A stretch of DNA of 64,000 nt from Eledone cirrhosa (Eukaryota), in assembly GCA_964016885.1 (NCBI GenBank), contig OZ024743.1:106330001-106394000 (forward strand), read 5' to 3'. The notes under the pieces are model-generated. The model searched no databases. It was not told the origin of the DNA and saw only the letters and a list, made by a program, of their open reading frames with translations. How positions within the stretch are numbered: position 1 is the first letter of the stretch; every line of letters begins with the position of its first letter. Shown piece by piece: positions 1-64,000 of the stretch. Both the position numbers and the translations under genes were made by a program.

Positions 1-457
1 TACATGAAAGTTCGTACGAAATAAAGGTAGAATACGGAAAAATAAATTCAGAATCCACCCCGCCCAGAAGAAAAGCGAAGCAAGAAATACTGAAACGAAA
101 AAATAAGGCATAAGTGCCACTAAGAAATATAGAGGGCACAGAGAATAGTGGGAGCGGTCGGAAAAAGGGGGCAAGTATCCGGGGTCTAAGCCAACTGCTA
201 TAAAGGGCGGAGTCCGCCAAATCTATCATAGACTAGGGGAGGGGGTGATGGGGGTGCTAAGGTTACATGGGGCCAAAGGGCAGCCTCGGGTGGGCGAGAA
301 AAGACGCCGACAAAGGAGAAGAGCTGGGGTAGAAGGAAAAAGGAGAGAGGGGGGAAGGAAATAAAGGAAGCGATAAAAGAATACAAAGAAGATCTTACGT
401 CTTCCTTGGCAAGCAGGGGTTACCCATTGCAAAATCGGCAAGTGGGGTGTTATAGCC

Positions 458-915
458 CTAGTCTACCCCCCCCGGGTCATTATGGGGTTTGAGGGCGAGG
501 TAAGTCCTACGCAATCTATGTTTACATGCAGTAACCAGTTCATCTTTCTTGTTTAGGAGTTGGTCCGTCGAAAACAGCATTTGTAAAGTTTCCTCCGAGC
601 ATAAATTGCACGGACGGCGTCCTCCCGTGTAAGAATTGGCTCTGGACAGTAATCTCCAAGTGAGATCATAGGTGATGTTGTTGTCCTTGAGGTCCCATAT
701 GTGGCCCGAAAGTGTAGTGGCGTGACGCCGGGCCGGGTTTCGGAAGGTATGTCTATGTTGGTATAGCCGGGTCTTGAAGTCACATGCGGTAAGTCCTATA
801 TAGGCTTTGTTGGAGGTATCCGTCCTCACGTTGCACTGGTAGATCACATTACGGTCTCTGCATCTATTGTCGAGTGGGCAAATAGATCTATCCGGGCAGT
901 TACACCTCCTGCTCG
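458..915 (-). pseudogene. PLE GIY-YIG endonuclease
   Basis: VIY...YIG, R..QH, LS.HIW.LK, CNLC..E and LLNKK.EL...CKH. Confidence 0.9.
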
Positions 916-935
916 GTTCTCCACTGCTATTTAGG

Positions 936-1580
936 TTATTTCTGCCATCGGGGTTGAGTTTTTTTGTTGTTAGAGGAGACGATGTTTTGTGCGAAGTTTG
1001 GTGTAGTGCTGTAAGAGAGTTTGATGGTATTTTTGTTAATTATGTTGTGGTAGCGGTGTTGTAATGGGAAGTGTTTTTCAATGAGCCTAAAGAATAGTTT
1101 CCCGATGGGAGTAGTCACCTCTGCGTTGTGGGGAGGATTGAACCATGTTACATTGCGTGAGCGGCGGTGTCTCCTGCTGGTTCCGCTAATGGGAGCTGGA
1201 CAGTAGGATATTTCCTCCCGGAAACCACTCCGCTTGAGGGCCTGGTTGTAATAAGGCGCATGTTCATCGAATATCCGCTCATTAGCTGACAAACGGGATA
1301 TGCGGAGGGAGATGTTTTTGACCAGGTTGTTTGTGATGTTCCTAGGATGGTTTGATCGGCGGTGGATGTAGTGCAGATTGTCATTAGGTTTCCTGTATGG
1401 GTAGTACAGGTCGTTTTCGAGGTCGAGGGTTACGTCCAGGAAGTTTACTCGGGTCAGGGACGTTTGTAGGGTTATTTTAAATCCCCAGTCGCGGAAGAAT
1501 CTGATTAATTGTTTCCGGACCCGATCTGTACTACTGGGGTTGTACCCTTTAAGGGTAAGGAGCCCATCATCACGGTACAA
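936..1580 (-). pseudogene. PLE reverse transcriptase (palm/thumb) fragment
   Basis: YRDD catalytic motif, FLDV and the PLE thumb motifs YRKP and HP..I. Confidence 0.9.
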
Positions 1581-1590
1581 TCCACCACTG

Positions 1591-1870
1591 TATTTTCTTT
1601 GACCTCATGCCCAGATGTAGCTGGCACTACCAACGCTTGATTGGGTCTACTCCACCCCTCCCCTCTTTCTCCTACTGGCAGGTTTAGCCACCATCTCCCC
1701 TACTAATTTGCAGCCACAGAATTACTACTGATTTTTGACAATCACTTTGACCATATATGGAATTACCCCTTGAGAAGATCGGCTATTTAAATACCAGGAT
1801 AAATTTTCATTTAGTCCAGAATTAGCCGTCGAAAGGGCTTGAGCTCAGCTGTCGGGGTCTTACTGGTTCC
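1591..1870 (+). repeat. Inverted partial pLTR at the truncated 5' end of the PLE
   Basis: Matches 56271-56578, the terminal region of the same family. It is in the opposite orientation to the ORF and abuts (TA)n. Confidence 0.85.
1765..1858 (+). ncRNA. Type I hammerhead ribozyme motif, U3-A8 core variant
   Basis: acccc-UUGAGAA-gaucggcua...uagccguc-GAAA-gggcu-ugagcuc-agcu-GUC-ggggu. Confidence 0.65.
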
Positions 1871-1897
1871 TATATATATATATATATATATATATTC

Positions 1898-1987
<90 letters not shown>

Positions 1988-1991
<4 letters not shown>

Positions 1992-2173
1992 TAAAATAGC
2001 AGATTAAAGTCAATTGACTTTGTTAGTTTCAGAAGATCCCGTTAAGGGTGAAAGCAGCGATTCTTTGCTTAAACTTTAATCTGTTATTTTAATAAATATT
2101 TGCTCTACGGTTCTTATATATTTTATATATATTTATCCTTATCGAGCGCTCTTTGGATTTTAATTTTCAAATT

Positions 2174-2180
<7 letters not shown>
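1988..2180 (+). mobile_element. ~200-bp non-coding fold-back repeat with an HHR-like motif (family also at 37288, 41389 and 56693)
   Basis: 1988-2010 is the reverse complement of 2073-2098. Four dispersed copies lie next to (TA)n. Confidence 0.75.
2025..2075 (+). ncRNA. HHR-like motif with CAGAAGA core
   Basis: aguuu-CAGAAGA-uccc guuaa gggu-GAAA-gca gcgauucuu ugc-UU-aaacu. Confidence 0.5.
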
Positions 2181-2214
<34 letters not shown>

Positions 2215-2804
2215 TATCTGTAGAGAAATATATATGTCTAGTATAGGTTGAACAGAATTCAAAGTAAATTTGTGACTTGAACAGACGTCTAAGATTGGGT
2301 TTATAGAGATCGTGTCGGTTATCTATCATTGTTCTATATATGCGATGGAAAATAAGGTGTTGTGGTGGGCGCTCTTGAAAAGGTTGAACCAAACAATTTC
2401 ATTTTCGGCGAAGCCCTAATCAACTATTTTAGGTTTCACCTGAAGAGGGAAATCAGGATGAAATGGAAAGTTTGCCTTCCAATCAATTTTTTGAAAAGTG
2501 GGTGAAAAAGGTGAGCATGGTCCAAGTGAATTGGCTTGCGATGTGTATGCTCTTGTAAATTGTGAGAGAATATCTGAGAAGGGGCTCTTGGCCTTGCGGT
2601 CAAGGTTACCGTGCCTTTCTCTCTGAATGATCTTCGAAGTTATCCCCACCATTAATTTGTTTATGTTTATTTTTTAGTCTTTTTATAATCCTTTCTCTCA
2701 CACAAAAACCCCACAGAGCACTCTCATGTACCCACACTATTGTCCTCGTTATGTAATCCCTATGGAGCTAATAAAGAAACCGTTAATATTATGTTTATTA
2801 GCTC

Positions 2805-2965
2805 TCTACGATCAGATTTCAAATCCCGCCTAGGTTAGCTTTGCCGTTCATCATTACGGTATTGATGAAATATAGCACCATTAATGCATTGTGGTCGATT
2901 TAATCGACTTTTACCTCCTCTTCAAATTTCTGGCCTTGCGGCTACAGTAAGAATCCTTATTATTA
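2805..2965 (+). mobile_element. Diverged SINE copy (5'-truncated)
   Basis: Homologous to 5378-5565 (ttcaaatcccgcc...ctttgcc.ttcatc...ctggccttg) with a (tat)n tail. Confidence 0.7.
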
Positions 2966-2984
2966 TTATTTCTAATAACAATGA

Positions 2985-3990
2985 TAATTACTTTCTGTGG
3001 CACTAGGGCCTACATATAGGGGCCAAAGCAAAAAGACAGTGGCAGTGTGGGTTTACAATAAAATCGAGGAAATAAAAATTAATATGAAAAATTGACAATA
3101 AAATTACAACAATTAAATTCCCTAACAAGGGAGAGAACCACCACGGAGTAACTCAGGCACCCCATCAGTTTTGAACTACCCGACGATTTGAGTACAACTA
3201 GAAAGGGCATCCCTTTTGTCAAATCAAGCAGCCTACAGGCGCATCCTCAGAATATGCTCATTCACACAGGTCATTCTCACCATATGCACCCATCTTTTAA
3301 TAAATGTAATGGGGCATAGCACTTTTCTCTCCACTCTCCCCTTCCTTTCCAAGTGAAACTTGAAATAGTTGATGAGAGATTGGCCGAAGAAAAAAGCATC
3401 CGTTTTCAGTCCTTTCAACCTGGTCCACTACAAAACTTCTTTGACTACCTGACAAAGGAAAGCCGCCTGCCCTTCCCGGCCAAAACGCTTGGTCGATGGC
3501 TGAATCCGTCCTACAAGCGACGACAGCTCTTTGACATAACACCACAGGTCAGTGATGCACGGACATTGGATGAATGCGTTCATAACGCTCTGTGTACCTC
3601 TCGGACAAGTCCGTCGGAATGCACCTCAGTGCTTGTAACGTTTATCTCGAAATGGTAGTGCCCCCCCCCCCCCTGTAGTACTGTTAAGTGAAGGATTTCT
3701 GGAAGTCATCCATAGTCCGAGGTTTGAAAGTCATCCGGAGCAGACTGGTCAGTTCAACTTCGCTCCCCCCCCCCCGGAGCCACTCCTAATGCGTCTTCTC
3801 ACTTGTCGACGACTAATCCTCTGTAGAATTCATTCAAAGAGATGTGTTGTGGAAAAACCTGTGTCTCAAACGGTGGCCACACCGTTTCACCGTTTAGCCA
3901 TCGCATCTGGAAATGCTGCAGATTCAGCGCATGCCTGCGCATCATTAGCCACGGCATGCTCAGAACTCCGTGCAGCGGGTAATGGAATCA
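2985..3990 (-). mobile_element. Decayed LINE 3' fragment, probably Tx1/L1-like
   Basis: GC-richer segment with interrupted minus-strand frames (…KGLKTDAFF.GQSLINYFKFHL.RK.RVER…IKRW) resembling non-LTR ORF2 C-termini. Confidence 0.45.
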
Positions 3991-4904
3991 GATAGACCGC
4001 CTAATCAACAGTGCCTGTCCCCTCCACAGAGGTTGAAGAGGAGCCTTACTGTCTTTGCTTCCATATAACAGAGTTACATGAATATTTGTTCAATTTTGCA
4101 GTGGACCACAGAATGGGATTGATAGCAGTTTTGGAGAACTCCAGATGTTCCTAAATATTTTGGTCCTTCCTATATCCTCTACGTCATTATTGATACATTT
4201 CAGGTTTTCGAGATTTCACAGACATGCATCGATATTTTAATTATCTCCTCTCTTTAGCTGCCATCACAATGATGTTTAATTGGTCCCAGCTTTTTTCTCG
4301 TTTTCCGCTGGGCCATACGTTCACTTTTTTTTTTTTTTGTTAAATCAAAATTGTACAGCTTTTGACTCTTTGCCTCTGTGGCTGCGAAAGAACTTCTGCT
4401 TACGTTGTTGTTACTGTTGCTGTTGTTGTTGTCTTTCTTTTTGGTGCTGTTCTTTTATGCTTTTCATTATTGTTAATGGCGTTGTCGTTAATCTTTTTGT
4501 TGGTGGTATTGTCGTTGTTGTTGTCAATTTTGTTCTTATTAGTGTTTTAACTGTTGTTGGTTATTTTATTGTCGTTGCTGTTATTAGTGGTGCTGCTGTT
4601 GGAATGAGAGAGCCGGTGTTATTAATCTCAATGTTCGAGCCTATATAACGTGACAGCTTCCTGAATGTTGTGCAAGGCGTGTTCTGTGCGTATTTCTTTT
4701 TTTTATATTTGTCAAGAGGAAATTTCAAATATTCTGAACCTAGGCCCACATATTATTGCGTCGCGCTTATACAGTGAATGTGTGGCGCCATATAAACAGG
4801 TTATCACACAAATATAAAATTGGATAGAATTCACTTGAACATTCACAAAACTTACGGAGTAATTTTCAAATACGTCTCGGTGGAGCAAACAACATATATA
4901 ATAA

Positions 4905-5120
4905 TAATTATGGTTTCTGATTTAGGCACAAGGACAACAATTTTGGGGGGAAGGGAAAGTCAATTAAATTGATCCCAGTTTGTCAATGGTACTTTATTTT
5001 ATCAAGCCAGTAAGGATGAAAAGCAAAGAAAACCTCGGTGGGATTTGAACTCAGAACGTAAAGTCCCTAACTCAATGCCGTTAAGCTTGTTGTCTGACGC
5101 TCTACGCAATCTGCCAATCC
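4905..5120 (-). mobile_element. tRNA-like SINE
   Basis: Reverse complement of the 5378 family, with B-box gagttcaaatcc. Confidence 0.8.
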
Positions 5121-5377
5121 TAATAATAATAATAATAATAATAACATTACCAACATCATCAGAGTCGTTAATGCCTCGTAAATATATAGGCAGAATATGA
5201 TCCGTTCAGATTTAGATCCTGAGGCTATCAACTTTTCTTTTCGAAATCCGAGGTCCATTGAATTAAACCACCAGTGAAGTACCAAGTCCGGTAGAATCGA
5301 CGTCCCTTTTCCCAATCAAATGTTCATTTTCTGACTGAATATAAAATCAATATTATAATAATCATTATTTTTATTTA

Positions 5378-5568
5378 GGGCGGTGGATTGGCAGCATCGG
5401 TACAGGGTCGGACGCCATGCTTTCCAGCATAGTTACGGCCCTTTACGATCTGAGTTCAAATCCCGCCGAGGTTGACTTTGTCTTTCATCCTTACGGGGTC
5501 AATAAAATAAAGTACCAGTAATGCACTGGGTAATTGCTGGCCTTCTGCCAAAAGTAGAAAGAATTATT
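5378..5568 (+). mobile_element. tRNA-like SINE (octopus-type)
   Basis: A-box-like tggcagcatcgg, B-box gagttcaaatcc and AT-rich tail; near-identical copies at 16690 and 52395. Confidence 0.85.
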
Positions 5569-6858
5569 TTTATTTATGTACAAGTATACATGTTCAGAAT
5601 GAAGGGGATAAATAACTCAATCATCCAAATGACATCTGTTTCCCTCGTGTTATCAAAATGTATATTAGAGCATAATTGGGCATAAACCAATACTGGCAAA
5701 ATATTCAAATTGCAAATAAATACTGCAAAAGAACTTCGTTCCTTGCTCTATTAAGAAATATTTGTGTTTGTACAAATAAATGTGAATGCCGTTTACATCA
5801 TATTCTCATTTACACATTCAGTTAAATATCACGAATCATAGTATCATTATCAATAACAGTTTTCTCTTCTAAAGTAAAAGTCCATTGCAGTGCAATCTGG
5901 TCTATTCTACAAAATATGTTGGAAAGTCACAAGTTCAGCGTTAATATCCTAACGGAAAATCGAACCCGTCTATTTTAAATGTCTTCTTCTGTAATTCTAC
6001 TTGTTAGCACCTTCATGAGAATACATATGTCTAAATACAAAGACGAATGTATGCACGTTTATATTATCCATTGCTTTATTTAGATAGGGTTGGATTTATG
6101 CATTAGAATTTCAATCAGCTGTTCATTAAAATGTATTGATTTATTGAGACTTCAACATAATGATATTGCGAATTAGTAAAAGTAGGAGCGGAATTTTCGT
6201 ACAGTAGTTCCTATCCGCGAACTACTCATGTCAAACCGAGACATCGCCTGGAACATCGTATCGACTTTCGATTCAGATCACTGTCGATAAAGAACTTTGT
6301 AAGAGTGATTGCATGACGAGAATACTAAATACAGGCTTCTTAGAAGTCCGGCAAAACGGATCGATAGTTTTGCCTTTCCCTCCTTACATATGTGTTCTCA
6401 ATACAAACAGGCGTCAATTGTAAAGAACGTAAGATAACCGGATGTCACGATAAGCTAAAAGACCGCTAGTAAACGGAGATTAGAAAATCTAATATTATAA
6501 GTCTTTCAATAATATTTTTCGAATTAACATCACTATTTCTATTAGGCTTCGTAGTTATATTTAAACACACATGCCATCTGGCGTGTGTCGTTTTCTCATA
6601 TGGTGAGGTTGCATCATAATTAAATAGATATGGGATATGGCAATGATTAGGATGTTTGAGAGAGAAAGAGAAAATGAGTGTAGGAAAAAGTGAGAGCGTG
6701 ATACAGACAAGAAGAATACAAAAGTGTGTGAAAGAGGAGGAGAGAAAGCTAAATTAGGGAATCGGGCTATATGTTTTCGATAATTTATTTTCGTTTTTCA
6801 ATGATCTAAGTTCTAATCTTGCAAAAGTTAAATCACCTTTCAACACTTTGTCATTGGT

Positions 6859-6947
<89 letters not shown>

Positions 6948-6977
6948 TTAAAAGAATAGAGGTGTAACACAAGTTAT

Positions 6978-7496
6978 TATATATTGGTAAACGGAATAGA
7001 AAATGCTGACAAATTGTTCACAGTTGAAAAATGGTTTAATTAGGAATAAAAGAGTATTAGTGATTGTATGGGTTAGTATTCAGTTGTGGTTTTAAGTTTT
7101 TAAGTTTTTACCGGTTGCGCATTTCTAAATGCTTTTCAAAAATAATTTTGAGATAGAGTGTCCGTGCTGTTTGCTCTGATCTGATTAGTTTTGGGAATTC
7201 TACCTGTTTTTATGTTAAAAAAGTGGCTCCAACGTTATTTTTGTGTTGCAAAAATGCTTGTGGTCAAAACAATTTTGATTGGTCGGTAGAGGTCATGTGA
7301 ATGTAAAAAGTTGATTTTGCGCCAAGACTGTTTTTATGTTAAAATGTTAAAAAAGTGGCTCCAGCAAAAATTATTGGTCAAAACAATTTTGATTGGTCGG
7401 TAGAGGTCATGTGGATAAAAAATTGGTTTTGCGCCAAGATTGAGAAATGACTCTTTCACAACAAATATGTGTGTGTGTGTGTGTGTATGTGTGTGT

Positions 7497-7566
<70 letters not shown>

Positions 7567-7643
7567 AGTAGTAGTAGTAAGGTGTTCGATGCTGCGACAA
7601 TGGCCAGCAGCGATGTGTATCAAATGGCTATTAAGATAAGTGT

Positions 7644-7684
<41 letters not shown>

Positions 7685-7810
7685 GCAGAGTCATTCGAAG
7701 GTCAAAATATATTTTTCAGCTTTTGTCTTATACGGAGAAGTGCGTGTGTGTGTGTGTGTGTGTGTATAAGTCTCTTTGTATGTTGATGTACGCGTGTGTA
7801 TGTGTTTGTG

Positions 7811-7844
<34 letters not shown>

Positions 7845-9174
7845 GGTGGACCAGTATTTTTTTCCCCCTGGTAAAATGGTGTACATTATTCGATTTTTTC
7901 AGTAAAGTCGGTTCTCTTAATAGAACATCAAAAATCTTAACAATAAAAGGTGTGAAATGATATTCACTATATATATACACACACACACACATTCACTACA
8001 TATATATATATATATACATATATACATACATATATATGCACATATATTTTTTTTGTATTGCACCATAGAGCATGTGTGTTTACGTGTGTCATTGTGTTTA
8101 TATGTGGGTAGAGATGTGTGCTGATGTAGGTATGTATGTTGACGTGTGTATGTTGTGGGTTCGTCTTAGGGAGAAGTGTTTAGACGGGGTCCGTATTTGT
8201 TAATGAAGTAAGATTCCTTGCTGATGCGCTGGGTGTGGGTGGCATTATCTTTAAAGTAAACCAAAACTAAAAGTTCTTCCATACATCTCCACGCACAACC
8301 CCCTCAACAATGAGGCCTTTGACACCATCCTCCAGAACATCCCTGTTTTGAAAAAGGAACATAGAATGAACCAAATTCTATGAACACACGATATCATAAA
8401 GAGCAAAAGACAATCCAAGTCAATGAAAAACATCTTAACACATGCCAAAGTACTGCCAACCACAACAACGAAACCCACAGTAAAAAAATGCGATAGACCC
8501 AACTGTGGCATTTGCATCAACCTAATAGTGGGTTCGGAATTCTATAGAAAAACACAATTTCACATGCGCATCGGAAAATCTAATATATGTATTAACTTGT
8601 TCAGGTTGTCGAGAACAATACATAGGCCAGACCAAAAACAGCCTCCGCCAACGCATGACTGTCCATAGATCCCAAATTAAAATACGGGAATACAGGAAAA
8701 TACCACTGAGTGAACACATTGATACCTGTGCCGCCCCAAATCATCCCAACTTCAGAATCTTTCCCCTCTACAAATTTAAAGATAATGCCACCCACACCCA
8801 GCGCATCAGCAAGGAATCTTATTTCATTAACAAATACGGACCCCGTCTAAACACTTCTCCCTAAGACGAACCCACAACATACACACGTCAACATACATAC
8901 CTACATCAGCACACATCTCTACCCACATATAAACACAATTACACACGTAAACACACATGCTCTCTGGTGCAATACAAAAAAATATATGTGCATATATATG
9001 TATGTATATATGTATATATATATATATGTAGTGAATGTGTGTGTGTGTATATATATAGTGAATATCATTTCACACCTTTTATTGTTAAGATTTTTGATGT
9101 TCTATTAAGAGAACCGATTTTACTGAAAAAATCGAATAATGTACACCATTTTACCAGGGGGAAAAAATACTGGT

Positions 9175-9213
<39 letters not shown>

Positions 9214-9339
9214 CACAAACACATACACACGCGTACATCAACATACAAAGAGACTTATACACACACACACACACACACACGCACTTCTCCGTATAAGACA
9301 AAAGCTGAAAAATATATTTTGACCTTCGAATGACTCTGC

Positions 9340-9382
<43 letters not shown>

Positions 9383-9459
9383 ACACTTATCTTAATAGCC
9401 ATTTGATACACATCGCTGCTGGCCATTGTCGCAGCATCGAACACCTTACTACTACTACT

Positions 9460-9535
<76 letters not shown>

Positions 9536-10044
9536 ACACACACATACACACACACACACACACATATTTGTTGTGAAAGAGTCATTTCTCAATCTTGGCG
9601 CAAAACCAATTTTTTATCCACATGACCTCTACCGACCAATCAAAATTGTTTTGACCAATAATCTTTGCTGGAGCCACTTTTTTAACATTTTAACATAAAA
9701 ACAGTCTTGGCGCAAAATCAACTTTTTACATTCACATGACCTCTACCGACCAATCAAAATTGTTTTGACCACAAGCATTTTTGCAACACAAAAATAACGC
9801 TGGAGCCACTTTTTTAACATAAAAACAGGTAGAATTCCCAAAACTAATCAGATCAGAGCAAACAGCACGGACACTCTATCTCAAAATTATTTTTGAAAAG
9901 CATTTAGAAATGCGCAACCGGTAAAAACTTAAAAACTTAAAACCACAACTGAATACTAACCCATACAATCACTAATACTCTTTTATTCCTAATTAAACCA
10001 TTTTTCAACTGTGAACAATTTGTCAGCATTTTCTATTCCGTTTA

Positions 10045-10052
<8 letters not shown>
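6978..10052. mobile_element. 3.1-kb fold-back PLE copy (Naiad-like family): inverted arms 6978-8255 and 8775-10052
   Basis: The arms are near-perfect reverse complements. 8256-8864 encodes linker, CxxxxCxxC and GIY-YIG nearly identical to 27444-28150. Both ends lie in (TA)n. Confidence 0.93.
8256..8864 (+). pseudogene. PLE linker, Zn-finger and GIY-YIG fragment
   Basis: LPYISTHNP…IL*THDIIKSKRQ…KKCDRPNCGIC…IYVLTCSGCREQYIGQT…FINKYGPRLN, with a small deletion/frameshift near 8545. Confidence 0.88.
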
Positions 10053-10086
<34 letters not shown>

Positions 10087-10093
<7 letters not shown>

Positions 10094-10845
10094 ATACTAG
10101 GGGAGGGTCATATTTGTGTAATAATATTGCCAGAATTAATAACAGAACACACTCACTATTTGGTTGGTTTTAGCCTCTCTATCTTTTATATCAGTCAATT
10201 TTATTTATTCGGTCCTCAATGTTACCATTGACTGACCAACAGTCAAAAATACATATATAATATAGACACAAACATATATATATATATAGTCTAACAAATT
10301 TCTTTCGTTGCACATCTGCAACCTAAATAAATAAATAAATAAATATATAAATACATACACAAGCACAATAACAGCAAACACATGTAAACACACACTAGTA
10401 AACTAAGATAGAATACAATAAACTAAACACAGTTACCCAAACACGAACACGCATCACAGACTATACACACACCCAAACGCATGCGCAGAGAAGAAGACAA
10501 AGAAAAAAAAAAATAAATAAAAAAAATAAAAAATAAATAGAAGGATTAAATAAAGATGGCGTAGACATACAATACGACAGGTGGAACCATAATAGCACCA
10601 CTGACGATGTTGCAGATGTGCAACGAAAGACCTATGTTAGATTATATATATGTGTTTGTGTCTATATTATATCTGTATTTTTTACCGTTGGTCAGTCAAT
10701 GGTAAAATTGAGGACCGAATAAATAAAATTAACTGATATAAAAGATACAGAAACGAAAACCAATCAAACAATGACTGTGTTCTGTTATTAATTCTGGCAA
10801 TATTATTACACAAATATGCCCCCCCCCCCCAAGTGTAACAATATT
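10087..10845. mobile_element. Non-coding fold-back element: arms 10087-10322 and 10609-10843, with a partial HHR-like core
   Basis: Reverse-complementary arms; CUGACGA-u-guugca gaug ugcaac-GAAA at 10601-10628. Confidence 0.75.
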
Positions 10846-11039
10846 TGTTTCGGCACACGATTTCATATCAAAGACCTCGCAAAACTATATTTATATATAT
10901 ACATATATATATATGGAGCAAACACACACACATACACGCATGTGTAGTAGTAACTATAGGTGTTTACAAAAACATAAGAAAAACAGTGCTCCTCCGAGAA
11001 ACGAGCTGACATATTATATTTTTTTTTTCATACATGGAG

Positions 11040-11780
11040 TAAAAGCGCTACCTTAGGATTCAGGGCCCAATGTTGACCATATCTCCTGAACATAAAAAGG
11101 ATCAAATTTATAACCTAATCTTCGGGTGATTATGCGAGTTTATATTTTGTTAACCAAGTAGTACCGTTACTAAATAGAAAGGTTTTCTGGGAGTGCAATA
11201 TGAGGTCATATTTTAAAGTATAAAGCCTTATTAAAAAGAGTCACGGGGATAAAGATATCTAATCTCAAGGTATGAATTTGGTCCTGCTACTAAAGAGAAT
11301 TTGTGTGAACTAGGATATGGCATGTAATATTCCACAGAGAGCGATTGGTGTTTTAATAAAATGGGTCTTGATGTCTCTTAAATGTTTTTTACTAGCTAAA
11401 CCTAACTTTATTCTTGCATGATTTATTAATCTAGACCTAGGCTTGTTTGTGAAATCAAGATTGTGATTCTTCAGTGTAATGACTGCAGCACGTTACGATA
11501 AGTTTTCAAACACTATTGTCTATTATAAAATTTGTGGCAATATCATTGGCCTCAGCATTATTCTTGTAATAGGTGTTAGGTTTGGCCTTTTGGTACTTAT
11601 TTGCCATGCTACTAATTATAAGTTTGTTATATTTTTCATTATCAAATTCATATAATTTTCTTTCGGAATATACAAAGACTACGTTATTGCATTTGACTTG
11701 TTTAATGTCCTTTACAACATTAAGCTGGAAGGGATTATGGTTTTACGTAAATTCATGTTTGCGCGTATGAAAGAAATATA
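11040..11780 (-). mobile_element. Highly decayed PLE RT fragment
   Basis: Minus frame LILHSQKTFLFSNGTTW aligns with ILQASNTLLFTNNNTW of the PLE at 20735. Confidence 0.55.
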
Positions 11781-11785
11781 TAATA

Positions 11786-11933
<148 letters not shown>

Positions 11934-11947
11934 GTATATATATATAT

Positions 11948-12529
11948 TTTTTTTTCTAGGGCGGGTAAAACTCCCGAGATCCATGGACGAGTCCTCTCCA
12001 GCGTTCTCTGTCCCTCATTATCGCTGCCATGTCCTGCGTCTCCAACAGACCAGTGTCTGTCCTTAGGGCATCAACATACGTTAACCTTGGTCTTCCTCTT
12101 CAAGTGTGTCCATGTAGGGGCTCCCACAGGAGCCCTGAGTGCAATGTCAACTCTGGATGTCGGTAAGCATGTCGAGCTAACGTCAGTCTCCTCTGTGTCA
12201 CATTTGAGCTGACTTTTGGGAGGCTCCCATACAGCTCTGAGATTTTCATACTCAGTCTATCCTGTATGTTGGAGCAAAGATTGGGAATACGGAAGATGAT
12301 GTGGTTGAGAGGAAAAGCAAAGCCTGGGCGGCGTGCCACAGGTTGAGATCGGGGTGGGAGTTGGACCATCGTAAAGACCTGAAAATCCGCCTCTTCATTT
12401 CTGTAGTGGAGTCTGTGCTGCTGTACGGGTCTGAGACTTGGACACTGACCAAGGAACTCACTCAGATGTTGGATGGGTGGTACACGAGAATGGTGAATAT
12501 GGCTCTGAACATTAATCGGTATACACTGA

Positions 12530-12530
<1 letters not shown>
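11948..12530 (-). mobile_element. RTE-like LINE 3' end with 5' inversion
   Basis: Minus 11960-12250 reads ELYG.LP…RRLTLARH…LLWEP…[10 protein letters not shown] plus poly-A. Plus 12251-12530 reads VESVLLYGSETWTL…LDGWYTRM. Confidence 0.85.
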
Positions 12531-12589
<59 letters not shown>

Positions 12590-12704
12590 GCAATTAAGTA
12601 ATTTCTCTTCCTGCTAATTTTGAGTATATTCTGGGCTGCCCACATTGCAATACAAAGTCTGTAAAATCTATGTGTGTACGTATATATATATATATATATA
12701 TATA

Positions 12705-14490
12705 TAATGGAAAAATTTGAACAGGAACAAAACAGAGAGGCAGTACAACGAATGTTTATTAATTTCACGATCTGGAGAGTGGGGTGGTGGTGGGGAACGA
12801 CGTTTCGGGCATAAGCCCTTCCTCAGGTGAGAAGTGTGTGGGAACAGAGTTCACAAGGGTGTGTAGGGGAGTGGTGGAGAGACATATAGCGAAAGGAAAC
12901 GGTGCGAATGAAATTAAAAATAAAAATAAAAATAAAGCATGATCAAAATAGAAGGAATGAAATAAAATTAAATATAAAAGCATGAACAAAATAAACTGAA
13001 ATTAAAAAGGGGTAAAACAGGTGGTGGAAGGGTGTGGTGTGTGTAGGGGTGGTGGCGGGTGGAGTGGGGAGAGGGAGACGGGGTGTCCGAGCGGGGAAGG
13101 CTGAAGGTGGTGTGTGTGTGTAGGTGTACGTGTGTGTGTGTGTGTGTATGTGAAAGTAAGGGTTGGGGGAAGAACGGGGTTGCATGTTCAGGAAGAGGTG
13201 TGAGTGGGAGGGGTTGTAGGTCGGAGTATCTGTGCGTGTGTGGATAGAGGGGTGGGGGGAGAGAAATCAGGAGGCTGAGGGTGTAAATATGTGGTGAAAA
13301 GCACGTGTGTGTGGGGTTTAAGCGTGTTGTGGGTGTAGGTGGCGTGTGGGAGACAAAAATGTTTTTGGGTGTGTGTGTGGGTGAGTTATATAGGTGATTC
13401 CGTAAGAGGATGGTTGAAATGTTGGTAAATTGCTATGATGTTTAGTAGATTCCGTGGTGGTCAAGTTCCACATACGAGTATTCCATGAAGAGATGGTCGG
13501 AAGAGGAGAGATGTGGGGTCGCGCGCAACAGAAAGTGGTCAAGCGGTGGGAGTGCTGTGTGTCTGTTTGTGCTGGGTGGTGGTCAGAGGGCATAGCAGCA
13601 GTCGGTGGAATGTTAAAGGGGCGAGGATGGGTAGGTGTGAAAGTTGGAGTGAGGAGGGTGTGTGTGTATTAGTAAAGGTGTTAGTGGGATGAGTGAGTGT
13701 GGAGCGAGGGTGTGGGTGGAGCGGGGAGAGAAGGGTGTGTGTAGTTCTATGGAGGGAGTGTGGTGTACTGGTGTGTGTGTAGTTTGATGAAGGGGGTGTT
13801 AGTGGGTGTTAGTATACGGGAGGTGGGGAAGGGTTGAATGCAGGTGTGAGTGGGGGTTAGTGGTGGTAGGGTGTGTAGAGTTGGTGGCGTACGAGGGTGT
13901 GTGGGTACGTGTGCGTGGGGTTGGGGGTGTTAGTGATGTTAGTTGCGTGTGGGGTGGGTGGTGTAAGTGGGTGCGTGTGTTCGTGTGCTTGGGGTCAGGG
14001 GGTGTTAGTGAGGTTAGTTGCGGGGTGGTGGGATGGAGGTGTGTGGGTGAGGGTTAGTGGTGGTAATAGGGTGTGTGTTTAGTGTGAGCGCGTGTATATA
14101 TGTGCCGGTGGGTGTGTGCGTGTAATAAGGAGGGGGGGAGAAGAAGGGAGGATATTAGTATGTTAGTTGGGGAGGGTGGTCGGATGAGGGGTGGAGTGGA
14201 GGTGTTAGTATTGTTAGTTGTGGGGTGAGCTGTGAAAAGGAGGGGTGTGTTAGTGGTGTTAGTGGGGGATAAGTGTGGGGGGAGGGCGGCGTTCGAAGGC
14301 TAAAGGAATAAGGGTGGGGAGTTCAGGCCGGGGGGAGTGTGGTTCTGTAAGATAAAGATAGTTCTTTGTTCGACTCTAAGGCGATTGGCGGGTGTTCCGT
14401 GGCATTGGAGTAGGCCACAGACTGTGAGATGGCGTGCGGAATGTCCAGGGCCTCCAAAGTGGCGGGCGATGGGGAACTACCACCGAGACG
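12705..14490 (-). mobile_element. Neptune-like PLE 3' fragment (EN C-terminus, CA-rich 3' UTR, pLTR)
   Basis: Minus 14300-14490 reads PIARHF..PGH…LTVCGL…RLRVEQRTIFILQNHTPPGLN. HHR core at about 12766-12830. The tail matches 38258-38312 and resembles 62484-62530. Confidence 0.75.
12766..12830 (-). ncRNA. HHR motif in pLTR
   Basis: ucac-CUGAGGA-agggc uuau gccc-GAAAC…AUC-guga; stem III is imperfect. Confidence 0.55.
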
Positions 14491-14505
14491 AATATATATA
14501 TATAT

Positions 14506-15455
14506 AAAGAATTAGTATACCTACCAACTTATTTATACAGGTGTATACTTATGCTAGAAGAGATATAGGTTTTGTCTTAGTAAATTTATGGTTCAATACA
14601 AAGAGATGTAGAATAATTATATAAAAGACGTAAAATAAGAAAAGTATAGTAATTAAGTCACTTACTTAAATTTCACTCCAACTAATTAGTTTTTGAAAGG
14701 GGATATACATAGTCTCCAAATGGAGACCATGGAAAATCCTTTCTTCATCAGGGAGTCATTCTCGGCTAAGATTCCTGGCGATGCGCGGACACAGGGATCC
14801 AATACAAAATTAATTCAGTGGATGGAAAAAAGCTAGCGCGGACTGAATTCCAAGCTATTGAAAACTTTACTTAGTTGGAGTGAAATTTAAGTAAGTGAGT
14901 TAATTACTATAATTTTCTTATTTTAAGTCTTTTATATAATTGTTCTACATCTCTGTATTGAACCACACAGTTACGAAGACAACACCTATATCTCTGCTAG
15001 CGTAAGTTTACACCTGTATAAATATGTTGGTAGATATACTAATTCTTTATAATTATCTCCAAATTATTTTGTTGAGCAAAACTTTGCCTAAATTACTACT
15101 ATGGTTCATAATATTAAACTTGGCTACTGTCTTTTTAACACACCACTCCTAAATGATTACCCTCGATGTCACGTGATTGATTCTTTTGAATGTGCCACTG
15201 ACCACGAGGGCAGTGAAGTTTTCAATGGCTTGGAATTTAGTCCGCGCTGGCTTTTTTCCATCCACTGAATTATTTTTGGTATTGGATCCCTGTGTCTGCG
15301 AATCGCCAAGAATCTTAGCCGAGAATGACTCCCTGATGAAGAAAGGATTCTCCATGGTCTCCATCTGGAGTCTATGTATATCCCATTTCAGAAACTAATT
15401 AGTTGGAGAGAAATTTAAGTAAGTGAGTTAATTACTATAATTTTCTTATTTTATG

Positions 15456-15465
<10 letters not shown>
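14506..15465. mobile_element. Non-coding pLTR-derived element with nested inverted repeats
   Basis: 14506-14685 is the reverse complement of 14870-15050; about 14620-14870 is the reverse complement of 15215-15465. Flanked by (TA)n. Confidence 0.85.
15329..15408 (+). ncRNA. Type I hammerhead ribozyme, canonical core
   Basis: cucc-CUGAUGA-a gaaaggau…auccc auuuc a-GAAAC-uaauua-GUU-ggag. The antisense copy at 14676-14755 has G12 changed to A. Confidence 0.75.
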
Positions 15466-15491
<26 letters not shown>

Positions 15492-16689
15492 ACATATACT
15501 TATATTTATACACACATAGACATATTTATATATGTATACACGCATTTACACATGCACACACACATACACACACGCACACATACACGCGCACACACACACA
15601 CTCACTCATATATATATTTTTATATATATATATATATAAATATATATTTACTGTTTATAATAGTGTAAGTATCTAAGGATCCTTGGGGTTTACACTATCT
15701 TAGTTTGTAATTGGGAAGGAAATAAAGCCCATCTGTATATATGCATATGGAAATTGCATGCATTTAATGACGCAATTATCTTGGAAATATGACTAGCTGT
15801 AGACTTTGCATAATATGCTCTGATATCCAAACCAATTCACGGTAGGGTGATTGCGTATAAGAAGCTTTTTCATTGTTATTTATTTTTAATGACGGATAAG
15901 AAAATGGAATGTTTCGTAGGGATTCATTAAATCAGATTTATTTCCTGAAATCTAAAAGAAATTCGAGCACATAGCTTTCAGAGTTGTAATTGAAATGATG
16001 TTAAAATTGACAACTCTTCAAATCTCCAGCTACTTCTATAAAACAAAGAACAACGATATTAATTGTTCATTAAATGGAATAGTTGTATGAATGGGACAAG
16101 ATATTAATGATTTCACTTTACTCAGGGAGTTCATCATTCGTTCCATATTAAAATAATGACAAGCAAAATAATCCTTTCTGCGAAAGTTAATCCTATGTGC
16201 TATAAAATGCCTTTATTATAGTGAAGGTCAACGTGAATCGCAACTCTTAAGCTTGTATACGTGCGGAATGGTAGTTAATGAAACAATGAATAGCTTCCAG
16301 CTTTCAATAGATATATATGTAGTTAGACTAAACACACCCAGAACAATATTGGGCAATATGCATTAGTAACAGAAGAAAGGAAACTATATGTATAATGTCT
16401 AATTCAAAGTTGATTTTTGCTACATACATAATACTTGTTTAAATTGAGAAGATATACTTATTTCTAAACCAGGTATCAAAATCCAACTTTCCAAACAATC
16501 TTATGTGTCCTTGTAAAGAAATAAATCAGATGCAAAATATATATTGATGAAACATGTAAAACAGAACTTTCATATCTGAAACGATAGAATATTTTGATTT
16601 GATTATGTTTTAATGTTGATGATCACCACCATCATATTCAGCAGCATATGCACAATTATTTAACGTGATGTATTATATTATTGATTGTC

Positions 16690-16866
16690 AGTATCGGTAC
16701 AGGTTTGGACGCCATGCTTTGCAGCATGGAAATACGGGACTTTACGATCTGAGTTCAAATCTCGCCGAGGTTAACTTTGCCTTTCATCCATACGGGGTCG
16801 ATAAAATAGAGTACCAGTAATGCACTGAGATAATTGCTGGCCTTGTGCCAAAAGTAGAAACAATTA
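16690..16866 (+). mobile_element. tRNA-like SINE
   Basis: Near-identical to 5395-5568. Confidence 0.85.
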
Positions 16867-17009
16867 TTCATTAAACCTTGAATAATATAGTCATTACAAA
16901 AGCTTTACTTAAATAACAATATTTTTCATTGATATACAGAACAGTATATTGTTAGAAAATATTACATAAAATGCATGTAAAGGATCTGATCACTGAAGAA
17001 AATGTTTTT

Positions 17010-17130
17010 GAAAACTAGGTACAAAGCCGGCAATTTAGGCACGAAAAAATTTGATTAACTTGACACCAGCTCTTTACTGCTACTTAAACGTTATGGACCC
17101 CATTCAAAGCTGATCAGGGCGGCACTTCAA
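17010..17130 (-). mobile_element. Old SINE remnant
   Basis: Weak similarity to the SINE 3' half (ctaggtacaaagccggcaattt…). Confidence 0.4.
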
Positions 17131-17324
17131 GAATCTCACACCGAAACTGCTTTTATCTTTAAAATACTTCCTTTCTCTTCGTCCACTTGATTTTATAACG
17201 TATGTACAATTCACTTTATTGTGATGGCATCGTAATGCTATAAATCATCAAAATACTCTCAATGTTAAAGGCATCAATATACGTTCTACAATGAAACATT
17301 CTGACTTTCAATCTTTGAAATATT

Positions 17325-17360
<36 letters not shown>

Positions 17361-20294
17361 ATATTAAAGCAGATAGGTTAAGCAATAACAAAAACATATT
17401 GCATAATATAAAGCACCAATCGTTTAAAATATTGGATCGTATTTTGATCAGTTCGTTAACGGGTTACCTTTAACATAGTTCGATATATAACTCAAAATTT
17501 TAGATAGTATAAATTATGTATTGCTATGCAAAATTCTGAACTCAAAACGTAAGCTATAATTTCTTTAATTAATCTAGGATAGTATTTACGAGGCGTATTT
17601 ACTTCTTCGGAAATATATAGTCATTAATGAATCGAAAGAGTACCTCTCTACTGTTTAATGAAACAATATCCGGGATTAAGTATCTTTGCTGCGATAGTTA
17701 TATGGTTAATGATTTAAATTAACTATTTCACGAGGTTATTGGAGATATTCAAACTAATTATACAGACGGAAAATATATTCCTCTAAATTATCAAGTCCAA
17801 AAAATTACATTAGATTTCATTTAATTAGCTGAAAACTCACTTTCAGATAATGCTTTTAGAGTAATTTTCAGCTCAAATATAATTTAATTAATATATATTG
17901 AGCATGCACAAGCGTATTGACTAATTAATAGACGTAAAATAATTGTTGTTGTTAATGCAATAACGTCCATGATAGTTCCACGTGCTCAATACCAACCTTG
18001 TTTATTATATAAACAACGAATATCCTTACGCTTTTATACCTATATATAACAGGACAATATATCTTCATGTATGCATAAAACGTTAATTTAAACTACAGAA
18101 ATTTCGCACTAAAGGCGGGACATCTTGAAGCTGCTCTTCAATAACTATCTAGATTAGAGAGGCTATTTATCATCAAATATAATATCTATCAGAGATAAAA
18201 AACGTGTTTCATATAAGGAGGCTATGAAAGATACCAACAGAAACTATTAATGTTATCATATTTTGTCCTATTTTTGCCCGTCTCGCCGCCTGATGTAATA
18301 TTTTCCTATTTTTCTATCAGCCACCCTTTTTAGTTTAGTTTTTCATTTGTAAGGGATATATGATACCCTAGATATACTAGCTCTATATGTATAGTGATTA
18401 AATTGGTTACATAATCATTCGATATACTGTAAATCTATATGATATCAAGTTGCTCAGGATTTCGTCAAAATTTGTGGATAGTATCAATGAAAACTACCAT
18501 TGTATCCAAGTTATCAAGCGAACATAGCTAAGATAAAGTATTGTATTATGCATACATATCAATTTATTATTGGAGATGTATCTATAATTATATATTGAAT
18601 TACCACTTCCTTAGCTTGCATTTCTATGTGAAAACCATTCTTGGAATGTTTAACGGGAAGAGACACTGTAATGTTTTCTAAAACTCATAAAGATATTATA
18701 AGTATTCGCCTTCTACTCAATGTTGACCTTTAAATATGGTTACAAAGCAATACCGCTTACAGGTTACAAACATTGACCTTTCACACAGAAATACGTAACA
18801 AACTCTATGACCAGCAATATTATTCAATAGAAATTATTTAATAGAAAAAGAAAATATTAAGAAAGAAAAAGTTCTAGATTAAAATAGTTTTCTCTTTTCT
18901 TTTAGTTGCTTTATTTCAGTATCTTCTAATATGCACTGAATCATTTATAAAATAAACATCCGATTTCATGTTTTTTATAAGGTTTCACTAATCATATGTC
19001 TATTTGAAAGAATACTATCTGAAATGCATGTGGCAATAGAAATAGCGTGTCTATACATGTTGGAGTTTGCAAGTGGCATGGTTATCACACGCAATCTATC
19101 TGTTCCTAGATGATGGACGTAGTTGTTTCATTTCTTAAATGCATGTACCAATCAACAGAGCAAATGTGAGAGAAAGTGTTATGAACAAATGTAATTTGGG
19201 GAGTAAAACTTTGTTGAGATATTATAATAGAAGAACTGTTAAAATACCAACTAATTAAGGTAAAACCCATACATTTAAAAGCCAAATTAAAAAAAGAACT
19301 ACACCATATGTTAAAAATGAACAAAACATCTAAAAACGAGAATAATTGAATACCAAAATTATGAATAATTAAAAATAAATAGATTAATAGACTGGAAGGA
19401 AATATAATTTGGTAAAGAATGTTTTTTAGTTATAATAAAATGTAGTTTGCTTGAAACATTGTATATAATATATCTCTTTCCCCATTATTTTTTAGTTATA
19501 TTAAAATATTATATAACAGAATCACCTAATAGATTCTTGAAGTTAAACGTTTTAAGAAAATATGTATATTAAGAAATAAAGAACGATGTTAAAAAAATAA
19601 CAATTGCTAAGCGGTCTCTCAAGGTCCCGTAAAAGGGACTTCAAATTAATATTAGCCTAAGTGTGAAAAGAAATTTGCAAACTAGAGTGTATGAGGAGAA
19701 TGATTCGGTAAACATACTTTCATACTGGCTTCTATATAATGGTTATAACACCCGAAATTCAGAATTGAGATGAGATAAACTAGTATCATACTGGATTGCT
19801 CATGATAGAAATGTTTTCTTAAACTGCATTAAGTATTTTTTATAGATATTTAGGTGAACCAAGAAAAAGATGTGTGTATTATCAGAGTCCAATGAGAGCC
19901 GAATAACACAACAGAAAATGTTTATTTTTGTAAATTTAGACTTAAATCTTCATTACAATTTGTTACATTTTGGGGTCTGTTAAGGATGTAAGCTTGTTCA
20001 AATTTTGATGGGGCTAGGTTAGATAATTTGACTGTATTTTTATTCACAATCCTTTGTGTCCATACTGTGACTAAGAAATGTGTTATAGGTGTATTTATTA
20101 AAGTTTAATTGAAATTACTTAATCTATTTATAATGATATTATCCTTAGTTGTAAGAGGGTCAAAGTGAATATCTGTTACATTTAAAGAACATCTTTGGAA
20201 TAAATCCAAACATTTATTTTTCCTATCTCTCTGATTCCACTCCTTTCAGATATTTTCATACTACTAACTACTGATCATACTGCTAATATATATT

Positions 20295-20369
<75 letters not shown>

Positions 20370-20373
<4 letters not shown>

Positions 20374-23300
20374 AACAATACAATATAATTACCTCATTGC
20401 CAGAGGTTTCCCGAATAAGACGAATACAAGAAACGGTCCTCATTCGTTCGTCAGACAAGGCATTTTAAAACATAGTGAAATATTTGAAAAATCTCTTCAA
20501 GAAGGGCAAAAGTTTAACGGGCAAAAAAATATATAAATAAAAGTAATTACTCCAATGGATAAATAGCTCTTCCGTAGTACATTGGTTTAATAATATTAAA
20601 CATACAAATAGTTCTAGATTCACCCAATTTGGCATTGTAGACTTCTACCCTTCTATTACTCACCCTCCTTTAACGAAAGCATTAAATGTTGCTAGAAATT
20701 CATCAATATTTCTGATATTGAAGCGAATATCATTTTGCAGGCTAGTAATACTTTACTATTTACTAATAATAACACTTGGGTAAACAAATCTAACCCAGAG
20801 AACCCATTCGATGTCTCAATGGGTTCTCTTGACAGTGCTGACGTGTGCGATTTAGTCGGCCTATTATTCCTACACACACTTAAAGATAAATTCCCTAACC
20901 ATACCTTTGGGCTTTATCGCGACGATGGTCTAATACTTTCCCATACCACTATAGGCCATAACTTAGATAGATTCAGGAAAGACTTAATAAAAACCTTCGC
21001 TAGTTTTAATCTTAAAATTACCATTGACACTAACCTTTCTAATGTTAATTTTCTAGATATAAAGCTAGATCTGCCTGTTGCTTCTTATAAACCATAACAT
21101 AAACCTAATGAAAATTCAAAATATATAAATAAAGGCTCTTGCCTTCCTCCTATAGTTTTTTAAAAATCTTATCCCTAATATTAGCTTATTTTCAATAAGG
21201 CATCCCCCTACTATAATAAAACCCTTCAAAATAGCGGATATAGCGAACCGATTAAGTACATATCCAACAATACTAACTCCTTTAAATATAATAATAGGAA
21301 AAGAAAAATAATCTGGTTCACACACCCTACTCTTTAGCAGTTAAAACTAATGTAGGCAAAATATTTCCTATAGATCTTAGATAAACATTTCCGTAGAACA
21401 CATAGATACTATAAGATCTTCAATAGAAACAGTGTCAACATCAGCTACTCCTGAGGTCCCCTATTAAATTGTATATCCTCAATAAGAAAATACCCATAGA
21501 CCATTAAAATTGCTCCTGTAGAGTCAAAAGTGAATGCCCATTACAAGGTAAATGCAACACCAAAGCCATTGTATATGCGGCTAAAGTGACAACCACCAGC
21601 AACCACCTACCAGCCACCAGCGAACGATATGTGGGTATGCCAAAAGACAAATTCAAAACGCGTTATTACTCATATGTCGCATCTTTACAACAGCTCTGGC
21701 TAGCAGAATATGGCATTTGAAAGACCAAGGTATCCAATATAAATTAGATTGGTCAATTTTGAACCAATCTAAAGAATATCCAAGAGGAACAATAAGATGC
21801 GCACTCTGCATAAGTGAAAAATATTGGATTTTACAGAACCTTAAATCACCAAAAACCTGCCTAAATGCAAAAATAGAAATGTTCACCTGTTGCCCACACA
21901 GGAAATCACACTGGCTTTCCAGCTCATATAAACTTAACTCACTTTCAGATACTTATCCTCCATAAACTCTTGTTCTTCACTTTCCTTAACTTAACTTCTT
22001 TACACACTTCTCTTTCTGATTTACTTTTATTTTTATTTTTAACTTTATTTTTACTTCACATCCATTCGTGACCCCCTCTCTGCATTTTGATTCACTTACT
22101 TTATATCTTCAGAATTTTACATATTTTACTTCCTTTTCTTTCACTACCTGATATCACTTGTCAGTTGCGTTTTCAACTCCGATATATTCTGTTGTCCCTC
22201 AGCCGCTTTTATGTATGTTTACTTGCATATAATTTGTACTCATTTATTCATACGGCTGGTTTTTATAGCATGTATACGTGTAAGTGTGTATATGTGTGTA
22301 TACGTGTTTCTATATGTATACGAATGCATTCGTATGTGCGCGTGTGTGTGTATATGTCTCTGTGTATGCTTGTTTTTATATCTATGTTTTTTACATACTT
22401 ATATATGTGTGTGTGTGTGTGTGTATATGTATATATATATATATATATACATATGTGTGTGTGTATATATATATGTATATATATATATATATGGTCGCGT
22501 GCGTTTCGTGTGATTAGATGTACATGTATGCATATATATGTGCTTCGTGTGTATGTATGCGCGCTTTTGTATGTATGTACGCATGTATGTGCTTTTATCT
22601 GTACGTATTTATATATATTTTTATTTATATATATGTGTACGAACATCTGTATGTTTTCTATTTTTTATAGTGTTACTTTATAATTGATAACCGCTTCCTC
22701 TTACTTTCTCTTTGATTTAATTTTTTAATTCTCTTATATTTTCTCATAATTTCATTTTCATATTTTATATTTTTATATATGAATCGACCTTCAGCCTGGC
22801 ACTGCTTTGACTAATATATCACATGCATGTATGTGGTGGCGTGTGTGTGTGTGTGTTTATACGCGTGCTTTCATACTTGTATGTGTATATATTTCAATCC
22901 TTAGTCCTTGTGTCTGTATGTACGCTAACTCTATTATCTTACAATTTCTTTTTTCAACATATATTATATACGTATTTGTGGTCACACATACACTCATATG
23001 CTTGCCTTCATGTATGTACTTACGCATACATTTTTTTACGATACACATGAATTTGTACATACACACATATGTACATTTGTACGTGCATATACACAGATTT
23101 AAACACATACCCTTACTCTATGTCCTTATTTTGTTTTCATATATCTCTTGCGTTACATTTATTTATATTTTTTTTTTGCCTTTCTTGTGGAGATTTTTCA
23201 AATATTTCACTATGTTTTAAATTGCCTTGTCTGACGAACGTATGAGGACGTTTCTTGTATTCGTCTTATTCGGGAAATCACTGGTAATGAGGTAAGTATA

Positions 23301-23450
23301 TTTTATTGTTTATTATACATTAAATTTAGCTCTGTAACATACATAGAGCAATCTTCACTCCTATGACTTTTTCAATTTTCAACGGAAACTTCAATACTTA
23401 TATATATATATATATATGTATACACAAATATATATTAGCAGTATGATAAC
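20370..23450 (+). mobile_element. 5'-truncated Hydra-like PLE with inverted 5' pLTR (20370-20497), RT-EN (20500-21965), microsatellite-rich 3' UTR and 3' pLTR
   Basis: FDVSMGSLDSADVCDLVGL, GLYRDDGL, VNFLDI, LDWSIL…CALCISEK…CCPHR. 20370-20497 is the reverse complement of about 23190-23317. Confidence 0.9.
23222..23295 (+). ncRNA. Type I hammerhead ribozyme (antisense copy at 20389-20462)
   Basis: uugccuugu-CUGACGA-acguaugaggac…gucuuauucgg-GAAA-ucacug-GUA-augagguaa. Confidence 0.7.
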
Positions 23451-23458
23451 TATGTATG

Positions 23459-23554
<96 letters not shown>

Positions 23555-23576
23555 TATATATATATATACACATATG

Positions 23577-23671
<95 letters not shown>

Positions 23672-23989
23672 CTGCGTGTGTGTATATATGTATGTATATA
23701 TAGATATGTTGAATATCAGAGGCCTGCTAAAACTCACCAACATAAAGAAAAATTCCCTACCTGAGAGACATGGCCGTAAATAATTAAGCAATATAAATGG
23801 CACTAACTGAAACGCACCTGACAAGCAGTATACCAGATGTATACCTAAAATCAAAGAAGCCCACGTAACATGCTAGTCCAGGATGACTTAAAGTATAAAG
23901 TCTGCGAAATTGGGTAATAAGGAGGTCAGGACCCCGAACGCAGATACTATTGCAATCAAATTCAGAGAGCAACGTGAGAAAACTGAAGG

Positions 23990-25615
23990 CGTTGTAACAG
24001 TGGGGAGATTGTTCAGCTCAGCTGAACAATCTTATGACTGTTTCCAGCATGGCTTCAGTCAAGATGTCAAAGATGAACGTCTATAAATCTTGGCTTGGAA
24101 ATGAGTCCCCTTGCATTGCGGTATACGTAGGCACGAAAGATTGCAGCAGAGAGGTTGAAGGTAAAGGCGTCCAAAGTTAAGACATCGGAGGATTTTGGGG
24201 TGTAAGCTTCCGTCTACGGAATAAGAAGGCCTCCTCCACAACTACTATCTAGAACACGTCTGATGTTCCCTATCTTCGGAGCGGCGTATCCTCACGAGTT
24301 GGAGAGAATAATGTTTATCTCCTAAATCTTCTCACAACATTTTCTGATGTACAGAGGCTGAGGTCACAAAAGCAGTTAAAACACTCAAATGGGGAAAGGC
24401 CGCTATGGAAGATGAAATCCGGCCCGCGATGTTAAAAGCCTTAAATATAGGAGGTATTCTCCTGCTGATTCCTTGGGCGCAGGTGGGTTGGATCTCTGGA
24501 AAACCACCTAAGTAAGTGCAATCGGGGGTGATAATCCCAATTTTGAAAAGAAAATCAAGAAATATTGTTCCAATTACAGAGGGATTTTTTTTGTTAAGCT
24601 TCTCCTGCAATGAGATTTTCGAGTCCAAGTTTTGACCCCGGACGCAGCACAGATGGCCAATATTCACAGTGCAGCAGATCGTCGCCAAATGGTGGAAGTA
24701 TTGCTAAGAGGTTTATTCTTATTTTGTCAATCTTGAGAAGGCATACGACCGCGTTCATGATGTGGAATGCTATGCTGAATTATGGGATCGATGGTCTGCT
24801 TCTTTCTGTCCTGATGTCTCTATACGAATGCCCGCGTATTTGTGCTCGGGTAAATGGTGCTAAATCGGAACAATTCAATGTAGGATGTCGAGCTCCGCCA
24901 TTGGTACGTACTGTCACGTATCCTGTTCATTTTTTACATGAACAGCATTGGCATTCGCAGCCGTGATGGTAGTGGTGTCATGACTGGCGTGTATACATTT
25001 AGTCAGCTGCAATTTTCGGGTGACATTGTGTTATTTAATTCGGCAGAAAGTAATCACCGACATTCACAGTATTGTTTCAGGCCGAATATTGCATCGCTGG
25101 AATGAAGATGAGTACTGCAAAAACTGTGACACTCCTCTTCTCAGGGAAGCCTGGGAAGTGCACTCTCTATCTGAATAAATTTCCACTGAAGCAAGTAGAG
25201 AAGTTCAAGTATATTGCGAACGTGTTCACGAGTAGTGGGCGGTAGGAGACTAAATTGAGTGCAGGAATTGCAGTAGCTGGTGTAGTAATGCGCTAATTTC
25301 AGCCGTAAAAGTCAAGTTCGCTATCGTCAATTCGGTATTCATGCCAAACCTTCCTTATGGTTATGAATATTGTGTAATGACCGAAAGAATACGATCGTGA
25401 ATACAAGCAGACGAAATGGGCTTCATGAGAAGGGCCTTTCGAGAAAAGTAACTCGATAGATTGCTTAGCTCAAAGATCAGAGCGTCACACTAGAGGTAGA
25501 GCTTTATCTCCGAATTGAGAGATTACAGCCGCAATATTCCGGGAACATGCCCAGAATGTCTCAGGAAAGAATCGACTGACGGATTTTACGGGCGAAGCCA
25601 AATGGCAGGAGACAC
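23990..25615 (+). mobile_element. Decayed RTE-clade LINE RT region
   Basis: Fragmented frames: TEAEVTKAVKTLKWGKAA.EDEIRP.MLKAL, GVIIPI.K, FRPGRSTDGQ, FV.LEKAYDRV, PLKQVEKFKY, LPYGYE..VMTER.RS.IQA.EMGF.R. Confidence 0.85.
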
Positions 25616-25873
25616 TTTCGCTATGAAATTTTAGGGTTGTGTCCAGTGGCGGACTAGGTCTAAAAATATTGGTTGCCAGGAGACTACATATAGAATGCTA
25701 TCATTTAATTTTTATAATGAATTAATACCATTTTCAAAAAATACATCAGTGGAAACAAAATAGTACAATCAAAATTTTGCGGAAAAATATCTTACCTTCT
25801 GCAATAAAAATTATTATGTATTTTGCGAAATCCAGAGACTTTCAATAATTACCTTTGGTGTTTCACACTCACT

Positions 25874-25918
<45 letters not shown>

Positions 25919-26564
25919 GTATATTTATATTGGTAAACGGAATAGAACATGCTGACAAATTGTTCACAGTGAAAAATAGTTTAATTAGGAATAAGTGAGA
26001 ATTAGTAATGGTATTGGTTAGTATTAAGTTTTGGTTTTAAGTGTTACCGGTTGCGCATTTCTAATGCTTTCAAAAATAATTTTGAGATAGAGCATCAGTG
26101 TTGTTTGCTCTGATATGATTAGTTTTGGGAATTCTACCTGGTTTTATGATAAAAAAGTTGCTCCAGCGGTATTAAAATAAGTTTTGCGCCAATTCGTGTT
26201 GCAAAAATTCTTGTGGTCAAAACAATTTTGATTGGTCGGTAGAGGTCATGTGAATGTAAAAAATTGATTTTGCGCCAAATGTAGGTTTGTGTCGGCTGAC
26301 TGAAAAATAAGTCTTTCACAACAAACATGTGTGTGTGTGTGTAGTAGTAGTAAAGAAGTTCGTTGTTGTGATAATGGTCAGCAGGGTGTGTGTGCGAACC
26401 ACAGATTGTTGACAGTTCAAATGCCTATTAAGACAAGTGTGTCTGTGTGTGTGTGTAGCAGAGTAATTCGTGGTAGAGGGATGGTCAGTAGCAATGTGTC
26501 TGTAAGTGTGGGAGATATTTTATCATGTTAAAAGATATTTTTTCAGCTCTTGTCTTATACGGAT

Positions 26565-26644
<80 letters not shown>

Positions 26645-26909
26645 GCGTGTGCGTGTGCGTGTGTGTGCGTGTGCGTGTGTGTGTGTGTGTGTATATGTCT
26701 CTTTGTATGTTAATGTACGCGTGTGTATGTGTGTGTGTATATATGTGTGTGTGTTTGGGGGTGGGTGGATCAGTATTTATTTCTGGGTAAAATGGTGTAC
26801 ATTATTTGATATTTTCAGTAAAATCGATTCTCTCAATAGAACATCAAAAACCTTAATAATAAAAGGTGTGAAATGATATATAGTATTGGCATAATACCAA
26901 CATGTGTGT

Positions 26910-27305
26910 GAGTGTGTCCAGATTGTACGTACCGCAAGGCGGATTCATTAGGCCTTGCCGTATCGGAATACCTGTGCACAAATTTGTATCTGGAGTGTGT
27001 CCAGAAATTGTATACCTGTGCCCAAATTGTATACCTGTGCACAAATTGTACATATGTATCTGGATTGTGTCCAGAAATTGTATACCTGTGCACAAATTTG
27101 TATCTGGAGTGTGTCCAGAAATTGTATACCTGTGCCCAAATTGTATACCTGTGCACAAATTGTACATATGTATCTGGATTGTGTCCAGAAATTGTATACC
27201 TGTGCACGAATATGTATCTGGAGTGTGTCCAGATTGTACGTACTGCAAGGGGAATTCATTAGGCCTTGCCGTGTTGGAATACCTGTGCACAAATATGTAT
27301 GTGCC
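26910..27305. repeat. Minisatellite (~20-bp subunits, ~111-bp higher-order period) inside the PLE 3' UTR
   Basis: Repeated ttgtatacctgtgcacaaa and tatctggagtgtgtccagaaa blocks. Confidence 0.85.
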
Positions 27306-27443
27306 CATCAGTGTGCAATGCATGTGTGCGTTTATGTATGTGTGTGTGTCGGCACGTTTATATCTATAGACATCAACAGGTATGCAAATTTGTGTATATT
27401 TGTGTTGCACCATAGAACATGTGTGTTTACGTATGTCATTGTG

Positions 27444-28004
27444 TTAATATGTGGGTAGAGATGTATGCTGATGTAGGTATGTACGTTGACGTGTGTATGT
27501 TGTGGGTTCGTCATAGGGAGAAGTGTTTAGACGTGGTCCGTATTTGTTAATAAAGTAAGATTCCTTGCTGATGCGCTGGGTGTGGGTGGCATTATCTTTA
27601 AATTTGTAGAGGGGAAAGATTCTGAAGTTGGGATGATTTTGGGCGGCACAGGTATCAATGTGTTCACTCAGTGGTATTTTCCTGTATTCCCGTATTTTAA
27701 TTTGTGATCTATGGACAGTCATGCGTTGGCGGAGGCTGTTTTTGGTCTGGCCTATGTATTGTTCTCGACAACCTGAGCAAGTTAATACATATATTAGAAT
27801 TTCTGATGCGCATGTGAAATTGTGTTTTACTATAAAACGTTGTCCTTCTTTGAAATAGAATTCCGAACCCTCTATTAGGTTGATGCAAATGCCACAGTTG
27901 GGTCTATCGCATTTTTTTACTGTGGGTTTCGTTGTTGTGGTTGGCAGTACTTTGGCATGTGTTAAGATGTTTTTCATTGACTTGGATTGTCTTTTGCTCT
28001 TCAT
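27444..28004 (-). pseudogene. PLE Zn-finger plus GIY-YIG endonuclease
   Basis: KCDRPNCGIC, FTCAS..LIYVLTCSGCREQYIGQT, LRQRM..H and E.YFI.KY.P.LN. Confidence 0.92.
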
Positions 28005-28308
28005 GATATCGTGTGTTCATAGAATTTGGTTCATTCTATGGTCCTTTTTCAATACAGGGATGTTCTGGAGGATGGTGTCAAAGGCCTCATTGTTGAGGGG
28101 TTGTGTGTGGAGATGTATGGAAGAGCTTTTAGTTTCGGTTGATTTACTTTAGGGTGTCTAAGGTCCTGGGTACTGAGTTTTAGGGCACGTTGGATTCCAT
28201 TGCCAATTAGTGATGCAGGGTAGTACCTGCCTATGAGTGTGTCCTTTAGTTCTTGTAGCCGTAGGTAGCAGGTGTTTTTATTGGAGACTATAGTACATAT
28301 TCTTTTGG

Positions 28309-29760
28309 CTAAGTTGTAGGGAATATTAATTTTAACGTGTCTAGGGTGGCAAGAGTTGAAAAGAAGATATTACTTGGAGTCTGTGAGCTTGTAGTATATG
28401 TCTGTTCCTTTTTTTTGTTATGGATCTTAATGAGGATGTCGAGGAAGGGGAGTTGTTGATGGCTGTATTCCATCGTGAAGTTAATATTCGTTTTGAGCCC
28501 ATTTATAAGGGTGTGAAATTCTTTAAGTTTCTCGATGTTTTCGTGCCAAAGGATGAAGAAGTCATCTAGATATCGCTTCCAGTTCTTTTCTATGTGTATG
28601 TGGAGAGTGTTTCCAAATTTGTTTAGGACTTTAGTGTAGAGGGTGATTTCCAGGTATCCCATGACTAGGTTGGCATAACTGGGGGCTGTTTTCGTTCCCA
28701 TAGCGGTCCCAGATCTCTGCCTGTAGGGTTTGTTATTGAAAACGAAGTAATTGTTCTCCAAGATAAATTTGAGTCCCTCTATCACGAATTCTTTTTTGAT
28801 GCGTTATGGGAGTTCATTGTGGTAATTATCCAGCCAGAATTGGATAGCTTCTATTCCTAGGTTGTGGGGGGTGTTGGAGTATAAGTTGACTACATCGAAC
28901 GTCACTAGTAGGGTTTGTTCAGAAAGTGGCATATTAGGGAGGTGATTGAGCATATCTAGGTCGTACCTTATAATAGCTTTTGATGTGTTTGAGAAAAGGC
29001 TTGAGAAGGGTATCAATGAAGTTGTTAAGGCGGTGGGTTTTGCAAGCGGGGCCTGCAATTATAGGTGTTAATTTGAGATCATTGGGTGAGGGGACATTGA
29101 TGACTATGTCTGTGGCTTCCTTGCATGCCTACTTATTAATTCGTTTTTATGTACTTTAGAGATACCGTAGAAAAGGCTGGATTTACTTGTGAAGTCTGTG
29201 ATGAAGCTGAATTCCTTGTTAGTGAGTCCTTCTTTGTATTGCTTGATCAGAGTTTTTAGGTTTCTCATAATTTTCTGTTGATTGTAGTGTTCAGCCTTTT
29301 CGTAGTATGTTTCGTTTTCCAGAGTGGAGAGTGCTAAGTTGATATAGAATTCTGTCTCCATTAGGACTACTGTACTCCCTTTATCAGCCTCTTTAATTGT
29401 AATGGTTCTGTCGGTTTTTAATCTATTTAATTCTTCCCATTCTTTCTTGTTTAGGGTTGGCTTGTGTTTTTGTCTGTGCAAGTGTTGGTAAGGGAAGTTT
29501 GTGATGTGTTCACAGAATTCGTCAAGGATTTTATTTCTACCTTTTGATGGGGTGTAATTGCTTCTATTTCTGGCTGATTCATCCTCATTGTACTGGTCGA
29601 ATAGTTGTTCACTGAGTCGTAACATTCTACAGAAATCTGTGATGTCTTCCTTCATTTCATAGTAGTTAGGAGGTAGTGGGGTCGGTGTGAATTTAAGACC
29701 ATTGGAGAGTAAGTTGATAAGGTTGGGTGTTTGTTCTTCACTAGTAAGATTGATAATTGT
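28309..29760 (-). pseudogene. PLE reverse transcriptase
   Basis: GLKFTPTP, KEADKG, FDVVNLY, QRSGTAMG, RYLDD and LPFLDI. Confidence 0.92.
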
Positions 29761-31062
29761 TATTACTATCGTTTCTCCTGCCTGTTTTGTGTTATTTTGT
29801 TTGCCTGTATCTGTGTGCTGTGTCTAAAAAATGGTTGGGGTAGAGGGGTTGTCTGCTGATGTTAAGTCGTCTCCTGTGTTTGTTATATTCCTTGTTGTTG
29901 TAAAATGTGGTTCAGGTTGGTGATTGTAGATTGAATGGGGCGTACATGTACTGCGAGTATGGGTGTGTGTTTCTATGTGCCATGTTGGATTGTGGTGTTA
30001 TAGGTGGCCTACGTTGTTGTTTGTATCGTGTGGTGTGGGTTTGTTGTGTATTGTGGAAGCGAGAGTTGAGAAAATGGAAATTACCTTGCTGTCCACATGA
30101 AGCGGGGAAGTTGTTACATCTATCATGGTGGTGGTATCTTTTCCCTATGTTTGACGATAGGCATCCGCGTAGTAGTTGAGTGATTTGGTATGGTGTCTCC
30201 TTGAAGGGGGAAAGTTGTAAATGTCATTCTGGGGGAGATGATTTCTAGGGTTTTTGTTCCTTCTTATGGTAGCGAAGTTGGGAAGTTCATCTTCGGTGTG
30301 GTGCTTCCTTCTTCGTTTGTTAGTGGCTTGGGGGTTTGCGAAGTTGTTGTGTGGTTCAGTTATGGGTTTTCCTATTTTTATGAACGGGTTATTGGAGGTG
30401 TAATCCGTTTGAAATGTCGATTCATAGTGTAGGAACCAAGCGGCACTTTTTTCCCAGCGTTGAAGGGATTTCAGTTCTTCTCTGTTGCAGTCCCCTTTCA
30501 ATAATTTGGAGATCTTCTCTACCTTGGAGCCTTCCGTTTTATTGTTGATTTCTAGGAGGATCTCTTCATCGATGGTTTTGATTTTTTCCTCATTTGTCTG
30601 GGCCCTCAGTTTAAGAAGTTCAATTTCTGTCTTCATTTTTTCCAATGCCATTCTTTCCCTAAGGTGTCTTTGAGGTTCGGATTCATTTGGAATGGACTTT
30701 ATTTGTATTTTACGGGGGAGAGTTAGAGGGGTTGAGTTAAGCCATTTTTCATATATCTCCGCTTTGTTGTGATTCTGTATCATTTTCCAGAATGAGAACT
30801 TTCTGTCTTTGAGGGATTTGTTCCATTTTGGAATTGTTCGAATTTTCATTTTGTATGAATCAATCTCACATGGTTCTTCGTTGGTTTTTCCTGGGTTGGT
30901 AGAAGTGAACATAGTTTGGATAGTATATATATTCAAGAAAGAAGAGTGACATGGTTGGCTTTACAAAAAGGGCTTTATTCACATTGGTGACAATTGTTTC
31001 TTCGTAGTACCCTAACTGGACTACATCTAAGTGGATTACCTATTACAATAACTTGTTATCCC

Positions 31063-31790
<728 letters not shown>

Positions 31791-32399
31791 GACTGCGTGT
31801 ATGTGTGCATGTACAGGTGTATGGATTTATATATATGTATACATAAGATATTTTCGACTTGTTCATAAATTCCTGGGGATCTAATTGACATTGTATATAT
31901 ATATGTTTATGCATGCAAGTCTGTGTGTGTGTGTGTGTATACAAATGTTTATGTGTATCTATATATATATATGCTATTGTGGGCCACTATAGTATTTTAG
32001 GGGCCAATGCTTTGCTTTCAAAAAATACCTGAAATCTAGGAGAAAGAATAATTTTGTTATATATAAATGAATCATATATATATATTCTTTTCTTTCTTTT
32101 TTCTTTTCTTTATATATATATATATATATACATATATTTATAGTAATAATAATAAATTTGAAAACTAAAATACATATGCGTGTGTGTGTGTGCGTGTGTA
32201 TGTATATATATGTGTGTATTTATATATATATGTGTGTATGTATATATATATATGTATATATATATAATATATATATATATACATATATATTTATATTTAT
32301 ATATACATATATATATATATATATATACACATATACGGTGGGTGTATATATACTTACACATACACAGGAACTACTGACGAAATAATGTTTGTTACCAAT

Positions 32400-33680
<1,281 letters not shown>

Positions 33681-33792
33681 AAAATGGTATCTAAATGACT
33701 CCCTCATATATTGTTCGGGAAAGAAAACTTATATATATATGTGTGTGTGTGTGTGGGGGGGTATGCGTGTGTGTGTGTGTGTGTGTGTGTGC

Positions 33793-33825
<33 letters not shown>

Positions 33826-33973
33826 TGTGTGTATGTGTGTGTGTGTGTGTATGTGTGTGTGTGTATGTGCCTGTGTGTGTGTGTGTGTGTATGTGTGTGT
33901 GTGCGTGTGTGTGAATACACACTAACATATATATATATATGTAGCCCTTTGTTTGGTGTCTGTGGTCGAGTGT

Positions 33974-34033
<60 letters not shown>

Positions 34034-34598
34034 CGTGGCAAAAATACATGCATATGCAATTTATATGATTTATTGACCAACAAATTAGATGTTTTGTAAT
34101 ATGTATATGTGGAGGTTCCCTCCTTTTTTCAACAGATGTAGCATAACATGTTACAATATTATATTATTAGAAGCTCTATTAAACACCATAACCTTAGGCG
34201 TATGATGAAATATTTCAGAATTTGGTTATTATGGAAGAGAATGAAGACAACTAACATTTTGAAAAATGAGGATTCGTTACATGAATATAATAGAGATAAC
34301 TAAACCATTTTACATGGGAATTAAACGAAAGGAATTATCAAAATAATACAAGCATAACAAAAAACAAATAAGAATTTCCTAAGAAAGTATTCCGTTAGAA
34401 GGTGTGGTGGCAGTGTTTTAGAAAATGTATGGGAACCTGGTAAAATGAAATAAAACAATATATTATGTTTTTGTATTTTCAAAGTTTCTTTTAGAAATTT
34501 CAAAGAAGGCTGGAATAAAAAAGTGACAATGCTATGATGTTGCATTCCTTAAGGTTATGGGATGTTTCTGCTCTTAGCTGTGTGGGTGTGAGAGTTTG

Positions 34599-34632
<34 letters not shown>

Positions 34633-34868
34633 CGTGTGGGTGTGTATGCGTGTGTGTGAGTGCGTGTGTGTGTGTGTGTTTGTGTATGCATACATGTATG
34701 TATGTATCATTTTTCAATCCACTTTTTATTTTACTTCGTTCTCCTTTAATTTTTATTATGCAAAACTGTTTTTTAAATTTTACGTTTCCTCAGTAAATTC
34801 ATTTTTTTAATATTAATATTATATATATATTTATATATATATTTATATATATATATATACATATAAAT

Positions 34869-34926
<58 letters not shown>

Positions 34927-34953
34927 CACGTATATATATATATGTGTGTGTTT

Positions 34954-35011
34954 TCTACTTCTGAAGAACACCCTTTTCTCCAGGGAAAAGGGGCGAAGAC
35001 GGAGAAGTAGA
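34954..35011 (+). ncRNA. Degenerate HHR-like motif (solo pLTR remnant)
   Basis: ucuacuu-CUGAAGA-aca cccuuuucuc ca gggaaaaggg gc-GAAG-acggag-aaguaga. Confidence 0.45.
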
Positions 35012-35374
35012 GGACAAGGATGAAGAGAAATAATAACACGTATTGTATGTTATTGTTTGTATTTTCTTCTCGTTTGTGTTGATACTTTTTAAATGTCTCA
35101 GGGAATTCATTTTAATAGAAGATTCTGGCGTTTATCATTCTTTTTGTTCTCAATTTAACTACACATAGGATGATTCCGTTTTCTGCCGGCAACAGCTTTT
35201 CAATTTCCACGCCTGTCTATCATTACGAGCGATCATTCTATATGAATGCGATTATTCTCTTCCTATTTGGCTTCTTTAGCTTCCAGCAACAGATTAGTTT
35301 ATTTCGAGTTATAATAATGCTAACACACGCACACACACAAAACACACACGCGCTCAACAAACAGACGGGCACAA

Positions 35375-35478
<104 letters not shown>

Positions 35479-35946
35479 TTATTTATTTATTTATATATAT
35501 ATATATTTTTAGATTATTCTCTATCCTGCTTCTCATTTTCTCTGTATCTTCCTTTCATTCTATGCTGTTGTCTATAGCTACTACTGAATTATTTTAATAT
35601 TTCTCTTAAATCGCATAGGCAAGAACCCAATATATTTGCACACACAAACACGCAAATGTATTAAAAAGAATATGTTTATATTTATGTATATATGCGTGTA
35701 TCTGTTTGTAATAATTGTTATGTTTTTTATACATACCACAGTAACACACATGTATACATATTTAAATACAGATGCCTTTAAAACAGAATATAAGTTTACG
35801 CAATGATATCAATTAATGTTTTCAAGTTACATATTCTATAACTTTATTTATTTATTGTAACAGGTATGTTATATAACACTGAACTACAGATTCTGGTGCA
35901 TTGGACACGTATTTTCTCGAGATAAAGCACTGCGTTTCAGACACAG

Positions 35947-36077
<131 letters not shown>

Positions 36078-36099
36078 TGTGTGTGTGTGTCTGTCTGTC

Positions 36100-36136
<37 letters not shown>

Positions 36137-36145
36137 ATATATATG

Positions 36146-36186
<41 letters not shown>

Positions 36187-36251
36187 GACGTAAAATAAGA
36201 AAATTATAAAAATTAACTTACTTACTAAAGTAGATATTGGTAGATATACTA

Positions 36252-36327
<76 letters not shown>

Positions 36328-37203
36328 TATATTTGTATATATATATGTGTGTGTATGTGTGTGTTTTTCTCTGTGTGCGTGTTTATATGTATATATGTTC
36401 TACCTATGCTTCAAATGCTAGTGCGAAACAGTAACTCAGGCATTCGATGCACTCCGTTACATACAATATTACAGTGAAGCGTGCAACAGGAAAATGAATT
36501 TATGAATCCAACATTATCTAACTCAGAACAAAGAAAACAATTCGAAGAAAGCCACGTCATAAACAATAATACTTTAAACAACACCTTGTATCCCTTATCA
36601 AAAAGAAGCAATATAGTTTCCTTTGCACCATCCATCACTGGTTTTACGAATGTTATGGCTCTATAATAACAGACCTGAAACAGAAATCTGTTTATCCCCT
36701 CTAACGAGCCAACATTTAACCATCGTTTCGCGCTATTATTATCCACTGTCACATCTTTAATCACATCTCATTTTTTTTATCTCTGTATGGATCAATTACA
36801 AAACAGATACCTAACATACGGTCTTTAAATTGAACTACATCCATATTGAGTTCGTCATTTTATAGATCGAGTGAGCACAATATTACAGCTATACATAAAA
36901 ATAATACATTTTAATATTGTCATCTATATATACATGGTGGATGGATAAAGTCCATTATATTGAAATCAGTACATGACTGGTAGTATATATTATCGAACGT
37001 TGGACGAAAGAAAGTAAAGTAAGTAACTCTAATCATTTAATAGTATTTTCCCGATGCACCAGCGATTTTGCAACTCTCTCGCTTTCTCTAAGTAAGCAAT
37101 GACAAAAGGATAACGTCATTCACCCAACCACCTCTCTATCTCTCCGTGATCTGTGTATCTATAAACACACACGTACACATACGCACACACACATGCTCAC
37201 ATA

Positions 37204-37284
<81 letters not shown>

Positions 37285-37287
37285 TTA

Positions 37288-37500
37288 TTAGAGTTTAAGC
37301 AAAGAATCGCTGCTTTCACCCTCAACGGGATCTTCTGAAACTAACAAAGTCAATCTGTAAACGCAGAAGTGCATATTTCAAAAAACGTTGCAACCGGTGG
37401 AAGACAGGAAGACGATATTTGCTCTACGGTTCTTATATATTTGATATATATTTATCCTTATCGAGCCTTCTTTGGATTTTAGTCTTCAAATTTATTATTA
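37288..37500 (-). mobile_element. Copy of the 1988-2180 mini fold-back family
   Basis: 37292-37352 is the reverse complement of about 2015-2075; 37415-37498 matches 2096-2178. Confidence 0.8.
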
Positions 37501-38312
37501 TTACTATATTTATATATATATATCTTTTACACACACACGTACACATACGCACATACATACTCACACACTTATACACACACACATATACAGAGAGAGATAG
37601 AGAGAGTGAGGCATATTTACACACATACGTACATACATTGCTATATGTGTATATGTGATTTGAAATTGTTGCCATGCATATTACGTGAAGTATTGTAAAA
37701 ATCATAAGTTTTGTTTCGACACGAAACTGAGAATTCTATTCTTGGAATAATTGAATGACAAACTAAACAGGAAAAAAATGCTCGGTGTATATCTTGTCAT
37801 GTATTGATCTATTCTGTCATATAAAAATCATATTATATCAACAATCATTACCTGGTTGCTTAGAAACATATTTCTGTAAATTATGTCTGTTGTCGACAAA
37901 TTGTTACTACGATGACAACAGTATTTCAGATAGTTTTCCTCTGAATAATTATATATATAATCATTTCCATCAAATATTCTTTGTGAACTGCATGAGATAA
38001 TAGAATTGAATTTTTCTTTGGTTGCTTTTCTTTCTTATACTTGCAATAAATATGCACTCTATAAAATTGCATATTTTTACCTTAAGAAAATTATAAGATA
38101 CACGCATGCTCAGATAATGAGGTGTAAATTTGAATTTGTTTATATTATTTCTATGTGAGATTTTTCCCATATATATTAATACATATAGACACACACGTAG
38201 ATACACACAGACCCACAGACGCACGCCCCCCCCCCCATATATATATATATATATATAGTAAAAAATTGAACGGGAACAAAACAGAGAGGCAGTAGGAACA
38301 AAGGTTTAATAG

Positions 38313-38371
<59 letters not shown>

Positions 38372-38520
38372 ATTTTTATATGGAGCTAACCGACCAGATA
38401 TGTAAAAACACATTGTAGTCGGTCAGCTGTGATGCAGATAACATACATGAAGCGCTCAATCACAGGTATAAATTGTACACGCTGGTGTATCATAGAGTAT
38501 CAAATAGATTGAAGACCATA

Positions 38521-38550
<30 letters not shown>

Positions 38551-38558
<8 letters not shown>

Positions 38559-39654
38559 CAAATAACGAAACGAAATTAAATTTCGTTTCGTTTGTAACTC
38601 ACTTTTGTATGACTGACGCTTAAACAATTAAGTTAAAAGTGTACATCCACATATGTATACTGAAATACTAGTATGCATATAAATACACACACGTATACAT
38701 ATGTACATGTACCGAGTTTTTCACTGGACACTTTACTGTGAGTGTCCAGCTAGTCTGTATGTAACCAAACAGACAAACCGGGTTTTAGAGTCATACGGGT
38801 TTTCAAGGAAACACCTTTACTCTATTCTCCAGAGAGCCAGACAGGAATATTGGACTAGTTTCGATGTTATTACATCTCATCATCAATATATACCCATCTT
38901 CCGGCTTCTCTAGAGAATCGTAAAAGCACATATCGTTATATGCTTTTTCTATGAAAATTAGTAGTGGGCAGACTAATTTGCACAGAACGTGAGTTGTACG
39001 CACCGGTTCAGCGGAAACGATAAAAACAAATAACGAAACGAAATTAAATTTCGTTTCGTTTGTAACTCACTTTTGTATGACTGACGCTTAAACAATTAAG
39101 TTAAAAGTGTACATCCACATATGTATACTGAAATACTAGTATGCATATAAATACACACACGTATACATATGTACATGTACCGAGTTTTTCACTGGACACT
39201 TTACTGTGAGTGTCCAGCTAGTCTGTATGTAACCAAACAGACAAACCGGGTTTTAGAGTCATACGGGTTTTCAAGGAAACACCTTTCCTCTATTCTGTGC
39301 AAATTAGTCTGCCCACTACTAATTTTCATAGAAAAAGCATATAACGATATGTGCTTTTACGATTCTCTAGAGAAGCCGGAAGATGGGTATATATTGATGA
39401 TGAGATGTAATAACATCGAAAATAGTCCAATATTCCTGTCTGGCTCTCTGGCGAATAGAGTAAAGGTGTTTCCTTGAAAACCCGTATGACTCTAAAACCC
39501 GGTTTGTCTGTTTGGTTACATACAGACTAGCTGGACACTCACAGTAAAGTGTCCAGTGAAAAACTCGGTACATGTACATATGTATACGTGTGTGTATTTA
39601 TATGCATACTAGTATTTCAGTATACATATGTGGATGTACACTTTTAACTTAATT
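38551..39654. mobile_element. ORF-less pLTR array: direct repeat (period ~468 bp) plus inverted copy
   Basis: 38551-38827 matches 39021-39296; 39293-39654 is the reverse complement of 38627-38987. Flanked by (TA)n. Confidence 0.9.
38847..38889 (-). ncRNA. Minimal type I HHR with A3 (sense copy at 39391-39433)
   Basis: auauug-AUGAUGA-gaugu aaua acauc-GAAAC-ua-GUC-caauau. Confidence 0.65.
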
Positions 39655-39756
39655 ATATATATATATATATATCCCTATTTACCTATCTCTCTCTATCCCT
39701 CTTTCCCACCTCTCTCTCTTTATATACACACACACACTCACTCACACACACATACA

Positions 39757-39799
<43 letters not shown>

Positions 39800-41388
39800 A
39801 CACACACACACACACACGCATATATATATATATATGAACATGCAGGATAATGTAAATAAAAGGTGAAGGAAAACAATGTCCAATCAACTGCTTATTTAGT
39901 ATATTTAAAATGCCATGCACTTAAAATGTATGCTTTACCTTAGGTCTCTTGGACCAGTCATGACCAACACTGTAGAGTGGAAGACCCGTTTGAAAACTGG
40001 ACTCTCATCGGGCGCTCAGACAAAATTACGAAAAAAATATATCACGTAACCCAAATATATTTGGTCTTAGAACAAGCGAGAGAATTTCCGAGTTCTTGAT
40101 TTCTTAGTGTAGGAGGGTGTATATGTCTAATATGTATATGACTTGAGTTGCGAGCTAATTATCTAAAAAATGTTAACACTTGGAATGAGATCTTTACCAA
40201 TAGAGATCGTAGAATGTTCTCTCTTGAGTGTGTATATATATATATGGACAACATTTCTTCTATGAAGGTACTTTAAACAGAAAACCCTCGCGAAAATCTA
40301 CAATCATGGAAACCTAAGTCGAAGCTACAATTGACCAATGTGATTTCAAATTTCACTACAAAAACCGACGTTTTCTGCATAATAAAATCAATTGGTTCAT
40401 TTGCATTAGAAGTATAACTCACTCTCGAATCCGACACATATATTTACAATCAGCTGTTTCATCACATTGTACTACACAGAATAAAACAGAGTTCGATACG
40501 ATGGCAATAAGAAGCACTAAATAACATATCTTAAAATACGTATTACTAATGTCATATATTTTGTTATCATTTAGTGCGAAGCTCTATATCCAATATTGTG
40601 CCAGTCCCATGAGCAGAATACACAGGTGATAATCATGAAACCTGCGAACGCTGGCGAATTAAGAAGCACTGGATAACATCTCGTAAAATACATATGGCTA
40701 AGGCCATATATATATATATATGCATCTATTTATCTCTTTTTTCTGCCTCACACTCTCTCTTCCTACATACACAATTTTATAAAGTAATCGTATTTATAAC
40801 ATTTGATAAAAAATATCGAATTATTTTCTTATTAGTCCTAGTATCTATTACTATACATATATTATTATAGTATTTTGTTATACCCACACACAAATCCAAA
40901 ATAAATTATGTTCCGAACCTACAAAATCTATTAGAACGAAGTGAAAATGTTCTTTCTAGTTTTCGTTATTTCCCAGATTTATTTTTTATGAGTAAATAAA
41001 ATGTATTTAAAAACCACTCTAAAGCACAAAAAACAACAACAAAACATTCGTATGACATGAATATTTGTCAAAGAGAAAGTAAAACAGAACATCATAACAT
41101 AAGAAATTAAATAAACAAACAATGTAAACTCTAAATCTTGAAATATAAACGAAATTATATTGAAATAAAATGTTATAAAACTTTCAAACATCTCCATTCT
41201 TTCCACTTATGAACGCCTGTAGATTTATTTTTAAATCACATTTTTATGACTCACATTTCTATTTCGGATTCTGAAAATGATATCTATAGAATAAGTTTGT
41301 ATGTGTGTGTTTGCTCTGCTTTTGCTATAATAACATTATACAGACACGCACACGCGCGCACACACACATACACACACACACACGTATA

Positions 41389-41490
41389 TATTTATTAAAA
41401 TAACATTAACATTTAAGCAAAAAATCGCTGCTTTCACCCTTAAAGAGCTCTCTTTGGATTTTAGTCTTCACATTTATTATTATTACTATA
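41389..41490. mobile_element. Short remnant of the 1988-2180 family
   Basis: tttaagcaaaaaatcgctgctttcaccctt followed by ctttggattttagtcttcacatttatta. Confidence 0.7.
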
Positions 41491-42089
41491 AATATATATA
41501 TATATATATAAAGGTAGCGTTGAATGATTCCATAGAGCGCTCCATGCAGCCTACAATGCTAGTATATTATAGTATAGTTATCTTCAACATGGTTTTGAAC
41601 TACCATTTGTTTCCAATCCATTTCATGTAGTTGAGATTGTATTTTTGAACTTCTGCTTTCGAGATGTTCATTGGGGCAACTATAAAATAAAGATGACTGA
41701 CGTTATTCATATATGATATCATTCGTTACAATGGGTATAATTCTCTGCTTAATTCCTGTTTTTTTCAAATTGAGAGGAACGACACTTGCTTATTTGAGTT
41801 TATGATGCTTATTGTTATTATATCATTGTATGTTTGCAACACGTAGTATATGGGTGAGTGTGTATGCAACTATGCATTCACTTGAGGCCGGTTGGTCGTT
41901 TACAGTTGGTATAATCGTGGCGTGATAGACAATTGGTCTTGTGTTACGTTTTTGCTGTTCGGGGACATTCGGCCTTTTTCTTACATAAGTATCGAGTCTT
42001 GTGCTCTGTTGTTCTTTTTGCAATTATTTTTTACTTATTCGATGGTCCAAATATGTAGCTAAACATTCTCGACTGAATATTAAATATAT

Positions 42090-42430
42090 TACTATACATC
42101 AGTATTCTATGGAGCCATGTGTATACAAACCGTAAATGGCCAACTGGCCGCAAATGAAAATTATGGGCGTATGACTCAAGACCACTTTCAACAGCGTCGC
42201 ATCATTTAACAACATATGAGGAGTACAACGGCACTAACCAACCGTGTATGGGAGCGTAAAAACAAGAACACCACACATGATAAAAGTGAGCATTATGGAG
42301 AATTTCAAACCCTACACTAAAATAACCAAACTATGTTCACTTTGTATTACTGTGAAATAAAAGAATATTGCTTGCTTTGAACTCTTCCGCCAAATATCTG
42401 AAACATAAACGCGAGGTAATCAGAAAATAT
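42090..42430 (+). mobile_element. Decayed PLE GIY-YIG fragment
   Basis: VFY.A…NY.RMTQDHFQQR…STTALTNRVWE.K…FKPYT..TKLCSLCI. Confidence 0.6.
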
Positions 42431-42481
42431 CCTACATATGATGTTAATATTTGATATATGCATGTATATGCCATTTGGTTA

Positions 42482-42580
<99 letters not shown>

Positions 42581-42637
42581 ATACTTTGGGAGGGTCATGT
42601 TGCCAATAAAGTATCTTGCTAAACAAATTCAGAAACG

Positions 42638-42692
<55 letters not shown>

Positions 42693-42779
42693 GGAGGTGA
42701 GTTTTATTGTAGTACAATAAAGTAATGCAGATCTCGGATAAGAAGCACTCTACAGTTTGTAGGACTGGAGTATACATAA

Positions 42780-43094
42780 TATATAAGAACAAAAGATGGT
42801 TAAAAGAGTTCCATGTATTTTATTATGCGCATTTCAAAAACAAATATCATCATGCAATAATATTTGTGTTTTCATCAGATAAAACAGGAAGACATGATAT
42901 GAAGGTTAAAAAACACTTGTGGATAGTGCAGTTGATATGTTGATTTAAAACTGCACTATCCACAAGTGTTTTTTAACCTTCATATCATGTCTTCCTGTTT
43001 TATCTGATGAAAACACAAATATTATTGCATGATGATATTTGTTTTTGAAATGCGCATAATAAAATTCATGGAACTCATTTAACCATCTTTTGTT

Positions 43095-43101
<7 letters not shown>
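42780..43101. mobile_element. ~320-bp near-perfect hairpin element with one intact HHR per strand
   Basis: Arms 42780-42933 and 42949-43101 are reverse complements around a ~15-nt loop. Confidence 0.9.
42998..43064 (+). ncRNA. Minimal type I hammerhead ribozyme (mirror at 42818-42884, minus strand)
   Basis: uuuuau-CUGAUGA-aaacacaaauau…auauuuguuuuu-GAAA-U GCGC A-UA-auaaaa. Confidence 0.85.
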
Positions 43102-43142
<41 letters not shown>

Positions 43143-44540
43143 GCAAACATTTATACCCGTCTTATAATTTGTCTGTACTGACCCACAAAACCCTGATATC
43201 ATAGATTTTACAAATAATTATTTTATAAAATATTCTTGACACAGTTCAGGTAGATAGATGCACAGAAGAATGTTGGCTCATTATCGTATAGAATCACTTT
43301 TCCTAATCTATATGTTCAGTTCTTTGATTTCCATATTTGCTTTTTAAAAAAAATACAACTTAATGTTTATTTCAAAATAAATCTCAATTGCCTTAGATAA
43401 CACAAATACATTATAATAATTAAATCCGCAAACCATAAAATTGGTAGAAATAATAAGTTAGTTTTTTAATGATTTCTATTAAATATAAAATTACAAATAC
43501 ATTACGTATTTAAACGTTAAAACTTGACTAGTATATTTAATTCATCAATTGATATCGAGTCAAAAAAATATACATCTAAACAGACGTAGAATAATAATTT
43601 GAAAGCTATATTTATTCAAACATGAACACAAAAATCAGGAAATAATTTTATTCGTAGAAGATGGATTGCACATAAGCAATCAAATATTATAACCAAGAAA
43701 TACATTTTTTTTAAATTATCATATCGTTTTTCTACATTGGTGTATGTACGTTTGTTTGCATATGTGTGATTGTGGACGATTGAATGTATGTGTTTGAAAG
43801 AGTAAAATAATGACAGCACACAACTCTGAAGTAAAAACACGGGGGAAGATATGGAGAAGGATATATATGATGAGGAGGGAAAATCTCCACCAAATCATTC
43901 GACATAATATCGATATTAAATAAAACAAACAACACTATAAAAGCAAATCATATAAAACAAACGCAAATATGTCATAATTGTAGTTTCGTTCAGTTTTGAT
44001 CGCACGCCAAGTAGCAACATCTTTGGCTATGCATACAATAATTTCTTGCTTGAATAGCACGAACACTCATAATCAACAATCTATAGGTCGCTGATTGGCA
44101 TTGGGTTTCAGTTCACTGCGATCTCTAATAATTGTTGTTTTCGCCACTGAACCATTCTTATAGATATTGATTCCCTTATATAAGCCACATATACGTATAT
44201 CAATATCGGAATTTCTGCAAAAGGCTTCATATGTATGAAATCTCTGTCGTTCATTTTTTGCATGACTAGGTTCTAAGTGTTTCTACCTAATGAGGGGACA
44301 CCAGCTATATTAAACATTCTGCTTTACAACTGAATTTCAAAAGACGAATATTAATAGAAAACGCAAATATTATTGAAACAATCACTCATATTATTTCGCA
44401 TATTCCGTTTGTTCAGAATTTGTGAAGATATCTTCTGAGAGATTTTATTATTTTATTGAAGAAACCAAAGAACATTTATAAAAATTCTAAAATAATTAAG
44501 TTCACAATCTTCCTGCAAATTATACAACTAACTTCTATGG

Positions 44541-44576
<36 letters not shown>

Positions 44577-44581
44577 GCATA

Positions 44582-47400
44582 GATCCAAGACCCCGACGAG
44601 TGATTCCGGGCTTTTCGACAGCTAGATCTAGCTAACCTCAGAGGATACAGACATCCTTAAGTCTGCATCATGCAACTTTACCCTATAACAAACAAGAGAT
44701 TTATAACAGCAGGGCAGTAAAACGACGCAATGAGACCAGATGCAGAAGGAAATGGAACAAAGAAGACGACAACGTCGCAAACAAGTGTCACGTTCTTGCA
44801 AAGCTGGGAATAGCACGTGGTGTGGATGAACGGTTGCTTCAGTATTGGAAAAGCGTTGAAATGAGTGAAATCTTTGATCAAATTGATAGGAGAGATAAGG
44901 AAAATTGAACGTAGTAATGGGCTCGTCGACAATGAATTAGTCGCCCTGGAAATTGTTGCACAAACCATGAATGCTAATATTGGTAACTTAGATGATGCAA
45001 ATGTGGAAAGTGGGAAACCAAGAGATTACAATGAAAATGAATCAACTGATAAGGAATTAGCATACGAAACAGTTATAAAGGGAAGATTATCGACCAAAAT
45101 ACAGGGAAGGAGTGGAAAAAAATCAAGTGTCTGAAGATATGGACGTTGCAAGTTTGAATGAAAATGAAAATGAAGTAGTGGAGGAAACAAGAATGATTAT
45201 CAAATAACTGTGAGGTTTCTTTAAAGATCCTAAATTCAATAAAACCGTGAAAACTTTGGAATATAGAAAGAGGTCATTTAGCAAGTGAAAAAAACTACCT
45301 AAACCAGGCAATGGTGTATAGAGAAGCTCATGATATCACCACTCGAGAAAATTAACTAATATAAGATCTCTGTTGGGTGCGAGATTATCGTCAAGCAAAA
45401 GTAAGAGGAAATGTAAGGAAATCTGGTGGCAGATAATTTTGGAAAGGGATATGATTGTGCACAAAAAGTATCTAGGTAGAATAGATGCATGATACGGAGG
45501 AACATAGAAAAGGCAAAGCAGGAGAGAAATGACACATAGAACTGAGGAGTGAAGTGAAGTTGAAAGGTTTGAATGTAGTAATGGAGGAAATGAAAGAGCG
45601 AATTAAGGCAAACTCTAATCGGGTTAAGTGCTATATAGTTAGATAAGGACAATACGAACATAAAATATTGTTCTCTGCAAATGATAATTGTTTTTAGAAC
45701 ACTCTTAGTTGGGGAGTGTTTTAGACATTGCACCTAATGATAAATAATCAACATACATTGATAACAGCTATGAGGGTTTTCGTGAGAGCATAACAAAATA
45801 CCAGAGGGATAAAAGATATTCATCATAAGCTATCTATTCAAACAAAACTGGGATGGGAACAAAGTTTCAAATGCCAACTCGAAATCTCCTGGAATAGACA
45901 TTGTACATTCAAGGCTAAGAAAGCATCGAAATGCTGGTGTGCTACAAGCTGAACTTCCAAGTTGGATGGCTGAAGGACAGACAACGTTGATAATGAAGCA
46001 AGCAAAGAAAGGTCTGTCAGTTGGAAATTACAGGCCGATTGCTTGCTTGAATACATTTTGGAAGCTGTTGGCTGGCAACTTTGCTGCAAAAGTGTATGAT
46101 CACTTGCTTCAGAATGAGATACTACTTATCGTGCACAAGGAGTGTAGGAAACATTCCCAAGGAATGAAATATCATCTTGATTTTGACAAGCCGATTATGA
46201 ATAACTTCAAAAGCTGTCGAGAGAAGATATGAATGGTGTGGATACATTTTAGGAAAACCCTTAAAGTGGTTCATCTATGGGCATCGAAAGATTTCTGAAT
46301 GTTTGGGATAGCAGACTAGGTCAGTAACAGATTTTAGCATGACTCTGTGGGAGACACATTTGTAAGCAGGAAATACCTAGGTGTGATTACTACAAAAAGA
46401 GGGATATTTCAAGGAAATTTCCTTTCACAGATGACATTTGTTACTGTGACGTTCCCATCATCATGGCGTTACGGGACACAGACAGCTATCAGGTGGAAAA
46501 GCGAAGATCTACAATCATTCACCTACTTTTCATGGATGATCAGAAGCTCTTTGGCAGGAATGTATTTCAGGATGATCCACTGGTCAAAGCTGTGGTGCAG
46601 GGATATTCGGATGGAGTTTGTTATGGTAGAATGTGCCTGACAAAGTGGTAGGCATTTACATAATGGTGATACTGAGTTACCAGGTGGAGAGGGTATTGGT
46701 TAGCCTGTGATAGTAGGAAAAAATAACTGGGTAATTTGAAGATTGACAAAGTTCTAACCCAGAAAAATGTGAAGGAAGTCGATCTAAATATATTAGAACC
46801 GCTACTGAAAACGAAATTGAATAGAAAGAAGTGTATTCTTAATTACTGCTATCAATGTATTAGTTACTAAATATAGTGCGGCGCTCTTGAATTGTAGCAA
46901 GGAAAATAATAGGGAGGTTGAATAGGCTAATCTGAAAGTAAATGTTGGACAATTGAGCGTTGCAGCCAAAGGCAAAGTCGTAAGGCTATGTACACCGAGC
47001 AGCATGAGCGTGACAAATTACGTGGCAGGTTCTTAGGTTCATATTTGACCACTAGTAAAAAAAGAACTTTTAAAGTTGTCGAAAGCGGAGCCCTATCCGT
47101 GAAACTATTGAAATAAAGAAAATTATAAACAGAGGCTACTGTCTGAGAAAATGAACACAAGATAGAGTATGGAATTATATGGATAATTTGAAAGGAAAAC
47201 AAAGGAAGTAATATTAGGATCTCCATGGAATTGGATGGAACAAATAAGTGTATCTTATGTGGGAAGAAGTTGGAAAGTGTGACATACGTCGGGAGTTTCT
47301 GTGATATTCTTGCACAGAAGGAATAATAAAGGCGTCACTATAGGTGGTGCTTACACCTCCATTGGTTCTTGTTCTAGAAATATTGATTGGCAATCAATGA
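44582..47400 (+). mobile_element. Decayed R4/Dong-like non-LTR retrotransposon
   Basis: PSWMAEGQTTLIMK…NYRPIACLNTFWKL, KRGIFQG, HLLFMDD.KL and a CCHC-like CILC…SVTY…C…RH..V..LHW. Confidence 0.8.
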
Positions 47401-47615
47401 AAAATTCCGACATGCACTCATAAAATTACATAAGCACACGTATAGCACACACACTCACACACATAGGCACATTTTAAATCTATTAGAACAAACGTTCTCT
47501 TCATTTGTGAACATAACGCAACTCTCCAATGTAGGAGAGATAGTGAGACAGAGAGCGCAGAAAGGAGAAAGAGGTGTACAAGAAAATTTGACACTCTATC
47601 TATATGTCACTCTCA

Positions 47616-47649
<34 letters not shown>

Positions 47650-49015
47650 GGATACATAAAAAGACCACGATGTATGGCATCAAAAGAATATACACGGAAT
47701 TGTCACGTCTCTACAATTAAAGAAATCTTTGTAAGTAGAATAAATCTTCTTCGATCAGAATGATAGCATTATACTTTAGGTGTAGAACGTTTTGAACGTA
47801 ATATTTAAATTGTTTTCAATGTTGACTGATCAGATAATAGAAACCACCCCATCACCCGCTGGTTTTTTATATATTTAGATTTCGATGTATGAAATACCCA
47901 ACATTAGTAGTTGAATTATTAGAGAACGATGAACAATTTAACATATAATTTACATGTACATTTTGTAGTCGTACTTATTTAAACTATCTAAATTAATGGG
48001 AAGATTTCTGGAGAGTGTAGTAGGTTAAACAAATAGAAAAATAAAACCAAGTGAAAAAACAAATAATATCTGTTGTGGTTAGGTTACGAATTTAATGATC
48101 TTGTAAGAACTGTTTAATTAAACCGCTGTAATATAGATGATCGATAAGCTGGCTACAATAGCTTTATGTGTGGGTGGAATCAGAAGAATATGAAGAATTT
48201 TGAAAAAAGAGCAATAGTAAAAGAGAGAATAACAAAAATGAACTAAAATAAAATACATAAGTATGCAACGAAACAAATATCAAGCATAACAATACAAAAT
48301 ATTGCCAAAAAAATTGAATGAAGACAGAGATACGAAAATAGAAGTAAAGTGAATGTATTTTGCTTTTAGATTGATTTTTGATAATTGTAAATCTAAAATT
48401 GAAAATTATAATATGTATGCATGTATGCTAGAATGAGACTGAGAATGAAAAGAAAGACAGAAAGTAAGAACATGTGAGAGAGTGATGGAGGGGAGAATTT
48501 AGTAAAATATAAAACTATATCCAAAAATGGAAATAAAATACAGATGAGGCTCGGATGAAGCAAAATATGGTAATATGTTTGTTTCTTTAGGCGATGTTTA
48601 AGCATGATCAGTGATAATAGAAATATAAATAATTAGAAAAAGAGAGCCGAGCAATACTGATAATATATAGAGACAAATGAGAAACGTTTAGATTCCAAAA
48701 ATAATGAAGTTACGAGCATATCAAAAAAAGGTTCGCGATTAATGAAGCTACTGCTACATAAAATAAAGTTGCTAATGGGTTGAATGAAGCGAATAGTTGT
48801 AGTAAAATTAGTTGGATTAGAAAAAGCAGAAGATAGGCCGGACTGTGGGAATTATAATGCCTGTCTAAAAACAGAATGATTGCAGAAGAAAACTAAATAA
48901 ATACAATAAACCGTGTGTGCCATTTATAAGAGAGTTTGGTATATCGTAACAATTGGTGAGTAGATTGTAGATACCAAGAACCAAGAACACACATACATAC
49001 GCATACATATATATT

Positions 49016-49071
<56 letters not shown>

Positions 49072-49078
49072 CATATAA

Positions 49079-49162
<84 letters not shown>

Positions 49163-49166
<4 letters not shown>

Positions 49167-50101
49167 AAAGGATAACAAGGACGATTGGTTACTCCTTCGT
49201 TACATTTATTGGTATGTGACGCGCGTTTCGCCCCTGACAACTTCAAGGTTCGATCTGTATCGATCCTACCCGACTCAAAGATTGGCAGCTCGACGGACCC
49301 TTTACAATGCTATAAGAAAATGAAATACTACGCCACCATCACCGATACTCCCCCACTATCTCTATATATATCCACACGCGCGCATGCACATACATGTTTG
49401 TATATATGCATATAGATATATATATGTGTGGATCTATGTGGGCGTGTGTATGTGTGTGTATATAAGTTTGTACGTGTGTATATATATCAGTATATATGCG
49501 CATGTATATATACATATACAACGTATTTGTCAGACAAAGAGTGTCTAGGTATGTATATCCCCATGGACTCGACACCACCAACACTTCCACCACACCACCA
49601 CAAACGCCACTACCATAAACAACAACACGACAACCACGCCCCACACACGCCAACCCATCTACCGACAACCCACTACCTCCAAACCACATCCCATCCCAGT
49701 CAGCGACCGTCACCACCATCTTATCATCACATCCACCCCTACATACACTACAGGCCAAAGCCAATCCGCCATACCACACCACAGCCCATCGCAGCCAGCG
49801 ACCGTCACCAACATCTTATCATCACATCCACTCCCACATACACTACAGGCCATTAAATCCCTTTGATCCTTCTCACCAATCAAAACAACTCATATTTTCA
49901 AACTCTTGAACTTCTGTCTTTACCACATAGCATGTATTTAATTTTCTTATAGCATTTTAAAGGGTCCGTCGAGCTGCCGATCATTGAGTCGGGTAGGATC
50001 GATACAGATTGAACCTTGAGCTGATCAGTGGCGAAACGCGCGTCACCTACCAATATATGTAATGAAGGGGTAACGAATCGTCTTTGTTATCCTTTCAATA
50101 T
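49163..50101. mobile_element. Fold-back element: arms 49163-49327 and 49934-50101, CA-rich body, HHR-like 3' half
   Basis: Reverse-complementary arms; GAAAC-GCGC-GUC at 50033-50044; ~57-bp duplication at 49701 and 49796. Confidence 0.8.
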
Positions 50102-50199
50102 ATTACACTCTGTATAGCTCTACACCTCATCACAGAAGTGAACCTAAGCATCTGGTGCTAACCAGGGTGAACCTGCAGTAACTCCAAGTTACACCCCCT

Positions 50200-50278
<79 letters not shown>

Positions 50279-50459
50279 GGGAAGTAAGGATTCTATGCAA
50301 AACAGGGGATATAGAGAAAAGATGAAATTGGAAATAGCAGGGGAAATATATTTAAGGGTCTGTTTTTCTTTTTTGATTCGTCAAAGTGACATTATTGAAA
50401 CGATAATGTTATTAAAAAATGACACTGGCCAGTCAATTTCCTGTATACGAGCGTATTCA

Positions 50460-50575
50460 GGAAACTGATTGGCCAGTCTGCTAATATGCAAATCTGGATG
50501 ATCAGTGGATCTGCTAATATGCAGATCTGACTGATCAGCCAGTCTGTTAATATGCAAATCAGGCCGATCTGTCAC
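50460..50575. repeat. ~33-bp tandem repeat with octamer-like ATGCAAAT
   Basis: Three units of tctg(c/t)taatatgca(a/g)atc. Confidence 0.7.
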
Positions 50576-51299
50576 TGTCTACTTTTGAAAATAGCATATA
50601 TTTTCACTAGCTCTGACAGTTTGGCAGGTGAACAAAAATTACCGAAGAATGGTGATACCTAGAAACATAATTGCAAACGAATAGAATGTTATTATTAATA
50701 TTCGAAAAACTCAGATTACATTTATTGTATTCAGCCATGTAGAGGGAAATTTTCTTATATATATATATATATATACATATAATAACTAGAAATTGATTAA
50801 CATATATATAAACATGAATAATCACAGGAGATAATTTTACAAGTGTGTACCACACATAGCTAGGTAGGTAACTAAATAAAGTTGACCAGAACTTCAAAAA
50901 TAGATACCTTATAATATGATTAATCTTCCCTGTATATATTCCATTAAAGAAATATATTTCACCAATTAATCGGATGGTAAACCACGGAAGTGGTGACTTG
51001 GATTTTCAACAAGGAAGAAGTTCCAGCAATCCGTGCTTACACCTCAAGTTCAAACCTGCGACTGGCCATCACCACGTGTTGTATTTACTAGAAATACACA
51101 CATCATAGTAGCTTCGTCCCGTTCTTAATTTTGTATATATATATATATATATATAGAAAGATTTGAATGGATACAGTTTAGTTGAAAGGAATTTATTGAC
51201 ACGTGTTTCTATAACAGTTACATAACCTAAAACAGCTATCTACAAACTTTTAGTTATGCAGACATTCAATATTTCAATGTTATTATTTACTGTCATTTC

Positions 51300-51349
<50 letters not shown>

Positions 51350-51714
51350 AAACATTATTTAAATGTTTAATGTTGCGAAAACCATATACGTATTTCAATG
51401 ACCTAGTTACATCATCCGATCATGATAAAAGACCCAGGCGATTTCACCAGGTGTGTAATGCAAAATTAGTTATATAAGATAACAGAATTACGGCGTACAC
51501 AAATAGAGAATAGAGAAGAGTTTTGATCCGGTGATGGTTGGACAATTCACTGCTATTGTAACGGTAAACCATGCCCTACGTTCCTGCATCATCCACGGGT
51601 TGCCACATCTTTCAAAGGATAATTTGCATGAGGTCAAATGCTTCAATATTTTGCATAATGGCTGAATCACCAGAATAATCAGTTCTAGCCATTGTAAACC
51701 ACACAACATAAATA

Positions 51715-51799
<85 letters not shown>

Positions 51800-52394
51800 T
51801 GGCAAAATTAGATCTTAATTCATTTTTATTTCCTTAAAACAAGAGTGCTGGACATCAAATTATTTGAATAATGTCAGGTGAAAATTTGCATAATCAATAT
51901 TTATACATAGATAGTGGTATACACCTAAATGTTTGCACTATTCTCTCTATCGAGTAATAGAAAAAACATATTAAATAGACGCATAATGTGTCCTGAATAT
52001 TATTCGTACCTTACATATCGATCCATACGCAGGGCAAATGCAACAATTTTGAAACTGATGTTTTTTTAACATTTCTCTTACAACGCTATTTATCTAGTGT
52101 TCCCCAAAAAATATATTCAAAAACAAAAAGAACATTTTTTCACGAATGGATTCAAAACCATAATTAAAGGGAAATAATTCTTCAAAATTCTATATGATTT
52201 TTAGACATATATTCTAAAAACTTAAATAAACAGCATTTATCATCTGATATGTACGTATATATATATAGATGTACGTATTTACATACACATAAATATATAT
52301 ATATACTTGTATAGGCTCATTTACACATCTTCATATATACATATACCAATATATATATTTATACACATGTAAATATTATTATTTATACACACAC

Positions 52395-52570
52395 AGTATC
52401 GGTGGAGGGTCGGACGCCATGCTTTCCAGCATAGTTACGTCCCTTTACGATCTGAGTTCAAATCCCGCCGAGGTTGACTTTGCCTTTCATCCTTACGGGG
52501 TCGATAAAATAAAGTACCAGTAATGTACTGGGTATTTGCTGGCCTTGTGCCAAAAGTATAAACAATTATT
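52395..52570 (+). mobile_element. tRNA-like SINE
   Basis: Near-identical to 5395-5568; a 3' remnant also occurs at 54390-54448. Confidence 0.85.
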
Positions 52571-53339
52571 TATACACACATATATAAACGTATATGTACG
52601 TATATGGACTCATTTGGTTGTCTATATAGATGCACGCACTTGGATGTCTATACAGATGTACACTGTGGCATTAAGAGTTTTAGTATTAGGTATATATCAC
52701 TCATACATGCACAGCTATACCTGATAGTATATAACTACATACCAACCTATACAAGTATATACCCATATATATGATAGCATACAACTATAATTGATGGTAT
52801 GTAACCGACACTTCTAGTCAAAATTAGGTCAATGCGTTTACATATGCTATAGGCCAGAAGAAATCAATGGAGATTTCTCACGGAAAAAGGTTGAAAAGGC
52901 AGACATAATCTTAGAGCAAATATGCATACTTATATTCATATTATACACATACTAATTATCCTAGAATAGAATAATCCAGCCATCTATCAAACGGTATAAG
53001 CATATAGGCATACTGTTGCATGCATAAATATATATCTACGTATTCATATATCTGGATTAATATATATGTACATATATACACGCAATATATGCACATACCA
53101 ACAAATACACATACATTCGCTTATATATATTCAAACACATCCAAGGTAACATAATATATATATATATATATATATATGCATCCCCAATCTTGTACAAAAT
53201 ATATTTAATAAAAAAAAAACCGAACGAGAGCCACCACTAGGTGGGACGATGTACCTTTTTATAGAACCAATAAGATAGGCGACTTGGACAATTAATTACT
53301 AATTAAATCCTACTATTCAAGTAATTTGGTATCGACATT

Positions 53340-54240
53340 GTGACAAAATATACCCACAAAAGACGTAATCGACATAACCCTCTATTGTCGTTATATGGAA
53401 TAGATTACTCCCATATATCCCATTGGAGTTTATTTCTAGTTTTAGATTCAATTAGGCTAGACATTCACTTTGCTAATGCAGTAATATTCTTAAGCTTATT
53501 TATTTAAACGAGTGAAGATGGTAATTATACCTGGTTTTAATGGATTCGAAGTGGTTCCAATATATAAACTAGTAAAGTGTTGTGTTCTTCCAGTACATTC
53601 ATATACTATATTATTTCATAGGCACAATCCGTTGACGGAACAATTAGTTAGATGTCTAAAATTACTGTCCAAATTAGAGAAAGAAGTAGAAATTTCGGAA
53701 GGATTTGAGATATTCTAATTGATGGTCCCTATTTGGTTCAGTGTTCTAAGTATAATTTATGTTAGTGGAATTTTTATTAAGTAGATTATGTTTAAATGTA
53801 TTAATGTTTTTTGTAGATATATTTAGAAAGTTTGTGGTCATTGCTGAATGATATATGATAAGATAAGTCAGGTGTATTTTTATTCATTCCCTTATGGTAT
53901 TTGTGACCAGGTGGAAAATTATTATCCAGAATACTAAAGAATTTTTGACTATACTAGAAGCCACATTGAGACCATATGGTTGATTAAACCACGGATTGTT
54001 TCGTCTACGCCATTTAGCCTATCTACTGGATCTAATATCATACTCATTATGGAGAGATTTATAGGAAGTTTATTGGCTATTATGTTAAGTTTAACCTCTC
54101 CCGAGTAAGATTGTCTATCATTATTTCTTTGAGCTTTAACTTGATATTTATGATTATTATTTATATGTATGTGAAACTACTTGCTATGAGTAGATAGTAA
54201 GCCTGAATATGATCTTATTATTTAACTTGGTAATAGTAGT
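53340..54240 (-). mobile_element. Decayed Hydra-like PLE thumb and EN fragment
   Basis: Minus frames: WFN.PYGLNVAS, LDNNFPPGHKYHK, KLQWDIW…PYN…CRL. Confidence 0.65.
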
Positions 54241-54575
54241 TTTTTTAACTTTATTCGCAGATAAAGATTCGAGGGCATTCCGTGAATTTTTTATAGTTGT
54301 AGATTTCCTGATTTTTTCATTATTACCTACACTTTTACTACCAATTTCATACATATTACTACTACGATTACTAATATATTAGCATTATTAAAGTACCAGT
54401 AATGCATTGGGTAGTTCCTGGCCTTGTGCCAAAACTAGAAACAATTATTAATGAAATGTTTAGAAATTCAATTTTTGATGTAAAATATCTTACTAATATA
54501 CGGTGATCTAGACAATGCTTCATTGTAATACCATGAAGTGACATTAAAGATATCTTCATTATTTAGTTGTACATG

Positions 54576-54614
<39 letters not shown>

Positions 54615-54618
<4 letters not shown>

Positions 54619-56656
54619 AACGAGTATGATCCCGACGGCTGAGCTCAAGCCGTTTCGACGGCTAATTCTGGACTAAATGAAAATGTTTATCCTGGTATAT
54701 GAATAGCCGAGCTTCTCAGGGGGTAATTCCATATATGGTAAAAGTGATTGTCACAAGGATTGGTCAAAATTTTGTTGTTGAGACGCATAATTCTATCATG
54801 GCAATTTGTGGACGGAAGGGGTAGCTGAACCTGCCAGTAGAAGAAAGAGGGAGAGGGGGTGGAGGAAACCCAGTCGTGCGTTGATAGTGCCAACTACAGC
54901 TGGGCAGGAGGTCAAAAACGTATACTAGAGAGGGGGAGGGGCAGGAAGTCGAAACAATAAGTAAAACAATATGGGGTAAATATATAGAAAAAAACCGACA
55001 ATGTTAAAAAACAATTAAATGTAAAAAAAAAAAATTTCTGGTTACTATTCCCTAACGACAGCCATCAAGTCTCTCACTGGTACTGCTAGACTATAGAAAA
55101 GTTTCCTAGGTGGGACGGAATTATAATGAGACCCTTTTAAGAGGTAGTAGTAATCAATCGAGTATATCTTACTGTGACGGGTCAACAAGTGGGGGGCCAA
55201 AATACTAAAGAAACTACCACGAAATAATAATTCAGAGTCCTGAGACCAATACGAAATAAAGGTTTCTACCCCAGGCACAGGGCCAGCAACCACCCAGTGC
55301 AAAAAAAAAACTGATACGAAATAATAATTCAGAATCCGGAAAAAGAATACTAATATTATCTCTAAGGGTACCGCTACGATACAAACATTCTAGTGCAAAC
55401 TACATAAATGCTCGTACGTAGTATATGAAAAATTTGATACGGAAAATTAATTCAGAATCCTCCCCCTCCCCTCTCCCCCCAAAAAATAAATAAATACTGA
55501 TATACGAGAAATTAAAGCAAAGATACCACTAAGAAATATAGAAAGCACGGAAAAGGGCAGCCATCGGATAAGAAGGCAAGTATCCGGGGTCTCACACATT
55601 TGCTATAAAAGGCGGATCGGCCAATTCTATCATAGAATAGGGGAAGGGGGTGGGGGTACTGAGGCTACAAAGAACCGAGGGGCTGCCTCGGGTGGGCGAA
55701 AAAGTGAAAAGGACGACGACAAAGAAAGAGGACTGGGGTGGAAGGACTAAAAATATATAAAAGAAGAGCTTACGTCTACATTTGCAAGCAGGCGTTACCC
55801 ATTACAAAATCAGCCAACACTTACACGGAAGGACGCCGTCCGTGCAATTTATGCTCGGAGGAAACTTTACAAATGCTGTTTTCGACGCACCAACTCCTAA
55901 ACAAGGAAGACGAACTGGTAACTGCATGTAAACACAGATTGCGTAGGACTTACCTCGCCCTCAAAACCCTTAATGAACCGGGGGTATATACTAGGGCTAT
56001 AACACCCCACTTGCCCGTCACCGTAAGATATACTCGGTTGATTACTTATAACTCTTAAAAGGGTCTCATTATAATTCAGTCCCACCTAGTAAATCTTTCT
56101 TTAGTCTAGCAGTACCAGTGAGAGACTTGATAGCTGTCCTTAGGTTATAGTAACCAGACATTTTTTTTTTACATTTAATTGTTTTTTTAACATTCTCGGT
56201 TTTTTTTCTATATATTTACACCCTATTGTTTTACTTATTGTTTCGACTTCCTCTCCCTCCCCCTCCCTAGTATACTTCTTTGACCTCCTGCCCAGCTGTA
56301 GTTGGCACTATCAACGCACGACTGGGTTTCCTCCACCCCCTCTCCCTCTTTCTTCTACTGGCAGGTTGAGCTACCCCCTCCGTCCACAAATTGCCATGAT
56401 AGAATTATGTGTCTCAACAACAAACTTTTGACCAATCCTTGTGACAATCATTTTACCATATATGGAATTACCCCCTGAGAAGCTCGGCTATTCATATACC
56501 AGGATAAAAATGTTCATTTAGTCCAGAATTAGCCGTCGAAACGGCTTGAGCTCAGCCGTCGGGGTCCTACTCGTTCCTATTACCCACTCTACTACCCTAA
56601 GTATTGAGTACTTTGGTGCGTTATGGTCCACCTGGTTCCTTACGACATTTCCTTCG

Positions 56657-56659
<3 letters not shown>
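54615..56659. mobile_element. 2-kb fold-back copy of the 1-1870 PLE family: arms 54615-55182 and 56014-56580
   Basis: Reverse-complementary arms. About 55400-55815 matches 1-441. 55815-56000 encodes ANTYT.GRRPCNLCSEE… HHRs at 54629-54724 (-) and 56470-56565 (+). Confidence 0.92.
56470..56565 (+). ncRNA. Type I HHR motif with CUGAGAA core
   Basis: acccc-CUGAGAA-gcucggcua…uagccguc-GAAAC-ggcu ugagcuc agcc-GUC-ggggu. Confidence 0.7.
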
Positions 56660-56692
<33 letters not shown>

Positions 56693-56696
<4 letters not shown>

Positions 56697-56897
56697 AATG
56701 TGAAGACTAAAGTCCAAAGAGGGCTCGATAAGGATAAATATATATAAGATATATAAGAACCCTAGAGCAAATATTTATGAAAATAACAAATGAACGTTTA
56801 AGCAAAGATTCGCCGCTAACACACTTCAGAAGATTCCATTAAGGATGAAAGCAGCGATTCTTTGATTAAACTTTAATCTGTTATTTTAATAAATATA
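56693..56897. mobile_element. Fold-back copy of the 1988-2180 family
   Basis: Inverted tail, then uuCAGAAGA uucc auuaa ggau GAAAgca…, then tail. Confidence 0.75.
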
Positions 56898-56911
56898 TAC
56901 ATATATATATA

Positions 56912-57640
56912 CGTGGGAAAGTAAGAAATCGGAGTATTGACCAATAAAACATGTTTATTTAAAACAGCACCTACGTACCTTTCGCCCAGTTGGGCTTCTC
57001 AGTGGCATAAACAACCAAAAGTGTTCCTTACATTGCTCGGAAAGCGTTTTGGGGGTTAAATTCACGTCGAGGTTCTTTGCTCGCAAAAATAGCTTGTTTT
57101 GGTTTTGCAGCAGGTCAAAGGAGGAATCTCTGGACGGTGTTAGGGCAGTCTTTCGCGGACAAATTTTTATCTGCTACAAAATGAGGTTACAACCTTACCA
57201 TTGACGATAAGCAAAGGGTCATGTAACCAACGCATATTTTGAGACGCTTGTTAGCCGCATCTGTTTGTCTGAGTCGTTTGAGGCTGGGTCTGGTATCCAA
57301 GGTTAGTTTCCTGGGTGTTATTTAGCACCGCCTGCCGCCGGGTGTTAAGACTTGTTGCAGGGAGATCCGGTGCACGGTTTCACTCCTCATCCTTAACCCA
57401 TCTGAAGAAGGATATTTTTAAGCGATGTGTTATTCTGATCGCTGTTCATGAGCTCGTAGGGTGCAGTTATGATGTGGTAGAGCTCCATAAGGCACATGTC
57501 GCATTTCCTCTTGAAGTTGTACGGTGCAGCCCTGCCGACAATATCCCAGTGCGTGGAGAAGCTGATGTTTATGTCACTAAACGTTTTTGTTTTAAAATTA
57601 AGGTCTGGAGCGGTCAAGGGGCACACAATTATTTGCCTTT
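56912..57640 (-). mobile_element. PLE 3' fragment (EN C-terminus plus pLTR with HHR-like motif at 56966-57006)
   Basis: CPL…HWDIVGRAAPY…KCDMCLMELYHI; gcca-CUGAGAA-gccca ac ugggc-GAAA-g guac-GUA-ggugc. Confidence 0.7.
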
Positions 57641-58397
57641 AAATCTGCTTAGACACATATATACTAATACGTGGTGACACACACCCGCATGCATAAATGT
57701 GATTGCATATTTGCGCACCCAAATAAGCAATCACGCAGGTATAGAGTCCTGTGAACACATGCGTGCATATAGACGATTTCTCCTGGATGGCTAATATGCT
57801 CATAAGCGGGTCGATGTGTGCAAATTCCTTCTTATACATGCATACATACATAGATACATACATATATATATATATATTTTTAATATCTAATTGAGTTCTT
57901 CACGCATGGTGAAAATTATTGAAAGAATTAATTGACCCACGTGCATATTATTTTATTATTTTAGGTTTTGCGATGACCTCCCCTTTCCGCTTGATGGCAG
58001 TGTGAGATTTGTCATTGTGAGACTGCTGGAATTTCAAATTTGGCGGTCATGCTGGCACTGACGGGTACCATCGCTGAACATTAATATCGGTAAGGTTTTT
58101 TTTATATCGATATTTGTCGGGCATCCACTGATGATTTATAAGTACCCACCTACATATATTCCTACGGACTATGTGTAGGCTTCTATATAACCAGGACATT
58201 ATTTTCCCAATTTGTAGAAAACTTATGTATTTTAATTATGTCTCATATAAAATAATACGACTGACTATCCGCAAAATACGTATAGTTAGCACCCCAAACG
58301 TATAATTGGGATTATACTAAGGTATATCGTAATGTTTGTTGAGTGAGACGGAAGCCGGTCGGAGAATTGCTTAAAGCTTTCTCTGTTAATATATTAA

Positions 58398-58491
<94 letters not shown>

Positions 58492-58496
58492 ATATA

Positions 58497-59826
58497 TACT
58501 AGACGAATTACCCGCGCCTGGCTGCGTTTCACACATTTTCTTTTCGTAAGGAAATGATGATTGATTTTAAATCAGTGATATAATTCATGGAGAAAAACTC
58601 TGCATTTCAATATTACTCAATGTAAAATGTAATGCATGAAACATTGGAAAACATTATTTTTGTAATATCTCAAATCAAAATTACATTATTAAATCTTATT
58701 CTTATTTTGTTTCTTGTAAATATTTTTTTTCAAAATATCAATTCAAAACTTTTGTGACTAGGCATCATATCGTGTTATTTATCTATGGTTTAAATTTCAT
58801 ATAAATCGAAGGGGAAACATGTTCAGTGGGGGTTTGTGCCTCCGGGGAACCCTAATAGGGCTTTAACACTCAATAGGGTGCCTTAATATTATTAAAATTT
58901 GCTGAAATTGTGTGAATAGGCATCATATCATATCATTTACCTATGGTTTAAATTTCCTATAAATCGAAGGGAAAACATTTACAGCGGGGGTTTGTGTCCC
59001 AGGGAATCAGTTGATTAAAATGAAATATACTTATCCAAGTACCCTGGGCAATGTAGTTTCAGAATATATATGGTTATGGGGTCTATCTCCCAAACAATTT
59101 CAAAATGAAAAGAAACGCGATGTCCTACACCAGTGAAAGAATAAGGGAAAATCATGAAATTCAAAATGCAACAGGAGTCTTTTTAAGAATATTTATTTGT
59201 TTTCTTTACCGGTTTCACAGTTTTTATGCTTTTCAAAAGTATAATTGAGATGGAGGGTTTGGATTTTTCTCGCATCTGGTTGTTGTTCGAATGTGACTTG
59301 TGTTTTATGTGGAAAAAATTGGCTCGAAATGCTAGGTTTTTAGAAAAGTAATTTGGTTGGTTGATGACAGTCACGTGAATAAGTATAATAAATTTCGCAC
59401 CAGTTCGCGTTAGAGTTCTTATTGTATTGGCCTTTTAAAAAAGGAGGGGGGTCTCAGATTTGTTTTTTCATATATGAGTGAAATTTGGTTGGTTGATGCA
59501 GTCACCTGAATAAGCACATCAACTTTCGCTCCAGTTCGTGTTCGAGGGTTCTTTTCACTTCAAAAAGTGGCTAAAAAAAGTTGTTTTTTTATAAATATGA
59601 TTTGATGTTTTTTTATAAATGTGATTTGATTGGTTATGACTGTCACGTGAATATTTCGCGTCAATTCGTATTTGGGGGTTCTTTGTAGCCATTTAGAGCG
59701 TTTAGTGTCAAACAAAAGATAATGGTCCAGAAAAAAGGGATGGGAAAAATTGTTCTGGTTCAGCGAGTATGGCTGGTGTGCTGAGGTGTCAACATTAAGA
59801 ATTTCTGTTGGAATAAAGAAAATAGA
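58497..59826 (+). mobile_element. Putative non-autonomous Helitron/Helentron-like element with internal tandem repeats
   Basis: Starts tactagacgaattacccgcgc… Direct repeats at 58753-58850 and 58910-59008, plus three gtcac(g/c)tgaata units at 59350-59690. Confidence 0.4.
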
Positions 59827-60238
59827 TATATATATATAGGTGTGTGTGTGTGTGTGTGTGTGAATGAAAATGATTCTATTAGCAGAAATTGGGGAGTGAG
59901 TTATGCGTGTGCATATGGGTGTTATATGTGTGTGCGTATGTGTGTGTGGGACTATGGTTAGCATGTTAAGATGGAGAGAATATACACTTGTGTATGTGTG
60001 TATGTAGGAAAATGATTCCATTAGTAGCAATGTGGGAGGGTGTTATGTGTGTGTGCGTATGGGTGATATATGTGTGTGTATGTGTGTGCGTGTGTGTGTG
60101 TGGGGGGTATGGTTAGCATGTTAAGGTGTTAGAGTATTAACGTATGATAATGTCTATTTAGCTCTGGTTTTTATTTTCGAACATAGAACAGGATGTTATG
60201 TGTGTGTGTGTATGTATGTGCCTGTTTGGATGGTTATG

Positions 60239-60311
<73 letters not shown>

Positions 60312-60384
60312 CTGACGGTAGCTAAGGTGCTTCCAGAGGCGGTATGCCGGTTGAACACTCTATGCTCTTACAGAGCAGAGTATG

Positions 60385-61296
60385 ATATAATATAAAACGA
60401 AAAATTAGTGATGCACCTGAACTCAATTTATTGTGTCTTACAATTGTTTCGCCGGCGAACAGCTCGAGACACGATCATTGTGTGAATCTGTCTGATTCGG
60501 GATCTGCAGGTTCGACAGACACGTCTAATGATTTCGGAGCAAATTCCTTCACCGGGGTGTTAGCGTCAAAAACATCCTCTTCGTCCTGTTATTGGCTGCT
60601 GCTTTTCTACGTCATCGTAAATCTGACCAACAGGTGTGAATTCCACTGACCATCAGCTTTTCTTTCTGCCACACTTCGATGAATTACTACTGGGTTTGGT
60701 ATTTTACGCGTCCACGCGCTCACTCACATACACATACACACACACACACACATGTACCCCCCCCCCCCTCACACACAAACACATACACACACACACACAC
60801 ACAATCAAATAGATAACAACATCCGTAAGCATAGACTCCCGCTATACACACACTTAAGCAGAACAAATAAAAAAGACCATAGACATACGTATACTCAGAC
60901 GCCTGCCTTCATGCCCATATACAGGCGCAGATACAGGCTCGCTCACAAACACACACACACACAAACACGTATATATATATATATACACGCACACACACAC
61001 ACATATATATACATACACACACATATATACACATACATATATATACTCTATATATACACACAAATAGCATATATACACAAAGTCATATAAAGATACACAA
61101 TGGGTCATAGAATGGGTCATATATGAAATGATGTATCTTGTTATAAGTATGCACATATATACTATTCATATATGTGCATGCTTATAACAAGATGCATCAT
61201 TTCACGTATGACCCATTCTATGCCCCATTGTGTATCTTTATATGACTTTGTGTATATATCCTATTTGTGTGTATATATAGAGTATATATATATATA

Positions 61297-61347
<51 letters not shown>

Positions 61348-61542
61348 CTTTTTAGGCGTGCGTGGGCCTGTATGTGAATATGCACATATTTGTAAGAGCT
61401 TATATGAGCCAGTGTGTGTCTGTGTGTATATACAAGCACCCAATGTAGCGAAGGGGCTTGTTTTTGTGTGTGTATATATATAGGTATGTGTATATATGTG
61501 TGTGTATGTATATATATATAAATGTGTGTGTGTATGTGTGTG

Positions 61543-61603
<61 letters not shown>

Positions 61604-61817
61604 TTGCGAGCGAGTCTGTATATGTGGCTGTATATGGGCATGTAGGCAGGCGTCTGTGTATGCATATGTCTATGTTTTTTTCAGATTCAGAATCAGACAG
61701 ATTCAGAATCAGACAGATCCACACAATGATCGTGTCTCGAGCTGTTCGCCGGCGAAACAAGTGTAACACAATAAATTGAGTTCAGATGCATCACTGATTT
61801 GTCGTTTTATATTATAT
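60385..61817. mobile_element. 1.4-kb imperfect palindrome centred near 61163
   Basis: Three nested arm pairs: 60385-60498/61706-61817, 60880-60950/61598-61675 and 61045-61160/61168-61285. Confidence 0.85.
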
Positions 61818-61843
61818 GCATATATATACATATATAGAAGCTT

Positions 61844-61904
<61 letters not shown>

Positions 61905-62410
61905 AATCATTTTTAATTCAACACGAATGAAATACGATGATACTAGTTTAATTATTTATGTGCTTCTAAATATTAAAATATTAATGTCATGTCTAGCTTA
62001 TATATTCCTTAAACATATTCTGATACTTAGTGCAGAATGTTCTACCTCATACTCGATATAGCATTACTTATTAAAAATTACAAATCTCACTTGAAAGCAT
62101 TTCCATATCCTATACTGCTATAACATCTGTTTAGAATGAAATGTTTTCGGGATCGAAATGAGACTTAGGTTCTCAATTACCTCTGTATAAAGAGGGGCCG
62201 ATCGTTGAGGAAATAACATCTTACGTCCGGCCGGCCCTTTTATTTGGAGAAAAGTAAATCTTTTAAAATTTAAATGTTCATATAATATTTCATTGTTTTA
62301 TAAGTTTAGCCTCTGAAGAGCTTAGGCTGATAGTCCTCGGGGAAATTTAGGATTTCAATAAACCAAAACCAAATTAATATCGCCTCAGATTTTTATCAAC
62401 ACACACACAC

Positions 62411-62483
<73 letters not shown>

Positions 62484-62486
<3 letters not shown>

Positions 62487-63140
62487 GAAATGAACGAACA
62501 AAACGCAGGAAGCAATTATACACAGTTATATTAGCTTCACGCTTGGTGGAAGTGGAGGAGGTCTCAACTTTTCGGAATTAAGTCCTTCATCAGGAAAGTT
62601 TGGATAGAGGAAAAACAGGAACACCGAGAGGGAGGAAGGAGTGGTGTAAGGAGGGATGTTACAAAGTAAATAATACAATATGAAGGAAAAAAAAAAATGA
62701 ATGTAAAAAATGAAAATAAAAGGGGTGGTGGTGGAATAACAAAGGTGTTGTAGTGAGAGCGTGGGTGTAGGTGGAGAATGGGGAGAGTATGTATGGGGGA
62801 CACAATATTAAGAGTCTAGGTGAAGGATGGCGGAAGGTAAGGTGTATGTGTATGTGTAGATGTGAGTGTATGTGTGTGTGGATGTAATTATGTGTGTCTG
62901 AAAGGAAGCGAGTGTATGTGAACGTTTGTTCTGAAAAGTCATTGTGAGTCTGTGGGAGTGGTGTATATATCTGTGCGTGTATATGTTTCTGTATGCGTGT
63001 TGGTGTGTATGTGTGTGTGTGTGGATGGAAGGCTCCGTATAGAATGAGAACGTATTGAATCCAGAGGCGGTGAAGGGTGAAGTGTGAGTATGTGTAGATG
63101 TGCGTGTATGTGTGTGTGGATGTAAGTATGTGTAATTGAA
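62484..63140 (-). mobile_element. PLE 3' UTR/pLTR fragment related to the 12705-14490 type
   Basis: CUGAUGA-aggacu uaa uucc-GAAA at 62570-62592 (-); tail similar to 12710-12765. Confidence 0.6.
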
Positions 63141-64000
63141 AATAACTGAATGTGTGCGGGAGCGTAAGTTAGATAGCGAGTACAGACTCGTCCGTGATAT
63201 GTATATGGGTTTTGTAGGCTAGTGTAAGGTGCATAGTTTCGAGAGAGAGAGAGACTGCGTGTTGGAGTTTATATACACAATCTGAATTTGTTGACATAAT
63301 AAATAACGTAGTTATATTAAATGTATTAATATATAACGACCTTTAGTGATAATACACTACAGCTCATGGATCATATAAACAGCAACGTGTACTGAGCAAT
63401 AGTCAGACGCCTAAAACCGCTGCAACAACCATGATTAAATTATTCTATTCTTTCAAGGCCACCAAAAACATAAAGATAATTATAGAGATATGCGGCGTTG
63501 TTTTCATCCAGATGATTTCTGATGAATCTATTTTCAGATGTTCCTATTACGGTAAATCGTTTATGCATGAATTACGCGAGAAAAAAAAAACTGACTGACC
63601 ATATGTGTTCATGCAAACTTGAAATACCAATTTATTTAATAGTGTGATGTATTTTCTTCCTGCAAGTTTCATTTTTTTTTTTTTTTTTCATTCCTCCATA
63701 AAAATTCTGTTAATATAACATTTTTATGCTCGAAAAATGTATGCATGCATACATCCTATAGTAAATAGAGAATTACTCAATCGAAAGGTAATCAAAATAT
63801 ATCTATTTTTGTAAATAAGAAATGCAATGCTTACTAGTAATCTATACGCCACAAGAAGGCCTTTAATTTTGTCATAATCCTATTGAGCAATCTCCTCTTT
63901 ATCAAAGGATATATGCTGGCAAAACTCTTTCCAGCATAAACATTTAATATTAATTGAATTTTTGAGGTGAAATGAATAAAAAAAGAAACTAGCAGAAATG

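Follow-up and report, generated by a model that had tools for sequence, protein, structure and literature searches.

A retrozyme-like, hammerhead-bearing 468-nt unit with the insertion footprint of a PLE

The locus described here raises the question of how a short ORF-less unit carrying a hammerhead ribozyme (HHR) came to stand both in partial tandem and in inversion, and whether a circular RNA has to be invoked as its template. It lies in a stretch of 64 kb that was analysed as a whole and is referred to below as the window. Its layout probably records a single recent insertion event, in which a non-autonomous 468-nt element with an HHR was mobilised in trans by the reverse transcriptase (RT)-endonuclease of a Penelope-like element (PLE), with a linear RNA as template. 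Comparisons with published work refer to the accessible portions of each source.

Layout and coding content of the repeat unit

Self-comparison resolves the insertion into three copies, A, B and C (Table 1). Copy B repeats positions 1–277 of A (277 bp) with one mismatch, and copy C is the inverse of A positions 75–436 (362 bp) with two; identity among the three is 99.4–99.6%. The initial annotation had described a full unit, a direct repeat of ~275 bp and an inverted copy of ~360 bp, and all three are real, at 468, 277 and 362 bp. The differences lie at 38819/39287 (A vs. B) and at 38828 and 38858 (A vs. C), one of the three being the last base of the match of B. The insertion holds 1.59 units in tandem, the GC content of the element region is 34%, and no further copy of the 468-bp unit besides A, B and C was found within the window. 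Both flanks consist of (TA)n, within which a target-site duplication cannot be read.

With the sense unit numbered 1–468 and cleavage predicted after 167, the order on the sense strand is flank, inverted 394 to 33, junction, 192–468, 1–468, flank. The outer ends of the insertion are sense 394 and sense 468, so 74 nt are one-sided; this tail is found at the left end and in B and is missing from the outer end of C. Counted from the cut site, the two ends lie 227 and 301 nt downstream and copy B starts 24 nt downstream. The direct arm (A then B, 745 nt) and the inverted arm (362 nt) each cross one cut site. A hairpin had been reported as terminal. It is present, but it sits in the one-sided tail and is not terminal in the monomer.

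Table 1. Features of the locus, given as positions in the window
Feature	Positions	Strand	Details
Copy A	38552-39019	- (ribozyme, sense strand)	Full 468-nt monomer; self-comparison
Copy B	39020-39296	-	Upstream, 5'-truncated, pLTR-like; sense 192-468; self-comparison
Copy C	39293-39654	+	Inverted and 5'-truncated; sense 33-394; 3' end abuts (TA)n
One-sided tail	38552-38625	-	74 nt; sense 395-468; between two putative RT start sites
Hairpin	38564-38592; repeated 39032-39060		13 bp and 3-nt loop; within the tail
Microhomology	39293-39296		4 nt, common to B and C at the inversion junction
(TA)n target, left flank	38525-38554		2-3 nt overlap with the element end
(TA)n target, right flank	39654-39672		
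Type I HHR of copy A, extended stem I	38839-38899; core 38847-38889	-	A3 at 38883; predicted cut 38853/38852
HHR of copy C	39381-39441; core 39391-39433	+	A3 at 39397; Rfam HH9 24.7 bits

The earlier description of the unit as ORF-less is upheld, as no coding frame was recognised in it, and at 468 nt it resembles the short ORF-less repeat units of non-LTR retrozymes. Without a stop codon, the longest frames run to 87 aa on the sense strand and 76 aa on the antisense strand, with a further one of 108 aa across the B/C junction. The 87-aa and 76-aa frames, which are chance frames across the HHR, had no homologues in search collections that are largely non-animal, and the 108-aa junction frame had no Pfam family. 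The ORF for RT plus GIY-YIG that stands between the pLTRs of an autonomous PLE is absent from the locus. The initial annotation had itself allowed that the unit might be merely the pLTR of a coding PLE; upstream of the repeat, however, stands the same unit and not an ORF. Because the tail runs directly into this same unit, the donor already lacked an ORF.

Searches for relatives of the unit among phages and plasmids (blastn) and for a gapped HHR pattern in prokaryotic genomes both gave no matches, and with collections that are largely non-animal these blanks say little. A tRNA-derived head for the unit was considered and rejected, there being no tRNAs within the window. A search for Pol III boxes by consensus gave only one-mismatch matches, and no promoter was assigned. 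Runs of 4–5 T occur inside the unit.

The hammerhead and its A3 core

Copies A and C carry a 43-nt HHR core with a 6-bp stem I, a 5-bp stem II and AUGAUGA, as first annotated, whereas copy B has no HHR. In stem I, 6 bp are followed by a UAU/U internal loop and then by another 7 pairs; stem II comprises 4–5 bp and helix III is a 2-bp palindrome. The annotated GAAAC-UA-GUC is correct for copy A; copy C reads GAAAA in place of GAAAC and loses the second pair of stem III. Calling the motif minimal does not hold, as it is of canonical size, its stem I runs on past the internal loop and it aligns end to end with Rfam HH9. In a min-HHR, as defined in the accessible text of PMC4209133, helix III is absent or nearly so, helix II is long, helix I is short and an extra base follows A9. 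The present motif has a helix I of 6+7 bp, a helix II of 4–5 bp, no extra base and a helix III of 2 bp. This architecture matches the canonical metazoan form of PMC4209133, and retrozyme HHRs are likewise described as classical, not minimal (PMC7229834). The locus thus shares the classical type I HHR architecture of non-LTR retrozymes.

A descriptor with position 3 left free matched once in the window and never in 150 window shuffles or 5000 unit shuffles. The match to Rfam RF02275 (Hammerhead_HH9) covers model positions 1–77 with 30 bits, its E-value being 3.8e-5 when 1.4 kb were searched and 0.0018 over the full 64 kb. The score is below the gathering score of 52, and at the gathering threshold Rfam gave no matches in the window. 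The locus resembles this family in its full-length alignment, the internal loop in stem I and a 6-nt loop II, and differs in the A at core position 3 and the 2-bp helix III. Matches to microRNA families at the E-value threshold were discarded as microsatellite-like hairpins. An alternative core register with U3, three bases earlier, was also rejected since by inspection its stem I fails at the first pair. The ribozyme strand of copy A folds as a linear RNA to -160.8 kcal/mol (z -10.1), with none of 100 shuffles as good. As a circle the ribozyme strand reaches a z of -12.7 against -6.9 for the opposite strand (30 shuffles each). A highly self-paired monomer is a further feature shared with non-LTR retrozymes.

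The A at 38883 and 39397, core position 3, faces G8 in copies A and C, and both therefore lack the Watson-Crick 3-8 pair of an intact core. In the active fold C3 pairs with G8 (PMC3884650), and C3G or G8C each abolishes cleavage (PMC11167929). The natural change on record at positions 3 and 8, in the accessible literature, is a compensated U3-A8. A literature search found no measured C3A hammerhead, and nothing on position 3 was found in the accessible text of PMC4889925 and PMC11014351. Loss of activity is for this reason an extrapolation from C3G and G8C, and by analogy with them the A3 core would most likely cut poorly or not at all. That A3 is a working variant is unsupported.

Both arms probably derive from one donor RNA, and A3 in both arms therefore counts as one observation, not as conservation. 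A control is available in a neighbouring Hydra-type family, whose HHR-like motif has U3-A8 in one insertion (1755–1872) and C3 against A8 in both arms (54615–54735, 56460–56580) of another, at 54617–56577. A 3-8 mismatch common to both arms can therefore belong to a single insertion. PLEs in this window evidently carry damaged hammerheads along, and the A3 change in this locus is probably just damage. The change makes the motif a run of three UGA triplets, and slippage is a possible origin.

Insertion footprint and the RNA template

PLE insertions are described as combining a partial tandem, an adjacent inverted 5'-truncated copy and a one-sided tail (PMC8557442), with a comparable arrangement in Pen2a_Av (PMC3846280). 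In vitro, a PLE nicks and extends both strands at AT-rich sites, and its RT starts at two internal RNA sites, the sequence between them becoming the tail (PMC11167929). Targeting of (TA)n is stated for Hydra and Neptune PLEs in the accessible literature. The locus has each of these PLE-type features: a pLTR-like partial tandem with an inverted 5'-truncated copy, a 74-nt one-sided tail and (TA)n on both flanks.

The neighbourhood provides a control for this comparison, namely the nine outermost inverted-arm pairs whose arms both fall inside about 3 kb, the present locus included and nested pairs and long-range interspersed matches left out. One arm end lies at most 24 nt from a (TA)5+ run in 9/9 pairs and at most 12 nt in 7/9, compared with 4.2% of random positions, while the other arm end lies 32–111 nt from such a run in all nine. 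The 74-nt tail is longer than the 30–40 nt given for PLE tails in the accessible literature and falls within the 32–111 nt of the window. The eight other inverted-arm insertions with a one-sided tail differ widely in arm divergence; three enclose PLE coding remnants and five have no recognised ORF. These remnants are a GIY-YIG domain at 8529–8861 (Pfam) and, by eye, endonuclease- or RT-like frames at 55708–56058 and 20696–21965. Endonucleases in the window have either a Neptune-type CX4CxxC linker (27444–28016) or a Hydra-type CxCX5C linker (458–1039), the Neptune and Hydra labels used here resting on these linker motifs and not on a tree. Since the architecture recurs in 9/9 pairs, it is the ordinary PLE footprint of this genome. 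The present locus stands apart in having a repeated unit that is complete with 468 nt and contains no ORF.

An insertion from linear RNA would begin with transcription of a tandem donor locus into a structured RNA longer than the unit. A PLE protein would nick both strands of the (TA)n run, the target being observed and the enzyme suggested by PMC11167929 and PMC8557442. RT would then have two internal starts, sense 468 and sense 394, separated by 74 nt, if these ends have the meaning given to such sites in PMC11167929. The products would be a 745-nt cDNA (A then B) and a 362-nt cDNA (C), joined via the 4-nt microhomology; the lengths and the microhomology are observed. Both cDNAs would have crossed an uncut HHR site, and a weak A3 core would let the linear RNA persist as template. 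The stop of B 24 nt short of the next cut site might fit an RNA 5' end made by an active upstream HHR, and a random stop this close has a chance of ~5% (24/468), noticed post hoc. Stalling of RT at a long stem ending near sense 197 could also have caused this stop. In the accessible text of PMC11167929, uncut RNA is the main PLE substrate and HHR mutants insert normally in vitro. For this layout it is enough to have a linear RNA that is 745 nt or longer and whose downstream HHR is uncut.

The initial annotation had inferred a circular template from an apparently permuted monomer copied more than once. That an ORF-less unit was copied more than once through RNA stands. The circle is not needed, as two internal RT starts explain the ends; the supposed start of the unit is the tail end, and the apparent permutation therefore requires no circle. 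With one HHR per strand, the locus cannot itself release a monomer or a circle. It is nonetheless conceivable, though unlikely, that a 468-nt circle, cut by the HHR and ligated, was reverse-transcribed 1.6 times round by a PLE RT, with the integration steps unchanged; such a template would agree with the layout as well. More than one unit does stand in tandem, and the HHR is a canonical type I with a palindromic helix III, as in retrozymes that yield circles (PMC7229834). Folded as a circle, the RNA is very stable and restores stem I across the junction, and circles are invoked for PLE tandems in PMC4209133. However, a circle requires two cuts, yet the 3-8 pair of the captured HHR is broken; the ends are independent of any circle, and the direct arm never passes the cut site twice. 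The unit length of 468 nt exceeds the 150–450 bp given in the accessible text of PMC7229834 but is within the 51–972 bp of 10.64898/2026.07.22.740005. A bolder form of this idea, very improbable as it stands, has A3/G8 fixed in a successful multicopy family that still cleaves, helped by a loop-loop contact, a dimer fold or a PLE protein, with PLE RT copying the 468-nt circle from two internal starts. If true, A3/G8 would be a natural hammerhead variant with an uncompensated 3-8 change, and the sequence of the locus would link retrozyme circles directly to PLE integration.

Two further explanations dispense with a non-autonomous family or with RNA-level copying altogether. That the unit is the pLTR or UTR of a coding PLE, and the insertion a truncated coding element or a one-off internal deletion, is quite improbable. 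The frequency in the window of 5'-truncated PLE insertions without a recognised ORF (five of the eight others) speaks for it, as does the match of retrozyme families to pLTRs in Xenopus, reported in the accessible literature. A truncated coding PLE, however, has ORF sequence upstream of the pLTR, whereas here the tail leads into the same unit, and no coding remnant was found at the locus. It is scarcely plausible that a single solo copy was rearranged at the DNA level, by fold-back or through microhomology, or that the layout is an assembly artefact. The copies are near-identical and share the 4-nt microhomology, and all three inter-copy differences are A/C-G/T transversions, against 28/97 in other arm pairs. 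Such transversions are the class typical of damage or base-calling error. Yet the copies have private differences, both outer ends lie on (TA)n, and the one-sided tail recurs in eight other insertions of widely varied arm divergence. Insertion by a PLE from linear RNA is therefore preferred.

Relation to known elements and neighbouring insertions

Judged from its sequence, the element would behave as a non-autonomous passenger of PLEs, of the same kind as non-LTR retrozymes. Metazoan non-LTR retrozymes (Cervera and de la Pena 2020, PMC7229834; Li, Clavereau and Pollet 2026, 10.64898/2026.07.22.740005) are alike in their short ORF-less low-GC unit, classical type I HHR, head-to-tail arrangement, highly self-paired RNA and the presence of PLEs in the genome. 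The locus differs in having only 1.59 units, one HHR per strand and A3 against G8. It also has an inverted arm and a tail, which are not part of retrozymes as described in the accessible text of these two sources. An active retrozyme is defined by two HHRs (10.64898/2026.07.22.740005), and here B has none and the two that are present lie on opposite strands. At most, the locus represents a monomer-type derivative. As neither an intact core nor two HHRs are present, it is termed retrozyme-like and not an active retrozyme.

EN+ PLEs (Penelope/Poseidon, Neptune, Hydra, Naiad) share with the locus the partial tandem, an inverted 5'-truncated arm overlapping the direct arm, the one-sided tail, the (TA)n target and an HHR within the pLTR-equivalent (PMC8557442, PMC3846280, PMC11167929). 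As far as the accessible text of these sources goes, the locus differs from them in lacking an RT-EN ORF, in an entire repeat unit of 468 nt and a tail of 74 nt, and in an HHR with canonical 6/4-5/2-bp helices and an extended stem I that is not a min-HHR. Non-autonomous Chlamys elements such as MRC1 are likewise ORF-less, form pLTRs and insert head-to-tail. They differ, according to the accessible text of PMC8557442, in being algal, in that most lack canonical HHRs, and in a 3' end that matches the autonomous partner.

A PLE origin of animal retrozymes has already been argued in print (10.64898/2026.07.22.740005; PMC7229834), the published case for their movement by PLEs being built, in the accessible literature, on pLTR homology, HHRs in common and co-occurrence. 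Support of a different, mechanistic kind comes from an ORF-less unit that combines a classical HHR with a complete PLE integration footprint. The footprint also makes the choice between circular and linear templates testable from the genome, through cut-site crossings and through enrichment of dead cores among crossed HHRs. No description of a PLE footprint on a retrozyme was found in a literature search that covered non-subscription journals and the accessible text of 10.64898/2026.07.22.740005. A single locus with a probably damaged core is a small addition, modestly useful as a footprint of PLE mobilisation.

Comparison of the unit with 12 window regions with PLE ends, on both strands, gave only TA/CA-rich, microsatellite-like matches. 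The 10-mer CTTTTAACTT occurs four times in the window (6945–6954, 38630–38639, 39098–39107 and 39641–39650), near the 394 end in each copy and at the tail end of a Neptune-type insertion at 6945. Its sharing has a chance of ~0.02 over the 19 ends compared, was noticed post hoc and is a lead only. That insertion (6946–10054) and another Neptune-type PLE insertion at 25922–31063 both lie in (TA)n and have long 3' regions rich in microsatellites; HHR scans of their ends found none. The second is a nearly full-length Neptune-type PLE broken into several frames, with a 114-bp tandem repeat (2.3 copies, 98%) inserted in its 3' region at 26968–27303.

Several other insertions in the window carry HHR-like sequences. 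In the Hydra-type PLE family (54617–56658 and 1–1870), stem II of the HHR-like motif contains a long insert, helix III is 6 bp and the tail measures ~80 nt. At 42690–43096 a near-perfect 330-bp palindrome lies in (TA)n, with a CUGAUGA-type HHR per arm, a long stem II, a palindromic helix III and a tail of ~80 nt; it is a PLE insertion reduced to two inverted ends. By eye, the inverted-arm insertions at 49165–50201 and 60306–61822, with tails of ~104 and ~75 nt, retain GAAAC together with a palindromic helix III and a plausible stem I, lack CUGANGA and are possibly core-less hammerhead scaffolds. The PLE at 20371–23398 has, again by eye, RT- and endonuclease-like frames, inverted arms, a tail of ~85–100 nt and a degenerate HHR whose core reads CUGACGA and whose stem II is long. 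Inverted-arm insertions in (TA)n with no recognised ORF are found at 14507–15466, where a CUGAUGA HHR-like motif lies near 15340–15400, and at 10090–10891.

Four frames (12241–12597, 24598–24966, 36411–36767 and 45813–46651) were judged by eye to resemble LINE-type reverse transcriptase fragments, and Pfam at E 0.01 gave no match for them. A dispersed repeat of ~180 bp, of SINE-like size, recurs with 74–93% identity at 2801–2969, 4898–5568, 16683–16875, 52394–52574 and 54389–54456.
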